The translations under genes and the position numbers were made by a program. Under the pieces are notes generated by a model. That model made no database searches and was not told where the DNA came from. It saw only the letters and a program-made list of their open reading frames with translations. From an uncultured Actinomycetes bacterium (GTDB taxonomy: Bacteria; Actinomycetota; UBA4738; HRBIN12), in the NCBI GenBank assembly GCA_963776425.1, contig CAVZMG010000002.1:729820-793819 (forward strand): a DNA stretch of 64,000 nt, in the 5' to 3' direction. Below are positions 1-64,000 of this stretch, in pieces. Numbering within the stretch: position 1 is the first letter of the stretch; every line of letters starts with the position of its first letter.

Positions 1-615
1 GCCGCCTCCGTACCGAGTCACGCGGCGTCGTTCGACGGGCTCTCCCGCGCGGACTCCGTATCCGTCGACGCGCACAAGTGGTTGTACCTGCCGAAAGCCT
101 GCGGCGTCGTCCTGGTCCGTGAACACGGAGCCCTCACCCGGGCGTTCGCGCACGAACAGGGCTACCTCCCGCATCAGCAGCACGAGCTGCACGCCGTCGA
201 CATCACGCTCGAGTACTCCCGTCCGTTCCGCGCCTTGAAGCTCTGGCTTGCGTTCCGCGCCCACGGGGCGCCACAGTTCCGAGAGGCGATCGCGCAGAAC
301 CTCCGGGAGGCCGACCTCCTCTACCGAACCGCCGGCGACGCGAGCGACTTCCAGACGATGGCGGAACCACCGCAGCTCTCGATCGTGCCGATCCGTCATA
401 CGCCCGTCGGCGTTGCGGACCTGGACGCGCACAACGCCGCACTGGCCAAGGCGATCCAAGCCGACGGCCGGGTCTACCTGGCCTCGGCGCTGATCGACGG
501 TGAGGTGTGGTTGCGTCCGTGCTTCGTGAACTTCCGGACGACGTCGGACGACGTGCTCGCGATCGTCGACGTCGCACGCGAACTGGGCGAGCGGATCGCG
601 GCGGGGGCGGCGTGA
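1..615 (+). CDS. PLP-dependent group II (aromatic amino acid/glutamate-type) decarboxylase, 5'-truncated by window edge
   Basis: Frame open from base 1: ...ADSVSVDAHKWLYLP (PLP-lysine motif), TLEYSRPFRALKLW, LRPCFVNFRTT. Confidence 0.9.
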   Translation, partial: AASVPSHAASFDGLSRADSVSVDAHKWLYLPKACGVVLVREHGALTRAFAHEQGYLPHQQHELHAVDITLEYSRPFRALKLWLAFRAHGAPQFREAIAQNLREADLLYRTAGDASDFQTMAEPPQLSIVPIRHTPVGVADLDAHNAALAKAIQADGRVYLASALIDGEVWLRPCFVNFRTTSDDVLAIVDVARELGERIAAGAA

Positions 616-1109
616 GCGACGATCTGCTCCCCGCCGAACGCAAGGTCCTGGAGGCGCTCGGTGATCGCGAGCTCGACTTCCCGGCTATGTGGGCTGTCTC
701 GAACCTGTTCCGGTCCTCGGCCGCGATCCGTCGTCACATGGAGGCGAACGTGCTGGCGGCGGACCGGCTGTCGTGGACGGCGTTCACCGGGCTCTGGGTG
801 CTGTGGATCTGGGGCGAGATGGAATCCCGCGACTTCGCGCAGGCGGTCGGCATCAGCCGGCCCACCGCGACCGGCGTCGTCAGCACGCTCGAGGGCCGCG
901 GGTACGTCCGGCGCCGGAAGGACGCACGCGACGGACGGATGGTCCTCATCTCGCTCACGACCAAGGGGAAACGGAAGATCGAACAGCTGTTCCCGCGGTT
1001 CAACGCCGAGGAGGTCGCGGTCACGTCGCATCTGGACGCGGCGCAGCGCGAGGCGCTCGCCGGAATGCTCCGCTCGATGTATCGAGCCGTCGATGGCCGC
1101 CGCGACTAG
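612..1109 (+). CDS. MarR-family transcriptional regulator
   Basis: GTG overlapping upstream TGA; wHTH ...SRPTATGVVSTLEGRGYVRRRKDARDGRMVLISLTTKG. Confidence 0.9.
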   Translation: MSDDLLPAERKVLEALGDRELDFPAMWAVSNLFRSSAAIRRHMEANVLAADRLSWTAFTGLWVLWIWGEMESRDFAQAVGISRPTATGVVSTLEGRGYVRRRKDARDGRMVLISLTTKGKRKIEQLFPRFNAEEVAVTSHLDAAQREALAGMLRSMYRAVDGRRD

Positions 1110-1124
1110 TCTGAACCGGACTAG
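1106..1124. repeat. 19-bp imperfect palindrome CTAGTCTG-AAC-CGGACTAG at convergent junction (copy 1 of 3)
   Basis: Same motif at 21683-21701 and 34206-34224; contains the stop codons of both flanking genes. Confidence 0.75.
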
Positions 1125-2368
1125 CGGGTCTGCACGCGTACCGGCATCCGCTTGATGCCGTTCACGAAGTTCGACCGGATCCGTTCGACCGGACCCGCGA
1201 GCTCGATCGTCGACAGGCGCGGTAGCAGTTCCTGGAAGAGGATCTTCGTCTCCAGGCGGGCGAGGTGCGCGCCGAGGCAGAAGTGCGGTCCGCCGGGTCC
1301 GAACGTGACGTGGTCGTTCGGCTTGCGCGTGACGTCGAACCGGTAGGGGTCGGGGAAGACCTCTTCGTCGCGGTTCGCGCTGATGTACCACGTGACGACC
1401 TTGTCACCCTGCTTGATCGCCTGGCCGCGGAGCTCCGTGTCGCGCGTCGCCGTGCGGCGGAAGTGCAGCACCGGCGTGGCCCAGCGCAGGATCTCCTCGG
1501 TCGCATCGGTGATCAGCTCGGGCTGCTCCTGCAGCAGGCGCAGCTGTTCTGGGTCCTGCATCAGCGCGAGCATCCCGCTCGTGATCGTGTGTCGGGTCGT
1601 CTCGTTCCCCGCGATCATCAGCAGGGAGAAGTAGTTGTGGAACTCGTGGTCGTTCAACAGGCCCTCGGATTGCGCAACCGTGAGTGCCGAGATCACGTCA
1701 TCGGTGGGCTCCCGTTGACGGAGTTCCTTCTGGCGGTCGGCGTAGGCCCACACCTCGTATGCGGCGGGGGAGCGGAACGGCAGCAGCCGGTACGCTTCGG
1801 TGTCCACCTGGTCCGGAACAGCGTCGGACAGCTCCGGGTCTTGGTTCGCGATCATCTTGTCGCCCCATCGGATCAGCTCCGGCGCGTCGTCCTGCGGCAC
1901 CGTGAAGATCGCGCAGAGGAAGCGGATCGGCAGCTCGCGGCTGATCTCCGACACGAAGTCGAACTCGCCTTCCTGGAGGGCTTGGTCCAACACGTTGCGG
2001 GCCACCTCGCGGATGAAGTCCTCGTACGCCGCCACACCGCGGCCCGAGAACTTCTTCGTGCAGATCCTGCGGAGGCCCGTGTGGCGCGGCGGATCCGTCT
2101 CGAGCATCGTCTTGCGGACCTCGAGCTGTTCGCCGTCGAGCTCCTCCAGCGCGACGGCTCCCGTCTCCGAGGAGTACGTCTGCCAATCCATGTGGACCGC
2201 GGTCAGGTCGTCGTACCGGGTCACGGCCCAGAAGCCCTTGTTGCCCCCAGGTTCCTCATGCCAGCTCACCGGGCGCTCGCGCCGCAGCTCGTCGAACCAC
2301 TCGAACGGAACCCGCTCCACGTAGCTGTCGGGGTTCACGAGATCGATCCGATCGAGCGTGGCGCCCAT
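1121..2368 (-). CDS. Cytochrome P450 (CYP124/125/142-like)
   Basis: I-helix IAGNETTRH, EEILR, heme motif FGPGGPHFCLGA; AGAAGGAGGAG RBS before ATG 2368. Confidence 0.93.
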   Translation of the reverse strand: MGATLDRIDLVNPDSYVERVPFEWFDELRRERPVSWHEEPGGNKGFWAVTRYDDLTAVHMDWQTYSSETGAVALEELDGEQLEVRKTMLETDPPRHTGLRRICTKKFSGRGVAAYEDFIREVARNVLDQALQEGEFDFVSEISRELPIRFLCAIFTVPQDDAPELIRWGDKMIANQDPELSDAVPDQVDTEAYRLLPFRSPAAYEVWAYADRQKELRQREPTDDVISALTVAQSEGLLNDHEFHNYFSLLMIAGNETTRHTITSGMLALMQDPEQLRLLQEQPELITDATEEILRWATPVLHFRRTATRDTELRGQAIKQGDKVVTWYISANRDEEVFPDPYRFDVTRKPNDHVTFGPGGPHFCLGAHLARLETKILFQELLPRLSTIELAGPVERIRSNFVNGIKRMPVRVQTR

Positions 2369-2378
2369 GCTCCTCCTT

Positions 2379-3176
2379 CTATGACTCACCCGGGCCGAAC
2401 GCCGTGGAGTCTAGGGCGACCGCCAGGCCGCCGCCGTCGGCCACGAGGACGGCGCCGGTCACGATCGACGACTCCTCCGACGCGAGGAACAGGCAACACG
2501 CGGCGATCTCCTCGGCGGTCGCCGGGCGCCGAAGCGGCACGTCCTTCGTGGCCAGGTCGTACGCGCCCTGACGGTCGAGTCCCTCCGCGTCCGCCAGCCC
2601 GTCCATCTCCTCGTCGGCCATCGGTGTGACCACCCAGCCCGGACACAGCGCGTTCGCCCGGATCCCGCGCGGGCCGTAGTCGACCGCGATCGAGCGCGCG
2701 AGACCGATCAGTCCTGCCTTCGACGTGCCGTACGCGGCCGAGTCGGTGGTGGCCACCAGGCCGTTCACGCTCGACACCATGACGATCGATCCTCCGCCGC
2801 GTTCGAGAAGCGCGGGCAACGCCGCGCGCGTCAACACCAACGGGCCGGTGAGGTTCACGTCGAGCGTCCGCTGCCAGTGTTCGTCGCTCACGTCGCCCGC
2901 CGACCCCCCGAACCCGATGCCGGCGTTGGCGACGACCACATCGAGCCCGCCGAACGCGTCCACCGCGGCGGCGACGGCCTCGGCCGCGTGCGCCGGATCG
3001 CTCGTGTCTCCCGCGACGGCCAGGCCTTCGACCTCCGCAGCCACGGCTTCGATCGGTCCGAGGCGCCGGCCTGTGACGACCACGTTCGCGCCCTCGCGGG
3101 CGAAGAGCCGGGCGGCGGCCGCGCCGATGCCTGATCCGCCACCGCTGATCAGCGCCACCTTGTTCGCGAGTCGCAT
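2379..3176 (-). CDS. Short-chain dehydrogenase/reductase
   Basis: SGGGSGIG Rossmann motif, NAG, YGTSK catalytic motif, NALCPG. Confidence 0.93.
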   Translation of the reverse strand: MRLANKVALISGGGSGIGAAAARLFAREGANVVVTGRRLGPIEAVAAEVEGLAVAGDTSDPAHAAEAVAAAVDAFGGLDVVVANAGIGFGGSAGDVSDEHWQRTLDVNLTGPLVLTRAALPALLERGGGSIVMVSSVNGLVATTDSAAYGTSKAGLIGLARSIAVDYGPRGIRANALCPGWVVTPMADEEMDGLADAEGLDRQGAYDLATKDVPLRRPATAEEIAACCLFLASEESSIVTGAVLVADGGGLAVALDSTAFGPGES

Positions 3177-3246
3177 GAGACCCTCCCTTCAGGTCCGGCA
3201 TAGTCTGCCGTATCCGGCACCGGTCCAACGAACCAGGAGGTTTCCG

Positions 3247-3861
3247 ATGGCACGGATGGAACCGCTCGAGCGTCGGGATCATCCGGAGCTCGAGGAGCTG
3301 TTCACCCTGTACGACGACACGCTCAGCTTCGTCCCCAACAGCTTGTTCACGATGGCGCGGAGGCCCGAGATCCTGCGGGCGTTCAGCGAGCTCATCACGC
3401 AGATCTGGCGAACGGGCACGCTCCCCACGTACCTCAAGCCGTTGATCGGCATCGTTTCGAGCGTGGCTGCCGGATGCCGCTACTGTCAGGCGCACGAGGC
3501 GGTCGACGCGAAGATGCGTGGCGTGGACGACGCGAAGATCGCCGCGATCTGGGACTTCGAGCGATCGTCGCTCTACGACGACGCCGAGCGTGCCGCCCTG
3601 CGGTTCGCGCGGGACGCATCGCTCGTTCCCAACGAGGTGACGCCAGGCAGCTTCGACGAGCTTCGCCAACACTGGGACGACGGCCAGATCGTGGAGATGC
3701 TCGCCGTGATCGGACTCTTCGGATTCCTGAACCGGTGGAACGACTCGATGGCGACCGAGCTGGAGGATCTCCCGTCCCGATTCGCGGCCGATCGCTATGG
3801 CGGTCGTTGGGAAGCTGGGAAGCACGCTGCGGGAGGAGCCGCTACGCCTGCCAGCCCGTGA
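3247..3861 (+). CDS. AhpD/carboxymuconolactone decarboxylase-family protein
   Basis: AGGAGG RBS; VPNSLFTMARRPE, CRYCQAH, GFLNRWND. Confidence 0.88.
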   Translation: MARMEPLERRDHPELEELFTLYDDTLSFVPNSLFTMARRPEILRAFSELITQIWRTGTLPTYLKPLIGIVSSVAAGCRYCQAHEAVDAKMRGVDDAKIAAIWDFERSSLYDDAERAALRFARDASLVPNEVTPGSFDELRQHWDDGQIVEMLAVIGLFGFLNRWNDSMATELEDLPSRFAADRYGGRWEAGKHAAGGAATPASP

Positions 3862-4732
3862 GCTCGGGAGCGTCCGCAACGCGACCCAGCAGATGCAAGC
3901 CCCACGCCCGTTCGATGAGGCCGAGGATCGAGTACTGGTCCACGCGTCCCGAGAGCACGACACCGTGGCCGGCCCCTGGGCCCGCGATCACGCCGGCGAT
4001 GTGCCCGCCGTTCGCCTGGTGGTCGCAGCAGCCGAGGGAGGTCCAGCCCTCGTCGAACACGACGATGACGATCCCGTCCGTCCCGAGCGCGGGCAGGATC
4101 CGCGGGACCCACGTCTGCAGGAACCGATCGCCGATCGCGACCGGACAATCGTGCATGTCGTGACAGATGTTCGGCGAGATCCACGCGAACCGCGGGAGCG
4201 TATCCGCGGTTAGGTCCTGCTTCAGTTGACGAAGCGGAACGACCTGTTGGCAGCGCGTCTGATCGTCGCGGATGTCCCGGTAGTACATGAACGGATCGTG
4301 CTTCATGTAGTACGACCCGCTCCCGACTCCGGTGTAGCACGCGGAGGGGATCGACTCCATGTACGCCTTCCAACCGATGCTCGCGCGGTCGAGCTGGTCG
4401 GTGACGTTGGGCGCGTCCACGAAGCAGGAACTGCAGTCCGACGTGATGCCCTGCGTCGAGCCTGAGGTGAGCGCGAGGTAGTTCGGGAGGCTCGGATGCG
4501 TGACGGCGAACAGATGGGTGAGGGTCACACCATCCGTCGCGAGCGACCGGAGGTACGGGGCGTCCGAGCCGGTGCTCATGACCGAGTCGTACTCGTGGTT
4601 CTCCATGACGATCACGACGATGTGGCTCGGACCCGTGGTGCGTGGAGGGCTCGGCGCGGAGGCCGTCTGCCAGGCCACGCTCGTGAGCACGGCGAACAGG
4701 GCGAGGACGATGGGGAAGCGGGCGCGGAGCAT
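3842..4732 (-). CDS. Secreted phosphoesterase (acid phosphatase SapM-like)
   Basis: Signal peptide; HIVVIVMENH, THPSLPNYLAL, KHDPF, DMHD, VVFDE. Confidence 0.88.
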   Translation of the reverse strand: MLRARFPIVLALFAVLTSVAWQTASAPSPPRTTGPSHIVVIVMENHEYDSVMSTGSDAPYLRSLATDGVTLTHLFAVTHPSLPNYLALTSGSTQGITSDCSSCFVDAPNVTDQLDRASIGWKAYMESIPSACYTGVGSGSYYMKHDPFMYYRDIRDDQTRCQQVVPLRQLKQDLTADTLPRFAWISPNICHDMHDCPVAIGDRFLQTWVPRILPALGTDGIVIVVFDEGWTSLGCCDHQANGGHIAGVIAGPGAGHGVVLSGRVDQYSILGLIERAWGLHLLGRVADAPELTGWQA

Positions 4733-4777
4733 CGGTTGAAGCAAGGGTACGCCCGGAGACAGGATCCGGGCGGGAGG

Positions 4778-6094
4778 TCAGTGGAACGGGAGGTAGTAGT
4801 CGAGCTCCCAGCGCGTGATGTCGATCGTCGCCGGATCCGCACCGGAAGCTAGGTAGCGCTCCCACTCGGCGCGCTTGAGGATCGTGAACGCCTCCACCAG
4901 CTCCGGACCGAGCGCGTCGACCAGCTCACGGTCGGCGGCCAGGGCGTTCAGCGCCGCCTCCAGGCTGGGTGGGATGCGGACCTCCGTGTTCGGCTCGCCT
5001 GCCACCGGCTGGGGTGGCGGCAGTGGGAGCTCGTGCTCAACGCCCAGTCGGGCGGCATGAAGGATCGCCGCGGCCGCGAGGTACGGGTTCGCGGCGGCGT
5101 CCGATGTGCGCTGCTCCAGGCGGGTGCCTGCCCCGCGGGTCGGGGGGACGCGCACGGTGACGCTGCGGTCGTCGTGGCCCCAGTTCGCCCAGTAGCCGTT
5201 CAGCATGTCCGGTTGCAGGCGTTTGTACGCGTTCACGTGTGGCGCCAGGATCGCGGCCATGCCCTCGTGGTGCGCGAGCAGCCCCGCGATGCATCGACGG
5301 GCAAGCTCCGATAGGCCTTCCGGGTCGTTCGGATCGTGGAACGCGTTGGATCCGTCCTCGCGCCGGAACGAGAAGTTCACGTGAAGACCGCTCCCGCCCC
5401 GATCGCCCAACGGCCGCCCGAGGAACGTCGCGAGGAAGCCGCGGCGCTCGCACACCTCTCGGACCAACAGCTTGAACAAGAACGCCTCGTCCGCCGCCGG
5501 GATCGCGTCCGTGTACTTGATGTTCACCTCATACGCGGCGTTGTCGTACTCGCTGCACCAGCTCTCGACCGGGAACCCGGATGCGAGCGCCGTGTTCACC
5601 ACCTCGTCGATGACCCCGGTCGGATCGACCGACATCCCCGTCCCGTACACGCGATGGCCGGGCACGGCGACGGCCCGCCAGCCGAACCCGTCCGGGTCGT
5701 CTTCGGGCTCCAACAGGTAGAACTCGAGCTCGAAGGCCACCTGCGGCTCCAGACCCATCGCCTGCCAGGGCCGGCAGGCATCGCGGAGCGCGCGGCGCGT
5801 GTCCCAGACGGCCGGCTCGCCGTGCGACTCGAGGTCGGCGATCCCGACGAGCGTGTCCGGCTCCCAACTGGTCCGCAACGACGTCGGGTCGATCGTCGCC
5901 TCCACGTCGTGCAGGCCCACGTCGAACTGCGTCCGCGGGACGTTCAGGATCTCCTTGTCGTGCGTGAGCGGATAGACGCCGATGCAGAACGCTGCGATGC
6001 CCGCCGCCGCACCCTCGCCGTAGAGGTACTTGCCGCGTTCCAGCCCGTGGATGTCCGGGTAGAGGAGCCTCACGCGCTTGCCCTGCGTATCCAT
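4778..6094 (-). CDS. Glutamine synthetase-like gamma-glutamyl ligase
   Basis: DIHGLERGK, FELEFYL, YEVNIKY, GSGLHVNFS, NAYKRL, WGHDDRS, RLEQR. Confidence 0.9.
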   Translation of the reverse strand: MDTQGKRVRLLYPDIHGLERGKYLYGEGAAAGIAAFCIGVYPLTHDKEILNVPRTQFDVGLHDVEATIDPTSLRTSWEPDTLVGIADLESHGEPAVWDTRRALRDACRPWQAMGLEPQVAFELEFYLLEPEDDPDGFGWRAVAVPGHRVYGTGMSVDPTGVIDEVVNTALASGFPVESWCSEYDNAAYEVNIKYTDAIPAADEAFLFKLLVREVCERRGFLATFLGRPLGDRGGSGLHVNFSFRREDGSNAFHDPNDPEGLSELARRCIAGLLAHHEGMAAILAPHVNAYKRLQPDMLNGYWANWGHDDRSVTVRVPPTRGAGTRLEQRTSDAAANPYLAAAAILHAARLGVEHELPLPPPQPVAGEPNTEVRIPPSLEAALNALAADRELVDALGPELVEAFTILKRAEWERYLASGADPATIDITRWELDYYLPFH

Positions 6095-6204
6095 CCCACC
6101 CCTCCGCTCAGGACGATCGCACGGTAGCCGACCGCGTCGTCTTGCGCACCGGAATCGTTCGGGCCCAAAATACCCCATCTCCGCGACCCCACGGGAGGGG
6201 TGTT

Positions 6205-7383
6205 GTGACGGTCGGCGACGCCATCACGCTCGAGCAACTGGAGGCCGACCCGTACCCCGTGTACGCGCGTCTCCGCGACGAGGAACCCGTCGCTTGGGTC
6301 CCCGCCGTGCAGCTCTGGCTGGTGACGCGCTACGACGATGTCCGCACCGTGGGGACGTCGCCCGACCTGTTCACCGCCGCCACCGATCCGTCGACGCTGA
6401 ACCGCACGATGGGAACGAACATGCTCGGCTCCGAAGGCGAGGATCAACAGCGGATCCGGCGGATCACCGAGACCCCGTTCCGGCCCCGTGACGTAGAGGA
6501 GCGGACCCAGGGGATGATCCCTGCGCTCGCGAACCAGCTGGTCGACGGCTTCATCGAGCGTGGCGAGGTGGACCTGTTCACGCGATACGCCGACCCGATG
6601 TCCGTGCAGGCGCTCCGTTCCCTGCTGGGTCTGGGTGAGGTGCCGTGGCAGGACCTGCTCCGCTGGAACCGAGGGATGATGCCCGGGCTCGCCAACTTCG
6701 AGGGGAACCCGGAGAAGCAGGAACCGGCCGATCGCGCGAGCGCCGAGCTCGGAGCCGCGATCGAACGCGTCCTGGATCGGTTGCAGGATGAGCCCGACGG
6801 CTCGGTCCTGTCGTGGATGCTGCACCACGACGCCGGTGGCGACCGGATGAGCCGGGAGGAGATCGTCGCGAACACGAAGCTGATGCTCTCGGGCGGATTG
6901 CAGGAACCTCGCGATCTGATCGCGCTCGTGGTCTGGGCGCTCGGCTGCCATCCCGAACAGCTGGAGGCCGTGCGGAACGACCACGCGTTGATCAAGCCCG
7001 CGGTCGAGGAGACGCTCCGCTGGGTCGGTCCCGTCGGCACCGCGACGCGGCAGGTCACCCGCTCCACCGAGCTCGCGGGGGTGACCCTCGCCGAGGGTGC
7101 GCTGATCGGCGCCGTGCTCTCGTCGGCCGGACGCGACGAGCGGCGGTTCTCCGACCCCGACCGGTTCGACATCGGCCGCAAACAGGGTGCGCATCTCGCG
7201 TTCTCGATCGGGACCCACTTCTGCCTGGGTGCCTGGTTCGGTCGCCACCTGGCGCGGGTCTCGCTGGAGATCCTGCTGGAGCGCTTGCCGAACCTCCGCC
7301 TGGATCCGGACCGACCCGTCACGCTCTCGGGATGGGAGTTCCGCGCACCGGATTCCACGTGGGTCCGGTGGGACGTCGCATGA
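6205..7383 (+). CDS. Cytochrome P450 with QE I-helix (CYP255/GcoA-like)
   Basis: DPYPVYARLR, I-helix LSGGLQEP, EETLR, FSIGTHFCLG. Confidence 0.9.
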   Translation: MTVGDAITLEQLEADPYPVYARLRDEEPVAWVPAVQLWLVTRYDDVRTVGTSPDLFTAATDPSTLNRTMGTNMLGSEGEDQQRIRRITETPFRPRDVEERTQGMIPALANQLVDGFIERGEVDLFTRYADPMSVQALRSLLGLGEVPWQDLLRWNRGMMPGLANFEGNPEKQEPADRASAELGAAIERVLDRLQDEPDGSVLSWMLHHDAGGDRMSREEIVANTKLMLSGGLQEPRDLIALVVWALGCHPEQLEAVRNDHALIKPAVEETLRWVGPVGTATRQVTRSTELAGVTLAEGALIGAVLSSAGRDERRFSDPDRFDIGRKQGAHLAFSIGTHFCLGAWFGRHLARVSLEILLERLPNLRLDPDRPVTLSGWEFRAPDSTWVRWDVA

Positions 7384-8525
7384 AGCCCCGATATCCCGCC
7401 CGAGCGGAGACCGTGGGGAGCCTGCTCCGGCCGGCTCCGCTCAAGCGGGCGATGGAGGCGTTCTACGCGCCCGGTCACTCCGCGGTGTTGGACGAGGAGC
7501 GAGAGAAGGACCGCACCGAGCTGCGCGCGCTCGAGGACGGGGCGATCCGCGCGGCGATCGCGCGGCAGATCGACGCGGGCCTCGACGTGGTCACCGACGG
7601 CGAGTTCCGGCGGTGGATGTTCATGAACTCGTTCTACGACGCGGTCGAGGGTGTGCGGACCGGCAAGACCGTGACGTTCCGGAACGACCGCGGCGTGGAC
7701 GTGCAGCTGAACATCCACGAGATCGTCGACCGGCTGCGTCCCGTGGACTCGCCCGCGGCGCGCGAGGCGGCGTTCTTGGCCGAGGCGACCGAGGGCTACC
7801 CCTTCAAGGTGACGTTCCCTGCTGCGTCGATCTTCACGCACCCGCTCACGACGGTCTCCGGTTCCGGCGGTGAGGGCTACGACTCGCTCGAGGCGTTCGT
7901 CGAGCACGCGATCGCGATCGAGCGCGGTCTGGTCGCCGAGGCGATCGCTGCCGGAGCGCGAACGATCCAGTTCGACTTCCCGCTGTATCCGTACCTGGTC
8001 GATCCCGCGTGGATCGAGCGGTTCGAGGCGGCGGGGCACGTCGTCGACGACCTGGTCGACCGTGCGGTCGCAGCCGATGTCGCCGTCCTCACGGGTGTTC
8101 CGGACGACATCACCGTCGGCCTGCACATCTGCCGAGGCAACTATCGCTCGTCATGGATGTGCGAGGGATCGCTCGAGCCGTTGGCCGAGCGGGTGTTCGC
8201 AGGACTGCCCTACGACACGTTCCTCGTCGAGTGGGACGATCGCGGGCGCGATGGCAGCTACGAACCGATCCGCTTCCTCCGCGACGATGCGGTGCTGGTG
8301 ATGGGGATCGTCTCCTCGAAGGTCCGCGAGCTCGAGGACGAGGACGAGCTCGTCCGCCGACTGGACGAGGCCGCCGCGATCGTCGGCGGACTCGATCGGC
8401 TGGCGATCAGTCCGCAGTGCGGGTTCGCGAGCGTGATGATCGGGAACGACACGGATGAAGACACCCAGTGGCGCAAGCTCGAGCTCATCGGTCGGGTCGC
8501 GGACCGTGTGTGGGGCACGGTGTGA
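7380..8525 (+). CDS. Cobalamin-independent methionine synthase II-like (single-barrel) Zn enzyme
   Basis: ETVGSLLRP, VTDGEFRR, HICRGN, ISPQCGFAS. Confidence 0.88.
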   Translation: MKPRYPARAETVGSLLRPAPLKRAMEAFYAPGHSAVLDEEREKDRTELRALEDGAIRAAIARQIDAGLDVVTDGEFRRWMFMNSFYDAVEGVRTGKTVTFRNDRGVDVQLNIHEIVDRLRPVDSPAAREAAFLAEATEGYPFKVTFPAASIFTHPLTTVSGSGGEGYDSLEAFVEHAIAIERGLVAEAIAAGARTIQFDFPLYPYLVDPAWIERFEAAGHVVDDLVDRAVAADVAVLTGVPDDITVGLHICRGNYRSSWMCEGSLEPLAERVFAGLPYDTFLVEWDDRGRDGSYEPIRFLRDDAVLVMGIVSSKVRELEDEDELVRRLDEAAAIVGGLDRLAISPQCGFASVMIGNDTDEDTQWRKLELIGRVADRVWGTV

Positions 8526-9193
8526 GGGTCCTCGTCCTGAAGCCGCACCGCCTCTCGCTCATGGGGCACATCGGCGACGCGTTGGACGAGCGCGGCGCCG
8601 AGCTCGTCGATCACGTGCTCTCGGAGGACGTCGCACCACCGCCGGACCCGGCCGGCTTCGCCGCGGTGCTGGTGATGGGCTCCCCGTGGTCGGTCTACGG
8701 CGAGGAGGTCGAGCCGTGGATCGCCGGGGCGCTCGACTCGATCCGCGCGGCCGTCGCCTCCGATGTACCCGTCCTGGGGGTCTGTTTCGGCGCGCAGGCG
8801 TTCGCCCATGCGATGGGCGGCCGTGCGCGGCCCGCGGACGATCACGAGGTCGGGTGGCGTGAGGTCCAGACGGATGATCCGGCGATGATCCCGACCGGCC
8901 CGTGGTTCATGTGGCACGGAGACACGTTCGATCTCCCGCCCGGCGCCGACGCGATCGCGCGGACGCCGATCGGGATCCAAGCGTTCACGATGGGGCCTCA
9001 CCTCTGCGTCCAGTTCCACCCGGAGGCGACGCCGGAGATCGTCGCCGCCTGGTTCGCGCACGACGACGGAGATTTCCGTCGGGCGGGGGTCGAGCCCAGC
9101 GACGTTCTGGACGAGACCCGCGCCCGCGAACCGGAGGCGCGCACACGGGCGGCCGCGCTCGTCGAGCGGTTCCTGGACGGTTCCGCCCGCTAG
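8522..9193 (+). CDS. Class I glutamine amidotransferase / gamma-glutamyl hydrolase
   Basis: PVLGVCFGAQ nucleophile elbow, WHGD, VQFHPE. Confidence 0.9.
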   Translation: MRVLVLKPHRLSLMGHIGDALDERGAELVDHVLSEDVAPPPDPAGFAAVLVMGSPWSVYGEEVEPWIAGALDSIRAAVASDVPVLGVCFGAQAFAHAMGGRARPADDHEVGWREVQTDDPAMIPTGPWFMWHGDTFDLPPGADAIARTPIGIQAFTMGPHLCVQFHPEATPEIVAAWFAHDDGDFRRAGVEPSDVLDETRAREPEARTRAAALVERFLDGSAR

Positions 9194-9904
9194 GGGGACG
9201 GATCGGGGGCGAGCCCTCGGGCGGCGTTCACCTGGTCGGCGAGGGCCCGCGCGAGGCGGTCGGTGAACGCCTGCACGTCCGGCCGGTGCTTAGGGTCGCC
9301 CACGGCATCGATCGGTGGTCCGAACGCCACGCCGACCGCGGGCCGTGCCGGCGATCGGAAGTGCAGCCCGGCCTTCGGGTAGCGGCGCTGCGGTCCCCAC
9401 AGACCGACCGGGATCACCGGGCACCCGGCGAGCAACGCGATGCGCGCGGGTCCCTTCTGGATCGGGAGCAGCTCCTCGCCCGTTCCGACGGTTCCCTCCG
9501 GGGCGATCCCACAGAGCCAACCCCCGCGGATCAACCCGGCCATCTCCTCGAGCGGATCCCACGCGCCGGCGCCGCGACGGATCGGGATCTGGCGGAGGCC
9601 GGTGAGCGCGCGACCCATCATGGGCCGCTCGAAGTCCTCGGAGAGCGCGAAGCAGCGGACGATCCGATCCTTCCTCAAGACCGGGATCGCGACGAAGATC
9701 GCATCGATGACGCTGACGTGGTTGTACGCGAGGAGCGCCCCGCCACGAGCGGGGATGTGGTGCTGGCCGGAGACGCGGATCCTGAACGAGGCCTTGGCGA
9801 TCGACCCGACGGTGCCGCCGGCGACCAGCCACCATGCATCGCGCTCGCGCGCCGTCGCAACGGTCCTGACCTGCGTCGCCCCCGTGGCCCGCTCCTCTCT
9901 CCAT
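9190..9904 (-). CDS. Lysophospholipid acyltransferase (PlsC family); start uncertain, probable 1-nt error near 9900
   Basis: YNHVSVID, APEGT, VIPVG motifs; no in-frame start codon, nearest ATG (9904) is one base out of frame. Confidence 0.75.
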
Positions 9905-9971
9905 CGAGCCGCGAGAAGGCTACACCAGGGATCCGCCAGGGGCAGGAAGCCCTCCGGCCGCCAGGCAGTCG

Positions 9972-10817
9972 TCAGTCCCGGCGCGGCGGCCGGATGCCGC
10001 GGAACTCCCAGTCGCCGCCGAACGCGGTCGAGGTGACCTCTTCGGACGTGCTCGGTTGCGCGCCGACGTCGTCTCGGATCGGGACCGAACCCTCCACGAT
10101 CGTGTTGCGGAGCGTTCCCAGGCCATCGACCTCCACTTCGACGACGTCGCCCGGATCGACCGGCCGCGAGTTCGCCGGGGTGCCGCTCAGCAGGACATCG
10201 CCGGGGAGCAGCGTGATCGTGCGCGCGATGTCGGCGACGAGGTAGTGCATGTTCCAGATCATCTCGTCGGTGTTCCCGTCCTGAACCACGGCCCCGTTCA
10301 CGCGCGTCTGGATGCGCTTGCCGCGGAAGTCCCAGTCCGTGACGAGCCCGGGCCCCAGCGGGCAGAGCGTGTCCGAGCCCTTCACGCGAAGCATCGAACC
10401 GGCGTCGGTGTCGCGGAAGTCGTGGAGCCCGTAGTCGTTGGCGACCGTGTATCCCAGGATGTGTTCGCTCGCCTCTTCTGGCGCGATGTGCTTGGTCGGG
10501 GTCCCGATCACGATCGCGATCTCCCCCTCGTAGTTGAGGTACCGGCAACGTGGCGGACGAACGATCTCGCCGCCGTGCGCGTTCAACGATGAGATCGGCT
10601 TGTGGAAGTACGTCGGGGCGGCGCCGAGCGTCGCGCCGAACTCCGTCCTCCGGCTCTCGTAGTTGAGGTGCACGCAGACGATCTTCGTCGGCTGGACGGG
10701 CGGAAGGTGCTGCGCGTCGTCGACGCCGACGACCCGGCCATCCGGTGCGACGAGCTCGTCGCCGTCCCGCACGACCGTCGTGGGGATGCCGTCGAGCAGG
10801 ACCAGCCGGGTCTCCAT
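9972..10817 (-). CDS. Fumarylacetoacetate hydrolase family protein
   Basis: KIVCVHLNY, NYEGEIAIVIG, GYTVAND, KGSDTLCPLGP, PGDVLLSGTP. Confidence 0.92.
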   Translation of the reverse strand: METRLVLLDGIPTTVVRDGDELVAPDGRVVGVDDAQHLPPVQPTKIVCVHLNYESRRTEFGATLGAAPTYFHKPISSLNAHGGEIVRPPRCRYLNYEGEIAIVIGTPTKHIAPEEASEHILGYTVANDYGLHDFRDTDAGSMLRVKGSDTLCPLGPGLVTDWDFRGKRIQTRVNGAVVQDGNTDEMIWNMHYLVADIARTITLLPGDVLLSGTPANSRPVDPGDVVEVEVDGLGTLRNTIVEGSVPIRDDVGAQPSTSEEVTSTAFGGDWEFRGIRPPRRD

Positions 10818-10837
10818 GGGCCGCTAGTATGGCGCGC
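10818..10837. promoter_or_regulatory. Putative overlapping divergent -10 elements (TAGTAT + / CATACT -) for two leaderless genes
   Basis: 20-bp gap between ATG 10817(-) and GTG 10838(+); each hexamer lies 7-8 nt from a start codon. Confidence 0.5.
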
Positions 10838-11626
10838 GTGTCGGGACTGAGCGGGTTCATGGCGCCGCGGACGCCACAGGGTCGCGCCTCGATCGTGCCC
10901 AGCCCGCCGTGGCACTACTCGGGCGACGTCCTCACGATCGAGTACCGCACGGATCCGGCGAACGTCGCCGCGCTGCTTCCCGACGACGTCGAGCCCGCCC
11001 ACGAGGACCCCGGCGCCGTCGCGATCATCTGGGCCGACTGGCAATCGTGTAGCGACGGCGGCGAGGAGCTGCTCGACCCGGTGCGCTCCCAATACAAGGA
11101 ATGCTTCGTCGTCGTGCGTTGTCGCTTCCAGGGTGAGACCTACTCCCGCTGCGTGTACATCTGGGTCGACAAGGACTTCGCGCTCGCGCGGGGCTGGTAC
11201 CAGGGATACCCGAAGAAGCTCGGCTCGATCTGGATGACTCGGCCAGTGACGGTGGGTCGGGCCGGACCGCGGTTGGCGCCGGGCGCCCGGTTCGGCGCCA
11301 CGCTGCAGGCGAACGATCGCCGGCTGGCGGAGGTCACACTGACGCTCTCAGGGGCATCGGAGAGCGGCGGGTTCGTGAACGCGCTGCCGATGCTCCACTC
11401 GCGATGGATGCCGGATATCGACCCGAGCCGTCCGGATGCGCTCGCGGAGCTGGTGACGATGCGGTCGCAGGACGTGGAGCTGGGGCCGGCCTTCACCGGT
11501 GAACCCACGGTGACGTTGTTCGAGGCGCCGGGCGACGAGCTCGCCGCGCTCGTGCCGACCGAGATGATCGCCGGATACTGGCGACAGGTCGGAGCGACGT
11601 TCGCCGGCGGGTCGAAGCTCGCCTGA
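10838..11626 (+). CDS. Acetoacetate decarboxylase-family (ADC-like) protein
   Basis: PSPPWHYSG, QYKECF, YIWVDKDFALARGWYQGYPKKLG (Schiff-base Lys motif). Confidence 0.88.
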   Translation: MSGLSGFMAPRTPQGRASIVPSPPWHYSGDVLTIEYRTDPANVAALLPDDVEPAHEDPGAVAIIWADWQSCSDGGEELLDPVRSQYKECFVVVRCRFQGETYSRCVYIWVDKDFALARGWYQGYPKKLGSIWMTRPVTVGRAGPRLAPGARFGATLQANDRRLAEVTLTLSGASESGGFVNALPMLHSRWMPDIDPSRPDALAELVTMRSQDVELGPAFTGEPTVTLFEAPGDELAALVPTEMIAGYWRQVGATFAGGSKLA

Positions 11627-11656
11627 CGGGGTCTGTGCGGTAGCCTCGGGGCCGTC

Positions 11657-12418
11657 ATGAGGTTGGTCCGTTTCCGTTTCGGTGATCGCATCGCCACCGG
11701 TGCTGTGGACGTAGGGTCCGACGACGTCCGGATCCTGCAAGGCACGTTCTTCGAGGACCCGCTCCCGACCGGAGAGGTGGTGCCGCTCGACGACGTCCGC
11801 CTCTTGGCGCCCGTGCTGCCCTCCAAGCTCGTCTGCGTCGGGAAGAACTACGCGGCCCACGCCGCGGAGTTCGGGATGGAGGTCCCCGAAGAGCCACTGC
11901 TGTTCCTGAAGCCCTCGACCGCGGTGATCGGCCCGGGCGACCCGATCCAGCTGCTGCCGATCAGCAAGCGTGTGGACTACGAGGGAGAGCTCGCGGTCGT
12001 GATCGGCCGGCTCGCTAAGAACGTTCGCACCGAAGACGCCTACCGCTACATCCTGGGCTACACGTGCGCGAACGACGTCACGCTCCGCGACCTGCAGCGC
12101 ATGGACGACCAGTGGGCACGGGCCAAGGGGTTCGACGGATCCTGTCCGCTCGGGCCGTGGATCCAGACCGAGCTCGATCCGAACGACGTGCGGGTCGAGA
12201 CACGGGTGAACGGCGATATCCGCCAGGCCGGGCAGACCTCGGACATGGTGTTCGGCGTCGCGACGCTCGTCGAGTACATCACCGCGTTCATGACGCTCCT
12301 GCCGGGGGACGTGATCCTGACCGGCACGCCGGAAGGCGTGGGCCGGTTGGAGACCGACGACATCGTCGAGGTCGAGGTCGACGGTGTGGGCACCCTCACG
12401 AACCCCGTCGCGGGATGA
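11657..12418 (+). CDS. Fumarylacetoacetate hydrolase family protein (conserved upstream of gltX)
   Basis: KLVCVGKNYAAH, FLKPST, DYEGELAVVIG, RAKGFD, PGDVILTGTP. Confidence 0.93.
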   Translation: MRLVRFRFGDRIATGAVDVGSDDVRILQGTFFEDPLPTGEVVPLDDVRLLAPVLPSKLVCVGKNYAAHAAEFGMEVPEEPLLFLKPSTAVIGPGDPIQLLPISKRVDYEGELAVVIGRLAKNVRTEDAYRYILGYTCANDVTLRDLQRMDDQWARAKGFDGSCPLGPWIQTELDPNDVRVETRVNGDIRQAGQTSDMVFGVATLVEYITAFMTLLPGDVILTGTPEGVGRLETDDIVEVEVDGVGTLTNPVAG

Positions 12419-13851
12419 CCATGGCCGACGCGGCCGTCCGCTGCCGGTTCGCCCCCGCGCCGTCGGGCTCGATCCACGTGGGGAACGCGCGTTCCGCGCT
12501 GTTCAGCTGGGCGTTCGCCCGGCATCACGGGGGCGCGTTCGTGCTCCGCGTCGAGGACACGGACGCGAGCCGCGTCAGCGAAGAGGCATATCACGGCGTG
12601 ATCGAGTCGCTCCGCTGGCTCGGCCTGGACTGGGACGAAGGTCCCGACGTCGGTGGCCCGCACGGTCCGTACCGACAGTCGCAGCGGGGTGATCTCTATC
12701 GCGAGCATGTCGACCGGCTGATCGGCGATGGACACGCGTACCGGTGCTACTGCACGCCCGAGGAGCTCGAGCAGCGCCGGGAGGCGGCGAAGTCTCGCGG
12801 CGAGGCGCCCGGGTACGACGGACGCTGCCGGACTCTCACCGACGACGAGCGAGGCGTGTTCGAGGCGGAAGGCCGCGAGTACGTCGTTCGCTTCGCGATG
12901 CCGCAACGCGACTGGATCGTCGATGACCTGGTGAAAGGATCGGTGCACTTCCCCGAAGGGCAGCTCCACGACTTCGTGCTGGTGCGTTCGGATGGCTCTC
13001 CCGTCTTCCTGCTCGCCGTCGCCGTCGACGACCTACTGATGGGGATCACCCATGTCGTGCGCGGGGACGATCTGCTCGCGAGCGCCCCGCGCAACGCCGC
13101 CGTGATCGAGGCGCTCGGCGGGACCGCGCCTCGCTACGCTCACCTCCCGCAGGTGCTCGGGATGGATGGCAAGCCCCTTTCGAAGCGCCACGGCTCGACG
13201 TCGATCGAAGCCTTCCGCGAGCAAGGGTTCCTCCCCGAGGCCCTGATGAACTACTTGGCGTTGCTCGGGTGGTCCCCCGACGGATCCACGACGTTCCTCT
13301 CGCGCGACGAGCTGATCGACTCGTTCGAGCTGACGCGGGTCTCGAGCAACCCGGCAGCGTTCGACACGCAGAAGCTCGCGTGGATGAACAACCACTACAT
13401 CCAGTCCCTGGGCGACGACGAACTGGCCGCCCGTTGCCTGCACTTCCTCAGCGAAGCCGGCCTGCTGCCGGACCCGGTCTTGCTGCGGTCGGCCATGCCC
13501 CTCGTCCGGGAACGGATGAAGACCCTGACGGAATCCGTCGACCTCCTGCGGTTCCTGTTCACCGACGACATCGTGCCGAACGAGAAGGCGGCCGCGATCA
13601 TCGCCAAGGCGCCGGCGGGCTACCTGACGCGCGCGGCCGACCTCCTGAAGGTGATCGAACCGTGGGTCCACGACGCGATCGTCGACGCACTCGACGAGCT
13701 GGCTGCGTCGGCGGAGCTCAACCGGACCAAAGGGTGGCAGCCCGTCCGAGCTGCGGTGACCGGTTCGAACGTCTCGCCGCCCCTCCCAGGATCGCTCGAG
13801 CTGCTGGGCCAAGAGACGACCCTCGCCCGGCTCCACGCGGCTTCGGGATGA
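12415..13851 (+). CDS. gltX: Glutamate--tRNA ligase
   Basis: RFAPAPSGSIHVGN (HIGH), LRVEDTD, AYRCYCT, KPLSKR (KMSKS). Confidence 0.96.
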   Translation: MTMADAAVRCRFAPAPSGSIHVGNARSALFSWAFARHHGGAFVLRVEDTDASRVSEEAYHGVIESLRWLGLDWDEGPDVGGPHGPYRQSQRGDLYREHVDRLIGDGHAYRCYCTPEELEQRREAAKSRGEAPGYDGRCRTLTDDERGVFEAEGREYVVRFAMPQRDWIVDDLVKGSVHFPEGQLHDFVLVRSDGSPVFLLAVAVDDLLMGITHVVRGDDLLASAPRNAAVIEALGGTAPRYAHLPQVLGMDGKPLSKRHGSTSIEAFREQGFLPEALMNYLALLGWSPDGSTTFLSRDELIDSFELTRVSSNPAAFDTQKLAWMNNHYIQSLGDDELAARCLHFLSEAGLLPDPVLLRSAMPLVRERMKTLTESVDLLRFLFTDDIVPNEKAAAIIAKAPAGYLTRAADLLKVIEPWVHDAIVDALDELAASAELNRTKGWQPVRAAVTGSNVSPPLPGSLELLGQETTLARLHAASG

Positions 13852-14564
13852 GACGAACGCCCGTCGCCGTCGCGATCGCCGCGATAGCGGTCTGTTCGAT
13901 GGGTTCGCCGGTCGCTCACGCGATGCCCACGCACCGCGGCACGGTGGCACGCCCGCCGATCGTCTGGAGACCGATCCCGTTCGGACACCGTCGCCGGCAG
14001 GAGATGGGGGCCTACTCGCGCCGACACTACGGGCACTGGACCTGGCGGCTGACCGACCCGAAGGTCATCGTCGAGCACTACACGGACGGATCCACGTTCG
14101 CGGGCGCCTGGGCGACGTTCGCGGCGAACGGCCTGCACATGGGGGAGCTGCCCGGCGTCTGCGCCCATTTCGTGATCGACACCGACGGCACCATCTACCA
14201 GCTGGTGAACCTGCATGTGCGCTGCCGGCACGCGATCGGTATGAACTGGACCGCGATCGGGATCGAGCATGTCGGGACGAGCGACGGCCAGATCCTGTCG
14301 GATCCGGCCATGATGCGAGCATCGCTGCATCTCACGCTCTGGCTGATGGCGCGCTTCCACATCCAGGCCCGCAACGTGATCGGCCACGCCGAGACGCTGA
14401 TGAGCCCATACCATCGGGAGGCGTATCCGGCGTGGCGATGTCTCACCCACGCGGACTGGCAGCACCCGGACATGCAGACCTACCGCGAACGTCTGCGAGC
14501 CCTCGCGCGGCATCACCTGGTCCCGGTCGGACCGGCGCCGGCGTGGGTGGACCCGCACTGCTGA
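13848..14564 (+). CDS. Secreted N-acetylmuramoyl-L-alanine amidase (Amidase_2)
   Basis: Signal peptide; IVEHYT, AHFVIDTDGTIYQLV, AIGIEHVG, VIGH. Confidence 0.88.
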   Translation: MRRTPVAVAIAAIAVCSMGSPVAHAMPTHRGTVARPPIVWRPIPFGHRRRQEMGAYSRRHYGHWTWRLTDPKVIVEHYTDGSTFAGAWATFAANGLHMGELPGVCAHFVIDTDGTIYQLVNLHVRCRHAIGMNWTAIGIEHVGTSDGQILSDPAMMRASLHLTLWLMARFHIQARNVIGHAETLMSPYHREAYPAWRCLTHADWQHPDMQTYRERLRALARHHLVPVGPAPAWVDPHC

Positions 14565-14643
14565 AGTCGTCGGCCGCGTCGGTCGTTCGTCTTCACCCGT
14601 TCAGGCGATGCATCGGTTCCTTGCCCCGATTACCATGCGCGTC

Positions 14644-15963
14644 GTGCGCCTGCTGGGGTTGCGGGACTTCCGGTTGCTGGTCATCTCCAACGGGTTGTCG
14701 TCGCTCGGCGACGAGCTCGCGCTGATCGCGCTCACGATCAAGGTCTTCGACGTGAGCCACGGTTCGGGGATCGCCGTGGCGGCCGTGCTGCTGGCCGGCA
14801 TCGTCCCCCTCGTCGTCTTCGCGCCACTCTCCGGGTTGATCGTGGACCGGACCGAGACCACCGGCACGCTCGCCGTCGCCTCCGCGATCCAGGCGGGGAT
14901 CGCCGTCGCCCTCGCCTACGCGCATCCCGTCTGGTTGATCGTGCTCCTGTGCTTCCTGCTCGGATCGGTCGCATCGGTGGCTTCACCGGCGGTGTTCGCG
15001 ATCGTCCCCAGCGCCGTGGACGAGGAGGATCTGACCCAGGCGAACGCCAACATGGAGACCGCCCGCTACATCGGGATGGTGCTCGGACCGATCCTTGCCG
15101 TCGCGTTCGGCCAGGGCGCGTTGCTGGTCGACGCGATCACGTTCCTGGTGATCACCGTCGCGGCCTCCTCGCTCACCGTGCGGCGCCCACCCGAGCCGGC
15201 CCCTGAGGGCGGCCGCCCCAAGGGGGAGGCACGGCAGGGCTTCGCGTTCATCCGCCGGGACCGCGTGCTCCTGATCGGGGTCGCCGCGATCTCGTTCGCC
15301 GTGTTCTTCGGAACGATCGACAGCGTGGCCGAGGTGTTCTTCGCACGGGACCCGGCGCTGCTCGACGCCGGCAACTGGGGGTACGGAGGACTCGCCGCCG
15401 CCTGGCTGATCGGGATGGTGATCGGCGCCGGCGGGATCTCTCGCCGGGTCCCGGACGACCGGCTCGCGCCCTCGCTCCTGGTGGCGACGGTCGGAGGGGG
15501 GACCGCCGTCGCCATCGCCGCCGGGTTCCCCGCGATCGGTTTGGCGCTCGTGATGTTCGTCTTCGGGGGGATGGCGAACGGGGTGGCGAGCGTGTCGATC
15601 CGCAGCTTGATCCATCACCGCGTCCCCGGTGACCTGCGTGGCAGGACGTTCGCGGCGTTCTTCGCGCTGGCGTTCGCCGGGCAGGTGGCCGCAACCGCTC
15701 TGGGCGGCGTGCTCCTGGCCACGCTCCCGAGCTCTCAGGACGTCCTGTTGATCGGCGGTCTGGGGAGCATCGTGGTGGGGTTGATCGGTCTCGGGTGGTT
15801 CCTCTCGCTCTCGCCCGATAGCCGCGATCCGATCGTCGTGGTCGTCCCGGACGCAGTGGTCGAGCCCAGGTCCGAGGTCGTCGTGGTCCGCGACATCACA
15901 GCGGCGGAAGTTGGCGAACCGGAGTCGGCCCGGGTCCTTCCCTCCGGCGAGCCGTCGGCTTAG
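14644..15963 (+). CDS. MFS transporter
   Basis: RDFRLL start, ~12 hydrophobic segments, GLIVDR, VPGDLRGR; alternative start ATG 14635. Confidence 0.9.
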   Translation: MRLLGLRDFRLLVISNGLSSLGDELALIALTIKVFDVSHGSGIAVAAVLLAGIVPLVVFAPLSGLIVDRTETTGTLAVASAIQAGIAVALAYAHPVWLIVLLCFLLGSVASVASPAVFAIVPSAVDEEDLTQANANMETARYIGMVLGPILAVAFGQGALLVDAITFLVITVAASSLTVRRPPEPAPEGGRPKGEARQGFAFIRRDRVLLIGVAAISFAVFFGTIDSVAEVFFARDPALLDAGNWGYGGLAAAWLIGMVIGAGGISRRVPDDRLAPSLLVATVGGGTAVAIAAGFPAIGLALVMFVFGGMANGVASVSIRSLIHHRVPGDLRGRTFAAFFALAFAGQVAATALGGVLLATLPSSQDVLLIGGLGSIVVGLIGLGWFLSLSPDSRDPIVVVVPDAVVEPRSEVVVVRDITAAEVGEPESARVLPSGEPSA

Positions 15964-16002
15964 CATCGGGCGACGGCCCGGGGCAGATATGAGGGGGGCC
16001 AG

Positions 16003-16218
16003 ATGGCGAAGCTGCTGAACCTGCCGGAGCGCAAGGACGTCGACGGCGAGTGGCATCAAGTGATGCGCGACGTCTGTTACTGGTGCGGGTGCCGCTACCT
16101 CTACGCGGAGGACGATCACGATCTGGTCTGGGAACCCGGCACGGAGCGCCAGAAGGAATGCTCGGACGATCAGTGCGAGTGCCACACGAACCCGGTGATC
16201 GGCTCACATCGAGACTGA
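16003..16218 (+). CDS. Small Cys/His-rich hypothetical protein (putative Zn-binding)
   Basis: GAGGGGGG RBS; CYWC...CSDDQCECH; GC3-rich codon usage. Confidence 0.7.
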   Translation: MAKLLNLPERKDVDGEWHQVMRDVCYWCGCRYLYAEDDHDLVWEPGTERQKECSDDQCECHTNPVIGSHRD

Positions 16219-16232
16219 CGGAAACGGTCCGG

Positions 16233-16305
16233 TAGTCCCAACGGGGTTCGAACCCGTGTCTCTACCTTGAGAGGGTAGTGTCCTAGGCCACTAGACGATG
16301 GGACC
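16233..16305 (-). tRNA. tRNA-Glu (CTC)
   Basis: GGTCCCATCGTCTAGTGGCCTAGGACACTACC-CT CTC AA-GGTAGAGACACGGGTTCGAACCCCGTTGGGACTA; full CCA not encoded. Confidence 0.96.
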
Positions 16306-16361
16306 GCACGACCTGGACGGGTCGCGAAGCAGTGTAGCAACGTCGTCTCGCAGGTCAGGCC

Positions 16362-17144
16362 TTATCGGGAGTGCGTGAGCTCGACGAGCTGCTGCGCGCC
16401 GTAGAGCAGCGCCACGAGGCCGAGGAAGCTGCCCACCAGGAGCCTGAGGGTTCGCTCCTTCGTACCGAGCGCGATCGTCGCCCCGATCCGTGCGCCCGGG
16501 ATGGCGCCGAGCGCCAGGAACAGCGCTGCCGGCCAGTGGATGTGGCCGAGCGCGGCATGCACGATCGTCCCGGGGATCACGAGCACCACCACGGCGACGA
16601 GCGAGGTCCCGAGCGCGCGCTTGAGCGGCATGCCCAGCATCCCCGCGAGCACCGGCACGATGATCACGCCGCCGCCGATCCCCAGCAGCCCCGAGAGGAG
16701 GCCGGCGCCGATCCCCACCAGGACCAGCGTGCTTGAGGCGATGGGCCCTTCGCTGCGGGCTTCGGTCCGGGCGCTGCCGCGGAGGATCTCGAACGACTGC
16801 CACGCCAGCAGACCCGCCGTCGCCACCAAGAGGAGCCGAGCGTCGATGACCTGGGTCGCCGCCGCACCCAGGACGGCGGCCACGGCGCCCGGCACGGAGA
16901 TCAGCCCTGCGGCGCGCAGGTCCACCTCGCCGGCGCGGCGGTACGTGTACGCGCCCACCATCGCGGTGGGCAGGATGACGGGGAGCGGGGTCGCCACGGC
17001 CACGATCGGGGCCAGACCGCCGAGCGCCGTGAGACCAGGGGTCATCGCGATCCCGCCACCGACCCCGAACAGGCCGGACAGGATTCCCGCGACGAGGCCA
17101 ACGGCGACGGTGAGGGCGGCCTCGAGGGGGGTCACGACGCCCAT
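16362..17144 (-). CDS. TauE/SafE (TSUP) family permease
   Basis: Duplicated GILSGLFGVGGG / GLLSGLLGIGGG motifs, ALGTSL. Confidence 0.9.
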   Translation of the reverse strand: MGVVTPLEAALTVAVGLVAGILSGLFGVGGGIAMTPGLTALGGLAPIVAVATPLPVILPTAMVGAYTYRRAGEVDLRAAGLISVPGAVAAVLGAAATQVIDARLLLVATAGLLAWQSFEILRGSARTEARSEGPIASSTLVLVGIGAGLLSGLLGIGGGVIIVPVLAGMLGMPLKRALGTSLVAVVVLVIPGTIVHAALGHIHWPAALFLALGAIPGARIGATIALGTKERTLRLLVGSFLGLVALLYGAQQLVELTHSR

Positions 17145-17232
17145 CTTCCACGAACGGATAGGCCCTCGCGCGGGCAGGGGAGGGTGAAGTACGATTCCCT
17201 TCCCGAGCAACCTGATGGAGGGTGCTTCCCCG

Positions 17233-19317
17233 ATGGCGACCGAGTTGTCCGCACCGGTAACCAGCGCGATGGGTTCGCCGCGGTCGGACCGCTACGCGAA
17301 CCGCGAGCTGTCCTGGCTGGACTTCGACGCGCGCGTGCTCGCGCTAGCCGAGGACAACGACCGGCCGCTGCTCGAGCGGGTGAAGTTCCTGGCCATCTTC
17401 AGCAAGAACCTCGACGAGTTCTTCCAGATCCGGGTCGCTGGGCTGAAGGAGCAGTTGTCGGTCGGTCTGCCGACCACGTCGCCGGACGGGATGACGGTTC
17501 GCGAGCAGCTCGACGCGATCCGCGAACGCGTCCGGCTGTTGATGACCCGGCAGCACCAGATCTGGGCCAAGAGCGTCAAGCCCCGATTGGACGCCGCCGG
17601 GATCAGCGTCCTGGAATGGGACGACATGGGGGACGACGACCGGGTCCATCTCCGCCAGACGTTCGAGCGCCGCGTGTTCCCGATCCTCACGCCGCTGTCC
17701 GTCGACCCCGCGCACCCGTTCCCGTACATCTCCGATCTGTCGCTGAACCTCGCCGTCGTCGTCCGCGATCCGTCGACGCAGATCCGGCGGTTCGCACGGG
17801 TGAAGGTGCCACCCAACATCCCGCGGTTCCTTCCGCTCCCCGACGGCGAGCGGTTCATCGCGCAGGAAGAGGTGATCGCGGCCAACCTCGACATGCTCTT
17901 CCCGGGGATGGAGATCCTCGCGGTGCACCCGTTCCGGGTCACCCGTGACCTCGACCTCGATCTGGAGATCGAGGAGGCCGATGATCTACTCGCGGCGCTC
18001 GAGTCCGTGCTGCGGCTGCGTGAGCGTTCGCCCGAGGCGGTCCGGCTCGAGGTCCACCGGTCCATGCCGAAGGCCGTTCGCACGCTGATCGAGGAGGAGC
18101 TCCACGTGGAGCCCTCCGACGTCTACGTGACGAAGTCGACGCTCGGGTTGGGCGACCTCTGGGAACTCTCGATGCTCGATCGACCGGATCTGCAGGAGGA
18201 GCGTTGGGCAGGCGTGACGCAGGCGCGCCTGCAGCCGGTCGCGAACGGGCACATGGACATCTTCCGTGCGATCCGCGAGGGCGGCGACATGCTGGTTCAC
18301 CATCCGTACGACTCGTTCGCGACCTCGGTCGAGTTGTTCGTCGAGCAGGCCGCGCGCGATCCCTCCGTCCTTGCCATCAAGCAGACGCTGTATCGAACGT
18401 CGGGGAAGGACAGTCCCATCGTCCGATCGCTGATCCGCGCGGCGGAGGCCGGCAAGCAGACCGTGGCCCTCGTCGAGCTCACCGCTCGCTTCGATGAAGA
18501 GACGAACATCACCTGGGCGAGACTGCTGGAGCAGGCCGGCGTCCACGTCGTGTACGGCGTGGTGGGATTGAAGACCCACGCGAAGTGCTCGCTCGTGGTG
18601 CGTGACGAAGGTGACGAGATCCGTCGCTACTGTCACGTCGGCACCGGCAACTACCACCCGGTCACGGCGACGCTGTACGAGGACCTCGGTCTGTTGACCG
18701 ACGACGCGGAGATCACCGCCGACGTGGCCGACCTGTTCAATTACTTGACGGGGTACAGCCAACAGCAGGCGTATCGGCGGATCCTGGTGGCGCCCATCAG
18801 CTTGCGTTCCCGTCTCCTCCAGCTGATCAGGGACGAGGCCGAGGCCCCCGACGGGAAGATCGTGATGAAGATGAACAGCCTGGTCGACAGCGAGATGATC
18901 GACGCGCTGTATGCGGCCTCCCAGGCAGGCGTGGAGATCGACCTCATCGTGCGGGGGATCTGCTGCCTCCGCCCGGGGGTGCCCGGTGTCTCCGACACCA
19001 TCCGGGTCCGCTCGATCGTTGGGCGCTACCTGGAGCACTCGCGGATCTTCCGGTTCGGGAGCGAGCGACGTGGCGTCCGCGCGTTCATCGGTTCCGCCGA
19101 CCTCATGCCGCGCAACCTCGATCATCGCGTGGAGTGCCTCACCGAGGTGCTCGACGAAGAGCTCAAGGCGCGCTTGGACGAGATCCTTGCGGTGAACCTG
19201 GAGGATGACGTCCTCGCTTGGGAGCTCCGCCAGGACCGGTGGTTGAAGGTCCCTCCGGCACGCGGTGTCGCGTCACAGACGGTCCTGCAACGGCTGGCCG
19301 AGGGCTGGGCGAGCTGA
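17233..19317 (+). CDS. ppk: Polyphosphate kinase 1
   Basis: NRELSWLDF, NLDEFF, HPFPYIS, HHPYDSF, KQTLYRT, ARFDE, LKTHAK, RYLEHSR. Confidence 0.97.
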   Translation: MATELSAPVTSAMGSPRSDRYANRELSWLDFDARVLALAEDNDRPLLERVKFLAIFSKNLDEFFQIRVAGLKEQLSVGLPTTSPDGMTVREQLDAIRERVRLLMTRQHQIWAKSVKPRLDAAGISVLEWDDMGDDDRVHLRQTFERRVFPILTPLSVDPAHPFPYISDLSLNLAVVVRDPSTQIRRFARVKVPPNIPRFLPLPDGERFIAQEEVIAANLDMLFPGMEILAVHPFRVTRDLDLDLEIEEADDLLAALESVLRLRERSPEAVRLEVHRSMPKAVRTLIEEELHVEPSDVYVTKSTLGLGDLWELSMLDRPDLQEERWAGVTQARLQPVANGHMDIFRAIREGGDMLVHHPYDSFATSVELFVEQAARDPSVLAIKQTLYRTSGKDSPIVRSLIRAAEAGKQTVALVELTARFDEETNITWARLLEQAGVHVVYGVVGLKTHAKCSLVVRDEGDEIRRYCHVGTGNYHPVTATLYEDLGLLTDDAEITADVADLFNYLTGYSQQQAYRRILVAPISLRSRLLQLIRDEAEAPDGKIVMKMNSLVDSEMIDALYAASQAGVEIDLIVRGICCLRPGVPGVSDTIRVRSIVGRYLEHSRIFRFGSERRGVRAFIGSADLMPRNLDHRVECLTEVLDEELKARLDEILAVNLEDDVLAWELRQDRWLKVPPARGVASQTVLQRLAEGWAS

Positions 19318-20805
19318 TGCCGCTCGAGCGCGAGGTGAAGCTCTCGGCGTCACCCGCGTTCCGGATGCCGCCGCTGGATGACCTGGGTGATGACGTCCTC
19401 GTCGTGCCTCGCGAGGCCGAACGGCTGGAGACGGTGTACTTCGACACGAGTGATCTCCGCTTGGCCCGTTGGGGCGTGAGCCTCCGCCATCGGGGGGGAC
19501 AGGGCTGGACGGTGAAGCTCCCCTCGGAGGGCCAGGGAGATCTCTTGGTCCGGGACGAGATCGACGGTCCCGGGGGACGAGGCCGCATGGCCCCCCGATG
19601 AGGCGCTCGACCCGATCCGGGTCTACGTGCGGACCGCGACCCTTCGGCCGATGGTGCGGTTGCGGACGATCCGCCGGATGGTGCAGCTCTTGGACTTCGA
19701 CGATCACCGCCTCGGTGACGTGGTCGACGATGAGGTCTCCGTCCTCTCCGGCCGCCGGATCGCCGCGCGCTTCCGGGAGCTCGAGGTCGAGATCACCGAT
19801 GACACGCCACCCGGAACGCTCGAGGACGTGGTGCGCCGTCTGCGCTCCGCGGGTGCGGGTCCGCCGGACCCGACGCCGAAGTACGTCCGTGCGGTGGGCT
19901 CGCTCGCGACGCTCCCACCGGAGGTGGTGGTCGAGCGGCCCCGGCCCGACGCGACGGTGGGCGACGTGGTGGGCTGGGCGCTATCCGCATCGACGCTTCA
20001 CCTGATCCGTCACGACCCCGTGATGCGGCTCGACGACGATCCGGAGGGCGTCCATCAGGCGCGGGTTGCCTCGCGCCGCCTGCGGTCCGATCTGCGGACG
20101 TTCCGGACGCAGCTCGATCCATCATGGGCGCTGCCCCTCCGCGAGGAGCTGCGATGGCTCGGTGACGTGCTCGGCGACGCGCGCGACGCCGACGTACTCC
20201 TCCAGCGGATCCAGGGGCGCATGGAGCTGATCCCCGCGACGGAGCAACCCGGTTTCGCCCAAGTCGTCGAGGCGTTGGTCCAGCGCCGGAAGGCATCCCA
20301 TGAGGTGCTCATCGAGATGCTGCGCGGCGAGCGATACATCGGCCTGGTCGACCGGCTCGTGGAAGGTGCGAACGAGCCTGCCGTCGCGCCTGGGGCGGAC
20401 GTGTCGGTCCGCACCATCGTGCCGGAGCTGCTGAAGGGTCCCTGGGAGCATCTCCGTCGAGCGGCGCAGGCACCCGGCGCGCGGCCGTCCGACACGGAGC
20501 TGCACACGATCCGGATCCGCGCGAAGCGGGTCCGATACGCGGCGGACGCGATCACCCCGCTGATGGGCAAGCCGGCGCGGCGGTTCGCCGCGGCCGCCGC
20601 CGATCTCCAGACCGTACTGGGTGAACACAACGACGCGGTGGTCGCGGGGTCCTGGCTCCGGACGTGGGCCGCGGGCCATCGGTCGGGCGATGCCGCGTTC
20701 GCCGCGGGCATGCTGGCCGGCATCGAACGCGACTCGGCACAGGACGCCCGTCGCCGTTGGAAGAAGGCCTGGAAGCGCCTGGCCACCGCGAGGGAGGCGA
20801 TGTGA
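19317..20805 (+). CDS. CYTH + CHAD domain protein (frameshift near 19570-19600)
   Basis: EREVKL, YFDTSDLRL, WTVKLP in first frame; continues ...PDEALDPIRVYVR, FRELEVE, VHQARVASRRLRS, LHTIRIRAKRVRY, LGEHND in second frame. Confidence 0.85.
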
Positions 20806-21218
20806 GCAAGGCATCCGCCCCCGAGAAAGTGGTCCGTGCAGCCGGCGGCCTGGTCGCGCGGGATGGCCCGAACGGCATCGAGCTGGTGCTGGTCCATCGT
20901 CCCGCGTACGACGACTGGTCGTTCCCGAAAGGGAAGCTGCTCGAGGGCGAGTCCGAGCGGGATGCCGCGCTCCGCGAGGTCGAAGAGGAGACCGGCGTGC
21001 GTTGCCGGATGGGCCGCGACGTCGGGTCGTTGTCCTACGTCGATGGCCGGGGTCGCCCGAAGACCGTCCACTACTGGATGATGGAGCTCGCGGATGGCGA
21101 CGTGCTGGCGGCGGCGAACGAGGTCGACGAAGCGCGATGGTTCACGGTGGTCGAGGCGAGGCGGATGCTCACGTACGAACACGATCGGCGACTGCTCGAC
21201 CGGCTGGGGCCGGGATGA
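20802..21218 (+). CDS. NUDIX hydrolase (like the N-terminal domain of MutT1)
   Basis: VRAAGG, VHRPAYDDWSFPKGK, ALREVEEETG Nudix box. Confidence 0.93.
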   Translation: MSKASAPEKVVRAAGGLVARDGPNGIELVLVHRPAYDDWSFPKGKLLEGESERDAALREVEEETGVRCRMGRDVGSLSYVDGRGRPKTVHYWMMELADGDVLAAANEVDEARWFTVVEARRMLTYEHDRRLLDRLGPG

Positions 21219-21691
21219 CCGAGACGACGGTCTTCCTGATCCGTCACGCGGAGGCGGGGGAGCGGGCCGCATGGACGCGGCCCGATCTGGAACGTCCCCT
21301 CACGCGGGTCGGCCGGCGCCAGTCGGCCGCGCTCGTGGCTCGATTCGCCAGGATCCCACTGACGCAGCTGGTTTCGAGTCCGTACGTGCGCTGCATCCAA
21401 ACGCTGGAACCGCTCGCGGAGGTCCTCGGGATCCGCGTGCAGGCGCGCGACGAACTCAGGGAAGGCGAGCCGATCGGGTACGTGGAGAAGACGGTGCTCG
21501 ATGCGGCGACCGAGGGTCCGGCCGCGATCTGCGTGCACGGCGACGGCTTGAGCGGGTTGCTCGGATCGCTCGCGGAGCGCGATGTCCCCCTCGAGGGAAG
21601 CGTCGACGACCACGCCAAAGGCTCGGTCTGGATCCTGCGCATCGCGGACGGCGTGATCGTATCCGGCCGGTACGAACCACCACTGGTCTGA
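21215..21691 (+). CDS. Histidine phosphatase (SixA/MutT1 C-terminal-like)
   Basis: LIRHAEA, RPLT, SSPYVRCIQT, ICVHG, KGSVW. Confidence 0.9.
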   Translation: MTETTVFLIRHAEAGERAAWTRPDLERPLTRVGRRQSAALVARFARIPLTQLVSSPYVRCIQTLEPLAEVLGIRVQARDELREGEPIGYVEKTVLDAATEGPAAICVHGDGLSGLLGSLAERDVPLEGSVDDHAKGSVWILRIADGVIVSGRYEPPLV

Positions 21692-21701
21692 CGCGGACTA
21701 G
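21683..21701. repeat. 19-bp imperfect palindrome CTGGTCTG-ACG-CGGACTAG at convergent junction (copy 2 of 3)
   Basis: Matches copies at 1106 and 34206; contains both stop codons. Confidence 0.7.
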
Positions 21702-22180
21702 TCGAGTTCCTTGGCCATCTGTCGCGCCATCTCTCGGTAGCCCATCGAGTCGTAGAGGCGCCGCGCCCGGTCGTTGTCGCCGAACACGTTCAGCTCGATC
21801 CGATGGTGCCCATCCGACCGGACCTGGACTTCGAGCGCCTCCATGAGTCGGCGTCCCAGCCCGCCGCCCCGGAGCTCCTCCTCGACGTACACGTCGTAGA
21901 GCCACGCCACGTTCGGGTCGGCGCCGCTCGAGCGAGGTCCGTACCAGAGGTACCCGACGCGATCGCCCGTGACGTCGTCCTCGGCGACGAGCAGGTGGTG
22001 ACCGGGTGTGCTGATCCCCGCGGTCAGCAGCTCGTCCATCTCCTTCGCTGCCCGGGAGAGTGCGGCCTCGTCGGGCATGGACCGGTTGCGCATCATGTCG
22101 TCCGCGTACTCGCGGACCGCCCACGAACGCCACGCATCGAACTCGTCCTCCCGCATCGGCCGCAGCCGGACCTCCGTCAT
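21698..22180 (-). CDS. GNAT acetyltransferase
   Basis: VGYLW, LYDVYVEEELRGGGLGRRLM, LNVFGDNDRARRLY. Confidence 0.9.
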   Translation of the reverse strand: MTEVRLRPMREDEFDAWRSWAVREYADDMMRNRSMPDEAALSRAAKEMDELLTAGISTPGHHLLVAEDDVTGDRVGYLWYGPRSSGADPNVAWLYDVYVEEELRGGGLGRRLMEALEVQVRSDGHHRIELNVFGDNDRARRLYDSMGYREMARQMAKELD

Positions 22181-23640
22181 CAGTTCTCGCCCTGGTCCCG
22201 CGTGAAGCCGAGCTCCCCGTCGAACTCCTGGAGCTTCTCGATGTGCATCCACCGATGCCGGCTGGAGATGCGCTGCAGCAACTCGTGGACGTCGTCGTCG
22301 GGCAGGTCACCCGGGTTCTCCTTGATGATGAAGCGCGCACGCCAGTGGTCGAGCGTGTCCGTGATCGCGCCGGTCGGCGGGAAGACCTTCGTGCCTCGGG
22401 ACGAGACCATCTTGAGGGAGAGCTTCGTGTCGCCGGTGAGCTCCATCAGCGACGCCCCCAGCTCCGCCGCCGACAACGGCGACTCGACGAAGACATCGAG
22501 ACCCACGACCGCGCGCGACGAGGGCTTCACGTAGTCACCCTCCGGCCCGAGGTCGGGAAGCTTGAGCGGACGATGCTCGCGGACCGTCCACGTCTCGGAG
22601 CGACGTCCGAGGTTCCCGATGATCGCGTCCGTGTACGCCGTCGTCGGTGTCCCTCGGTCGTAGCCGACCACGTCGCCGGTGAGCACACCTGACTCGAGCG
22701 TCACGCCCACCGCGTGTTCGATCGCATCCGCTTGCTCGAAGAGTTCCAGGTAGCGAAGCATCATGACGGCCGACAGGATCACGGCGGTCGGGTTGATCAC
22801 ATCCTTGCCCGCGTACTTCGGCGCCGATCCGTGCACCGCCTCGAAGATCGCGATCTCGTTGCCGATGTTCGCCGACGGCGCGAACCCGAGGCCACCGATC
22901 AGCGCCGAGGACTCGTCGCTGATGATGTCGCCGTTCATGTTGGTCGTGACCAAGACGTCGTACTGCTCCGGACGCTTGACCAATTGATGCGCGCAATTGT
23001 CGATGATCACATGCCATGACTCGATCTCCGGGTATTCGGGAGCGACCTGTTCGAACACCCGCTTCAGCGTGCCCTCGGTCAGCTTCATGATGTTCGCCTT
23101 GGTCGCGCACGCGACGCTCGTTCGCCCCTCCGAGCGGGCGTACTCGAACGCGAACCGCGCGATCTTCTCCGATCCCTTGACCGAGATCAGCTTCAGGCAC
23201 TCGGCCACCCCGGGCGTCTGCAGGTACTCGATGCCGGCGTAGAGATCCTCGACGTTCTCCCGGACGACCACGAGGTCCACGCCGCGCCCGCTGTACGGGG
23301 TCTTGACCCCCGGCATCTCGCGGACTGGGCGGACGTTCGCGTAGGTCTCGAACAGTTTGCGGAGCGTCACGTTCGCGCTCTTCTCCCCGAAGCCCACGGG
23401 TGTCTCGAGCGGCCCCTTCAGCGCCACGCGCGTCCGCGTGATCGAATCCATCGTCTCCGCGGGGACGCCGGACGGCAGTCCCTTCTTGAAGACCTCAGCC
23501 CCGGCCTCGCACTCTTCCCACGTGATCGGCGCGCCGACGGCTTCCAGGATGCGCCGGGTGGCGGTGACGCACTCGGGGCCGATCCCGTCGCCGGGGATCA
23601 GCGTGACGGTGATGGCGTCCGTCGTTCCGTTCGAGCTCAC
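22180..23640 (-). CDS. icd: NADP-dependent isocitrate dehydrogenase with C-terminal extra domain
   Basis: IPGDGIGPE, KGPLETPVG, NVTLRK, TKANIMK, NGDIISD, FEAVHGSAP, SRGTKV. Confidence 0.93.
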   Translation of the reverse strand: MSSNGTTDAITVTLIPGDGIGPECVTATRRILEAVGAPITWEECEAGAEVFKKGLPSGVPAETMDSITRTRVALKGPLETPVGFGEKSANVTLRKLFETYANVRPVREMPGVKTPYSGRGVDLVVVRENVEDLYAGIEYLQTPGVAECLKLISVKGSEKIARFAFEYARSEGRTSVACATKANIMKLTEGTLKRVFEQVAPEYPEIESWHVIIDNCAHQLVKRPEQYDVLVTTNMNGDIISDESSALIGGLGFAPSANIGNEIAIFEAVHGSAPKYAGKDVINPTAVILSAVMMLRYLELFEQADAIEHAVGVTLESGVLTGDVVGYDRGTPTTAYTDAIIGNLGRRSETWTVREHRPLKLPDLGPEGDYVKPSSRAVVGLDVFVESPLSAAELGASLMELTGDTKLSLKMVSSRGTKVFPPTGAITDTLDHWRARFIIKENPGDLPDDDVHELLQRISSRHRWMHIEKLQEFDGELGFTRDQGEN

Positions 23641-23722
23641 GATGCGGCCTCCTCGATGTCGGCAGCCATGCTACCCAGCGATATCGGTGGTCCTGACGGC
23701 ACGTTCGCTACCATGGCCCCTC

Positions 23723-25174
23723 GTGTCGAGCCGGGGAACCCTCATCGTCGTCGGTGTCATCGCGCTGCTCTGCGCCGTGATGGCGGTTGCGGCGCCGCCG
23801 ATCACGCCCGCGGAGGCGACGCCTGCCGGTGCGACCGGGATCGATCCAGCCCTGGGCATCTTCAACCTGGACCACCTGATCTTCGTGGTCCAGGAGAACC
23901 GGTCGTTCGATCACTACTTCGGGACGTTCCCCGGTGCCGACGGGATCGTCGATGCCAACGGCGTGATCCACGCTGCATCCCCGACCCGGAGGCCGGGCAC
24001 TGTCAGCGCCCGTATCACGACACGAACACGTACGACCAGGGAGGGCCGCACAACGTCAAGGCATCGCGCATCACGATCGACCACGGGAGGATGGATGGGG
24101 CGATCGAGGCGCTCGACGCGATCGGGAGCGCATGCCGTCACAACCCGAACCAGATCCCGTGCCGCAAAGCCCGGCCCGGACCGACCGGGCAGCCGGACGT
24201 CATGGGGTACCACACGGCCGCGGAGATCCCGAACTACTGGGCCTACGCGAGCAGGTACACGTTGCAGGACCGGATGTTCGCGCCGTCGGATTCCTGGACC
24301 CTCCCCTCCCACCTGTACCTCGTCTCGGCATGGTCGGCGACCTGCGCGAAACCGAGGGATGCCATGACCTGTCGGTCAGATCTGCGATGGCCGGGCAACA
24401 AGTGGGCGCCCGCGGACGGAGCGCCGCGTCCGTACGGGTGGGCCGACATCACGTGGCTCCTCACCCGCGCGGACGTGAGTTGGAGCTACTACGTCGGTGC
24501 CGGCACGCTGTGTCGTTCCGCCGTGTGCGAAGCCGACGCGGGCGAGCACGAACCCGATCCAGAACCCGCTTCCCGGGTTCCGTGACGTCGCCGCGACGGA
24601 CGGGTTCGCGAACGTTCGACCGCATGCCGACTACTTCCGGTCGGCCGCCGACGGCACGCTGCCGTCGGTGTCGTGGATCATGCCCTCGTACGACGATGCC
24701 GAGCACCCCCCCGACTCGATCGCCGACGGGCAAGAGTGGGTCACGAACGTCGTGAACGCGGCGATGCAGGGACCCGATTGGATGCACACCGCGATCTTCT
24801 TGACCTGGGACGACTGGGGCGGGTTCTACGATCACGTGAAGCCGATCCGCATCGACCAGAACGGCTATGGCATCCGCGTTCCGGGCATCGTGATCAGCCC
24901 GTGGGTGCGCAGCGGCTCCATCGATGATCAGACCCTTTCGTTCGACGCGTACCTCAAGTTGATCGAGGATCGGTTCCTGAGCGGGGCACGCCTGGATCCG
25001 CTGACCGATGGATGGCCCGATCCACGCCCGACCGTCAGGGAGAACGCCGCGCGGCTCGGGGATCTGGCGCTCGAGTTCGATTTCTCGCAGGCGCCGATCC
25101 CTCCGCTCATCCTGCAGCCGCGCCCCCCCGGGACGCCGCCGCCGGGAGCCAGCGTCTGGTGGACCAACGGGTAG
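23723..25174 (+). CDS. Secreted phospholipase C/phosphoesterase paralog 1 (frameshifts near 23972 and 24508)
   Basis: [38 protein letters not shown] spread over three frames; colinear with intact paralog downstream. Confidence 0.85.
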
Positions 25175-25184
25175 CATCCTCCGG

Positions 25185-26708
25185 GTGCGACGCCTCCCAA
25201 CGGTCCGTGTCCTCGCCATCCTGTGCCTCGGATCCGCGTCGCTCACCGCCGCATGCGTCGCGAGCTCCGCATCCGAGCCTGGCCTCGGTGCGATCGCCGC
25301 GTCGCCCCCCGGGCCGGTGACCGCGGTGGGCGACGGCCCGGTCGACCCGCTCATCGGGGTCAACAACATCACGCACGTGATCGTCGTGGTCCAAGAGAAC
25401 CGCTCGTTCGACCAGTACTTCGGGACGTTCCCGGGTGCCGACGGCCTCCCGCGAGCCGCGAACGGTCGCTTCAAGGTCTGCGTGCCCGACCCGCAGGCCG
25501 GACGGTGCTGGGAGCCCTATCACGACCGGAACCTGTTCGACGCGGGGGGACCGCACGGCGTGATCGCATCCCGGATGGACGTGGACCAGGGGAAGATGGA
25601 TGGCTTCGTCCGCTCGCTCCAAGCGATCGGGAACGGCTGCTCGCATCATCCGGCGGCCTACCCCTGCCGACATGCGAGGCGCGGGCCGGCGGGGCAGCCG
25701 GACATCCTCGGGTACCACACCGGACGAGAGATCCCGAACTACTGGGCCTACGCGAAGCACTACACGTTGCAGGACCACATGTTCGCCCCGTCGGACTCGT
25801 GGACGTTGCCGTCGCACCTGTTCCTCGTCTCTGGCTGGTCGGCCACGTGCCAGCGACTGGACGACCCCATGAGCTGTCGTTCGGATCTGCAGTTCCCCGG
25901 GGGCAACGCGGCGCCGGACGGGCACAAGATGTGGATGCCACAGAACGGCGCGCCACGTCCCTACGCGTGGGCCGATGTGACGTGGTTGCTGAACGAACAT
26001 CACGTCAGCTGGGCCTACTACGTGGGTCCGGGGACCTGCGTCGTGCCGCCATGCGCGGATCTGCATGGCGCCAAGACGGCCCCGGTCCAGAACCCACTCC
26101 CGGGCTTCCAGACGGTCGCCGTCGACCACCAGTTGCAGAACATCCAGTCGAACCGGCACTACTTCGAGTCGGCAGCCAACGGCACCTTGCCATCCGTCTC
26201 CTGGGTCATGCCCACCGAGAACCTGAGCGAGCACCCCCCCGACAACATCGCGGACGGTGAGGCGTGGGTCACGAAGGTCGTGAACGCTGCGATGCGTGGG
26301 CCCGACTGGCTGCACACCGCGATCTTCCTCACCTGGGACGACTGGGGCGGGTTCTACGATCATGTGAAGCCGGTCCGCATCGACCAGAACGGCTATGGCA
26401 TGCGCGTTCCCGGGCTCTTGATCAGCCCCTGGGCGCGAGCGGGTTTCATCGATCATCAGACGCTCTCGTTCGACGCCTACCTGAAGTTCATCGAGGATCG
26501 ATTCTTGAACGGGGATCGGATCGATCCGACGACGGATGGGTGGCCCGACGCCCGGCCGACGGTCCGCGAGAGCGTATCCCGTCTGGGGGATCTCTACGCC
26601 GAGTTCAACTTCGCGCAGGATCCGATCCCACCGTTGATCCTGCCGCCGTACCCGCCCGGGCTCCCTGGTCCGATCAACACCCCAGGTCTTCACTACTCCA
26701 ACGGGTGA
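25185..26708 (+). CDS. Secreted/lipoprotein phospholipase C/phosphoesterase paralog 2
   Basis: LTAAC lipobox-like signal; [40 protein letters not shown]. Confidence 0.92.
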
Positions 26709-26785
26709 GGCGACGTTGCGGGGGTCGAACAGAGGTGTCTTATGAGGGTCGTCTTTGGGGTCTTGTAGGATGGCGAGCCGATCAG

Positions 26786-26860
26786 TGGCGGATGGTGTAA
26801 TCGGTAGCACGCGACACTCTGGATGTCGTAGTCAAGGTTCGAGTCCTTGTCCGCCAGCCA
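26786..26860 (+). tRNA. tRNA-Gln (CTG)
   Basis: TGGCGGATGGTGTAATCGGTAGCACG-CGACA CT CTG GA TGTCG-TAGTCAAGGTTCGAGTCCTTGTCCGCCAGCCA; U1-A72 pair; TAGGAT -10 upstream. Confidence 0.96.
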
Positions 26861-26936
26861 GCCCAACTTGACACCAGGCGCCGAGACCGCAGTTCCGACG
26901 CGTTCCCTGAAGGACCGATCCGGTTCGACGACCTGA

Positions 26937-27851
26937 TCAGTGCGTGTGAAGTTTCGTCGTGCTCGCGGATCCGGTCATCGGTGTGAGATCGCTGATATCC
27001 GTCACCTGCGAGTCGGGCGGCGCTTCGATCGCGAAATGAGTGCCAACCTCGGAGAACGTGACCGTCAGCGAGAACTTCAACGCCGAGGACGGATCGTCCG
27101 ACATCCCCGACGTGTCGATCGCGAGCTGCAACTGCTTGACGTAGCCGTCCCCGTCGACCCACACGTCGAGCGGCAACTTGTCCATCCCCACGCGTTCCAG
27201 CTCGGCCTGGGCCCGCGCCAAGTCCTGAGGCGTCAGCTTGGCAGCCGCCGCGGGTGCCAGCTGCGCGAGCTTCGGGAGCACCTTGACCAGGTCAAGCGTC
27301 GCCCGGTACTCGGTGGCGTCGACGCCGCCGACCGGGTCGGGCCCCACCACCTGGACATCGATCGCGCCTTCGAGGAGCGATAGTGCGGCAGCTGGGTCCG
27401 CCATCCCCGCCGCAGCGCCGATCCCTCCATCCGCGCCAGCGAGTTCGCCCGGGTCCACCTTGACCCACGGGGTGGTGGCGCCGAGGAACGGTGTGAGCAT
27501 CGGTGCCTTGGCGTAGAGGATCGGTCCCTTGGCTACGATCAGCTCGACCTCGCCCGCGGGCATCCCCGGCGCGAGGGAAGGGATCTGGAGCGTCACGTGC
27601 TCACGGACAGACGCGAGGTCACCGGCGTCCATCTCGTACTCCGCATCGCCCGTCACGTGCAGGTCCCTCTGTGGAGAGGAGACCGCGACGTCCAATGCCA
27701 TCCGGGCCGAGCCGGCCGCGGTGGTCTTGGCGAACGCGTCGAGCACGGTCTGGGTCGCGTCCCCGGACCCTCCGCTCTGGGCAGCCGGCTCGTTCGCGCA
27801 TGCCGTGAAGACCAACGCACCGAGGGCGAGCGACACGAGGAGTTTCTTCAT
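26937..27851 (-). CDS. Lipoprotein, LppX/LprAFG (LolA-like) family
   Basis: MKK...VFTAC lipobox; PWVKVD, DVWVDGDGYV, IEAPP. Confidence 0.78.
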   Translation of the reverse strand: MKKLLVSLALGALVFTACANEPAAQSGGSGDATQTVLDAFAKTTAAGSARMALDVAVSSPQRDLHVTGDAEYEMDAGDLASVREHVTLQIPSLAPGMPAGEVELIVAKGPILYAKAPMLTPFLGATTPWVKVDPGELAGADGGIGAAAGMADPAAALSLLEGAIDVQVVGPDPVGGVDATEYRATLDLVKVLPKLAQLAPAAAAKLTPQDLARAQAELERVGMDKLPLDVWVDGDGYVKQLQLAIDTSGMSDDPSSALKFSLTVTFSEVGTHFAIEAPPDSQVTDISDLTPMTGSASTTKLHTH

Positions 27852-27965
27852 CCATCAATCATCGTACAGACGGGCGGATCTCTTGAGTCGAGGTCGGTTT
27901 GACCCTTTGCGGCGCGGGGGATTACGGTGGGCCATCACCCGATGAACCGCGGAGGGAGCGATCCG

Positions 27966-28265
27966 ATGAACAAGGGTGGCTTGGTCGCAGAGGTCTCGAA
28001 GCGAACCGGTCTCAGCAAGGCAGATGCCGGCCGCGTGGTCGACGCAGCGATCGACACGATCCGCGAGACCGTGGTGAAAGGGGAGCGGGTGACGCTTGCC
28101 GACTTCGGGACGTTCGAGCGGAAGCATCGCAACGAGCGCGTGGCGCGCAACCCAAGGAAGCCGGACGTGCCGATCACCGTTCCCGCGCGCGACCTGCCCG
28201 CGTTCACGCCGGGCAAGGAGTTCCGCGAGCACGTGCTCGCGAAAGGGCGGCGGAAGAAGAGCTAG
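27966..28265 (+). CDS. hup: HU family DNA-binding protein
   Basis: MNKGGLV, ERVTLADFGTFE, ARNPR, PAFTPGKEF. Confidence 0.92.
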   Translation: MNKGGLVAEVSKRTGLSKADAGRVVDAAIDTIRETVVKGERVTLADFGTFERKHRNERVARNPRKPDVPITVPARDLPAFTPGKEFREHVLAKGRRKKS

Positions 28266-28471
28266 TCGATGGTCACGAGGCGGAGCGAGCGCGCCACCTT
28301 CTGACCGCCTTCCTCCGCAAGGTCGAACTTCACCCGCTGCCCGAAGCGCAAGGTCCGCAGGCCGGCCCCTTCGAGCGACATCGCGTCGATCGCGACCTCG
28401 GTGCGATCCTCCATCAGGAGCGACCCGCTCCGGCTGGCTCCGTCGAACTCCTTGATGGTCCCCTGCGCCAC
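28262..28471 (-). CDS. Small cold-shock-like OB-fold protein
   Basis: QGTIKEFD...SGSLL...LRFGQRVKF; GGAGG RBS. Confidence 0.78.
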   Translation of the reverse strand: MAQGTIKEFDGASRSGSLLMEDRTEVAIDAMSLEGAGLRTLRFGQRVKFDLAEEGGQKVARSLRLVTID

Positions 28472-28490
28472 GGCCCTGCCTCCTCGTCGT

Positions 28491-29135
28491 TCAGGTACGC
28501 GAACCGATCCTCGCCGCCAGATCCATGTCCAGGCAGACCTCGGCGGTCCGGCCGCGCCGGCGCGCGTCGAGGACCGTGAGGATATCGCCCGGGAGGTCCA
28601 GGTCGAACGCCAGCTCAGGCGTCTCAACCACGGCGGTCGGCAGGTCGGCGCTCGCGGCCGCCTCCAGATGCTTGCGGTAGGAATCGGCGCCGAAGCGCGA
28701 CCGGATCGCGGTGGGGGGTCGCCGGACCAACAGGTTCGTGCCGCTGTCGTCCGTCGCGGGAGCCAGGACCACCGGCCCGAGGGTCCGCAGTGCGGCGTGA
28801 AGCGACTCCGCCGTCACGAGCGGCGTATCGGGGAGGAGGATCGCGAGGACGCTCACGTCTCTTGCGAGCGCCTCGGCCTCGACCTGCCGGAGGGCATTCG
28901 CGAGGGCGGGCTTGTCCTCACGGATCGCCAGCGCGTTCCGGCCGAGGGCGATCTCGAGCACGGTTTCGTCGGGCGAGACGACCCAGGTCTCCCAGCCTCC
29001 GATCGACTGGGTCACGTCCATCACGTCCTCGAGCATCGCCAGGGTGAGGGCCCCACGTTCGAGTGGGGAGAGCACCGGGGCGAGACGGGACTTGCTCTCG
29101 GCCAGCGACTTCACGGGCAGGGCGATCGCGCGCAC
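28491..29135 (-). CDS. cofC: F420 biosynthesis guanylyltransferase CofC/FbiD
   Basis: PVKSLAESKSRL, AMLEDV, PDTP, GTN, FGADSY, DLDLPGD. Confidence 0.9.
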   Translation of the reverse strand: MRAIALPVKSLAESKSRLAPVLSPLERGALTLAMLEDVMDVTQSIGGWETWVVSPDETVLEIALGRNALAIREDKPALANALRQVEAEALARDVSVLAILLPDTPLVTAESLHAALRTLGPVVLAPATDDSGTNLLVRRPPTAIRSRFGADSYRKHLEAAASADLPTAVVETPELAFDLDLPGDILTVLDARRRGRTAEVCLDMDLAARIGSRT

Positions 29136-29204
29136 GGGGCCGCAAGCCTAATCGACGTCGCGCGGTAACCTCATCCGTCACCCGCTCGTCAGGGAGGAGG
29201 CCCG

Positions 29205-29861
29205 GTGTCGACCATCGCATCCACGCTCGCACCACCCCGGTCGCGCGCGGCGGCGCATGTCTCCTACCAGGTGGTCTGCGCGGTCGTGGGAAGCATCCTG
29301 ATCGCCGGGCTCGCCCAGGTCTCGATCCATCTGCCGTTCACCCCGGTCCCGGTCACCGGCCAGACCCTCGGCGTGCTGCTCGTCGGCGCCGCGTACGGCC
29401 CCGGGTTGGGCGTGGCGACGCTCGGTCTGTACCTGCTGTGGGGTTTCGTCGGGTTGCCGGTGTTCGCACCGAACGCTGCGGGCTCGCATGACACCGGGCT
29501 GCAGGTGTTGCGAACCGCCTCGCTCACCGGCGGCTACCTCTGGGGGTTCGTCCTCTCGGCGGCGCTCGTGGGGTCCCTCTCGCGGAGCGGCTGGGATCGT
29601 TCGCTCAGGAGCTCGATCGGGGCGATGTTGTTGGGATCGATCGTGATCTACGCCGTCGGCGTGCCGTGGCTGTATCACGCGCTTCCGACGACGATCGACG
29701 GGCAGCCGGTCACGCTGGAGACCGCGCTCGCCTTCGGGCTGTATCCGTTCATCATCGGGGACACGTTGAAGCTGCTCCTGGCGGCCGGGTTGTTGCCGCT
29801 CGCGTGGCGGATCCTCGACCGAGCGCGGCCGTACGACGAGGGTCGGCCCTCGCCTCACTAG
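29205..29861 (+). CDS. bioY: Biotin transporter BioY
   Basis: PVPVTGQT, YLLWGFVGLPVFA, TGGYLWGF, PFIIGD. Confidence 0.92.
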   Translation: MSTIASTLAPPRSRAAAHVSYQVVCAVVGSILIAGLAQVSIHLPFTPVPVTGQTLGVLLVGAAYGPGLGVATLGLYLLWGFVGLPVFAPNAAGSHDTGLQVLRTASLTGGYLWGFVLSAALVGSLSRSGWDRSLRSSIGAMLLGSIVIYAVGVPWLYHALPTTIDGQPVTLETALAFGLYPFIIGDTLKLLLAAGLLPLAWRILDRARPYDEGRPSPH

Positions 29862-29862
29862 G

Positions 29863-30561
29863 ATGGGTGGTGGAGGAGGTCCCACCCTGGAGCCCTGGTA
29901 CCAGATCGCGAAGACGGTCGGGCTCCCGCCCATGCGGTTGTGGTTCTCGTGGCGGTTCGAGGGACTCGAGCACATCCCCGCCGAGGGACCGGCACTGATC
30001 GCCTGCAGCCATCTGTCGTACGTGGACCCGTTCGGGTACGCGGAAGGGGTGGTCCGGCGAGGGCGGCGCCCGCGGTTCCTGGGGAAAGCTCAGTTGTTCG
30101 ACATCCCGCTCGTCGGCGCGGCGCTCCGAGGTGCCGGCCAGATCCCGGTCGACCGAGGGACCGGCGATCAGACCCCGCTGCGGAGCGCGGAGGCGGCGAT
30201 CGTGGCCGGAGAGGTGGTCCTCATCTACCCCGAGGGCACGGTCACCGATCGGCCCGACCATCTCCCTATGGAGGGCAGGACCGGCGCCGTGCGGCTCTCG
30301 CTCGCGACCGGGGTGCCGATAATCCCGATGGCCAGTTGGGGATCGCATCCCGTCTGGCAGAAGGGCGGGAGGGGCTCGCTGAAGTTCGGTCGTCCCATCT
30401 GGGTGGGCGTGGGATCGCCGATCGATCTGTCGGCTCGCGCGGACGAGGCCAACGATCGAGACGCCCTCCACGAGATGACGGCGAGCGTCATGGGCGCGTT
30501 GTCCGAGCTCGTGGAGGACCTCCGCGGTCGCTATCCGAGGCGCTGGTCGGACGACGGGTAG
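29863..30561 (+). CDS. 1-acyl-sn-glycerol-3-phosphate acyltransferase (PlsC family)
   Basis: SHLSYVD, RFLGK, IPVDRG, IYPEGT; start uncertain. Confidence 0.9.
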   Translation: MGGGGGPTLEPWYQIAKTVGLPPMRLWFSWRFEGLEHIPAEGPALIACSHLSYVDPFGYAEGVVRRGRRPRFLGKAQLFDIPLVGAALRGAGQIPVDRGTGDQTPLRSAEAAIVAGEVVLIYPEGTVTDRPDHLPMEGRTGAVRLSLATGVPIIPMASWGSHPVWQKGGRGSLKFGRPIWVGVGSPIDLSARADEANDRDALHEMTASVMGALSELVEDLRGRYPRRWSDDG

Positions 30562-30571
30562 GCTGCGACCC

Positions 30572-31759
30572 ATGCCGGACGATGCGGGACGGGGGTTCTC
30601 TACCCGGGCGATCCACGGGCCCGGTGCTCCGCGGGTGGACCAGGAGACGCCGAGCGTTCCGATCTACCAGACCTCGACGTTCCGGTTCACGGACTCGGAT
30701 GACTACGCCGACACGATCAGCTTCCGCAAGCCGGGATACACGTACACGCGCGGCTACGGCAATCCCACGCTCGATGCGTTCGAGAGGCTGATGGCGAGTC
30801 TCGAGGGGACCGAGGACGCGTTCTCGTTCGCGTCCGGCATGGCGGCGATGCACACCCTCTTCACCACGCTCGCCGCGTCGGGCGATCGGATCGTCGCCAG
30901 CAACGAGCTGTACGGCGGCGCCTACTCACTGTTCACGAAGGTCTTGCCTCGCTTCGGCGTCGTCGTCGACCTGGTGGACCCGCACGACCTCGACGGTGTC
31001 GCGGCCGCGCTCCCCGGGGCGGTGCTCTTCTACGTGGAGACGATCGCGAACCCGAACGTCACGGTCGCGGACCTGGAGGCGCTCGGCGCCCTCTGTCGCG
31101 CGCACGGTGTGCCGGCCGCGGTGGACAACACGTTCGCCTCACCGTACCTGGCCAACCCCGCTCGGTGGGGGTTCGACTACGTGCTGCACTCCGCGACGAA
31201 ATACATCGGCGGACATCACGATCTGATCGGCGGCGTGGTCTGCGCGTCCGCTGAGGCGACGCGCGGCCTCCGCGACACCGTGATCGACACCGGCGGCACC
31301 ATGGCGCCGTTCGAAGCCTGGCTGTGCATGCGCGGGCTGGTCACGCTCGGGATCCGCATGGAGCGACATTGCGAGAGCGCCTCGCGCCTCGCGACGTTCC
31401 TCGAGGGGCATCCGCGGGTCGAGCGGGTTCGGTACCCGGCCCTCGACTCGCATCCCCACCACGACATCGCGGAGCGGCTGCTTCCGCACGGGTGCGGCGG
31501 CATGCTTGCGCTCGAGGTGGCAGGTGGAGTGGACGGCGGCAAGGCCTTCTGCGACGGACTCGGGTTGGCGTGGATCGCGACGAGCCTCGGCGGGACGCAC
31601 ACGTTGGTCGGCCACGCCGCCTCCACCACGCATCGCCAGATGGATCCGGAGGCGCGGCGCCGGGCGGGGATCGCCGACGGCCTCGTGCGGGTGAGCGTGG
31701 GGCTGGAGGACGTCGACGATCTCATCGAAGACTTCGACAAGGCCCTGGGGAACAGGTGA
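30572..31759 (+). CDS. Cys/Met metabolism PLP enzyme (cystathionine gamma-synthase/lyase family)
   Basis: PIYQTSTF, YTRGYGNPT, FASGMAA, VDNTFASP, HSATKYIGGH, RVSVGLE. Confidence 0.93.
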   Translation: MPDDAGRGFSTRAIHGPGAPRVDQETPSVPIYQTSTFRFTDSDDYADTISFRKPGYTYTRGYGNPTLDAFERLMASLEGTEDAFSFASGMAAMHTLFTTLAASGDRIVASNELYGGAYSLFTKVLPRFGVVVDLVDPHDLDGVAAALPGAVLFYVETIANPNVTVADLEALGALCRAHGVPAAVDNTFASPYLANPARWGFDYVLHSATKYIGGHHDLIGGVVCASAEATRGLRDTVIDTGGTMAPFEAWLCMRGLVTLGIRMERHCESASRLATFLEGHPRVERVRYPALDSHPHHDIAERLLPHGCGGMLALEVAGGVDGGKAFCDGLGLAWIATSLGGTHTLVGHAASTTHRQMDPEARRRAGIADGLVRVSVGLEDVDDLIEDFDKALGNR

Positions 31760-32877
31760 GCGCGCCGAAGCGTCGCGTCGCCGTCCTGTTCGGCGGCCGT
31801 TCGGCCGAGCATGAGATCTCGTGCGTGTCGGCGCGCTCCGTGATCGACGCGCTGGATCACGAGGGGATCGAGGTCGTCCCGATCGGGATCACGCGCGAGG
31901 GATCGTGGCTCCTCCTCGCGGGTCCGCCGGCGCTCCCCGCCGAGACAGGCCGGATGCCCGAGGTCACGGCCGAGGCGGGGACGGCGGTCGAGCTGGGAGG
32001 CGGGGTCGGGTCGCAGGAGCTGATCGCCGTCGACGGCTCGCGCAGGTCCATCGACGTCGTGTTCCCCGTCCTCCACGGACCTGGCGGCGAAGACGGTGCC
32101 GTGCAGGGGATGTTGGAGATCGCGGGCGTCCCGTACGTCGGCGCGGGGGTCCTCGGCTCCGCGGTCGGCATGGACAAGGCCATGCAGAAGGTCCTGTTCG
32201 CCGCCGCCGGCTTGCCGGTGGTTCCGGCGGAGGTGGTTCGCGAACCCGAATGGACCGAGGATCCCGAAGGGGTGTCGGCGCGCGCTTCGGGGCTGGGGTA
32301 TCCGGTATTCACCAAGCCGGCGACGCTCGGTTCATCCGTCGGGATCACGAAGGTCCACGAGCCCGCAGAGCTCGATGCCGGGCTGGACGAGGCGTTCCGC
32401 TACGCGCGCAAGGCGATGATCGAACAGGGACTCGAGGGTATCCGTGAGGTGGAGTGCGCGGTGCTGGGCAACGACGACCCGGTCGCCTCGATCGCAGGCG
32501 AGATCGTGCCCACCGGCCATGAGTTCTATGACTACGAGGCCAAGTACCTGGACGAGCATGGCGCGCGCTTGCTGATCCCCGCTGAGATCGACGCCGAGCT
32601 GATGGAGAGGATCCAACGGATGGCCATCATCGCGTTCCGCGCGATCGAGTGTGCGGGGATGGCGCGGGTCGACTTCTTCATCCGGGGCGGCGAGCTCTGG
32701 GTGAACGAGATCAACACGATCCCGGGCTTCACGAACATCTCGATGTATCCCAAGCTCTGGGAGGCCTCGGGTCTCAACTACGGAGACCTCGTGGAACGTC
32801 TGCTCGATCTCGCCGCAGAAAGGCACCAGGCCGAGCGCGGCAAGAGCGTGGGCGTTCGCGAACTCGGCGAGGCGTGA
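31756..32877 (+). CDS. ddl: D-alanine--D-alanine ligase
   Basis: GGRSAEHEIS, FPVLHGPGGEDG, GSSVG, FYDYEAKY, NEINTIPG. Confidence 0.96.
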   Translation: MSAPKRRVAVLFGGRSAEHEISCVSARSVIDALDHEGIEVVPIGITREGSWLLLAGPPALPAETGRMPEVTAEAGTAVELGGGVGSQELIAVDGSRRSIDVVFPVLHGPGGEDGAVQGMLEIAGVPYVGAGVLGSAVGMDKAMQKVLFAAAGLPVVPAEVVREPEWTEDPEGVSARASGLGYPVFTKPATLGSSVGITKVHEPAELDAGLDEAFRYARKAMIEQGLEGIREVECAVLGNDDPVASIAGEIVPTGHEFYDYEAKYLDEHGARLLIPAEIDAELMERIQRMAIIAFRAIECAGMARVDFFIRGGELWVNEINTIPGFTNISMYPKLWEASGLNYGDLVERLLDLAAERHQAERGKSVGVRELGEA

Positions 32878-32906
32878 GGGATCGAGGAACGGCGCGGACC
32901 GCGGTG

Positions 32907-33140
32907 TTACAGGTGGACCACCGGGCAGGTCAGCGTGCGCGTGATCCCCTCCACCGCCTGGATGCGAGCCACCACGAGCTTGCCGAGCTCGTCGACGGAC
33001 TTGGCTTCGGCGCGGACGATCACGTCGTACGGTCCGGTGACGTCTTCGGCTTCTGCCACACCCGAGATCTCGCGGACCTCCTGTGCGACGGCAGCGGCTT
33101 TCCCGACTTCGGTCTGGATGAGGATGTACGCGTGCACCAC
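32907..33140 (-). CDS. Stand-alone Lrp/AsnC ligand-binding (RAM) domain protein
   Basis: VHAYILIQTEVGKA...VTGPYDVI...GITRTLTCPVV; usual neighbour of thiL in Actinobacteria. Confidence 0.92.
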   Translation of the reverse strand: MVHAYILIQTEVGKAAAVAQEVREISGVAEAEDVTGPYDVIVRAEAKSVDELGKLVVARIQAVEGITRTLTCPVVHL

Positions 33141-33256
33141 CTGGAACCTCCCTTGGGGTCGTTCGGAGGCGCCCATGCTAGCCCCGGGGTGACGACCGAC
33201 GCAACGCGGACGTCCCCCTCGAGTCATCGCACCCCGAAGCGAGGCATGATGCGCTC

Positions 33257-33886
33257 ATGTTCCGCGACCGCGAGCAGGCCGGAGACCTCCTGGCGACCGT
33301 GCTCGCCGAGCGGATGCTCGAGGCGCCGGTCGTGGTGCTCGCGATCCCCCGAGGAGGCGTGGTCGTTGCGGGCCCGGTGGCCCGGCGGCTCGGAGCGGCG
33401 CTCGACGTGGTCGTGCCACGCAAGCTCGGTGCACCAGGGAACAAGGAGCTCGCGATCGGGGCGGTGGCCCCGGGGATCCGTGTCCTCGATCGACCCATGA
33501 TCGAACGACTGGGCGTCGACGACCGCTACCTCGATGCCGAGGTGCAAGCACAGGAGCGCGAGATCGTTCGTCGAACGGCCGCGTATCGGGAGGGACGGCC
33601 CGCGGTCTCCCTCGCCGGGGCGACGGCACTGGTCGTGGATGATGGCGTCGCCACGGGCTCCACCGCGATCGCCGCGGTCCGCTGGGCTCGCGCAGCCGGC
33701 GCGGCGCGCGTCGTGTTCGCGGCTCCGGTCGGTCCCCCGGACGTCCCACAGCTCCTGGGCCTCGATGCGGATGACGTCGTGATCCTCGAGACGCCGCGTC
33801 CGTTCCATTCGGTGGGGGAGTGGTTCACGAGGTTCGATCAGGTGCAGGATCAGGACGTGCTCGCCGTATTGCGGTCGAACGCATGA
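33257..33886 (+). CDS. Phosphoribosyltransferase-family protein
   Basis: FRDREQAG, IPRGGV, RKLGAPG, VVDDGVATG. Confidence 0.9.
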   Translation: MFRDREQAGDLLATVLAERMLEAPVVVLAIPRGGVVVAGPVARRLGAALDVVVPRKLGAPGNKELAIGAVAPGIRVLDRPMIERLGVDDRYLDAEVQAQEREIVRRTAAYREGRPAVSLAGATALVVDDGVATGSTAIAAVRWARAAGAARVVFAAPVGPPDVPQLLGLDADDVVILETPRPFHSVGEWFTRFDQVQDQDVLAVLRSNA

Positions 33887-34209
33887 AGATCTTCGAGATC
33901 GCGATGGTGGTGCTCTTCGGCGCGCTCGGTGTGCGGTCGCTGGTGTACTGGGTGCGACGGCCGTTCGACAGCGTGGACCCTCGGGACCACGTCCTGTTCG
34001 CGCTGTTCGTGACGGGTCGCGTGGGTCTCTGGTTCGCGGTCTCAGGCCTGTTCCTGCTCTACGCCCTCACCGGCACGCTGGGCCGGGCGTTCATCGACGA
34101 CGTACGCCGATACGACTGGTTCCTGCTCGTGTTCGTAGCGCTCTCGGCGATCCAGCTCCTGGCCGGGTACTTCCTCGGGCGTCGCTCCGGCCCGAGCTCG
34201 GGCAACTAG
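33883..34209 (+). CDS. Hypothetical membrane protein (3 TM)
   Basis: ATGA coupling to upstream gene; three hydrophobic segments. Confidence 0.75.
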   Translation: MKIFEIAMVVLFGALGVRSLVYWVRRPFDSVDPRDHVLFALFVTGRVGLWFAVSGLFLLYALTGTLGRAFIDDVRRYDWFLLVFVALSAIQLLAGYFLGRRSGPSSGN

Positions 34210-34224
34210 TCTGTGATGGACTAG
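34206..34224. repeat. 19-bp imperfect palindrome CTAGTCTG-TGA-TGGACTAG at convergent junction (copy 3 of 3)
   Basis: Matches copies at 1106 and 21683; contains both TAG stops. Confidence 0.75.
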
Positions 34225-35729
34225 CCGGCGGCTTTCACGATCTCGTCCGAGAGCTCGGCGAACCCCTGCAGCCGGGCGACCCGTTCGCTCTTCAAGCGAT
34301 CCACGAGCTCGGCGTATTCGTCGCCGCGACCCTGTCGCTCGTACAGACGACGAGGCTCGAGGAGCTCGGGGTCGTCGATCTCCGGCACCGACGCGGCGAC
34401 CTGGTAGCCGAAGTCAGGATCGTCGGTCCATGTGATCGACCGTTCGGCGATCCCCTTCACGCAGGCGGACGTGTGCGGGATCTTCAGCTTCTTCGACCGT
34501 TCGTCGTCGTCCTTGCCGCCGACACGTCCCGTGTTGAGCAGGTACGTCTCGATCGGGTGTGACGCCAGGAGTTCAAGGATCCGGTTGCCCTGGAGACCAT
34601 GCGGGAGCGGGAAGAACGGGTTCGTCCCCGGGACCCGAAGGAACTTGCCGGCCTCCGCGGCGCCGCCCGCGCTCGTCCCGGTGGTCTCGCCGAGCATGAA
34701 GTACGCCGCCGCCTGTTCCTGCGTGAGCTTCGCGACGGCCGGGATGATGTTCTCGTTCCGGTTGAGGATCAACAGGTAGTCGACCGTGCCGACCTCGCGC
34801 GCGTCGCGGAACCGGAGCAGGTCGCTCATCTCGAAGACGGCGCGTCCGTTCTGCGTGTAGCTCTCCTCGAAGAAGTTCACCGAGCCGGTGTCGTCTTGGT
34901 ACACGTTCTCGAGGAACGCCGTGGGCTTGGTCACCGCTCCGTAGATCGACGGTTCGAAATCCGGATCGAGCGAGAACGTCTTCGCGAAGCAGCCGTTCTC
35001 GGTGCCGTACGCGTGACCGCCCGGCATCAACCCGACGAAGTCGTCCTGCACCGGCTCGGAACCGTTCTGCGTCGTGAACGTGGTCGTCGTCTTGCCGGTG
35101 CCCGACAGGCCGATGATCATGAAGACCTTCTCGCCGTCGCCGGTCGGGATCACCTTCAGGCCCGCGTGCAGGGCGAGCCCGCCTTTGCGGTAGACGATGT
35201 CGTTCCACATCCGCAGGCCGCCCTTCTTCGACTCGCCGAAGTAGTCGGAGTTGAGGACGCGCGTGACGCCGTTGTCCAGGTCGACGGCGATGATCCGCTC
35301 GTCGGGATAGCCCTCAGCGACGAGGTTCGGCGTGTAGGTCACCTGCACCTCGGGTTCGGCGCCGTCCGTCCGCTCGAAGTAGAGCTTCTGCTGCATCCCC
35401 GCGATGTTCGCGTTCGCCTTCTCGATCGTGAGGCGAGCGGCGGTGCGCATCTCGGGGTCGTTGCCGATGTAGCCGTCGATGACGATCTGGTCCCGCTCTG
35501 CGAGGTAGGCGTCCTGCAGGGCAGCGATCCGCTCGAACTCCTCGCGGGTCATCGACTTCCCTGACGTCGAGGACGGGTCGGGGGTCACGACGTAGGTGCT
35601 CGCGGCGCTCCGCGACACGACCTTGGTCTGCACGTTGACGTTGTCGAACTCGGTGATCCGGCACTGCGGCATGGCTTCGGTGAAGGTGCGCAGTTCGTCC
35701 GGGCTTGGGTTGACGTGGACCTGGGGCAC
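34221..35729 (-). CDS. pckA: Phosphoenolpyruvate carboxykinase (ATP-type)
   Basis: YFGESKKG, LHAG, GLSGTGKTT P-loop, QDD, ENGCFAKT, NGRA, LLNTG. Confidence 0.88.
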   Translation of the reverse strand: MPQVHVNPSPDELRTFTEAMPQCRITEFDNVNVQTKVVSRSAASTYVVTPDPSSTSGKSMTREEFERIAALQDAYLAERDQIVIDGYIGNDPEMRTAARLTIEKANANIAGMQQKLYFERTDGAEPEVQVTYTPNLVAEGYPDERIIAVDLDNGVTRVLNSDYFGESKKGGLRMWNDIVYRKGGLALHAGLKVIPTGDGEKVFMIIGLSGTGKTTTTFTTQNGSEPVQDDFVGLMPGGHAYGTENGCFAKTFSLDPDFEPSIYGAVTKPTAFLENVYQDDTGSVNFFEESYTQNGRAVFEMSDLLRFRDAREVGTVDYLLILNRNENIIPAVAKLTQEQAAAYFMLGETTGTSAGGAAEAGKFLRVPGTNPFFPLPHGLQGNRILELLASHPIETYLLNTGRVGGKDDDERSKKLKIPHTSACVKGIAERSITWTDDPDFGYQVAASVPEIDDPELLEPRRLYERQGRGDEYAELVDRLKSERVARLQGFAELSDEIVKAAG

Positions 35730-35873
35730 GTGAGGGATCCTCCTGATTGGCTACCGTGGCCGGGCGTGGGGCGAGCGCCCCGAACCAGCGCCCTAGAGTC
35801 TACTGAACGTGGTCGTGGCGACCCGCCGCCGGATGGGCGGACGCTGACGCCGCCGGAGCGACGGAACGGAGCG

Positions 35874-36830
35874 ATGGACCGAACCGAGGAGGAGCTGCTC
35901 GAGGCGATCCGCCGGGTGCTGTCGGGCGCTGGACCCGAGGTGCGGGTGCCCGTCGGAGACGACGCGGCGGTCCTCGCGCCGACGACGGGCGAGCTCGTGA
36001 TCACCACGGATGTGCTCGTGGAGGGTGTCCATTTCGAGCGCCGCCTGATCGGTGCGCGGGATCTGGGACACAAGGCGATCGTCGTCAGCGTGAGCGACAT
36101 CGCGGCGATGGGCGCGAGCCCACGAGCGGCGGTCTGTGCGTTGACCCTGACGCAAGACGTCGACCCGGCCTGGGTGATGGAGCTGTTCGGCGGGATGCGC
36201 GACGCCTGCGATGAGTTCGCGCTGTGGCTGGTCGGCGGCGATCTCTCGCGAGGTGGCGAGGTCGCCATCGCGGTCACGGTCACCGGAGAGGTGGCGCCGG
36301 GCCGCGCCGTCTTGCGGTCGGGGGCTCGACCCGGCGATCGGATCGTGGTGACGGGCGAGCTGGGAGGTTCCGCGGCCGGGCTCCGGCTCTCGAGGCTCCG
36401 GTCGATGCCGGACGACGTCCAGCGAGCGGCGATCCATCGACATGTTCGACCCACCGCCCGGGTGGGTGAGGGGGTTGTGTTGGCTCGACGCGGCGCCACC
36501 GCGATGATGGACGTGTCCGACGGGCTCGCGCTGGACCTGTTCCGGCTCGCCCGGTCGAGCGGCGTCGGCGTCCGGCTCCACGTGGACCGGGTGCCGGTCG
36601 CTGCAGCCGCGACGCTCGACGAGGCGCTCGGCGGCGGGGAGGACTACGAGTTGATCGCTGCGCTCCCGGATGATGCAGCCGTCGAAGCGGTCCGAACCGA
36701 ACTGAGGGAGTCGTTCGGCGTGGAACTCACCCAGGTCGGCATCGCGGTGGAGGGCGAAGGCATCACCACGGTCGGCGACGACGGGGTCGAGGCCGCGCTC
36801 GCTCCCATCGGATGGGACCACTTCGCGTGA
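35874..36830 (+). CDS. thiL: Thiamine-monophosphate kinase
   Basis: GDDAA, LVEGVHF, SDIAAMG, GGD, MDVSDGL, GGEDYEL. Confidence 0.95.
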
Positions 36831-37669
36831 GCGCTGCTGCCGGACCGCGTCCGCGCGTGCTCACGATCGCCGGGTCCGATCCGGGTGGTGGTGCGGGGAT
36901 CCAGGCGGATCTCAAAACGTTCAGCGCGCTCGGCGTGTTCGGGATGACGGCGATCACAGCGATCACCGTGCAGAACACCCTGGGCGTGGCGGGGTTCGAG
37001 GCGGTGTCGCCCGTGACGGTGGCGGCGCAGATCCGGTCGGTCGCGGAGGATATCGGTGTCGATGCTGCCAAGACGGGCATGCTGGCCGACGCCGCGATCG
37101 TGCATGCCGTCGCCGAGGCGGTCGAAGGGACGGGGATCGGTCCATTGGTGGTCGACCCGGTATCCGTGTCCAAGCACGGTCATCCGCTGCTGGCCGACGA
37201 CGCTCTGGACGCGTTGCGATCGCGGATCCTCCCGCTGGCGACCCTCGTGACACCGAACCTTCCCGAGGCCGCCGCGTTGGCGGGGTTCCCGGTCGAGCGT
37301 CGAGAGGACATGCGCCGGGCGGGGGAGGCCATCGTCGCCTTGGGGGCGCGCGCGGTCTTGGTGAAGGGCGGGCATCTGGGGGCGACGAGCGAGGCGAGCG
37401 ATCTGTTGCTGCTCGATGGTCGCGAGGAGTGGCTCAGCGCGGAGCGGATCGATACCCCGAACACGCACGGCACCGGGTGCACGCTCTCGGCGGCGATCAC
37501 GGCTTATCTCGCGCTCGGGGACCCGCTGCGGGAGGCCGTGCGAGCCGGGAAGGACTTCGTCACCGAGGCGATCCGGCACGCGCTCGCGATCGGAGGCGGG
37601 ATCGGGCCGGTGGATCAGCTGTGGTCGATCCGACCCGGAGGACCGGCGTCGTCGCGGACGGAGCGCTAG
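36827..37669 (+). CDS. thiD: Hydroxymethylpyrimidine/phosphomethylpyrimidine kinase
   Basis: [40 protein letters not shown]. Confidence 0.96.
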
Positions 37670-37869
37670 GACGCGCGCTGGGGGATCCGCGTGACCTTGC
37701 CCGCTTTGATGCAGGAGGTGCACGCGTTCACGCGTCGCGGGGTCCCGTCGACCAGCGCGCGCAAGCGCTGGATGTTCGGGTTCCACCGGCGGTTGTTGCG
37801 CTTGTGGGAGAAGGTCACGGACTTGCCGAAGAACGGCTTCTTCCCACAGATGTCACACACCGCAGCCAT
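37666..37869 (-). CDS. rpmB: 50S ribosomal protein L28 (Zn-binding form)
   Basis: MAAVCDICGKKP...RRWNPNIQ...CTSCIKAGKV. Confidence 0.96.
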   Translation of the reverse strand: MAAVCDICGKKPFFGKSVTFSHKRNNRRWNPNIQRLRALVDGTPRRVNACTSCIKAGKVTRIPQRAS

Positions 37870-37969
37870 AGTCCGCAAAGGGTAGCAGACGTCCCTCGCG
37901 CGGCCGCCCTTGCGCGCGGCACCGTCGGGGGTGGAAAGTAGCTCCCTGCCCCGAGGGAGGGAGAGCGCT

Positions 37970-38632
37970 ATGCCGCGCGAAGACATCGATGGTGGCTGGT
38001 CGATCGAGCCGGACCCGGACGGGCACCTGCACGCGTACGTGTTCATCGATCACACGGATAGCAAGATCTCGAGCGTCCTGTCGGATGTCGCCAAGTCCTA
38101 CAGGAGAGATGCGTTCCCGCGGGTCAGGTGGGCGGGATCGGTGATCGGCGACTACCGCGCGCTCATGCATATCGAAGTGGATGATCCGGACGATCTCGAT
38201 AGCCTCCATGAGTTCCTCGACGAGGATCTGTGGGAGAAAGGCGTCCACTGCCAGACCGCCATGAGCCTCGCGGTCATCAACAAGAAGGGAACGAAGAAGG
38301 ACACCCCGGACGTCCTGGCGCTCGTCGCGATCAAGACCGAGTTCGGCAAGACGATGGACGTCGCGAAGGCGTTGGCGATCGTGGACCAAGAGATGGACTT
38401 CGCTTGGTTCAACGGCGCGTCGATCCTGAACGGCCAGATCGACATCCTGCTGCAGCTGAACGCCGACTCCGTCACCCAGCAGCAGGAGCGGCTCTTCTTG
38501 GACGAGGGCACCGCGCGGATCCTCGGCGACATCCCTGGCATCGCCTCGACGTCGACGGCTATCGCGGAAGGGGCCCGGGGGCCTTGGAGTGGGCCGTTCC
38601 CGCCCGAGTGGGAGCGACCCCGGGGTTCCTAG
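37970..38632 (+). CDS. Hypothetical protein with two tandem Lrp/AsnC RAM-like domains
   Basis: HAYVFI...VIGDYRAL and LALVAIKTEFGK...LNGQIDIL...IPGIASTST each resemble the RAM protein at 32907-33140; GGGAGGGAG RBS. Confidence 0.65.
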   Translation: MPREDIDGGWSIEPDPDGHLHAYVFIDHTDSKISSVLSDVAKSYRRDAFPRVRWAGSVIGDYRALMHIEVDDPDDLDSLHEFLDEDLWEKGVHCQTAMSLAVINKKGTKKDTPDVLALVAIKTEFGKTMDVAKALAIVDQEMDFAWFNGASILNGQIDILLQLNADSVTQQQERLFLDEGTARILGDIPGIASTSTAIAEGARGPWSGPFPPEWERPRGS

Positions 38633-41600
38633 CCGAGTGCGATGAGGCGCTCGCGCGCCTGACGCGCGCTCGCGAGGTTCTCCTTGCGGTCATACGCATC
38701 GATCGCTCGTTGGAACGCATCCTTCGCATCCGATGTGCGTCCGGCCGCGAGGAGCACCTCGGCGAGGTGAACGAGGGCATCGGCCTGGAGGTCGAGGAAC
38801 CCCGTGGGGCGGATCAGCTCGATGGCCTCGCGTGCGAGCGTCTCGGCTTCCTCGGGCTCGCCGCGGCTCGCGAGCACACGCGCCTTCACGCAGCGCCAGC
38901 CCACCTGTTGCTCGAGGTCGTACACGTTCGCGCCCTTCGCGATCTCCTCGGCGAGCGCCTCCGCCTCGTCGAACCGACCGAGCCTGCACGAGAGGTGGGA
39001 CAGATCCGTGGCGGCCGAGACCGCGTTCACGGTGTCGTGCTGGCCCCGGAAGAAGAGGTAGCCGGCCCGTATCCCGCGCTCCGCCTCGTCCAACTTCCCC
39101 TCGGCCAGCGCGACCAACCCCTCTACCCCCGAGACGGCGGCCAGCCAGCGGCGCTGTCCGAGGTCCTCGAAGACGCCGCGTGAGAACGCCACGTGACCCC
39201 GGGCCGCGTCGAAGCGTTCTCGCATCGCGAGGATGATCGCCATCTCGAGCCGGCAGGTGGCTTGGGCCATCCGCTCGCCATCGAGCTCGTCGATCAGCGC
39301 TCGGAGTCGCTCCTCGGCGCTCGAGCACGGGGTGGCGCCGAGCACCAGGGCTTGGCCGACGTAGCTCGCCGCGAGAGGAACGGTGCGCCAATCCTCCACG
39401 TCTCGGGCGAGGAACAGCGCCCGCTCCGAGGTCTGGAGCATCTCGTCCGCCGACCCGGTGAGCCAGTCGCATGTGGCCAGGACGGTCAACGCACCCGCCA
39501 GCCGTCTCCCGTCGCCGAGCAGCTCGAAGGTGGACGTGGCGTCCAACGCCTGCGCGCGGAAGACCTCGAGCCTCGTTCCGCGTGGGTCGATCAGCAGGTT
39601 GAGCTCCGCTCTGCGAAGCTCGGCCCACGTCTCGAGCGGGCGATCCCCGGATGCCCGCGCGATCGGCAGCAGCTCGTCGAGCCTCGCGATGCACTGTTCG
39701 ATATCGCCAGCGAAGTAGAAGCTCTCCGTCAGGTCCGCGAGCAGTTGGCCGCGCTCGAGCGAGTCCTTCGGGATCAAGGCCGCGGCTCTGCGGAGGAGGT
39801 TCGCGCTCGCGCGCATGTCGCCGCGCGCGAGCGCGCGGCGACCGGCGGACGCCAGATGGGAGCCCGCCCGCGAGCCGAGCGCGCGGGCGTGGTCGTCGGG
39901 CGGACCCAGCTCTCCGAGGTATCGTCGGGCCTGCTCGAGGTGGTACCCGATGAACTCCTCGTACTCCTCGAGGCGCCCACCCGCCCTGCCCTCGAGCCAT
40001 CCGGCGAACCGCTCGTGCAACTCGGCTCGCGTCTGCTTCGACAAGGACTCGTACGCGGCGTCGCGGATGAGGATGTGCCGGAACCGATGCAGACCGCCCC
40101 CGAGCTCGCCGGAGCGGAAGGGCTGGAGCAGCTCCTTGCGGGCGAGAGATGCGAGGTGCACTTCGACCTCCGCCTCGATCTGGGCTGGCAGGAGCGCCGC
40201 GAGTGCCGCGGACGAGAATTCGTTTCCGATCACCGCCGCCCGCGCGATCACCGAGTGTTCGTCGCGCGTCAATCGATCCAGTCTCGCGGCGAGAAGCGCG
40301 GAGATCGTCGGGGGGATCGCGACCTTCGTGAGATCGTCGGCGGGCACCCACCGATCTCCCTCCTGCTCCAGCAGCCCGTCGTCGATCAGCATCGAGAGGA
40401 TCTCCTCGACGAACAACGGGTTGCCGCCGGCCACCTCGACGATGTGCTCACGCTCGCGTGGCGCCAGCTCGGCGCTCCCGAGGAGGTTCCGCACCAGGGC
40501 GTCGCCGTCTTCGCTGCGCAGCGGTTCGAGCAGGAGCGACGTGGCGTTCAGCTTGCCCCCGCCCCAAGACCGGTTCGTCTCCAAGAAGTCCGGACGGGCC
40601 AAACACAGGAGCATCATCGGCACATCCCTGGACCACTCAGCGATGTGCTCGATGACCTCGAGGAACGTCGGCTCGCCCCACTGGATGTCGTCGAACACCA
40701 GCACGAGCGGGCGTCGACGGGCGAGCGCCTCGAAGAACGTGCGGATCGCCCAGAAGGTCTCCTCGGGCGCGGCGGTGCCGGTCCCACCGATCCCGATGGC
40801 CTGCGAGATGCGCTGCGCGACCAGGGGCGCGTCCTCGGTCGTGAGGAGGCCGGCGATCTTCGCGCGAGCCTGCTCCACCGTGTCCTCATCCGCGAGACCG
40901 GCGGCCTGCGTTGCCACCTCGGTGATCGGCCAGAACGTGATCCCTTCCCCGTAGGCGAGACAACGCCCGAGGTACGAGGTGGCACGATCGTTCGCCCACG
41001 CGAGGAGTTCGTCGACGAGCCGAGACTTCCCGACCCCGGCAGCACCGAGGATCGTGACCATCTGACATCGGCGGCCGTCGAGCATCCGTTCGAAGGCGTC
41101 TCGCAGCAGCGCCGTCTCGCGCTCGCGATCGACGAACGGCGAGTCCTGCCGCCGCGTGTGCCCCGCGGCCCCGGGGATGACGGAGAGCAGGCGGAAGGCG
41201 CGGACGTTCCCCAATCCCTTCAGCTCGACGAGCTCGACCGGCTCCACCGTGACCGCATCGCGGACCAGGCGGTGCGTGTCGTTCCCGAGCAGGATGGTGC
41301 CCGGCTGGGCGGCGCCCTCCAGGCGGGAGGCGAGGATCACCGGTTCTCCTGAAACGAACGACTGATCACCGATCGGGTCGCCCGCGACGACCTCGCCGGA
41401 GTTGACGCCGATCCGGTTGCGGAGCCGGACGCCCCAATCCCGCTCCAGCTCCGCGTTCAACACGTCGAGCGCATCCTGCATCTCCATGGCCGCGCGCACG
41501 GCTCGAAGGGCGTCGTCTTCGTGCAGGGTCGGAACGCCGAAGACCGCCATCACGGCATCCCCGATGAACTTCTCGACCGTGCCGCCGTGCCGCTCGATGA

Positions 41601-41817
41601 CGGTCCGGGACTCTTCGAAGTAGCGCGTCACGACCTTGCGGAACGACTCGGCGTCGAGCCTCGACGCGAGCGGCGTGGAATCCTCCAGGTCGCAGAAGAC
41701 GATGGTGACGAGCCGCCGCGATTCCTCGGTGGGTGACGCACGGAGCGACGATCCGCACGTGGAACAGAACCTGGCGTGGTCCGGGTTCTGGGTCAAGCAG
41801 GCGGCACAGGTCTGCAT
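38629..41817 (-). CDS. Zn-ribbon + class III adenylate cyclase + STAND/AAA ATPase + TPR-like protein
   Basis: CAAC...CSTC; IVFCDLEDST, VEKFIGDAVMAVFG, IGVNSGE; GAAGVGKS, VFDDIQW, GGNPLF, FRHILIRDAAY. Confidence 0.93.
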   Translation of the reverse strand: MQTCAACLTQNPDHARFCSTCGSSLRASPTEESRRLVTIVFCDLEDSTPLASRLDAESFRKVVTRYFEESRTVIERHGGTVEKFIGDAVMAVFGVPTLHEDDALRAVRAAMEMQDALDVLNAELERDWGVRLRNRIGVNSGEVVAGDPIGDQSFVSGEPVILASRLEGAAQPGTILLGNDTHRLVRDAVTVEPVELVELKGLGNVRAFRLLSVIPGAAGHTRRQDSPFVDRERETALLRDAFERMLDGRRCQMVTILGAAGVGKSRLVDELLAWANDRATSYLGRCLAYGEGITFWPITEVATQAAGLADEDTVEQARAKIAGLLTTEDAPLVAQRISQAIGIGGTGTAAPEETFWAIRTFFEALARRRPLVLVFDDIQWGEPTFLEVIEHIAEWSRDVPMMLLCLARPDFLETNRSWGGGKLNATSLLLEPLRSEDGDALVRNLLGSAELAPREREHIVEVAGGNPLFVEEILSMLIDDGLLEQEGDRWVPADDLTKVAIPPTISALLAARLDRLTRDEHSVIARAAVIGNEFSSAALAALLPAQIEAEVEVHLASLARKELLQPFRSGELGGGLHRFRHILIRDAAYESLSKQTRAELHERFAGWLEGRAGGRLEEYEEFIGYHLEQARRYLGELGPPDDHARALGSRAGSHLASAGRRALARGDMRASANLLRRAAALIPKDSLERGQLLADLTESFYFAGDIEQCIARLDELLPIARASGDRPLETWAELRRAELNLLIDPRGTRLEVFRAQALDATSTFELLGDGRRLAGALTVLATCDWLTGSADEMLQTSERALFLARDVEDWRTVPLAASYVGQALVLGATPCSSAEERLRALIDELDGERMAQATCRLEMAIILAMRERFDAARGHVAFSRGVFEDLGQRRWLAAVSGVEGLVALAEGKLDEAERGIRAGYLFFRGQHDTVNAVSAATDLSHLSCRLGRFDEAEALAEEIAKGANVYDLEQQVGWRCVKARVLASRGEPEEAETLAREAIELIRPTGFLDLQADALVHLAEVLLAAGRTSDAKDAFQRAIDAYDRKENLASARQARERLIALG

Positions 41818-41839
41818 ATCCCGAAGCCTAGACGGGTGA

Positions 41840-42385
41840 TCAGCCGAGCGCGGCGTCGATCCCCCGGTTGAGCGCGGCCTGTGAGAGCTGGCCGTCCCAG
41901 GTGGAGACGACCTGTCCGCCCGCGTCATAGAAGACGGTGACAGGCTGTCCGATCATCCCGAGCGAATCTCGGATCGCGCCCGACGGATCGAACACGCTCG
42001 GGTACGTCACGCGTTGCTCGGCCAGGAACGAACGTGCCCCGCCGAGCGAGTCCAGGATGTCGACGCCGAGGAACTGCAACCGGTCCCCATAGGTGGAGTG
42101 CGCCGACCGGAGGAGCGGTGACTCCGCCTTGCACGGTCCGCACCACGATGCCCAGACGTTGACGACGACCGGCGTACCGCGGAGCTGGGTCAGCAGCCGC
42201 TGATAGGTGTCCACATCGAACAGCGGCAGGGCCGCGACCGACGTCGGCAGCAGCGCGGCCGTCGTCGCGTTGCTCGCGGGCGCGCCATCGAGATCCGCCG
42301 GGGTCGCGTCGGAGGAGGCTCCATGCGCGCAGCTCATCAGGACCAACGAGATCGCGAAGAGGAAGGAACGGCGGGTCGCCATCAT
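41840..42385 (-). CDS. TlpA-family thiol-disulfide oxidoreductase lipoprotein
   Basis: LMSC lipobox; VNVWASWCGPCKAE, GQP. Confidence 0.9.
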   Translation of the reverse strand: MMATRRSFLFAISLVLMSCAHGASSDATPADLDGAPASNATTAALLPTSVAALPLFDVDTYQRLLTQLRGTPVVVNVWASWCGPCKAESPLLRSAHSTYGDRLQFLGVDILDSLGGARSFLAEQRVTYPSVFDPSGAIRDSLGMIGQPVTVFYDAGGQVVSTWDGQLSQAALNRGIDAALG

Positions 42386-42408
42386 CCGCATGATAGAACC
42401 GGACTTCC

Positions 42409-44622
42409 ATGACGGTTCCCCACGATGTGGCGTTGACGCTCGACACCCCGATCTTCGAGATCGATCAGCGCATCGCGTCCCGCCGCACACGGGCCAAGGG
42501 CGCCGAAGCGCATGTCGTGCTCGAGAACGCGTTCGGGATCACCACGGTGGACGACCTCCTCCATCACTACCCACGCCGCTACATCGACCGCTCCCGCGTC
42601 GAGACGATCGCCGGGATGCGGGCCGGTCAGTACGCGACCGTGATCGCGTCGGTCAGGAAGGTGGCGAAACGGCAGACGCGCCGCCATCAAACGATGGTGA
42701 CGGTGACCCTCTACGACCGGACGGGCGTGCTGGATCTCACGTTCTTCAATCAGCCTTGGCTCGCGAGCCTCTACAAGGAGGGGCAGGAGCTCGCTGTCTC
42801 CGGCGTGGCCACGATGTATCGGGGACGGCTCCAACTGGCGAACCAAGAGGTCGAGTTGCTCCGGGGGGACGACAAGGATCTGATCCATACGGGCAGGATC
42901 ACGCCCGTGCACCCGGCGTCGGATGGGATCTCGACGCGGACGATCCGCGAGCTCGTCCATGCCGCGCTCGACCGGCTCCCACCGCTCACCGATCCTCTTC
43001 CGAGCGAACTGGTGGGAGCGGAATCGCTCGGCTCGTTCGACCGGGCGATCCGATGGATCCATTTCCCGGCGGACCCCGGAGAGCTCGAGCGGGCTCGAGA
43101 GCGATTGAAGTTCGACGAGCTCTTCACCCTCGAGCTCGGCGTCGCCTTCCGCAAACACCGGGTGGGAACCGAGCGAACCGGGGTCGCACACCAGCTGGAC
43201 GGACCGCTCGCGCAGCGGCTGATGTCCACGCTTCCGTTCGAACCGACGGACGCGCAGCGGGCGGCGATCGTCGCGATCGACGAGGCGATGGCGCGCCCGC
43301 GGCCGATGAACGTTCTCCTCCAGGGCGACGTCGGCGCGGGCAAGACGCTCGTCGCCCTGCATGCGGCGCTCGTCGCGATCGGGTCGGGGCACCAGGCCGC
43401 GATCATGGCCCCGACCGAAGTGCTCGCCGGGCAGCACGCTCGCTCGGTCGCCGCGTTGCTCGACGGGGTCGGTGGGGTGCCCTTCCTGGCGCTCGCCGCG
43501 GGTCAGGATGACGGCCAGGCGTCGCTCCTCGATCCGGTTCCGGACGAAGACGTGCAGGCGCGGGTCACCTACGCCCTCCTCTCGGGTGCCGTGACGGGCC
43601 GCGACCGGCAGCGGATCCTCACGGGGATCGCCGACGGAGGGGTGGACCTCGTGATCGGGACGCACGCCTTGGTGCAGGAGGCTGTGACCTTCCGCGACCT
43701 GTCGTTCGCCGTGATCGACGAGCAACACCGGTTCGGTTTGCATCAGCGGATGGCGCTCAAAGGCAAGGGCGGCGACCCAGACGTGCTGATCATGACCGCG
43801 ACACCGATCCCTCGGACGCTCGCGCTCACGTACTACGGGGATCTCGATGTCGTCGTCCTGGACGAGCTCCCAGCAGGCAGGCAGACGATCGCCACGCGCG
43901 CGGCCCGAACGTCCGAGGAGCGAGAGGGCGCGTATGACCTGGTCCGGGATGAGGTGGCCGCGGGCCGGCAGGCGTTCGTCGTGTGTGCGGCGATCGACGA
44001 AGGGAACCGCACGCAGGTGAAGGCCGCCGAGGTCGAGTCCGAACGGCTGGCGACCGAAGTCTTCCCCGACCTCCAGGTGGATCTTCTCCATGGCCGCATG
44101 CGCCCGAAGGACAAAGAGGCGGTCATGGATCGGTTCCGCTCAGGCGACGTGGACGTCCTCATCTCGACCACCGTGATCGAGGTCGGGGTCGACATCCCGA
44201 ACGCGACCGTGATGCTCGTGGAGAACGCCGAGCGCTTCGGACTGGCGCAGCTCCATCAGCTCCGAGGCCGGATCGGCCGTGGCATGCATGCAGGTACCTG
44301 CATCCTGTTCGACGCGTCCGATGCGGACAACCTCGAAGCGCGAGCGCGGATCGAGGCGATGGTCCGCACGACCGACGGGTTCGAGCTGGCCGATGAGGAC
44401 CTCCGCCTGCGAGGCGAGGGCACGCTCTTCGATACCCGGCAGTCGGGGATGCCGGACCTCAAGCTGGCAAGGCTCGCCGATGATCTCGACCTCGTTCGGC
44501 GGGCGCGGTCCCGCGCGTTCGCGTTGATCGACGACGATCCCGAGCTCATCGGCCATCCGGGGCTGCTGGCCGAGCTGCGTGCCCGGTTCGACGCCTCGAT
44601 CGACTGGCTCTTCAGCTCCTGA
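42409..44622 (+). CDS. recG: ATP-dependent DNA helicase RecG
   Basis: LLQGDVGAGKT, MAPTEVLA, DEQHRFG, MTATPIPRT, QLHQLRGRIGRG. Confidence 0.97.
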   Translation: MTVPHDVALTLDTPIFEIDQRIASRRTRAKGAEAHVVLENAFGITTVDDLLHHYPRRYIDRSRVETIAGMRAGQYATVIASVRKVAKRQTRRHQTMVTVTLYDRTGVLDLTFFNQPWLASLYKEGQELAVSGVATMYRGRLQLANQEVELLRGDDKDLIHTGRITPVHPASDGISTRTIRELVHAALDRLPPLTDPLPSELVGAESLGSFDRAIRWIHFPADPGELERARERLKFDELFTLELGVAFRKHRVGTERTGVAHQLDGPLAQRLMSTLPFEPTDAQRAAIVAIDEAMARPRPMNVLLQGDVGAGKTLVALHAALVAIGSGHQAAIMAPTEVLAGQHARSVAALLDGVGGVPFLALAAGQDDGQASLLDPVPDEDVQARVTYALLSGAVTGRDRQRILTGIADGGVDLVIGTHALVQEAVTFRDLSFAVIDEQHRFGLHQRMALKGKGGDPDVLIMTATPIPRTLALTYYGDLDVVVLDELPAGRQTIATRAARTSEEREGAYDLVRDEVAAGRQAFVVCAAIDEGNRTQVKAAEVESERLATEVFPDLQVDLLHGRMRPKDKEAVMDRFRSGDVDVLISTTVIEVGVDIPNATVMLVENAERFGLAQLHQLRGRIGRGMHAGTCILFDASDADNLEARARIEAMVRTTDGFELADEDLRLRGEGTLFDTRQSGMPDLKLARLADDLDLVRRARSRAFALIDDDPELIGHPGLLAELRARFDASIDWLFSS

Positions 44623-44653
44623 CCCGGTCGCCCGCGCCGGTAGGCTCACCCGG

Positions 44654-45214
44654 ATGCGGGTGATCGCGGGCAGCGCGAAGGGGATGAAGCTGGGACCGGT
44701 CCCCGTCGGCGTCCGGCCGGTTTCGGATCGCGCACGCGAAGGTCTGTTCTCCAGCCTGACCCCCGAGGTTCCGGGCGCCCGCGTGCTCGACCTGTATGCG
44801 GGCACCGGGGCGATGGGGATCGAGGCACTCTCTCGGGGGGCCGCGGAGGCGGAGTTCGTGGAACGGGGCGCCGAGGCCGCCGCCATGATCCACGCGAACC
44901 TCGATCGGACACGCCTATCCGACCGAGCCACGGTGCACCTGTCGGACGTCCAACGGTTCCTCGCCGGCCCCCGGCCCGAACGGTCGTTCGACCTGGTGTT
45001 GGCCGACCCGCCGTACGAGCTCGGGTCCCCTGACCTGGACAGCATGCTCCAAGATCTGTCCGCGGGATGGCTCGCGGGAGACGGCTGGACGGTGGTCCTC
45101 ACCAGGGGGGTCAAGAGTTCCACGCCTGTCATTCCGGTACACTGGGCCGTCGCGAGGCAGCTCCGCTACGGCGACAGCCTCGTCACCTTGTACCGGGAGG
45201 TTCGATGGGCTTGA
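44654..45214 (+). CDS. rsmD: 16S rRNA m2G966 methyltransferase
   Basis: MRVIAG, REGLF, LDLYAGTGAMGIEALSRG, DPPY. Confidence 0.95.
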   Translation: MRVIAGSAKGMKLGPVPVGVRPVSDRAREGLFSSLTPEVPGARVLDLYAGTGAMGIEALSRGAAEAEFVERGAEAAAMIHANLDRTRLSDRATVHLSDVQRFLAGPRPERSFDLVLADPPYELGSPDLDSMLQDLSAGWLAGDGWTVVLTRGVKSSTPVIPVHWAVARQLRYGDSLVTLYREVRWA

Positions 45215-45690
45215 GCGCCCTGTGTCCGGGGACCTTCGACCCGGTGACGAACGGCCATCTCGACATCATCGGTCGCACCGGCGCGACCTACGAAGCGGTG
45301 GTGGTCGGCGTGCTCGAGAACCCGTCCAAGCAGCCGGTCTTCGGCGTCGAGGAGCGGGTCGCGATGCTCGAAGAGGCCTGTACGGGCATGACGAACGTGT
45401 CGGTCCGGCCGTTCTCGGGCCTGCTGGTCGGATTCGCCAAGGAGCAGGGTGCGACGGTGATCGTGAAAGGGCTTCGGGCCGTGTCCGACTACGAGTACGA
45501 GATCCAGATGGCACAGATGAACCTGAGACTGGGAGCCGTGGAGACGGTCTTCATGCCCACGAACCCCAAGTGGTCGTTCCTGTCCTCCTCGTTGGTGAAG
45601 GAGGTCGCACGCTTCGGTGGGGACGTCGAGGGTCTGGTGCCGGATCACGTACGGAAGCGTCTGATGGATCGGATGGGGGTCGGGGGCTGA
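45205..45690 (+). CDS. coaD: Phosphopantetheine adenylyltransferase
   Basis: PGTFDPVTNGH, KGLRAVSDYEYE, SSSLVKE. Confidence 0.96.
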   Translation: MGLSALCPGTFDPVTNGHLDIIGRTGATYEAVVVGVLENPSKQPVFGVEERVAMLEEACTGMTNVSVRPFSGLLVGFAKEQGATVIVKGLRAVSDYEYEIQMAQMNLRLGAVETVFMPTNPKWSFLSSSLVKEVARFGGDVEGLVPDHVRKRLMDRMGVGG

Positions 45691-46250
45691 TGGACCTCGC
45701 CGGACGCCTACAGCAGCTCGAGGAGATCGTGCGCGACGCCAAGTCGATGCCCCTGTCGTCCTCCGCGTTGCTCAACCGTGACGAGGTCCTCGAGATGATC
45801 CAGGAGATGCAGGAGTCGCTGCCCGAGGAGATCAAGCAGGCCCGCTGGATCGTGAAGGATCGCGAGGAACTGCTTGGGAAGGCACGCCACGAGGCCGAGC
45901 GCATCGTGGATCAGGCTCGTGAGGACCAACTGCGGATGGCGCGCAAGGAAGAGGTCGTCCAGCGCGCCACCGAGGAGGCGGACCGCATCGTGGCCGAGGC
46001 CGAGCAACAAGCGGTCGACGCGCGCGCCGAGGCCGAGACGTACGTCGATGCGAAGCTGGCGCAGTTCGAGATCGCACTCCGCCGGGTCATGGAGGGCTCC
46101 CAGAGCGCGAACCGCGCCCTCGCCAAGACGCTCGATCAGGTCGAGGTGGGGAGGGAACGGCTCCGGGCGCCGACATCGGCCGCCGAGCAGGAGTTCGGCA
46201 CCACCCCTGACCCGGAAACCCAGCTCTTCGACGCGGACGGTGACCGATGA
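45690..46250 (+). CDS. Conserved coiled-coil protein between coaD and yceD
   Basis: AKSMPLSSS, LPEEIKQARWI, YVDAKLAQFE; conserved synteny. Confidence 0.85.
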   Translation: MDLAGRLQQLEEIVRDAKSMPLSSSALLNRDEVLEMIQEMQESLPEEIKQARWIVKDREELLGKARHEAERIVDQAREDQLRMARKEEVVQRATEEADRIVAEAEQQAVDARAEAETYVDAKLAQFEIALRRVMEGSQSANRALAKTLDQVEVGRERLRAPTSAAEQEFGTTPDPETQLFDADGDR

Positions 46251-46771
46251 CGATCGCCCCGGTCGACGTCCGCGATCTGATCGGCCACCCAGGGCTCTCT
46301 CGGACCGCGCACCTTCGCGGTTCGATCGAGGGGCTCGGATCCGAGGTCGCGACGCTCAAGACCGATGAGCCCGTCGAAGGTGACGTGCTGCTCGAATCCG
46401 TCGTCGAAGGCATCCTGGCCAGCGGGACGCTCACGAGCACGCTCGCGCTCCGCTGTGCCCGGTGTCTCAAGGAATTCGAACGCCCGATCGCGGTGGACGT
46501 GCACGAGCTCTTCGCGTTCGCGCCCGACCCGGATGATGACGATGTGTACGCGATCGATGCCGAGGGCTGGCTCGACCCCGAACAGATGGCGAGGGATGCG
46601 CTCGGGCTCGAACTGCCGTTCTCGCCGTTGCACGGTCCGGACTGCCTCGGGCTGTGTCCCGTGTGCGGCGGCGACCGCAACCTCGGCGAGTGTCCAGGCG
46701 ATCATCCCCAGGTCGATCCCCGATGGGCCGATCTGGAGCTCGTGTTGCAAGATCTCGAAGACCGGAATTAG
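46247..46771 (+). CDS. yceD: YceD/DUF177 family protein
   Basis: [19 protein letters not shown]. Confidence 0.92.
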
Positions 46772-46781
46772 GAAGGACGTC

Positions 46782-46958
46782 ATGGCCGTTCCCAAGAAGA
46801 AGCAGAGCAAGACGCGGAGCGCGAAGCGGGCCGCGAACTGGAAGTCGCAGGCTCCTCCGTACGCCGAATGCCCGCAGTGCCATCAACCGAAGCTCCCGCA
46901 CCGCGTGTGCGGGAACTGCGGCTACTACGCCGGTCGGCCCGCCGTCGAGGTCGAGTGA
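46782..46958 (+). CDS. rpmF: 50S ribosomal protein L32
   Basis: MAVPKKK...CPQC...[10 protein letters not shown]. Confidence 0.96.
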
Positions 46959-46962
46959 GCGC

Positions 46963-47682
46963 GTGAGCTCCGCTCCGGTCGAGGTGCCGCTCGAGTCGCT
47001 CGACCGGGCCCTCGGCGTGTCGTTCCATGACGCAGCGATCCGCGTAACCGCGCTCACGCATCGTTCGTACGCGTTCGAACACGGAACGGAGACCACCAAC
47101 GAGCGACTGGAGTTCCTGGGTGACTCGGTGCTGGGTCTCGTGGTCACCGATATGGCGTACGCGAGCTACCCGGCCCTGCCGGAGGGATCGCTCGCCAAGC
47201 TCCGTGCCGCCATCGTCAACATGACCGCCCTCGCCGACGTTGCCCGCGAGCTCGGGCTGGGCGGACTGGTCCTCCTCGGCCGCGGTGAGGAACTCTCGGG
47301 GGGGCGCGACAAATCGAGCATCCTCGCTGACGCCCTCGAGGCCGTCTTCGGTGCCGTCTACCTCGACCGCGGCCTGGACGTCGTCCGCGAGCTGATCGAG
47401 CGGTTGTTCCGGCCCCGGATGGAGGCGTACGTCCGCGGCGAGGGCGACCGGGACTACAAGACGATCCTGCAGGAGCTCGCATCGCAGGAGCTCCGCGTGA
47501 TGCCGGAATACCGGTTGGAGGAACGGGGTCCCGACCACGAGAAGGAGTTCACCGCGACGGTCTTCCTGGCGGGCGAGGCCCACGGAAGCGGAACCGGGCG
47601 TTCGAAGAAGGAGGCCGAGCAGCAGGCCGCGCATGAGGCGTACACGCACCTGGCTGAACGGCACGCGGGGCGGAACGCGTAA
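46963..47682 (+). CDS. rnc: Ribonuclease III
   Basis: [24 protein letters not shown], ds[12 protein letters not shown]. Confidence 0.96.
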
Positions 47683-47693
47683 GAGGGGGATGA

Positions 47694-48536
47694 GTGGAGC
47701 TACCTGAGGTCGAGGTGATGCGCCGCGACATGGAGAAGGACGTCGTGGGCCGGCGGATCAAAGAGGTGGAGGTCAAGCCGTCGAAGAACGCCATGCGGAT
47801 CATCCGCCGGCACGCCAAACGCAAGGACTTCACGTCGCGCCTCGAGGGTCGGAAGATCGGCAAGGTCGAACGGCGCGGCAAGTACCTGATGATGCCGCTC
47901 GACTCGGGCGACGTGTTGGTCACCCACTTCGGGATGAGCGGGCAGTTCCAGCGCGGGAACGGTCGCGTCAGCCTCCCGCCGCATACCCACGTCGTGCTGA
48001 CGTTCCAGCAGGGTGGTGACCTCAGATACGTCGACCCGAGGACGTTCGGTGAGATGTTCGTTTCGACCGCCGACGAGGTGGGCAAGATCAAGGAGCTGCA
48101 ACATCTCGCGATCGATCCGCTCGATCAGGTCTTCACGTGGCCGACGTTCCAATACCTGCTGGCCGAGCGCGCCGCGAAGATGAAACAGCTGCTGATGGAC
48201 CAGAAATTCATCGCGGGGCTCGGCAACATCTACTCGGACGAGGTGCTGTTCGCGGCGGGGATCCGCTTCGACCGGATGTCGAACACGCTGTCGTCGCAGG
48301 AGGTCCGGCGCCTGTACCGAGCGATCCAGGAAACCTTGCAGGATGCGATCAAGGCTCGCGGGACGACGCTCGAGGACGAGGCGTACGTCGACCTGTTCGG
48401 CGAGCCGGGCTCCTACCAGTCGGAGCTCAAGGTGTACGGTCGAGACGGGATGCCCTGCAGACGGTGTCGAACGCCGATCCAGACCGTGAAGGTCTCGGGT
48501 CGAACCGCCTATTTCTGCCCGCAGTGCCAGTCGTAG
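47694..48536 (+). CDS. mutM: Fpg/MutM DNA glycosylase (N-terminal Pro absent)
   Basis: MELPEVE, RRGKYL, HFGMSG, DPRTFG, GLGNIYSDE, C-terminal CRRC...CPQCQ Zn finger. Confidence 0.92.
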   Translation: MELPEVEVMRRDMEKDVVGRRIKEVEVKPSKNAMRIIRRHAKRKDFTSRLEGRKIGKVERRGKYLMMPLDSGDVLVTHFGMSGQFQRGNGRVSLPPHTHVVLTFQQGGDLRYVDPRTFGEMFVSTADEVGKIKELQHLAIDPLDQVFTWPTFQYLLAERAAKMKQLLMDQKFIAGLGNIYSDEVLFAAGIRFDRMSNTLSSQEVRRLYRAIQETLQDAIKARGTTLEDEAYVDLFGEPGSYQSELKVYGRDGMPCRRCRTPIQTVKVSGRTAYFCPQCQS

Positions 48537-48620
48537 GCCGCGGGTGAGCGGCTGCCTTTCGCCGGAAACTCGCGCGAGCCTCCCCGGTTCGGTCGGGGAC
48601 CGCTGTTAGCATCGCGCCGC

Positions 48621-51600
48621 ATGTTCCTGCGCCAGATCCAGATCCGCGGCTTCAAGTCGTTCGCCGACAAGACCGTCCTGGAGTTCATCCCGGGCGTGAG
48701 CGTCATCGTCGGCCCGAACGGCTCCGGGAAGTCCAACCTCGTCGATGCGATCAGCTGGGTCCTGGGAGAGCAGGGCGCACGCGCTCTCCGTGGTGGACAG
48801 ATGGCAGATGTGATCTTCGCGGGGACACCTTCGCGCCCCGCGCTCGGCATGGCCGAGGTGAAGCTCGTGATCGACAACTCGGCCGGCAAGATCCCGGTGC
48901 CGATGTCGGAGATCGAGGTCAGCCGCACGATCTTCCGTTCGGGCGATAGTGAGTACCGGATCAACGGACAGGTGGTGCGTCTCCTGGACGTCCAGGAGTT
49001 GCTGTCGGAGACGGGGATCGGCCGGGCCCTCCACACGGTCGTGGGACAGGGACAGCTCGAAGAGGTGCTGCTGGCTCGTCCGGAGGAGCGTCGCAAGTAC
49101 ATCGAGGAAGCAGCCGGGATCGCCAAGCATCGGCGTCGCAAGGAACGGGCCGAACGCAAGCTGTCCGGCCTCGACCAGGATCTGCTCCGGCTCCAGGACG
49201 TCCTCGGCGAGCTCCGTCGACAGCTCAAGCCGCTCCAGCAACAGGCGGAGATGGCCAAGAAGCACGAGGCGCTCACCGCGCAGGCCGAAGAGCTGTCGCG
49301 CAAGCTCGCCGCGGCTCGCTTGCGGGCTCTCTTGCGCGAGAAGGAGCGCCGACAGCACGGGTGGAACGAAGGGCTCGAGGCGCGGAAGGCCGCTCGTGAT
49401 CGACTCGACGGTCTCGACGGCGAGGTCCTGCGGGTCGCCGACGAGCGCGCGGCGAGCTCGCGGGTCTTGGCAGATGCCGAGCAACGAGCACGAGCCTCCC
49501 AAGCGGATCGGGCGCACGCCGAACACCTGCTGCGCGCGGCGGTGGAGCGCGAGGGGGCCGCGCGCGAGGATCTATCTGCCGAGGCCTCGCGCACCGTCCG
49601 GTTGGATGCCGTGGACCGAGAGTTGGGGGCGGCGCAGGCGCGGCTGGCGCGTGTGCTCGAGGAGCTCGAGCGAGGTGAACGCGAGCTCGAAGAGGCGGAG
49701 ACCGCGTTCCGGGCGGCCGAGGAGCGACGCCGGGAGGCGGAGGACCTTCGCCGCCAGATGGGCGAGCAGGCGGCGGGGCGCCGGGCGGAGATCGAGTCGC
49801 TGCATCGCAGCGTCGCGTCATCCGAACGCGAGCGTGAGCGGCTCGACGGAACGCTCCGCGAGGTCGTCGAGCGGGTGCGGACGATCGAGGCCGAGCGCGA
49901 GGGGCTGGAAGCGGACATCGAACGGCTGGACGCCCAGTCATCGCCGCTCGCCGATCGGCTGGGCACGCTCGAGCAGGAGCGGCGGGGATCGATCGAGAAG
50001 ATCGAGGAGCTCGAGGAGGCCGAGCGACGCCATCAGGCTCGGCGCGACCTGCTGGAAGCCCGGCGCATCGACATCGAAGAGACGGCGGGGTCGCGGTTCC
50101 TGAAGAGCCACCGGGGACGTGGCGTCGGTCTGCTCCGCGATCTCGTACGCGCGGAACCTGGTCTCGAGCGAGCGTTGATCGCGGCGCTCGGTCCGCTCGC
50201 TGACGCCGTGGTCTACGACGACGGCGACCGTGCGCTCGCCGACGCGTCCGACGGGGACGGAGCGATCCTGGCGATCGCGCGCGGGGGTCCGGTCGCCCTC
50301 GGGTTGCGCGGCGAGCGGGCGCTGCTGTCGGCGGTCCACGCCGAGCCAGCGGCTCGCGGCATCGCTAGCACCGTCTTGCGGGACGTCTACCTCGCCGGCG
50401 ACGTCCAGGAGGCCGCCGAGAAGCAGACCCAGCACCCCACCGCGTCGTTCGTCACGCCGGAGGGCGTGTTGATCGGCCCGGCCGTGATCCATACGGCGAA
50501 GGAGGTCGATGCCCGGGCCCGCGAGATCCGAGCGGAGCTCCAGGTCCTGGAGCACGATCTCGCGGGAGCACGGAACGCGTTGAAGCCCAAGCGGGAGCGC
50601 CTCCACGAGCTCGCGGGCGAGGCGCTGTTCCTGCAGGAGCAGATCGACGCGGCCGATGCGGAGATCACCGCCTCGGCGGAACGGCTCTCCGGACTCGCGT
50701 CGGAGCTCGTCGGTGCGCGCAAGGAGGAGGAGCTCCTGGGTCAGCGCCTGGCCGCGATCGATGAGGGGATCGCCGGATGGCGCGATCGTCTCAGCCAGGT
50801 CGGGCCGATGACCGAAGAGCTCCCCGAGCTCCCGCCGAACCCGCAGGCGCCGGTTTCGGCCCGCGTCGAGGTGGAGACGCTCCGGCGCGATCGATCCGCG
50901 CTCGACGCGCGGCTCATCGAGCTCCGCGGCGAGCGCGATGTGCTGGCGGGCCAAGACCCCGTTCAGCTCCGAGCTGCGCTCGAGCGAGCGGAGTCTGAGC
51001 GAGCGGAGGCGGAGGTGGCGCTCGAGCGAGCTGAGGAGACCGCCGGATCGGCGACCGCGGCTCGCGACGCAGCCTCCGAGGCCGAGCGTGAACGCGCGGA
51101 AGCGGAGGCCGACGTGAACCGAAGGTGGCGCGAGGCATCCACCGAGCTGGACCGTCTCCGGGAGACCTACGAGGACGACGATCGCATGCGCGGCGACATC
51201 GAACGGCGCGTCGCCGACGCCGAACGCCTGCTCCGCGAGGGACATGAGCGGTCGCCCGCCGATGCGCTCGCGGAGCTCGACGAGGACGATTCCGTGGAGT
51301 CCCTCGGCAAGCGATCGGAGCTCGTCCAGCGCCGGCTCGCGCTGGTCGGCCGGGTGAACCTCCTCGCGACCGGTGAGTTCGAAGCGGTCCAGGAACGCCA
51401 CGACTTCATGGCGCGCGAGCTCGACGACGTCCGCAAGGCACGCCGGGACCTGCTCGAAGTGATCGCGCAGGTCGACCGCGAGATCACCGAGACGTTCGAG
51501 ACCGCCTACCGTGATGTCGCCCTCCAGTTCGAGCGGCTCGTCGCCGAGCTCTTCCCCGGCGGCTCCGGTCGACTGGTGCTGACCGACCCGGCGCAGCCGC

Positions 51601-52001
51601 TCACGAGCGGGATCGAGATCGAGGCGAGCCCTGGCCGCAAACGGGTGAAGCGGATCTCACTCCTGTCCGGCGGTGAACGGTCGCTCACGGCGATGGCGTT
51701 CCTGTTCGCGATCTTCACCGCGCGACCGAGCCCCTTCTATCTGATGGACGAGGTGGAGCCGGCGCTCGATGACGTCAACCTGCACCGGTTCCTGCGGTTG
51801 GTCGAAGGCTTCGCGCGCGACGCGCAGGTGATGATCGTGACGCACCAGAAGCGGACGATGGAGATCGCCGGGATGATGTACGGCGTCTCGCTGTCGAAGG
51901 ACGGAACGACGAAGGTCGTCTGCCAGCAGATGGCCGATCCCAAGCCCGCCGATGATCCGCCTCCGGCGGTCTTCCTGCCGGAGAGCGAACCCGTCCACTA
52001 G
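48621..52001 (+). CDS. smc: Chromosome segregation protein SMC
   Basis: GFKSFA, GPNGSGKSN, long coiled coils, LLSGGE, MDEVE, IVTH. Confidence 0.96.
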   Translation: MFLRQIQIRGFKSFADKTVLEFIPGVSVIVGPNGSGKSNLVDAISWVLGEQGARALRGGQMADVIFAGTPSRPALGMAEVKLVIDNSAGKIPVPMSEIEVSRTIFRSGDSEYRINGQVVRLLDVQELLSETGIGRALHTVVGQGQLEEVLLARPEERRKYIEEAAGIAKHRRRKERAERKLSGLDQDLLRLQDVLGELRRQLKPLQQQAEMAKKHEALTAQAEELSRKLAAARLRALLREKERRQHGWNEGLEARKAARDRLDGLDGEVLRVADERAASSRVLADAEQRARASQADRAHAEHLLRAAVEREGAAREDLSAEASRTVRLDAVDRELGAAQARLARVLEELERGERELEEAETAFRAAEERRREAEDLRRQMGEQAAGRRAEIESLHRSVASSERERERLDGTLREVVERVRTIEAEREGLEADIERLDAQSSPLADRLGTLEQERRGSIEKIEELEEAERRHQARRDLLEARRIDIEETAGSRFLKSHRGRGVGLLRDLVRAEPGLERALIAALGPLADAVVYDDGDRALADASDGDGAILAIARGGPVALGLRGERALLSAVHAEPAARGIASTVLRDVYLAGDVQEAAEKQTQHPTASFVTPEGVLIGPAVIHTAKEVDARAREIRAELQVLEHDLAGARNALKPKRERLHELAGEALFLQEQIDAADAEITASAERLSGLASELVGARKEEELLGQRLAAIDEGIAGWRDRLSQVGPMTEELPELPPNPQAPVSARVEVETLRRDRSALDARLIELRGERDVLAGQDPVQLRAALERAESERAEAEVALERAEETAGSATAARDAASEAERERAEAEADVNRRWREASTELDRLRETYEDDDRMRGDIERRVADAERLLREGHERSPADALAELDEDDSVESLGKRSELVQRRLALVGRVNLLATGEFEAVQERHDFMARELDDVRKARRDLLEVIAQVDREITETFETAYRDVALQFERLVAELFPGGSGRLVLTDPAQPLTSGIEIEASPGRKRVKRISLLSGGERSLTAMAFLFAIFTARPSPFYLMDEVEPALDDVNLHRFLRLVEGFARDAQVMIVTHQKRTMEIAGMMYGVSLSKDGTTKVVCQQMADPKPADDPPPAVFLPESEPVH

Positions 52002-52010
52002 CCTGGAACG

Positions 52011-53011
52011 GTGACGTCGTTCCCGATCGTCTTCGCGCTGGCCGCGATCCTGTGCGTCGTGGCCGGGTTCGTGGTGATCACGCGCCGCCGCTCGATGCTC
52101 CGCGACGACACGGCGACGATCGACGATCCGGCGCTACCGTCCTCACGATCCGCCATCGCCTCCTGCCCCCGGGCTCGGCGCTCGTGTCCGTGCCCTGTTC
52201 GGACGTGGGGTGTCCGCATCGACATGGGTGGAGCTCGAGGATCTCTTGCTGAAGTCCGATGTGGGGCCGCGGGGCGCCGCCGACCTCGTCGCACGGGTCC
52301 GGGCGCGGTTCGATGTCCGGGGTCGATCCGCTCGAGTTGCTCCGTGAGGAGATCATCGCCGTGCTGGGTGTTGACCGTCCGTTGCACCTGGCATCCGATC
52401 GCCTCGCCGTGATCCTCGTGGTCGGTGTCAACGGCTCGGGCAAGACCACGACGATCGGCAAGCTGGCGCGGCGGCTGGCCGACGAGGGTCACACGGTGAG
52501 CCTGGCGGCGAGCGACACGTTCCGGGCGGCCGCCGGGGAACAACTCGACGTCTGGGCACGACGCAGCGGTGCCCACATCGTTTCGCAGGAGAGAGGCGCT
52601 GATCCGGGAGCCGTGGCGTTCGATGCCGTGAAGGCGGCCTCCGCTCGCGGTTCCGACGTGTTGATCGTGGACACCGCCGGCCGGTTGCACACGAAGACCC
52701 CGCTGATGGACGAGCTGGCGAAGGTGAAGCGTGTCATCGCGAAGGCGGGAGGCGAGGTCGACGAGACGTTCTTGGTCCTGGACGCGACGACCGGCCAGAA
52801 CGGCGTTGCGCAAGCCCGTGCGTTCACCGAGGCGGTGGAGGTCACGGGTGTCGTGCTCACGAAGATGGACGGCTCGGCTCGCGGCGGGGGAGTCATCGCC
52901 GTCCGCGAAGAGCTCGGCCTACCCGTGCGGTTCATCGGCACCGGCGAGACCGTGGGCGATCTGCGCCCCTTCGAGGCCGCGGCGTTCGCGGACGGACTTC
53001 TGCGCGGCTAG
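52011..53011 (+). CDS. ftsY: SRP receptor FtsY (frameshifts in 52130-52320, probably sequencing errors)
   Basis: N-terminal TM in one frame; WVELEDLLLKSDVG (N domain) in another; GVNGSGKTTTIGK, DTFR, DTAGR, TKMDG in a third segment. Confidence 0.9.
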
Positions 53012-53013
53012 GT

Positions 53014-53394
53014 ATGGCGACCATCCTGATCGTCGAGGACCACCCCACGATGCGCGACGCGATGCGCTTGGTGCTCGAAGAGGACGGGCACGATGTGGAG
53101 GAAGCCTCTGATGGTGAGACCGGTCTCGACGCCGTACGGGCGCACCCTCCCGATCTCGTCCTGCTGGATCTGAACATCCCCGTCCTGTCGGGCGCGGACG
53201 TGCTCGAGGCGCTTCGCGCGGATCCGGCGACCGATGCGGTGCTCGTCGTGGTCGTGACCGCGACCGGCGAGGAGGGCCGTGCACGCTCCCTCGCTCAGGG
53301 GGCGGATGACTACATCACGAAGCCGTTCAGCCCGCTCGCCCTGCTCCGGACAGTGGAGCGGGTGCTTCGAGGCTCCGCGACGTCGGGATCGTGA
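53014..53394 (+). CDS. Single-domain response regulator (receiver)
   Basis: ILIVEDH, LVLLD, VTA, YITKPF. Confidence 0.92.
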   Translation: MATILIVEDHPTMRDAMRLVLEEDGHDVEEASDGETGLDAVRAHPPDLVLLDLNIPVLSGADVLEALRADPATDAVLVVVVTATGEEGRARSLAQGADDYITKPFSPLALLRTVERVLRGSATSGS

Positions 53395-55153
53395 CGGCGA
53401 ACGCGGCTCCGAGGCCCGGCTCGGACTCGACGGAGATCCATCCCCCCATCGCCTGCGTGAGCTGACGAGCGATGTAGAGCCCGAGCCCGGCACCCTCCGA
53501 ATGCGCGGCCGCGGAGCCCGTCTGGTGGAACCGATCGAAGATGATGTCCAATTCAGCCGGCGGGATGCCGGGCCCTCGGTCGCGGATCGCGAACGTGACC
53601 GTCCCGGTCGAATAGGACCCGGCCGCGAGATGCACGGGTTTGTCCGGAGGGGAGAACTTCAACGCGTTCATCAGCAGGTTGGTGAGGATCTGCATCAGCC
53701 GTTGCGGATCCACGACCAGCTCCTCTGGCATGCCCGGCTCTTCGATCACCGTGACGCGGCTCGCGAGTTCACCGAGCCCCTGCCGGACGCCCACCAACAG
53801 GTCGGCGGTCCTGATCGACTCGGGCACGAACGAGAGCTTGCCGGCCTCGATACGGGAGATCAGCAGCAGGTCCTCGACGAGCCTGATCAACCGATCGGTC
53901 TGCAGGTGGATGATCCCGAGGTACTCCTCGACCTCGCTGGGCGAGAGCTCGCCCTGTCGTCGACGCAGGGCGTCCACGAATCCGCGCACCGCGGTGAGCG
54001 GCGTCCGGAGCTCATGGCTCGTGATCGCGACGAAGTCCGACTTGAGCTCGTCCAGCTCGCGGAGTCGGGCGAGGGTCTCCTCCTGCCGAGCGCGCAGCCG
54101 GGTCGCCTGGACCACGAGCGAGACCTGATCCGCGAGCCGACCCAGAAGCAGCATCCGGTCCCGGTCGAGGGCGCCGGGCTCACTCGCGCGTTCGTGCAGG
54201 ATCCCGATCACACGATCGCCCGCGCGGAGCGGCACCTCGGCCTCGGACCGGTCCGCGCGCAGGTTCGCACGAGAGAAGTCCGGGGCCGTCCCGAACGGCT
54301 CGCTCCCGGCGACGAACCGCGTGCCGCGATCGTAGCCCGGATCGCCGTAGACGCCGGCCGAGACCAACTGCTCCGACCCGTCTTCGCCGGGCTCGAGCAG
54401 CAACACCCCCAGCGACTCGCATCCGAGCTCCCGACCCACCGCTTCAGCGATCGCCTGCATGCCCTCAGCGGGATCCTCGGCCGCCACGCCTGCCAGGATC
54501 GCCGTGTGGAACGCGGAAAGGTCGCGGCGTGCCTCAGCCTCACGCCGCGCGGCCTCCTCCGCCTGTTGCGCCGCCTCTTCGGCCTCGGCCGTCCGTTCGT
54601 TCGCCCGATCTCGTTCCCGGCCGAGGGAGCTCGCGAACATGCCCGCGGCGAGCGCGATGACCGCAGCCATCCCGACCCGGAAGGAGACGGCCGAGCCTAC
54701 GAACCGATACGTGGGGAACTGTTCGGCCAGGTACAGCTCGCGTGCGATCTCGGAGACGAGCAGGATCGGAAGAGGAACGAGTGCGCCCACCAGCCCGTAC
54801 CGCATGGCCCCCTCGATCGGGAGGAGGTAGGCGATGACCCAGGCGGGATCCGAGGGTTTGTGGGCGGCGACCCACACCCACACCACGATCACCACGATGT
54901 CCAGTGCGAACGCGATCGCTCCGACCCATCGGAGTTCGGACGTGCTGGTCGCCCGGCGGCAGATCCGCGTGAACGACAGGTTGCCGATCGCCAAGCCGAC
55001 CGTGAGGACGGCACCGAGCGGTGCGGCGAAGCGTTGGGCGTTCGGGTCGATCGCCTCGACCACGGTCTGCACCGTGCCGTACGCGACGAGGAGCCAGCGG
55101 AGCCGCACCAGCGCGAGCTCCAGGTGCCTCGTCTGTTCCAGGTCCCGCTTCAT
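53327..55153 (-). CDS. Membrane sensor histidine kinase with GAF-like domain
   Basis: Several N-terminal TMs; SHELRTPLT, NLLMNALKF, DRGPGI, GLGL. Confidence 0.93.
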   Translation of the reverse strand: MKRDLEQTRHLELALVRLRWLLVAYGTVQTVVEAIDPNAQRFAAPLGAVLTVGLAIGNLSFTRICRRATSTSELRWVGAIAFALDIVVIVVWVWVAAHKPSDPAWVIAYLLPIEGAMRYGLVGALVPLPILLVSEIARELYLAEQFPTYRFVGSAVSFRVGMAAVIALAAGMFASSLGRERDRANERTAEAEEAAQQAEEAARREAEARRDLSAFHTAILAGVAAEDPAEGMQAIAEAVGRELGCESLGVLLLEPGEDGSEQLVSAGVYGDPGYDRGTRFVAGSEPFGTAPDFSRANLRADRSEAEVPLRAGDRVIGILHERASEPGALDRDRMLLLGRLADQVSLVVQATRLRARQEETLARLRELDELKSDFVAITSHELRTPLTAVRGFVDALRRRQGELSPSEVEEYLGIIHLQTDRLIRLVEDLLLISRIEAGKLSFVPESIRTADLLVGVRQGLGELASRVTVIEEPGMPEELVVDPQRLMQILTNLLMNALKFSPPDKPVHLAAGSYSTGTVTFAIRDRGPGIPPAELDIIFDRFHQTGSAAAHSEGAGLGLYIARQLTQAMGGWISVESEPGLGAAFAVTIPTSRSLEAPAPLSGAGRAG

Positions 55154-55227
55154 GGACGCCTTGCCCCCGGCCCTCGGTACAATCGGCCAGCCGGGCTTTC
55201 CGGCGCACGGCCGCACCCTACGTAGAC

Positions 55228-56586
55228 ATGTTCGACACCCTCACCGATCGCCTGAACGGCGTCTTCAAGAAGCTCCGCTCGCGGGGGAAGCTCCACCCGA
55301 AGCAGGTGGACAATGCCCTGGCTGAGATGCGCACGGCCTTGCTGGAGGCCGATGTCGCCGTCGAGGTGGCCGACGATCTGCTCGCGAGGGTCCGCGAGCG
55401 AGCGCTCTCCGCGGAGGTCATGAAGAGCCTCACCCCCGGCCAGCAGATCGTGAAGGTCGTGGACGAGGAACTCACGACGACGCTCGGTGGTGAACATCGA
55501 CCCTTCACCCTCCCCTCGGCTCATCCCGCCATCGTGATGATGGCGGGCGTGCAGGGCTCGGGCAAGACGACCGCTTGCGCGAAGCTGGCCGCGATGCTGA
55601 AAGCCAAGGGGCGACGGCCGCTCCTGATCGCGGCGGACCTCGATCGGCCGGCCGCGATCGAGCAACTGCGCACGCTGGGCCGCGAGATCGGGGTGCCCGT
55701 GTTCTCGGAGGGGCGCGACCCGGTGAAGGTCGCGCGGGCCGGCGTGAAGGAAGCGGAACGTCAACAGGCCGACGTCGTGATCATCGACACCGCGGGGCGC
55801 CTGCACGTCGACGAGGACATGATGAAGCAAGCCCGCCGGATCCGCGAGGTGACGAAGCCCCACCACGTGCTCATGGCTTGCGACGCGATGACCGGTCAGG
55901 ATGCGGTGATCCAGGCGCGCGCGTTCATGCGCGAGGTCGACACGACCGGGTTCATCCTCACGAAGCTCGACGGCGACGCGCGCGGAGGAGCCGCGCTTTC
56001 GATCACGGCGGTCACCGGTCGCCCGGTGTTCTTCGTGGGGACGGGGGAGAAGCCCACCGACCTGGAGCCGTTCTATCCCGATCGGATGGCAGGCCGGATC
56101 CTCGGCATGGGCGACGTCCTCACGTTGATCGACAAGGCGAAGGAAACCATGGACGCCGAGGCCGCGCGCGCCTCGGCCGAGCAGCTGTTGAAAGGCCAGT
56201 TCACCCTGGACGACTTCCTGACGCAGCTTCGAGAGATGCGGAAGCTCGGTCCGATCCAGGATCTGCTGAAGATGCTCCCAGGGGTTCCCGGGGGCAGGGA
56301 TGCGATGAAGGAGCTGGCGAACCAGGTGGACGACGGCGAGCTCGGGAGGGCGGAGGCCATCATCTGTTCCATGACGTCGGAGGAGCGGCGGAATCCCGCT
56401 ATCATCCATGGGTCCCGGCGCCTGAGGATCGCCAACGGCTCGGGTACCACCACCAGCGACGTCAACGGGTTGCTCAAGGATTTCGAGGGTGCCCGCAAGA
56501 TGATGCGAACCGTGATGGGGGGCAAACGCGTCCCCGGCATGATGAAGATGCCGGCCGGTGCGGCCCCGCAGAGTAAGAAGCGATAA
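55228..56586 (+). CDS. ffh: Signal recognition particle protein
   Basis: ALLEADV, GVQGSGKTT, DTAGR, TKLDGDARGG, RILGMGD, SRRLRIA. Confidence 0.97.
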   Translation: MFDTLTDRLNGVFKKLRSRGKLHPKQVDNALAEMRTALLEADVAVEVADDLLARVRERALSAEVMKSLTPGQQIVKVVDEELTTTLGGEHRPFTLPSAHPAIVMMAGVQGSGKTTACAKLAAMLKAKGRRPLLIAADLDRPAAIEQLRTLGREIGVPVFSEGRDPVKVARAGVKEAERQQADVVIIDTAGRLHVDEDMMKQARRIREVTKPHHVLMACDAMTGQDAVIQARAFMREVDTTGFILTKLDGDARGGAALSITAVTGRPVFFVGTGEKPTDLEPFYPDRMAGRILGMGDVLTLIDKAKETMDAEAARASAEQLLKGQFTLDDFLTQLREMRKLGPIQDLLKMLPGVPGGRDAMKELANQVDDGELGRAEAIICSMTSEERRNPAIIHGSRRLRIANGSGTTTSDVNGLLKDFEGARKMMRTVMGGKRVPGMMKMPAGAAPQSKKR

Positions 56587-56601
56587 CGAGGGGATCGAGA
56601 T

Positions 56602-57156
56602 ATGGCGACGAGGATCAGGCTCCGGCGGTTGGGCGCGAAGAAGCGACCCTTCTACCGGGTCGTGGTGGCCGATCAGCGGAGTCCGCGCGACGGCCGCTTC
56701 ATCGAGAACATCGGTAAGTACCACCCGCTCGAGGACCCATCGTTGATCGAGATCGACGAGGAGCGCGCCCTCCATTGGTTGCGGGTCGGCGCGCAGCCGA
56801 GCGACCAGGTCCGCAACCTGATGGTCAAGGTGGGGATCTGGGATCGGTTCGTCGAGGAGCGCCCCAGCGCATCGACGCTCGTGAAGACGAAGTCCGAGAA
56901 ACCGCCGAAGGAGAAGGTCTCCAAGAAAGCCGCTGCCAGGGCCGCCGCCGAGTCAGAGGCGCTACCCGAGCCGGTATCACCACCCGAGCCGGTATCACCA
57001 CCCGCTGCCGAGGATGCCGTAGCTGTGGTGACGGAGGAAGCTCCCGTGGATGCGACCGCGCCTGCCGAAGTCGAGGCCGACGCACCCGTCGCGGAGGAGG
57101 CCACCGAGATCCCCAGCGAGGCGACCTCCACCGAGGAGGAGAGCGTCGAGTCGTGA
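56602..57156 (+). CDS. rpsP: 30S ribosomal protein S16 with acidic C-terminal tail
   Basis: [32 protein letters not shown]. Confidence 0.96.
56964..57004 (+). repeat. 18-bp tandem repeat (x2.3) in the S16 tail, encoding PEPVSP
   Basis: acccgagccggtatcacc repeated exactly. Confidence 0.85.
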
Positions 57157-57383
57157 GGGAGCTCGTGGAGTTCTTAGCTCGGGAGCTGGTCGACGATCCC
57201 GACGCCGTGTCCGTGACCGAGTCGAACGACCAGCGAGGGATCTTGCTCACGGTCCATGTCGCGCCCGATGACATGGGCAAGGTGATCGGCCGGGGCGGGC
57301 GGACCGCGAAGGCGATCCGTTCCGTCGTTCGGGCCGCCGCCACCCGCCAAGGCGTCTCCGCCCACGTCGATATCGCCGACTGA
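57153..57383 (+). CDS. khpA: KH-domain RNA-binding protein
   Basis: [25 protein letters not shown]. Confidence 0.93.
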
Positions 57384-57902
57384 GTGGCCGAGCCGACCGT
57401 CGTCGTCGGCAAGATCACGAAGGCCCACGGTCTCCGCGGTGAGGTCGTCGTGTTGGTCCTGTCGGACAACCCGGATCGGTTCATCGCGGGTGCGTCGGTA
57501 TTCCTGGAGGATGGGCGTGAGCTCGGCGTCGGCGCCGTCCGTGCGAATGGCGGGCGGCTGTTGGTCTCGTTCCACGGGGTCGAAGACCGGACGCAGGCGG
57601 AGCGTCTGCGGGGCGCCACGCTCGTGGTGCCTACGTCCATGCTGCCGGCCTTGCCACCGGGAGAGTATTGGCCTCACCGATTGATCGGTTGCCGGGTCGT
57701 CTCGGAATCGGGACGGTCGTTGGGCGCGATCGCCGACGTCATCTCGACCCCCGCGAACGACCTCTGGGCCGCGGTCGACGAACAGGGTGTCGAGATCCTC
57801 ATCCCCGCGCTGAAGGAGTTCGTCCTGGACGTGAACGTCGACGAACGTCTCGTGCGGGTCATCGATCACGTGGGTCTGACCGTCCCGGAAGACGAGGGTT
57901 GA
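57384..57902 (+). CDS. rimM: Ribosome maturation factor RimM
   Basis: VGKITKAHGLRGEV, DRTQAERLRG, EYW, ILIP. Confidence 0.94.
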   Translation: MAEPTVVVGKITKAHGLRGEVVVLVLSDNPDRFIAGASVFLEDGRELGVGAVRANGGRLLVSFHGVEDRTQAERLRGATLVVPTSMLPALPPGEYWPHRLIGCRVVSESGRSLGAIADVISTPANDLWAAVDEQGVEILIPALKEFVLDVNVDERLVRVIDHVGLTVPEDEG

Positions 57903-57923
57903 AGGAGAGGCTCGCTCTTCGGG

Positions 57924-58631
57924 CTACAGGCCGGCGATCTTCGCCAATCCGTCGACCTTCTTCAGGACGTAGCGCCGGCCGTCCTTCTCCACGAGCCCGC
58001 GTCGCTGGAACTCGCTGAGCACGCGGGTCACGTTCTCCCGGCTGCCGCCGCAGAGGCTGGCGAGGTCGACGTGCGTGACGGTCGGGACGACCACGCCATC
58101 GTCCGGAAGATCGTCCAGGCTCGGGGTGACCATCTGGAGGAGGCGCTTCGCCACCCGGCCCTTGAGATCGAGGAAGAGCAGGTCGTCGACGAGCGATTGG
58201 TCCGCGTGAACCTGCCTGGCCAGCGCCCGAAGCACGTTCCGGGCGGCCGCCGGCTCCTGCGTGAGGAACGCCACGAAATCCTCGGAATGGACGACCGCGA
58301 CGGTGACATCCTCCAGGGCGAGCGCGCTCGCGGTCCGGTCGATGTCGCCCAACACGCCCAGCTCGCCGAGGAACTGCGGGGTGTCGAGCGTGGCATGGAG
58401 GACCCGGCTGCCGTTCGCCGCCACCGAGCTGATCTCGACCCGGCCATCCACGAGGAAGAAGACATCCGGCGCCGGGTCGCCCTGGTGGCAGAGGTAGGTG
58501 TTGCGGCGGTAGTGGCGGAGGAGGCAGCCTTCGGCGAATCCGGCCACGGCTGACCGCGACACGCCTGCGAGGTATGGAGAATCGCCGAGCGCCCGCTCGA
58601 GGGCCGTCGTCGCGGCGGAAGCCTTCGCCAT
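57924..58631 (-). CDS. Crp/Fnr-family transcriptional regulator
   Basis: cNMP domain QGDP...FLGELGVLGDIDRTASA; HTH THVDLASLCGGSRENVTRVLSEF; TAGGCT -10 7 nt before ATG. Confidence 0.93.
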   Translation of the reverse strand: MAKASAATTALERALGDSPYLAGVSRSAVAGFAEGCLLRHYRRNTYLCHQGDPAPDVFFLVDGRVEISSVAANGSRVLHATLDTPQFLGELGVLGDIDRTASALALEDVTVAVVHSEDFVAFLTQEPAAARNVLRALARQVHADQSLVDDLLFLDLKGRVAKRLLQMVTPSLDDLPDDGVVVPTVTHVDLASLCGGSRENVTRVLSEFQRRGLVEKDGRRYVLKKVDGLAKIAGL

Positions 58632-58670
58632 CCCGCGTAGCCTAGTCGGGTCGGGGAAGGGGCACCAACG

Positions 58671-58701
58671 GAACGAGCCCGGTCGAGGACCGGGCTCGTT
58701 C
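58671..58701 (-). terminator. Hairpin downstream of peptide 1
   Basis: Perfect 14-bp stem GAACGAGCCCGGTC-GAG-GACCGGGCTCGTTC. Confidence 0.75.
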
Positions 58702-58716
58702 GTCGGCACGAAGGCG

Positions 58717-58851
58717 CTACTTGGCGACCTTCTTCCTGCTGACCTTCTTGCGTGAGACCTTCTTGAGGCTCTTGCGCTCGGCAGCGTGACTCGTTGCGGT
58801 CGTCGAGGCCTCAGCTTTGGGCTTCTTCGGTGAGATCTTCTTCTCGGCCAT
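58717..58851 (-). CDS. 44-aa Lys-rich repeat peptide 1: MAEKKISPKKPKAEASTTATSHAAERKSLKKVSRKKVSRKKVAK
   Basis: Translated by hand (below the ORF-track cutoff); RBS GGGAGGTGG; paralog of peptide 2; own hairpin. Confidence 0.85.
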   Translation of the reverse strand: MAEKKISPKKPKAEASTTATSHAAERKSLKKVSRKKVSRKKVAK

Positions 58852-58913
58852 CTGGATTCCACCTCCCCCCTCGTTCCATGCGTTGCATCGTCACCCACGC
58901 TCACGTTCCCGGC

Positions 58914-58952
58914 GGTGCTGCTCGTCGCGGATCGGCTGTGTCGTCCATCACA
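58914..58952. promoter_or_regulatory. CRP-type box(es) upstream of peptide 1
   Basis: TGTGT-cgtcca-TCACA at 58937-58952; degenerate GGTGC-tgctcg-TCGCG at 58914-58929. Confidence 0.6.
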
Positions 58953-58966
58953 TCACCGAGATGACA

Positions 58967-58992
58967 GATGGACCCGGCGAACCGGGCCCATC
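58967..58992 (-). terminator. Hairpin downstream of peptide 2
   Basis: Minus strand GATGGGCCCGG-TTCG-CCGGGTCCATC (UUCG loop, one G-U pair). Confidence 0.7.
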
Positions 58993-59018
58993 CAGGGGTG
59001 TGGCATATGCGGAGTGTC

Positions 59019-59156
59019 CTAGCGGGACAGCTTCTTGCGGCTGATCTTCTTGTGGCTGACCTTCTTCATGGTCTGCTTCTTGGTCACGCGAGCGGCGGGC
59101 TCCTCAGCGTTCCGGGCACCCTCCGGGGCCTTCGGCGAGATCTTCTTGTCTGCCAT
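59019..59156 (-). CDS. 45-aa Lys-rich repeat peptide 2: MADKKISPKAPEGARNAEEPAARVTKKQTMKKVSHKKISRKKLSR
   Basis: RBS GGAGGAGGTG; C-terminal part of ORF 59019..59312; paralog of peptide 1. Confidence 0.85.
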   Translation of the reverse strand: MADKKISPKAPEGARNAEEPAARVTKKQTMKKVSHKKISRKKLSR

Positions 59157-59249
59157 CTGGTTCACCTCCTCCGTCGCTCTCCGACCCTCTCGGGTCTCAC
59201 AGGGCCGTCTTCCGATGCCCGCATCATGCCGCAGGTCGTCGTGGCGGGT

Positions 59250-59335
59250 GGTGTCGCGCGTCACCAAGCGTTGGGTGCCCTCCATCACAAGAGGTTTTGT
59301 GACGTCCGACACGTCAGGTTGTGACGTGCGTCACA
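59250..59335. promoter_or_regulatory. Array of four CRP-type boxes upstream of peptide 2
   Basis: GGTGT-cgcgcg-TCACC (59250), GGTGC-cctcca-TCACA (59274), TGTGA-cgtccg-ACACG (59298), perfect TGTGA-cgtgcg-TCACA (59320); spacing 24/24/22 bp. Confidence 0.75.
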
Positions 59336-59543
59336 CATCGAGCTCCGGCAGATCGACGGGGTCGGGCCGGGGCGAGCAGGCGCCGCACGAGAGGGCGTCC
59401 TCCACCACGATCGCCCGCGATGTCTCCGTCGTCTTGAAGAGCTCCAGGATGTACGGCTGGGTCTGCGCATGGTCCTCGCAGACGCCCCGGCCGCAGAACC
59501 GACAGATGCCGACGGCGGTCCGGCGGCAATGCCAACAATCCAT
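59331..59543 (-). CDS. Small Zn-finger-like protein (DUF2180-like)
   Basis: MDCWHCRRTAVGICRFCGRGVCEDH...CGAC; GAGGGG RBS. Confidence 0.8.
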   Translation of the reverse strand: MDCWHCRRTAVGICRFCGRGVCEDHAQTQPYILELFKTTETSRAIVVEDALSCGACSPRPDPVDLPELDV

Positions 59544-59571
59544 CCTCAGGTCCCCTCTCGCGATGGCGGCG

Positions 59572-61851
59572 CTAATGCTGCCACGTTCTGCCCGATGCCG
59601 ACTTGAACGTGCCGCGCCGGAACGCATCGGCGATGACGGCGTCGAACCCCTCGCGATCCAAGCGGAAGGCTCGCATCGGCGTCCGCGCGACGATCGTCGC
59701 GGTCCGGGGCGAAGACCGCAGGAGGGCGATCTCTCCGAAGTAGGCCCCAGGGCCGAGCGTCGCGATGTGCTCCCCATCGCGGATCACATCGGCCTGGCCC
59801 GAACGGATCGCGTAGAAGGCGTCGGCGTCCTCTCCCTGCGTGATCAGTTCCCGGCCCGGGGCCGCGGTGATCCACCCGCCGTGCTCGAGCAGCACCGAGA
59901 GCGGTGCCGAGCCGAGCCCGGCGAACACCGGCAGTTCCCGGAGCTCCTGGAGTGTCTGCATGGTTGGGGCGAACTCGGGTGCATGGATCGAGTCGGCGAG
60001 GAGTCGATCGAACGTGCCCTTGTCCACCTCGAAGAGCTCGGTCTCATCGATCGCGCGTGCGGTCGCGGATCGCGGCGCCGCCTCGAGCAGACCGAGCTCC
60101 CCGAACGAGTCGCCGCGCGATAGGACCCGCAGGATCTGCGTGTCGCCGGTGTCCGGATCCTCTTCCTCGATCCCCACCCGACCGCGGCGAACGACGTAGA
60201 AACCCGTCGGCCGGTCGCCCTGGCGGAACACGGGCTGCAGGGCTCGGACGCTGCGCAGCGTGACACGGCCGGCCAGGTCGTTCAGGACGTCCACCGGGAG
60301 GTCGTCGAACGCGGGCAGCCCGTCGATCAGCTCGGCCGCCTCCACGCGCCACTTGGATTCGGTGCGGAACTGGATCCGTCGCCAGATCGCCTGGATCCGC
60401 CGGCCGACGACCCGGCCGAGCGCGATCGCGCCTCGCAGGGCAGGACCGAGGAGGAACAGGCTGAGCAAGATGAGAAGGAGTCGGGAGATCACGCCCCCGC
60501 TCCACAACGCGGAGATCAATCCGCCGAAGATCTCTTGCCAGAAGAAATATGCGGCTTTGAGCGACACGACCGTGAAGATGATCCCGACGATGGCGTAGCC
60601 GCCGAGCCCAAGTTCCTGCGGGGTGAGCCGCTCCCTCGTGCGCAGCTTGTGCCAGAGGTCGCGCTGGATGAACGCGAGGGACCGCGGCCGGAGATCCGGC
60701 ACCTGGATCAGATCCGACAAGATCCAATAGCCGTCCAGCTCCAACAGTGGGATGAGGTTGAGGAAGATCACCAGATAGTTGAGGACCGCGAACTTGTACA
60801 GCACCCCAGAGATCGCCGAATGGGGAAGGAGCAGGAGGTACAGGGAGGCGAGTCCGGCGAGGACGAGCTCGGCGAACGGGCCCGCGAACGACTGGACGAT
60901 CCGCTTGCCTCGATCCAGCATCAGCCCGTCCGAAGCCTCGACGAAGAACGCCGGTGAGCCGAAGTAGATCATGAAGCCCGCGCTCTTCACCCGCCGGTCG
61001 TAGTGGGTGAGCACGACCGCGTGACCGAGCTCGTGCGCGAACGTGAGCACGAACGAGAGCCCCAGGAGGATCAGCGATTCCGCCGGCGCCGAGGACCGGC
61101 CGAGGCTGAACCGTCCGCTCTGCTCCACGACGACGAACGCGACGAACCCACCGACCGCGATGACCCCGGCGACACTCGCCCCCGCTGGCGTGAAGACCCA
61201 GCGGAGGAGATGCTGGTACCACCACTTGACCAAACGATCCGCGCCGCTCCAGTCGATGGAGAGCGTTTTCGCGAAGGTACGAAGCTTCCGACGAACGGGT
61301 GACGCCGGGTCCAGATGCTCCCTGAGTGATTCCTCAACGTCTGGCGGATGGGGATCCAGGAAGCCTCCGGTCTGCAGGGCCATCACCAAGCCGGTGGCGG
61401 CGCCGGCGTCCAGATCGCCCTCTTCGTCCATCCGGTCGACGATGATGTCCGCCACGGTGCGAGTGCCGTCCATCAGCTCCAGGAGATCCGCCTCCCACGG
61501 CTCGAGCCGGAAGAACAACAGGGCGCGCGGGTTCGCGGCCATCGCATAGTCGTTGCCCCACCGCAGCGGGAATCGCTTGACCTCCACGTCATCGGCGAGC
61601 TTCGGACGGAAGCGCGCACCGTCGGTCCGTTCATCGAGGAGGTCCCAGAGCACCCCTTCCTCGGCAGGGGGCACGCGGAGGGCGGCGCCGACCGCCGCCC
61701 ACACGTCGATATCGCCGCGGGGGGCTGCCAATCGCGCGCTAAGGACCTGATCGATCCGCACGCGTCGTCGCCCGCGCGATCTGATCGCGCCGATCCCGAC
61801 CGCAGCCGCGGCCATGAGCGCCACGAGCCCCCACTGTCCGTCGATCTGCAT
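59572..61851 (-). CDS. RRE/PqqD-like domain + M50 intramembrane Zn metalloprotease + two cNMP-binding domains
   Basis: LLELMDGTRTVADI...LQTGGFL (wHTH); HELGH, FAGP, NLIPLLELDGYWIL (M50); FGELGLLEAAPRSAT and FGEIALLRSSPRTAT (cNMP cassettes). Confidence 0.88.
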   Translation of the reverse strand: MQIDGQWGLVALMAAAAVGIGAIRSRGRRRVRIDQVLSARLAAPRGDIDVWAAVGAALRVPPAEEGVLWDLLDERTDGARFRPKLADDVEVKRFPLRWGNDYAMAANPRALLFFRLEPWEADLLELMDGTRTVADIIVDRMDEEGDLDAGAATGLVMALQTGGFLDPHPPDVEESLREHLDPASPVRRKLRTFAKTLSIDWSGADRLVKWWYQHLLRWVFTPAGASVAGVIAVGGFVAFVVVEQSGRFSLGRSSAPAESLILLGLSFVLTFAHELGHAVVLTHYDRRVKSAGFMIYFGSPAFFVEASDGLMLDRGKRIVQSFAGPFAELVLAGLASLYLLLLPHSAISGVLYKFAVLNYLVIFLNLIPLLELDGYWILSDLIQVPDLRPRSLAFIQRDLWHKLRTRERLTPQELGLGGYAIVGIIFTVVSLKAAYFFWQEIFGGLISALWSGGVISRLLLILLSLFLLGPALRGAIALGRVVGRRIQAIWRRIQFRTESKWRVEAAELIDGLPAFDDLPVDVLNDLAGRVTLRSVRALQPVFRQGDRPTGFYVVRRGRVGIEEEDPDTGDTQILRVLSRGDSFGELGLLEAAPRSATARAIDETELFEVDKGTFDRLLADSIHAPEFAPTMQTLQELRELPVFAGLGSAPLSVLLEHGGWITAAPGRELITQGEDADAFYAIRSGQADVIRDGEHIATLGPGAYFGEIALLRSSPRTATIVARTPMRAFRLDREGFDAVIADAFRRGTFKSASGRTWQH

Positions 61852-61895
61852 CCCTCCCGACGCCGGACGCTAGCGCAAGCTGGCGGGCACCGTCG

Positions 61896-61956
61896 CGTGA
61901 CGGCCGTCACCCCGGGTGCGTGACGCATCCGTCGGTCGCGCGTGTCGCTCGTCATC
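61896..61956. promoter_or_regulatory. CRP-type boxes in the divergent promoter region
   Basis: CGTGA-cggccg-TCACC (61896), half-site CGTGACG (61919), CGTGT-cgctcg-TCATC (61941). Confidence 0.65.
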
Positions 61957-62014
61957 GGTGAGACCGGACGGTCGTTCTACGGTTCTGCTATCGGGCGAAC
62001 GGGAGGTGGCAGTG

Positions 62015-62221
62015 ATGCTGACAGGAGCGATGGCGAGGGAACAGATCCAGGACCGGGTTCGCGCAGGTGAGATGGCGCGGAGCGCCCGGATGGCACGCGG
62101 TCGCCGCGTCCGCGACCCGAGGAACGCCGTCCGATCGGTGGCGAGCGGGATGTTAGCCACCGTGTTCTCGATGCAGCGGACGGCGGCGGCAGCCCCGCGA
62201 GCGAGGACCACAACGGTCTGA
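62015..62221 (+). CDS. Small basic hypothetical protein (MLTGAMAREQIQDRVRAGE...)
   Basis: GGGAGGTGG RBS; TACGGT -10 at 61978. Confidence 0.6.
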   Translation: MLTGAMAREQIQDRVRAGEMARSARMARGRRVRDPRNAVRSVASGMLATVFSMQRTAAAAPRARTTTV

Positions 62222-62246
62222 GCGCCGCCGCTGCTAGCCTCGCGGC

Positions 62247-62942
62247 GTGCGGGTCGACATCTTCACGATCTTCCCCGGCATCTTCGAGGGTCCACTGCGG
62301 GAGAGCCTCCTGGGGCGGGCGATCGACGCGGGGATCCTCGATGTTCGCCTCCACGACATCCGCGACCACGCCGGCAACCGCCATCGGCAGGTGGATGACG
62401 AACCGTTCGGCGGCGGACCCGGGATGGTGATGAAGCCTGAACCCATCTTCGCTGCGGTCGGATCGCTCGGACGGACGAGGGGCCGCACGATCCTCCTGTC
62501 TCCCGCGGGTCGCCGGCTCGATCAGGCTCTCGTCCGCGAACTGGCATCAGAGCCGTGGATCGTGCTCGTCTGCGGCCGGTACGAGGGTGTCGACGAGCGG
62601 GTGGTCGAGGGGTTGCCGGCGGAAGAGGTATCCATCGGCGACTACGTGCTCTCGGGTGGAGAGGTTCCCGCCCTCGTGATGCTCGAGGCGATCTCGCGCC
62701 TCGTTCCCGGCGTGATCGGGACCGACGAGTCGCACGAGCAGGATTCGTTCGGCGCCGAGGGCATCTTGGATCATCCGCACTACACGCGCCCGCGGCGCTT
62801 CGAGGGTATGGACGTCCCCGAGGTGCTCCTGTCGGGCGATCACGCCGAGATCGAGCGGTGGCGACGTGCCGAAGCGCTCGAGAAGACCCGTCGCGTGCGG
62901 CCCGACCTGCTGGGAGGCCCGGACGCGCCATCGGGACCGTGA
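62247..62942 (+). CDS. trmD: tRNA (guanine-N1)-methyltransferase
   Basis: [42 protein letters not shown]. Confidence 0.97.
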
Positions 62943-62974
62943 GAGGGCGACTGGTACAATCGCCAACCGTTGTC

Positions 62975-63526
62975 ATGAACAAGACCGACCTCGTCGAGCA
63001 GCCGTTCCTCCGCTCGGATATCCCGGACTTCCGCCCAGGCGACACCGTGAAGGTGCACGTCCGGGTGGTGGAAGGGACCCGCGAGCGCGTTCAGGTGTTC
63101 CAGGGCGTCGTGATCCGCCGGCAGAACGGTGGGCTCCGCGAAACGTTCACCGTGCGGAAGATCTCGTTCGGGGTTGGCGTGGAGCGCACGTTCCCGCTTC
63201 ACTCGCCATCCATCGCCAAGCTCGAAGTGGTATCGCGAGGCCGGGTCCGACGCGCGAAGCTCTACTACCTGCGTGATCTGCGCGGGAAGAAGGCTCGGAT
63301 CAAGGAGCGCCGGATCGACGACGCGAAGCTGGCGGCGATGGAAGCAGCCGCACTCGCGCTCCAGGAGACCGACGTGGACGAGCCCGAAGAGACCGACGTC
63401 CAGGAGACGACCGACGCCGAGATCGCCGGTGAGATGACGGCCGACATCGAAGGCCCCGCCGAAGCTGTCGACGGCGCGGATGACGGAACCACCGCCGAGC
63501 CGGCGGAGGAGAAGGCCGAGGGCTGA
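62975..63526 (+). CDS. rplS: 50S ribosomal protein L19 with acidic tail
   Basis: [36 protein letters not shown]. Confidence 0.97.
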
Positions 63527-63530
63527 CCAG

Positions 63531-64000
63531 GTGGGCGAAGGCCCGTCGGGATCGTCCGAACCGCTCGTCCACAGCCACCCGCTCGAACCGACCGAGGAGC
63601 CCGCACATCCGCCTGCCTCCGGCGCGTCCCATCGACACGACGACGGCGCATGGCGGTTCCTCCGAGAGCTCGGGGTGCTCACGCTCTCGGCGCTCCTCAT
63701 CGCGATCATCATCAAGACGTTCCTCGTCCAGGCGTTCTACATCCCGTCCGGGTCGATGGAACCGACCCTCATGCCGAACGACCGGATCCTCGTCAACCGG
63801 CTCGCGTATCGGTTCGGGGATATCGAGCGTGGGGACATCATCGTGTTCGCCGATCCCACGCCGTCGCCTCAGCACCGAGGGCTGCTCGGCGGCTTCGCCC
63901 ATTGGCTCGGCGAGGGGATCGGGGTCGTGCGTCCTTCGGACGACGACTTCATCAAGCGGGTGATCGCGTTGCCGGGTGAGACGTGGGAGATCCGAGACGG
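63531..64000 (+). CDS. lepB: Signal peptidase I (3'-truncated by window edge)
   Basis: KTFLVQAFYIPSGSMEPTL, DRILVNR, RGDIIVF, FIKRVI. Confidence 0.93.
   Translation, partial: MGEGPSGSSEPLVHSHPLEPTEEPAHPPASGASHRHDDGAWRFLRELGVLTLSALLIAIIIKTFLVQAFYIPSGSMEPTLMPNDRILVNRLAYRFGDIERGDIIVFADPTPSPQHRGLLGGFAHWLGEGIGVVRPSDDDFIKRVIALPGETWEIRD

Follow-up and report, generated by a model that had tools for sequence, protein, structure and literature searches.

The known means of controlling site-2 proteases are a preceding site-1 cleavage, PDZ domains, inhibitor proteins and CBS domains, the role of the last being debated. The PDZ domains of RseP and Rip1 lie outside the cytoplasm and gate on membrane proteins already cut at site 1. 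We know of no site-2 protease under direct cyclic-nucleotide control. For SpoIVFB, control of access to the active site has been attributed to the CBS domain together with the linker between the domains (excerpt of PMC11486902). The daptide leader peptidase MpaP/DapP has an RRE fused N-terminally to an intramembrane M50 protease, and its gene set comprises the DUF-RRE protein MpaB, the dehydrogenase MpaC, the aminotransferase MpaD, the methyltransferase MpaM and ELExMEAP precursors (excerpt of Ren et al. 2023, bioRxiv 10.1101/2023.03.08.531785). EpeP/YydH, TglG and TmoG are membrane M50 proteases of RiPP pathways, with small ribosomal peptides encoded nearby (excerpt of PMC10885120).

The protein analysed here, encoded in a 64-kb stretch of DNA (the window), is a membrane-embedded zinc protease with an N-terminal domain of the peptide-docking type and, C-terminally, two domains of the cyclic-nucleotide sensor type, putatively for docking and sensing. 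The fusion of an RRE to a site-2 protease, part of the domain combination called unusual in the first-pass annotation, had already been described for MpaP; the coupling of cNMP to a site-2 protease and the conserved cassette around the gene were not found in published literature and are apparently new. We lean towards reading the protein as a cNMP-gated, RRE-guided, peptide-processing site-2 protease.

Domain architecture of the protease

What the computations show directly is which domains are present, how well the motifs and the cassette are conserved, the fold predicted for the RRE, the Crp boxes and the co-occurrence. The protease ORF is intact with an ATG start, and is laid out as follows:

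59572..61851, minus strand: whole protease ORF, 759 aa, running from the N-terminal anchor through RRE, M50 core and linker helix to the two cNMP-binding domains (ORF list, translation, Pfam, NCBIfam)
61777..61839, minus strand: hydrophobic N-terminal segment, residues 5–25, followed by RSRGRRR (Kyte–Doolittle scan)
61354..61602, minus strand: RRE/PqqD-type winged-helix domain, residues 84–166, net charge −9 (domain model)
Residues 82–165, minus strand: segment RPKL...DYAMAANP...FFRLEPWEADLLELMDGTRTVADI...LQTGGFL
60418..61209, minus strand: M50/site-2 core, residues 215–478, six TM helices (Pfam, NF041824, model, hydrophobicity)
61021..61035, minus strand: HELGH zinc-binding/catalytic motif, residues 273–277
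60730..60759, minus strand: NLIPLLELDG, residues 365–374, with D373 the third zinc ligand
60310..60417, minus strand: Arg-rich helical linker, residues 479–514, from TM6 to the first cNMP domain (model)
59977..60309, minus strand: cNMP-binding domain A, residues 515–625 (PF00027, PKA-R alignment)
60061..60105, minus strand: phosphate-binding cassette A, FGELGLLEAAPRSAT, residues 583–597
59614..59964, minus strand: cNMP-binding domain B, residues 630–746 (PF00027, PKA-R alignment)
59695..59739, minus strand: phosphate-binding cassette B, FGEIALLRSSPRTAT, residues 705–719

All of the motifs quoted in the first-pass annotation (HELGH, NLIPLLELDG and the two cassettes) are present in the translation and well conserved in an alignment of 44 protease sequences, with identities down to 28%; this conservation and the Pfam matches given below exceed a chance resemblance. 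The full-length model has a pLDDT of 82.8 and a pTM of 0.70. Its hydrophobic N-terminal segment is modelled at low pLDDT and recurs in 12 of 19 close homologues but in none of 25 distant ones (Kyte–Doolittle, same alignment); the TM anchor proposed earlier is real in the window protein, yet is, as judged by the alignment, a clade-specific membrane anchor and no family-wide feature.

The core matches Peptidase_M50 (PF02163) at 32.1 bits in two stretches (cut-off 27.2, E = 9.5e-8), and at 38.1 bits in the whole-genome scan once adjacent matches in the protease frame are combined. A second, canonical M50 gene elsewhere in the same genome scores 170 bits. H273, E274 and H277 of the HELGH motif are invariant, and the motif lies inside model helix 255–283 and hydrophobic segment 254–279. 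N365 of the NxxPxxxxDG-type motif is conserved in at least 90% of sequences, and P368, D373 and G374 in all of them. The model places TM helices at 222–245, 255–283, 314–341, 348–365 with 373–382, 411–451 and 454–510, and a β-hairpin between TM2 and TM3 (residues 290–305; strands 290–296 and 299–305). The linker region forms part of the single helix 454–510. Fold and motifs together support the assignment as an M50/site-2 protease, as had been proposed, and predict proteolysis. Because the core has six TM helices, the model sets both the RRE and the cNMP-binding domains in the cytoplasm, consistent with a cytoplasm-facing intramembrane metalloprotease.

The daptide RRE-peptidase model NF041824 aligns along residues 113–464 (model positions 28–370 of 379, E = 1.2e-48). 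We rejected identity as a daptide protease, given a score of 166.2 bits against the 300-bit equivalog cut-off and no MpaB, dehydrogenase, aminotransferase or methyltransferase nearby. The YydH/LiaK model NF058609 matches residues 260–384 at 47.5 bits, below its 225-bit cut-off.

Scoring of 8,000 candidates returned 1,390 matches to the RRE–M50–tandem cNMP fusion, from uncultured Actinomycetota, which by sequence makes it a large, unnamed conserved family. The label 'unusual' given to the fusion at first annotation thus needs narrowing: few of the described site-2 proteases share this architecture, yet databases contain it in large numbers.

An RRE-like fold at the N terminus

The RRE hallmark is a leader peptide bound as an added strand between β3 and α3. 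The domain model of the window protein (pLDDT 81.7) has the order β-β-β-α-α-α, with strands at 90–94, 102–107 and 112–116 and helices at 118–124, 133–144 and 149–161. VIA-align ranks 6jx3_B first (Z 10.3, rmsd 2.6, 82 residues aligned), followed by 5v1u_A (Z 10.2) and PqqD 5sxy (Z 9.8), with TigE, ThcOx, PbtF-RRE, MibB, CteB, LynD and MccB further down. The best structural matches are lasso B1 proteins, and several matches were solved with leader peptides. Foldseek likewise puts TbiB1 with its leader in the top rows, at a best E of 2.3e-3, and gives no match for this model at E of 0.001 or better. The PqqD-type fold anticipated for this region is hence seen in the model, its top matches being RRE domains.

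None of the family members tested (50 members plus distant homologues) reaches the Pfam PqqD cut-off (PF05402, 23.4 bits): the window's domain scores 14.1 bits and the best, a distant homologue (P0162), 17.6 bits over profile positions 2–66 of 67. Sub-threshold Pfam matches of the N-terminal domain in the 50 members were to PKMT_2nd (36), PaaA-like_N (12) and PqqD (10). PKMT2, Rv2067c and NovN, winged helices from outside RiPP pathways, also stand high in the VIA-align fold search. By model and profile, the domain is RRE-like in fold and outside the Pfam PqqD sequence family; because similar winged helices occur in non-RiPP proteins and PKMT_2nd is matched by so many members, the fold does not prove peptide docking.

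A proposed zinc-finger partner in a conserved cassette

The protease comes first in a cassette that continues with the 70-aa zinc-finger ORF, then Crp boxes ahead of a single or a pair of small basic peptides (MAEKKIxPK...), and last a Crp-like regulator. In the window, rimM, the Crp-like gene, two basic peptides and the zinc-finger ORF lie to one side of the protease, and trmD, rplS and lepB to the other. The elements beyond the protease are:

59331..59543, minus strand: 70-aa Cys-rich zinc-finger ORF, tail PRPDPVDLPELDV (Pfam, alignment, co-occurrence)
59320..59335, no strand: perfect CRP-type palindrome TGTGACGTGCGTCACA across the zinc-finger stop codon
59274..59313, no strand: two CRP-like sites with 2 mismatches each, 22–24 nt apart, in an array with the perfect box
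59019..59156, minus strand: first copy of the basic peptide ORF, 45 aa with a net charge of +11, MADKKISPKAP...KKVSHKKISRKKLSR
58937..58952, no strand: CRP-like site, 1 mismatch, some 93 nt 5′ of peptide copy 2
58717..58851, minus strand: basic peptide ORF copy 2, 44 aa, MAEKKISPKKPK...KKVSRKKVSRKKVAK
57924..58631, minus strand: Crp-like regulator of 235 aa, counted from a putative Met start (Pfam)

The zinc-finger ORF begins 28 nt past the protease stop codon and carries C3, C6, C14, C17, C21, H25, C53 and C56. Only its first 28 residues match DUF2180, at the borderline (PF09947, cut-off 22.2): 23.6 bits in a 148-aa reading and 22.0 bits in the 70-aa protein. A Pfam match to C5HCH is likewise borderline; neighbours in the ESM Atlas are 70-aa clusters in which 12–28% of members carry DUF2180. 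An equivalent lies 3′ of the protease, 9–46 nt from its stop codon, in 90/90 loci, a set that is partly redundant (73 distinct zinc-finger sequences among 86 extracted). Among 41 relatives, 33 have both genes and 8 have neither; at phylum scale (301 genomes searched) the ORF occurs in 32 of 33 genomes with a strong protease orthologue. Three unpublished genomes, G009, G029 and G037, are counted here; leaving them out gives 30 and 8 among 38 relatives, and 31/32. In one genome (G005) both genes are broken. We infer that the protein is an obligate, co-operonic partner of the protease: an adaptor, inhibitor or co-substrate.

It could also be the true substrate, because its link to the protease is tighter than that of the peptides and because a divergent branch of the family adjoins unrelated PrsW-type proteases in 25/27 loci, where the PrsW has no RRE and basic peptide ORFs are absent. 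Under this reading, the zinc-finger protein would be captured via the RRE or linker and cleaved or released upon cNMP binding, a regulated-proteolysis switch to which the peptides are merely Crp-regulated downstream effectors. The apparently operonic genes, their very tight co-occurrence and joint breakage, and an invariant C-terminal tail (PRPDPxDLPELD in the family alignment) speak for it, as does sequence identity above that of the protease (68–94% versus 53–86%), although a partner better conserved than its enzyme suits a stoichiometric subunit or inhibitor at least equally. However, the protein and the RRE are both acidic (net −4 and −9), the protein has no membrane segment, and as target it would leave unexplained why a leader-like peptide tracks the RRE-bearing protease and not PrsW. 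We judge this alternative unlikely.

Basic peptides behind Crp-type sites

Of 78 distinct loci, 77 carry a peptide ORF; 6 loci have two copies of it, as does the window. An SD-like core precedes the ORF in 63/69. In the window, copy 2 matches the family profile at E = 1.4e-10 and has a perfect 12-bp inverted repeat directly 3′. The N terminus keeps the motif M-A-[DE]-K-K-[IV]-x-P-K, and the C terminus is variable and repeat-rich in the alignment. A distant lineage (L094, protease 51% identical) has two tandem peptides that retain MSKKIEPKDP and are unrelated in their C-terminal part; this pattern, together with the absence of peptides from PrsW loci, suggests leader-like behaviour of the peptide N terminus. 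The third-codon-position test on the peptide ORF is partly circular, as its sequences were picked by protein motif. Net charges are complementary (RRE −9, peptide +11). It counts against our preferred reading that the peptides lack the hydrophobic or membrane-associated segment of classical site-2 protease substrates.

A perfect box sits at the place of the window's palindrome in 48 of 80 distinct loci, as against 3 occurrences in 894 kb elsewhere in the loci. A GTGA-N6-TCAC core lies just past the zinc-finger stop codon in 75/80, with two or more cores in 52. Sites with at most 2 mismatches number 4 in 58600–59400 and 8 in the other 63.2 kb, and no more than two boxes in the whole 64-kb window have one mismatch or none, each of them upstream of a peptide ORF. 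A Crp-type core precedes the protease gene in only 6/75 loci, so the protease operon would generally lie outside Crp control. The regulator gene itself is found in 85/90 loci, all 5 misses falling at contig ends. Its product combines a cNMP domain bearing a GE...RTA cassette with an HTH containing SRENVTRVL (PF00027, 2e-19; HTH_Crp_2, PF13545, 9.9e-15; PF00325, 3.2e-7). At 80.3 bits against a cut-off of 266 for the CRP equivalog NF008732, it is by profile Crp-like and not an E. coli CRP orthologue.

Could the whole be a minimal RiPP- or bacteriocin-like locus, in which the peptides are secreted cationic precursors, the RRE–site-2 protease strips the leader and perhaps exports the product as proposed for EpeP, and cNMP is a production switch? 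The closest characterised relatives of the protease are indeed RiPP leader peptidases (NF041824, NF058609). The peptide genes lie in tandem, each with an SD-like sequence and a hairpin behind it, and the conserved N terminus with its variable C terminus fits a precursor; TIGR03896, a cNMP-domain protein linked to bacteriocin transport, gives a weak match (30.4 bits, cut-off 161). Yet the cassette holds no modification enzyme, transporter or immunity gene, and it is single-copy across an order and beyond, often within the rpsP-rimM-trmD-rplS housekeeping region, unlike a variable secondary-metabolite locus. Peptide tails in many lineages are K/R-rich, of low complexity and devoid of a hydrophobic face (for example, TKRTTKRTTK), and a genome-wide profile search of the window's own genome returned just the two cassette copies. 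Such a locus seems to us improbable.

Tandem cyclic-nucleotide-binding domains

In PKA and CRP structures, the Gly-Glu and Arg-[ST]-Ala of the phosphate-binding cassette contact the ligand. [quoted passage not shown] In cassette A, G584 is invariant and E585, R594 and A596 are at least 90% conserved; in cassette B, G706 and E707 are invariant and R716 and A718 at least 90% conserved (44 sequences, down to 28% identity). The family profile spans CNB-A and CNB-B of PKA RIα in one stretch (E about 1e-58), and Foldseek places PKA-R and PKG on top for the tandem (E about 1e-18). The PKA-R-like tandem suggested by the first reading of the sequence is well supported by both profile and model; cNMP binding, the identity of the ligand and switching of proteolysis by binding are predicted from it. 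The class III cyclase domain is matched 59 times in the 3.18-Mb genome.

That the domains are only dimerisation or scaffold modules on a constitutive or otherwise regulated protease would fit the dispensability of CBS domains of related site-2 proteases for cleavage in some assays (excerpt of PMC11486902), but is very improbable in view of the conserved ligand contacts, the wealth of cyclase domains, and the cassette's own Crp and Crp boxes.

Proposed mechanism

Cyclic-AMP-type signals probably govern a peptide at two stages, its production and its cleavage, because the cNMP-domain protease shares its cassette with peptides behind Crp sites and with a Crp-type regulator. We infer nucleotide binding, gating, substrate choice and the zinc-finger role along the following lines. 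The trigger would be a rise in cAMP or cGMP, brought about by at least one of the many cyclases that the genome encodes. [quoted passage not shown] The acidic RRE may dock the conserved N-terminal motif of the basic peptide, which the protease would then cut, either activating or clearing it, with the zinc-finger protein of the same operon as its partner.

More tentatively, the circuit may be a feed-forward switch, in which one nucleotide both induces a leader-bearing cationic peptide and opens the protease that cuts it. The zinc-finger protein would in this version be a general cofactor of intramembrane metalloproteases, given that members of its family stand beside M50 and PrsW enzymes alike.

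If the cNMP domains do gate the protease, this would be the first direct link from cAMP or cGMP to intramembrane proteolysis. For probing that link, the cassette provides a putative substrate bearing a leader motif, a putative partner protein, and a matching transcription factor together with its operator. Pairing of the zinc finger with two unrelated intramembrane metalloproteases hints at an overlooked general accessory factor.

The hosts, uncultured Actinomycetota from soil, have cyclases in very large number. Given that number, the cassette would represent a concrete output pathway for expanded signalling.

Comparison with known systems

MpaP/DapP and the window protease share an N-terminal RRE and a site-2 protease. 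The latter has about 280 extra C-terminal residues, forming the two cNMP domains, and the MpaP precursors have ELExMEAP and a C-terminal Thr, unlike the basic peptides here. EpeP/YydH, TglG and TmoG lack cNMP domains and have modification enzymes in their clusters, the opposite of the window protease on both counts. RseP/Rip1-type proteases carry extracytoplasmic PDZ domains, whereas both accessory modules here are predicted to be cytoplasmic. What they have in common with the window protease is the M50 core and, presumably, regulated substrate entry (cf. PMC11864173).

SpoIVFB and mjS2P resemble it in their six-TM M50 core, in the re-entrant β-hairpin between TM2 and TM3, and in the interdomain linker that leads from TM6 to a cytoplasmic nucleotide-binding domain, the linker helix of the window protease occupying the same position as that of SpoIVFB (excerpt of PMC11486902). 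Where they have CBS domains C-terminally, the window protease has the tandem cNMP pair and an added N-terminal RRE; BofA or SpoIVFA-type partners are missing from the locus, and the soluble zinc-finger ORF adjoins instead.

With PKA-R and PKG, CNB-A and CNB-B align as one unit, although the window protease has no kinase-inhibitor sequence or docking domain. SthK shares the joining of the CNBD to the last TM helix by a helical linker. The output module is a kinase for PKA-R/PKG and a pore for SthK; for the window protease it would be the protease core.

A site-2 protease fused to tandem cyclic-nucleotide-binding domains

The protease is encoded by an intact, single ORF with an ATG start (59572..61851, minus strand, 759 aa). 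Judged from sequence and predicted structure, it is an RRE-bearing site-2 protease (S2P; RRE, PqqD-type winged helix with a putative peptide-docking role) with putative cyclic-nucleotide sensor domains, set in a four-part cassette with a zinc-finger ORF, one or two basic peptides and a Crp-like gene. The following motifs are read from its translation.

Residues 82-165, minus strand: RPKL...LQTGGFL segment
Residues 273-277, minus strand: HELGH
Residues 365-374, minus strand: NLIPLLELDG
Residues 583-597, minus strand: cNMP phosphate-binding cassette FGELGLLEAAPRSAT
Residues 705-719, minus strand: cNMP phosphate-binding cassette FGEIALLRSSPRTAT

The first-pass annotation had described an unusual fusion of a transmembrane (TM) anchor, an RRE/PqqD-like domain, an M50 protease and tandem cNMP-binding domains. 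All motifs that it quoted lie in the translation of this one ORF, and the M50 and tandem cNMP content is borne out by Pfam, with both families above cut-off (Peptidase_M50, 32.1 bits against 27.2; cNMP_binding, E 7.4e-42 over two stretches). The architecture thus stands, confirmed in a single ORF; its supposed oddity does not, as a word-indexed search with the protease returned 1390 proteins at E <= 0.001 among 8000 candidates scored, and an exhaustive search over representatives gave 712 clusters at E <= 1e-30. The best 120 of the 1390 matches are 672-793 aa long, most with both Pfam families, and carry the NCBI name 'cyclic nucleotide-binding domain-containing protein' alone. Variants keep the domain order with a long spacer (about 1000-1150 aa), or with an added FHA or AhpC domain; a further variant places the cNMP domains first, and one variant cluster includes a Zixibacteria record. 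Named loci are all (80/80) from uncultured Actinomycetota-type MAGs. Of 41 relatives, 33 have a protease-length match, and of 301 genomes sampled across the phylum 33 have a strong orthologue (E 1e-59 or better).

M50 enzymes are defined by two motifs, here H273/E274/H277 and N365/P368/D373/G374. In an alignment of the protease with 43 homologues (identity down to 28 %), six of these residues (H273, E274, H277, P368, D373 and G374) never vary, and N365 reaches at least 90 % conservation; the zinc ligands proposed earlier as intact (H273, H277, D373) are present without exception. The full-length AlphaFold model (pLDDT 82.8, pTM 0.70), together with a hydropathy scan, gives six core transmembrane helices. 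TM2 and TM3 are separated by a β-hairpin (residues 290-305), and one long helix (residues 454-510) leads from TM6 to the cytoplasm in the model. The N-terminal and C-terminal domains, separated by six TMs, lie on one side of the membrane, which on this predicted topology must be the cytoplasm if cyclic nucleotides are to be met. Searching PDB sequences with the alignment profile, we found no M50 structure among the 60 matches listed, all of them cNMP proteins. The hydropathy scan places a hydrophobic N-terminal anchor in this protein, in 12 of 19 close homologues and in none of 25 distant ones: the anchor itself is retained here, its status as a family feature is not.

The N-terminal domain has a predicted RRE-like fold

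Residues 60-205 were folded alone with 49 homologous segments from related loci (Val60 modelled as Met), giving a model (pLDDT 81.7) in which three strands precede three helices. Against 48,161 PDB representatives, VIA-align places two lasso-peptide B1 proteins with leader peptides at the top (6jx3_B, Z 10.3, rmsd 2.6, 82 residues aligned; 5v1u_A, Z 10.2), with PqqD itself (5sxy) at Z 9.8 and the next ranks taken by TigE, ThcOx, PbtF-RRE, MibB, CteB, LynD and MccB. Foldseek ranks the same RRE proteins first, with a best E of only 2.3e-3, and the non-RiPP winged helices Rv2067c, PKMT2 and NovN also reach Z 9-10 in VIA-align. Pfam matches across 50 family members are all sub-threshold (PKMT_2nd in 36, PaaA-like_N in 12, PqqD in 10); a faint match to PaaA-like_N, an RRE-type family, covers residues 118-139 of the protease.

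As independent support, residues 113-464 align to positions 28-370 of the 379-position NCBIfam model 'daptide biosynthesis intramembrane metalloprotease' (E 1.2e-48), at a score of 166 bits that lies below the 300-bit cut-off of that model. The RRE reading holds, on predicted fold and on homology, because RRE domains top the fold matches and because the daptide model is homologous; the strands-then-helices pattern originally read from the primary sequence is recovered in the model. The joining of an RRE to an S2P is already known and hence not itself new.

A zinc-finger ORF accompanies the protease

Searching the neighbouring proteins against related loci by tblastn identified a Cys-rich zinc-finger ORF downstream of the protease, on the same strand, in 90 of 90 loci, a set that is not wholly distinct (of 86 zinc-finger sequences extracted, 73 are distinct). 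In the window, the downstream part of the cassette is laid out as follows.

59331..59543, minus strand: 70-aa Cys-rich zinc-finger ORF
59019..59156, minus strand: basic peptide copy 1, with GGAGGTG upstream and an inverted repeat downstream
58717..58851, minus strand: basic peptide copy 2, with GGAGGTG upstream and an inverted repeat downstream
58975-59005 and 58670-58705, minus strand: strong GC-rich inverted repeats after the peptide ORFs, found by eye (for example GAACGAGCCCGG...CCGGGCTCGTTC)

Across loci, 9-46 nt separate the protease stop from the zinc-finger start, and zinc-finger identity (68-94 %) exceeds that of the protease (53-86 %). The aligned sequences conserve seven Cys, one His and a PRPDPxDLPELD tail; the match to DUF2180 is borderline. 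The Crp-like gene follows farther on in 85 of 90 loci, the five misses being contig ends, and its product has an intact cassette (GELGVLGDIDRTAS) and a recognition helix, SRENVTRVL, which we take to resemble the R-E-x-x-x-R of E. coli CRP. The rimM, trmD and rplS flanks of the window are shared by only part of the loci, which argues that the cassette moves as a unit. Elsewhere in the window, a 629-aa GAF-HisKA-HATPase histidine kinase (53330-55216, minus strand) sits on the opposite strand between ftsY and ffh, in otherwise housekeeping surroundings (recG, rsmD, rpmF, fpg, smc, ftsY, ffh, rpsP, rimM).

Protease and zinc-finger ORF co-occur closely. Of 41 relatives, the 33 with a protease-length match, and no others, carry the zinc-finger ORF; the remaining eight have cNMP-level matches only. 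In the phylum sample it is present in 32 of 33 genomes with a strong orthologue, the exception (G299) being 62 % complete. These tallies include three unpublished genomes (G009, G029, G037), without which the first covers 38 relatives, 30 having both genes and 8 neither, and the second becomes 31 of 32. In a genome of the same genus (G005:C5:767600-770030), the protease is in pieces with one TGA and the zinc-finger ORF is in two pieces, either through joint decay of the pair or through assembly error.

Within 57800-62400, we found no Rfam match (E up to 1), no sigma-70 promoter site by scanning and a single terminator site, not above shuffles; hairpins after the peptide ORFs have no T-run and so are not called by the terminator scan. 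A search of sequencing runs listed no RNA run with the cassette locus, and four soil DNA runs of one study contain 0.07-0.11 of its words. No publication on an M50-cNMP fusion was found in the open-access literature searched; the fusion and its cassette are real, well conserved and, in that literature, uncharacterized.

A branch of the zinc-finger family pairs with PrsW

Three phylum genomes hold a divergent zinc-finger homologue (45-48 % identical) and no such protease. In G113 (L091, G113:C1, 4470-6213) the gene immediately before it encodes a PrsW-family intramembrane metalloprotease (Pfam PF13367, E 1.9e-22), and a 109-aa winged-helix ORF comes after it. G293 is arranged alike, its PrsW-like ORF identified by motifs, and in G280 the PrsW and zinc-finger genes are divergent neighbours. 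Querying with the G113 zinc finger found 27 loci (L095-L121), in genomes of freshwater Actinomycetota and in two MAGs of Anaerolineae. PrsW adjoins the zinc-finger gene in 25 of these (24 just upstream on the same strand, one, L119, on the opposite strand), and of the two loci without it, one has just 33 bases of sequence upstream. In 23 of the 27, the winged-helix ORF comes after the zinc-finger gene. PrsW, zinc-finger ORF and winged-helix ORF look like an undescribed conserved trio. The stand-alone winged helix has no detectable relation to the fused RRE (hhalign probability 1.25 %, E 0.042). Four of these loci (L095, L096, L103 and L105) come from MAGs titled Bifidobacterium breve or Bordetella parapertussis; their zinc-finger ORFs are 77-99 % identical to that of a freshwater actinobacterial genome, and by this identity the titles look like mislabelled public records.

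From this divergent branch beside PrsW it follows that the zinc-finger family accompanies two unrelated intramembrane metalloproteases. Neither a basic peptide nor a Crp box occurs in the PrsW loci; the basic peptide tracks the RRE-bearing protease only. The zinc-finger protein, constant neighbour of the protease, might itself be the real substrate, which we consider unlikely; its net charge is -4, beside -9 for the RRE core and +11 for the basic peptide.

Basic peptides with a fixed N terminus

Between the zinc-finger ORF and the Crp-like gene lies a basic ORF of 36-56 aa, with the pattern [MV]A[DE]KK[IV]xPK...AATRVTKK... and then K/R-rich repeats. Of 78 distinct loci, 77 carry it (59 fit a strict pattern, 18 more are I-to-V variants), L021 being the sole locus lacking an intact copy. 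Two copies occur in six loci besides the window, and a search of its own genome revealed no further ones. The peptides match no Pfam or NCBIfam family at E up to 10, and their best ESM Atlas score (0.78) is uninformative.

In G131, a genome of a different family whose protease is 51 % identical, the order is zinc-finger ORF, protease, peptides and Crp-like gene, with this peptide pair:

L094 (G131:C116) 5486-5833: two tandem 52-aa peptide ORFs, starting MSKKIEPKDPAGK (MSKKIEPKDP)

Beyond MSKKIEPKDP these are unrelated, with an RR-rich, amphipathic central part and an acidic end, and share only the N-terminal motif with the window peptides. A fixed N terminus with an exchangeable remainder would be the behaviour of leader-plus-core peptides, a lead that we draw by analogy. 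It would also be in keeping with a minimal bacteriocin-like locus for a secreted cationic peptide, a reading that we find improbable.

Crp boxes and cyclic-nucleotide supply

Candidate Crp sites lie at these positions.

59320..59335: perfect Crp box TGTGACGTGCGTCACA, overlapping the zinc-finger stop codon
58937..58952: one-mismatch Crp box, upstream of peptide copy 2
61896-61911: Crp-type core CGTGACGGCCGTCACC, some 45-60 nt ahead of the protease ATG

The first two are the only matches with one mismatch or fewer in the 64-kb window. Allowing two mismatches, 58600-59400 holds four sites (three forming an array with 22-24 nt spacing) against eight in the remaining 63.2 kb. The perfect box recurs at the zinc-finger stop in 48 of 80 distinct loci, against three in the other 894 kb of those loci; a GTGA-N6-TCAC core is present there in 75 of 80, and 52 have at least two cores. 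Because just 6 of 75 distinct loci have a core ahead of the protease gene, we rejected it as a family feature. With boxes at the peptides and so few at the protease, Crp control falls on the peptide genes, as far as the sites indicate, whereas the protease would have its own sensor.

That putative sensor is the pair of C-terminal domains, CNB-A and CNB-B, first likened to a PKA regulatory subunit. In one continuous alignment, the profile spans both domains of PKA RI-alpha (E about 1e-58) and likewise those of PKG; the full model also finds the tandem domains of PKA-R and PKG in Foldseek, at E about 1e-18, upholding the likeness. The Gly-Glu and Arg-[ST]-Ala residues, which touch the ligand in PKA and CRP structures, are invariant or at least 90 % conserved in both cassettes. 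From this we infer cyclic-nucleotide binding and gating, the cAMP/cGMP switch originally proposed; that the domains are insensitive to nucleotide seems very improbable given such conserved contact residues. The class III adenylate/guanylate cyclase domain is matched 59 times in the 3.18-Mb genome, whose cNMP signalling is strikingly expanded. One of these matches is in the window:

38632..41928, minus strand: cyclase-AAA_16-TPR protein (STAND-like), 1099 aa

A model for the cassette and its known relatives

The best-supported reading, which we consider somewhat probable, is that one cNMP signal acts twice in this cassette. Crp and the box array would convey it to the peptide genes, at the level of transcription; the tandem CNB domains, by way of the linker and TM6, would convey it to the active site of the protease, altering access there. 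The N-terminal motif of the peptide would be docked by the RRE and the docked peptide cut by the protease, of which the zinc-finger protein would be an obligate partner.

The closest characterized relative of the protease is MpaP/DapP, the daptide leader peptidase, and it falls outside that family on both score and gene neighbourhood. SpoIVFB and mjS2P have six TMs, a re-entrant antiparallel β-loop between TM2 and TM3, an interdomain linker and a C-terminal CBS regulatory domain (PMC11486902). The protease matches the layout given there, with six TMs, a TM2-TM3 β element and a linker after TM6. Its cNMP domains occupy the position held by CBS in these S2Ps and, by analogy of layout, may work alike.

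Follow-up and report, generated by a model that had tools for sequence, protein, structure and literature searches.

P0001 lies on the minus strand of the window, the 64,000-nt stretch of DNA from an uncultured Actinomycetes bacterium analysed here, as an ATG-started open reading frame whose third-position GC of 0.86 is like that of the neighbouring genes; the plus-strand reading of the same interval holds many stops. A conserved cassette starts with this gene and consists of the protease itself, a 70-aa zinc-finger protein, one or two peptides of ~45 aa and a Crp-family regulator (Table 1). A preliminary description of this DNA had read the protein as a four-part fusion of TM anchor, RRE/PqqD-like domain, M50 protease and tandem cNMP-binding domains, and for P0001 this is confirmed by the reading frame, the Pfam matches, the AlphaFold2 fold and the conservation of motifs. 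The conserved partner genes had been missed at that stage, and it is these that supply candidate substrates.

Table 1. Features of the P0001 cassette, with positions in the window and the basis of each assignment
Feature	Position	Strand	Basis
GTGA-N6-TCAC box, some 52 nt ahead of the start codon of the protease gene	61897..61910	.	Sequence, pattern scan
P0001, RRE-M50-cNMPx2 protein, 759 aa	59572..61851	-	ORF, translation, Pfam/NCBIfam matches, 30-sequence alignment
N-terminal TM helix, residues 5-23, then RSRGRRRVR	61783..61839	-	Kyte-Doolittle window score 1.67
RRE/PqqD-like winged helix, about residues 82-167	61351..61608	-	AlphaFold2 model, Foldseek, VIA
Six-TM M50/site-2 protease core, residues 224-472	60436..61182	-	Hydropathy; PF02163; NF041824 over residues 113-464
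HELGH zinc-binding and catalytic motif, residues 273-277	61021..61035	-	H273, E274, H277 invariant in 30/30 sequences
NLIPLLELDG, residues 365-374, third zinc ligand D373	60730..60759	-	P368, L372, D373, G374 invariant; N365 at least 90%
cNMP domain A, residues 533-620, cassette FGELGLLEAAPRSAT at 583-597	59992..60255	-	PF00027; PDB matches to PKG and PKA
cNMP domain B, about residues 641-740, cassette FGEIALLRSSPRTAT at 705-719	59632..59931	-	Pfam, NCBIfam; PDB matches
Cys/His-rich zinc-finger protein, 70 aa, DUF2180-like	59331..59543	-	Translation, Pfam, structure model, locus survey
Perfect Crp-type box TGTGACGCACGTCACA ahead of peptide gene 1; overlaps the stop codon of the zinc-finger gene	59320..59335	.	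Sequence
Peptide gene 1, 45 aa, with N-terminus conserved, junction AARVT and a tail of Lys-rich repeats	59019..59156	-	Translation, family alignment
Peptide gene 2, 44 aa, paralogue of peptide 1	58717..58851	-	Translation, family alignment
GC-rich hairpin 3' of peptide gene 2	58662..58709	-	RNA fold of 58650-58722
Crp/Fnr-family regulator, 235 aa from MAKAS...	57924..58631	-	cNMP_binding E 1e-19, HTH_Crp_2 E 5e-15 (Pfam)

The zinc ligands proposed for the protease core are in place, with H273, E274, H277 and D373 invariant among the 30 homologues aligned (28-85% identity). HELGH sits within hydrophobic segment 257-279, an HExxH motif inside a TM helix as in M50 enzymes, and NLIPLLELDG within segment 354-378, which puts NxxPxxxLDG in a later TM helix. 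Peptidase_M50 (PF02163) matched P0001 at 32.1 bits, above its gathering cut-off of 27.2, and at 38.1 bits in a genome search where neighbouring stretches are joined in, and a single-sequence PDB search with residues 198-499 gave no match at E 1 or better. The claimed TM anchor holds for P0001 itself, where hydropathy places a helix at residues 5-23, but not as a family trait: in just 25 of 80 related loci (counted from the locus table) does the match begin at residue 19 or before it, and in the 30-sequence alignment the distant homologues are without the helix, which is limited to closer relatives. Hydropathy and loop charges together predict a cytoplasmic location for the active site as well as for the RRE and cNMP domains.

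From an alignment of 58 sequences, AlphaFold2 models the RRE segment as three strands (model residues 29-33, 41-46 and 51-55) and then three helices (57-63, 72-83 and 88-100), with a mean pLDDT of 80.3 that rises to about 90 over residues 21-70. A VIA search of 48,161 chains, independent of Foldseek, returned the lasso B1 protein 6jx3_B as best match (Z 10.6, rmsd 2.6 Å, 82 of 85 residues aligned), with Z 10.4 to the lasso RRE 5v1u_A and Z 9.3 to PqqD 5sxy; 6jx3_B and 5v1u_A are both lasso RREs solved together with leader peptides. Model and scores agree with the strands-then-helices PqqD/RRE fold that had been claimed for this region. In Foldseek, each of the best 12 rows is a protein with an RRE (TbiB1, PqqD, lasso B1, LynD, TruD, TigE and PbtF), at E-values of 1.7e-3 and weaker, short of the 1e-3 line. 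As non-RRE winged helices (PKMT2, Rv2067c) also reach VIA Z 9.2-9.7 with the model, the fold by itself is no proof of peptide binding. Pfam PqqD (PF05402) gave no match to P0001 at E 1 or better, leaving the domain without a qualifying RRE sequence model, and the only RRE-type matches at that level were PaaA-like_N (E 0.099) and ApyI (E 0.078). The best PDB profile match to the region was the PaaA RRE (E 0.14), and distant family members matched PF05402 at E 0.004-0.005, below cut-off.

In the C-terminal part, cNMP_binding (PF00027) matched twice (141.7 bits, E 7.4e-42, above cut-off). The last 260 aa align over both domains with PDB chains of PKG (5ezr, E 3.7e-38) and PKA RI (about 1e-29), bearing out the suggested arrangement like that of a PKA regulatory subunit, and both phosphate-binding cassettes are intact, as had been stated, with Gly-Glu and Arg present in each. 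Across the 30 homologues, G584 is invariant and F583, E585, R594, A596 and T597 are at least 90% conserved in domain A, while F705, G706 and E707 are invariant and P715, R716, A718 and T719 at least 90% conserved in domain B. We take the Gly-Glu and Arg-(S/T/A)-Ala-(T/S) residues to have the role that they play in PKA and CAP. The class III nucleotide cyclase domain is matched 59 times in this 3.2 Mb genome, which makes cNMP signalling plausible, and P0001 may be switched allosterically by cAMP or cGMP.

Directly 3' of the protease, 28 nt past its stop codon in the window and 3-47 nt past it in most loci, begins the zinc-finger gene. All 77 loci whose DNA extends past the protease gene have it in this place, the remaining 4 of 81 stopping at the protease gene. 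In a survey of 401 genomes of the phylum, 39 had a strong protease match and 38 of these also carried the zinc-finger gene on the same contig (36 of 37 without the unpublished genomes G088 and G343), against only 3 of the 362 genomes lacking a strong protease match. Even in a divergent clade, where the protease is 32-39% identical, the zinc finger adjoins it in nine of nine loci; also seen in this clade are a Crp-like gene, an ORF of Lys/Arg repeats and an additional M1 aminopeptidase, a class of enzyme described as trimming RiPP leaders (PMC10885120). Conservation of the zinc finger, which has 478 homologues, greatly exceeds that of the protease (72-90% identity vs about 55-60%); C3, H5, C6, C14, C17, C22, H25, C53 and C56 are invariant, and the tail at its C-terminus, RPDPxxLPEL, shows little or no variation. 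The 70-aa protein scores 22.0 bits with DUF2180 (PF09947), whose gathering cut-off is 22.2, and E 6e-5 with C5HCH; some homologues have a precomputed PF09947 match and are named DUF2180 by their source, and PF09947 is found on 12-28% of members in Atlas clusters. Its model has a mean pLDDT of 87.9, lower (about 70) in the tail, and since fold matches are weak, with FYVE domains best at Z 4.0, we claim no fold family past a cross-brace-like two-zinc finger.

Peptide ORFs number 78 in 73 of 81 loci, one or two of ~45 aa in each, and a profile search of the window's own genome found no copies beyond the two within the window. GC at their three codon positions (0.49/0.51/0.90) is a coding signature, and variation in the first nine codons falls at the third positions of Ala2 and Pro8. 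Identity is higher in the leader than in the core, at 0.56 vs 0.32 over 1081 peptide pairs and 0.90 vs 0.51 in 75 close pairs. The tails are hypervariable Lys/Arg tandem repeats (49% Lys+Arg, 1% Asp+Glu), and the peptides, extreme polycations, have a median net charge of +13 with no hydrophobic stretch. By their sequences these ORFs look like leader-plus-core precursors, and the repeat tails could partly stem from neutral replication slippage. A 15-nt tandem repeat lies at 59031-59066, inside peptide gene 1. No modifying enzyme is present in the cassette, which is therefore no RiPP pathway in the strict sense. The 58650-58722 segment folds at -39.9 kcal/mol (z -5.7; none of 200 shuffles as stable), and a hairpin 3' of peptide gene 1 is no more stable than shuffles (z -1.1). 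No Rfam family matched at E 0.1 or better within 57000-63000, and a scan for consensus promoters and terminators found nothing exceeding shuffles.

In 69 of 80 loci a Crp-like gene on the same strand follows, no more than 2.6 kb downstream, and the regulator in the window matches NCBIfam CRP at E 4.9e-23, below cut-off. A pattern scan placed GTGA-N6-TCAC within -30 to +400 nt of the zinc-finger stop codon in 67 of 77 loci, the overall rate of the pattern across all loci being 0.21 per kb. The boxes ahead of peptide genes are of the TGTGA-N6-TCACA type, and an equivalent of the box ahead of the protease was counted by eye in about 27 of 77 loci. We assign these boxes putatively, by proximity only, to the cassette's Crp-like protein; the cNMP part of P0001 has at least 17 matches in the genome.

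Control of site-2 proteases is known to run through PDZ or CBS domains or through an earlier site-1 cut, and the CBS domain of SpoIVFB senses ATP. P0001 resembles SpoIVFB in that its site-2 protease core is joined to regulatory domains predicted to lie in the cytoplasm and to sense nucleotides. The Bacillus subtilis enzyme is described as cleaving an N-terminal pro-sequence off a substrate other than a classical TM protein (PMC11486902); it differs in having CBS rather than tandem cNMP domains, no RRE, and partners (BofA, SpoIVFA) unrelated to the zinc finger. PKA regulatory subunits and PKG (CNB-A/CNB-B) have two consecutive cNMP domains with the same FGE...R(S/T)AT cassettes, whereas those of P0001 are attached to a membrane protease, with no kinase to inhibit or activate, and their sequence gives no nucleotide preference. 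TIGR03896 (cyc_nuc_ocin) is a possible precedent for cNMP sensing tied to ribosomal peptide systems, judged by its name, 'bacteriocin-type transport-associated protein'; P0001 matches it at E 2.5e-7 and distant members at up to 6e-20, all scores being far below the 161-bit cut-off and the match covering the cNMP domains only. Several M50 enzymes (TglG, TmoG and EpeP) cut soluble RiPP peptides according to passages of PMC10885120, which mention no RRE or cNMP domain for them. As a membrane M50 enzyme that cuts ribosomal peptides, EpeP/YydH is comparable, and P0001 matches the YydH/LiaK model at E 1.8e-12, although with 47.5 bits against a cut-off of 225.

Likeness extends further with MpaP, the daptide leader peptidase, which its preprint presents as an RRE fused to an S2P, RRE-dependent and intramembrane (bioRxiv 10.1101/2023.03.08.531785). 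In both proteins the RRE is N-terminal to the M50 domain, and residues 113-464 of P0001 match NF041824 at E 1.2e-48 over profile positions 28-370 of 379; both are also accompanied by short co-encoded ORFs, sometimes several, with a conserved N-terminal motif. However, P0001 scores 166.2 bits, short of the 300-bit equivalog cut-off of NF041824 (six distant family members score 128-175 bits, E 5e-38 to 2e-51), has two C-terminal cNMP domains, and is partnered by the zinc finger and the Crp regulator. No daptide oxidoreductase, aminotransferase or methyltransferase was found near P0001, where the neighbours are ffh, rpsP, rimM, trmD and lepB in addition to the cassette. Daptide precursors are described as aliphatic with a C-terminal Thr (bioRxiv 10.1101/2023.03.08.531785), whereas the peptides here are polycationic repeats. 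P0001 is best explained as a cytoplasm-facing, intramembrane zinc metalloprotease of site-2 type, homologous to the daptide RRE-dependent leader peptidase, that has gained two cNMP domains.

From the observed domain architecture, folds, motif and cassette conservation, peptide coding signature and conserved boxes, we infer binding partners, a cleavage site, nucleotide dependence and a fate for the product. Our leading reading, held tentatively and at somewhat less than an even chance, is that P0001 is a cNMP-licensed, RRE-guided intramembrane peptidase processing the co-encoded cationic peptides under Crp-type transcriptional control. The Crp-type regulator, bound to cAMP, would act at the boxes before the peptide genes and, in some loci, before the protease gene; the RRE domain would capture the conserved N-terminal part of the peptides, and the M50 site would cut near the conserved AA(T/A)RV(T/S) junction to release the polycationic repeat tail. 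Cyclic nucleotide on the tandem cNMP domains would license or gate this cut, and the zinc-finger protein would be an obligatory partner, as adaptor, inhibitor, or chaperone for the polycation. It is possible, though we would lean against it, that the loci represent a new class of second-messenger-licensed ribosomal peptides, in which dedicated Crp-type transcription and a cNMP-occupied RRE protease form a cAMP feed-forward gate with the zinc finger as adaptor or chaperone.

The link between zinc finger and protease is tighter than that between peptides and protease, so the zinc finger could itself be the true RRE ligand or substrate. Its immediate downstream position, the co-occurrence across the phylum and in the divergent clade, and its higher identity all fit such a role, as does the near-invariant tail, whose lower pLDDT would suit a linear recognition motif. 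The output would then be cNMP-controlled proteolysis of the zinc finger, or sequestration by it, for example controlling the adjacent Crp-like regulator, and the peptides would be targets of the regulator or unrelated. We consider this rather unlikely. RREs in solved complexes (5v1u, 6jx3, 8t19) bind short unstructured leaders, whereas the zinc finger is modelled as a compact folded domain; conservation this extreme suits a stoichiometric partner or cofactor better than a consumed substrate, and peptides with a leader and a hypervariable tail, kept in both clades, would be left unexplained. The peptides invite another account, as nucleic-acid-binding polycations (histone-H1/SPKK-like) or as leader ORFs regulating the Crp gene, with the protease acting on a different target. 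Their N-terminal motif (S/T)-P-(K/R)-(K/A), which we take to resemble the SPKK DNA-binding motif, the strongly basic tails, and the placement of the ORFs directly upstream of the Crp gene and followed by hairpins all point this way. Either role is, however, compatible with proteolytic processing; beside an RRE enzyme, multiple copies that pair a constant head with a hypervariable tail are the pattern of precursor peptides, and the strong hairpin is 3' of its ORF and does not overlap it, unlike classical attenuators. We regard this account as improbable.

It also should be considered that P0001 may be a general housekeeping site-2 protease, tuned by cNMP, that clears signal peptides or small membrane proteins, as RseP-type S2Ps are described to do. 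The RRE-like domain would then be an inherited structural or regulatory winged helix, in keeping with the non-RRE proteins among its fold matches, and the downstream genes a separate Crp regulon. The secretion and ribosome genes ffh, rpsP, rimM, trmD and lepB do surround 31 of 80 loci, the window included. With only those 31 sharing this context, and the other 49 keeping the cassette composition elsewhere, the cassette travels as a unit. The genome already has three other M50 genes, among them a canonical 403-aa one at 170 bits; the nearest profile family of P0001 is a RiPP leader peptidase, not RseP, and the zinc finger accompanies the protease in 38 of the 39 genomes with a strong protease match. 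A housekeeping role is thus very unlikely in our judgement, and we retain cNMP-licensed processing of the co-encoded peptides as the working model.

The fusion had been called unusual, which does not hold in the sense of rare: the whole architecture is abundant in metagenomes, with a relative in each of 591 species genomes, nearly all of uncultured Actinomycetota, and so it is undescribed, not rare. No description of an S2P with cNMP domains, or of such a peptide-processing system, was found in the literature searched, most subscription journals lying outside its scope, and the same literature yielded nothing for PqqD combined with cyclic nucleotide binding, or for DUF2180. The RRE-S2P half is already published, as MpaP; the gene context, with its partner genes, is new. 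To our knowledge RRE-fused S2Ps have so far been described solely as constitutive leader peptidases, and direct gating by a cyclic nucleotide would be without precedent among leader peptidases. Tandem cNMP sensors on an S2P would link cAMP/cGMP signalling directly to proteolysis, in an enzyme kept in many uncultured soil Actinomycetota with genomes crowded with nucleotide cyclases. The co-encoded peptides offer a testable substrate set with a defined leader, a defined junction and natural variation in the tail, and may be an unexplored cationic family, antimicrobial or nucleic-acid-binding. As the four-part cassette is small enough for heterologous expression, second-messenger gating of an intramembrane protease becomes open to experiment. 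No RNA sequencing run was listed as a carrier, and four soil DNA runs of one study contained only small shares. Matches of 3.1-3.3 kb were rejected as long protein forms, tblastn resolving them into a ~720-aa protease merged with the adjoining Crp-like gene; forms of the protease of ~1030-1170 aa do occur among distant representatives.

The gene for P0001, a protein that joins a predicted PqqD-fold peptide-recognition element (RRE), a site-2 (M50) protease (S2P) and two cyclic nucleotide (cNMP)-binding domains, has a third-position GC of 0.86, the value of a real gene, in a window of 65-71% G+C, and the plus-strand reading of the same interval is interrupted by stops. A purine-rich GGGAGGG (window 61849-61860) abuts the annotated ATG with zero spacer, so the true start may differ by a few codons; inclusion of the first transmembrane helix is backed by homologues. 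All the motifs quoted in the preliminary description were found in the translation. Across 30 aligned sequences, the most distant at 28% identity, H273, E274 and H277 of HELGH and P368, L372, D373 and G374 of NLIPLLELDG are invariant; in the phosphate-binding cassettes A (F583-G584-E585...R594-x-A596-T597) and B (F705-G706-E707...R716-x-A718-T719) each named residue is either invariant or conserved at a level of at least 90%. Pfam recognises two cNMP_binding domains (E 7.4e-42) and, slightly over its cut-off, Peptidase_M50 (32.1 against 27.2 bits). The C-terminal 260 residues match PKG (E 3.7e-38) and PKA RI subunits (about 1e-29) in the PDB, and because these alignments run across both cNMP domains, the earlier description was apt in likening them to a PKA regulatory subunit.

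For the N-terminal region, which had been proposed to adopt an RRE/PqqD fold, residues 62-215 were aligned with the equivalent part of 57 related loci and then folded. The model (mean pLDDT 80.3, about 90 over model residues 21-70) has strands at 29-33, 41-46 and 51-55, then helices at 57-63, 72-83 and 88-100 (model numbering). The first 12 rows of a Foldseek search against the PDB are solely RRE-bearing proteins (TbiB1, PqqD, lasso B1, LynD, TruD, TigE, PbtF RRE), at E-values of 1.7e-3 and up, none at 1e-3. A second structure search, independent of Foldseek and covering 48,161 chains, gave lasso B1 6jx3_B as best match (Z 10.6, rmsd 2.6 A, 82/85 residues), with TbiB1 at 10.4, TigE at 9.8, PqqD at 9.3 and the PbtF RRE at 8.7; ThcOx, MibB, CteB, LynD, MccB and NisB scored lower, and the non-RiPP winged-helix domains PKMT2 and Rv2067c stand in the same list at 9.2-9.7. 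Sequence-level matches are weak (PaaA-like_N, E 0.099; ApyI, E 0.078; the PaaA chain, E 0.14 by profile search), and distant relatives of P0001 match PqqD at E 0.004-0.005. Together the model, the Foldseek rows and the Z-scores to lasso B1 and PqqD support a predicted RRE/PqqD fold, as a statement on fold alone.

Hydropathy places an N-terminal helix at residues 5-23 and six more at 224-242, 257-279, 329-347, 354-378, 420-438 and 454-472. Lys/Arg-rich loops at 282-321 and 376-414, together with an Arg cluster after the first helix, predict a cytoplasmic location for the RRE domain, the cNMP domains and the two metal motifs. The first helix is common to closer relatives only, the match starting no later than residue 19 in 25 of the 80 best loci.

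Among NCBIfam models, P0001 best fits that of the daptide biosynthesis intramembrane metalloprotease (E 1.2e-48; residues 113-464 align with profile positions 28-370 of 379). At 166 bits it stays short of the model's 300-bit cut-off, as do six distant family members at 128-175 bits. Since the score is below cut-off and daptide enzymes are absent nearby, P0001 is ruled out as a daptide protease (NF041824; bioRxiv 10.1101/2023.03.08.531785), from which it differs by the cNMP tandem and by its surroundings. A review names further M50 enzymes with ribosomal peptides as substrates: EpeP, TglG and TmoG (PMC10885120). The RRE-S2P half is of a known kind, represented by the daptide leader peptidase MpaP, and the cNMP tandem is what is added. 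Public annotation names such proteins 'cyclic nucleotide-binding domain-containing protein' or 'CRP-like cAMP-binding protein/Zn-dependent protease'. In the literature searched, which covered few subscription journals, we found no S2P with cNMP domains and neither the zinc-finger family nor the peptides described below. P0001 is a putative RRE-dependent intramembrane peptidase variant with a possibly new peptide family attached.

Features of the protease cassette in the window and of the M1 aminopeptidases in related loci
Feature	Position	Strand	Remark
P0001 ORF	59572..61851	minus	ATG start, 759 aa; single ORF at these coordinates
Zinc-finger ORF	59331-59543	minus	70 aa, Cys/His-rich; starts 28 nt past protease stop
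Peptide gene 1	59019-59156	minus	
Peptide gene 2	58717-58851	minus	
Crp/Fnr-family regulator	57924-58631	minus	same strand as protease
Perfect box	59320-59335		window sequence
Core box	61897-61910		window sequence
M1 aminopeptidase (Peptidase_M1 + ERAP1_C)	L089:2792-5317, L090:1-2475, L091:1142-3712, L092:1-2561, L093:182-2710		between small ORFs and Crp-like gene

The protease gene lies antiparallel between rimM and trmD, inside smc-ftsY-(GAF histidine kinase)-ffh-rpsP-rimM...trmD-lepB. Such neighbours are common to only 31 of 80 related loci. The genes after the protease are near constant. The histidine kinase (HisKA + HATPase_c; 53327-55216, minus strand) also runs against the direction of its flanking genes ftsY and ffh, within an smc-ftsY-ffh-rpsP array that is conserved apart from it. 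Directly after the protease, a zinc-finger ORF is present in 77 of 81 loci, the other four stopping at the protease gene. Its homologues are 72-90% identical among the best 120 of 478 matches, with C3, H5, C6, C14, C17, C22, H25, C53 and C56 invariant, as are a VEDA strand and R59, P62, P66 and E67 of an RPDPxxLPEL tail. It scores 22.0 bits against DUF2180 (threshold 22.2); its model, a confident one (pLDDT 87.9), has zinc knuckles plus a long hairpin, and fold matches are weak and FYVE-like (Z 4.0). The window's own genome has a single copy of the protein. Across 401 genomes sampled evenly from the phylum (two of them, G088 and G343, flagged unpublished) and searched with the RRE+M50 part, the zinc-finger gene was on the same contig in 38 of 39 genomes with a strong protease match, the sole exception being a genome 62% complete; without the two unpublished genomes the count is 36/37. 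Among the remaining 362 genomes only three gave a zinc-finger match, and a weaker one. This coupling is descriptive only, because related genomes are not independent.

Past the zinc finger come short ORFs, one or two per locus (78 in 73 of 81 loci), with a median length of 45.5 aa and a median net charge of +13. They share an N-terminus, MA(D/E)KKI(T/S)PKA, followed by a variable Lys/Ala/Ser stretch, a conserved AA(T/A)RV(T/S) and a tail that is unlike even among close relatives and often a tandem repeat of 3-5 residues. Judging from GC at codon positions (0.49/0.51/0.90), head variation at the third positions of Ala2 and Pro8, and the 276 such peptides that gene callers give as hypothetical proteins, these ORFs are coding. 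Evolution differs between heads and tails, whose identities are 0.56 and 0.32 respectively over 1081 pairs (0.90 and 0.51 over 75 close pairs), and Lys and Arg make up 49% of tails. The window's own genome has peptides at just its two window sites. The (TAR)n tail of L080 is one unit longer than that of near-identical L081, and at the DNA level the tail of peptide 1 consists of 2.4 tandem copies of a 15-nt unit (59031-59066), which suggests that tails diversify in part by slippage.

In 69 of 80 loci a Crp/Fnr-family regulator is encoded on the same strand no more than 2.6 kb away. GTGA-N6-TCAC boxes, mainly TGTGAC-N4-GTCACA, occur singly or in arrays spaced about 22-24 bp. Of 77 loci, 67 have them at -30 to +400 nt from the stop codon of the zinc-finger gene, compared with an overall density of 0.21 per kb, and about 27 also have one ahead of the protease gene (an eye-count of the pattern-scan table). 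A near-consensus TGTGA-N6-ACACA with one palindrome mismatch (58937-58952), read by eye and unscored by the pattern scan, precedes peptide gene 2 by about 90 nt.

Twelve further loci were fetched, nine with a protease 32-39% identical and three at 43-48%. The zinc finger is directly 3' of the protease in all nine, and the other three retain window-type peptides with new repeat units. Five of the seven divergent loci with called ORFs carry an M1 aminopeptidase of about 840 aa; M1 enzymes are known to trim leader peptides (PMC10885120). Crp-like genes were confirmed at L089 and L090, and three-frame reading of L089 and L091 gave a Lys/Arg ORF past the zinc finger whose N-terminus is different and whose tail repeats a three-residue unit. 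Between M1 peptidase and Crp-like gene lies an ORF of about 91-102 aa (L089:5402-5686, L090:3304-3579, L091:772-1080), Arg/Ala-rich with a C-terminal Cys and no Pfam match, similar in L089 and L091 and more distant in L090.

In the window's genome (3.18 Mb) the class III adenylyl/guanylyl cyclase domain PF00211 is matched 59 times, always above cut-off; the genome also gives 17 matches to the cNMP part of P0001 and contains four M50 genes. This cyclase density is very high considering the small genome; one match (41188-41718) is inside a minus-strand ORF of about 1107 aa (38629-41952).

A feed-forward gate operated by cAMP (or cGMP) is the simplest model that leaves no part out. The Crp-type regulator would turn on the peptide genes via the boxes, the RRE domain would recognise the conserved peptide head, and the cytoplasm-facing M50 site would cut near the AA(T/A)RV(T/S) junction, the tandem cNMP domains allowing the cut only with nucleotide bound and the zinc finger serving as obligatory partner. 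We hold this full scheme tentatively, at a little under an even chance: known S2P substrates are unlike these extremely polycationic peptides, the cassette is without a modifying enzyme, and winged helices also occur outside RREs. Its main rival makes the zinc finger itself the ligand or substrate of the protease, to which it is coupled more tightly than the peptides are. A less demanding claim, that nucleotide controls the action of the protease on one of the small products of the cassette, seems to us reasonably probable.

A word-indexed protein search with P0001 gave 1390 matches among 8000 scored candidates; the best 119 of these, the query aside, are 672-793 aa long and 59-86% identical, 111 with both Pfam domains. 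An exhaustive representative search found 712 cluster representatives with E-values no higher than 1e-30. When each species is represented by a single genome, relatives are encoded in 591 stretches, the best 80 of them nearly all from uncultured Actinomycetota. In the 401-genome sample 45 genomes matched the RRE+M50 part with E-values up to 1e-20, of which 39 were strong matches (up to 1e-60), concentrated in the order to which the window belongs (families f1 15/22, f2 3/3, f3 2/2, f4 2/2) and in family f15 (13/21), with zero found in most other families searched. P0160, P0164, P0172, P0179 and about 60 similar representatives are longer, at 1030-1170 aa, their RRE-M50 head and cNMP tandem split by a stretch of about 350 aa without a Pfam match. 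Other representatives add an FHA (P0191) or AhpC/TSA (P0231) domain or have three N-terminal cNMP domains (P0269).
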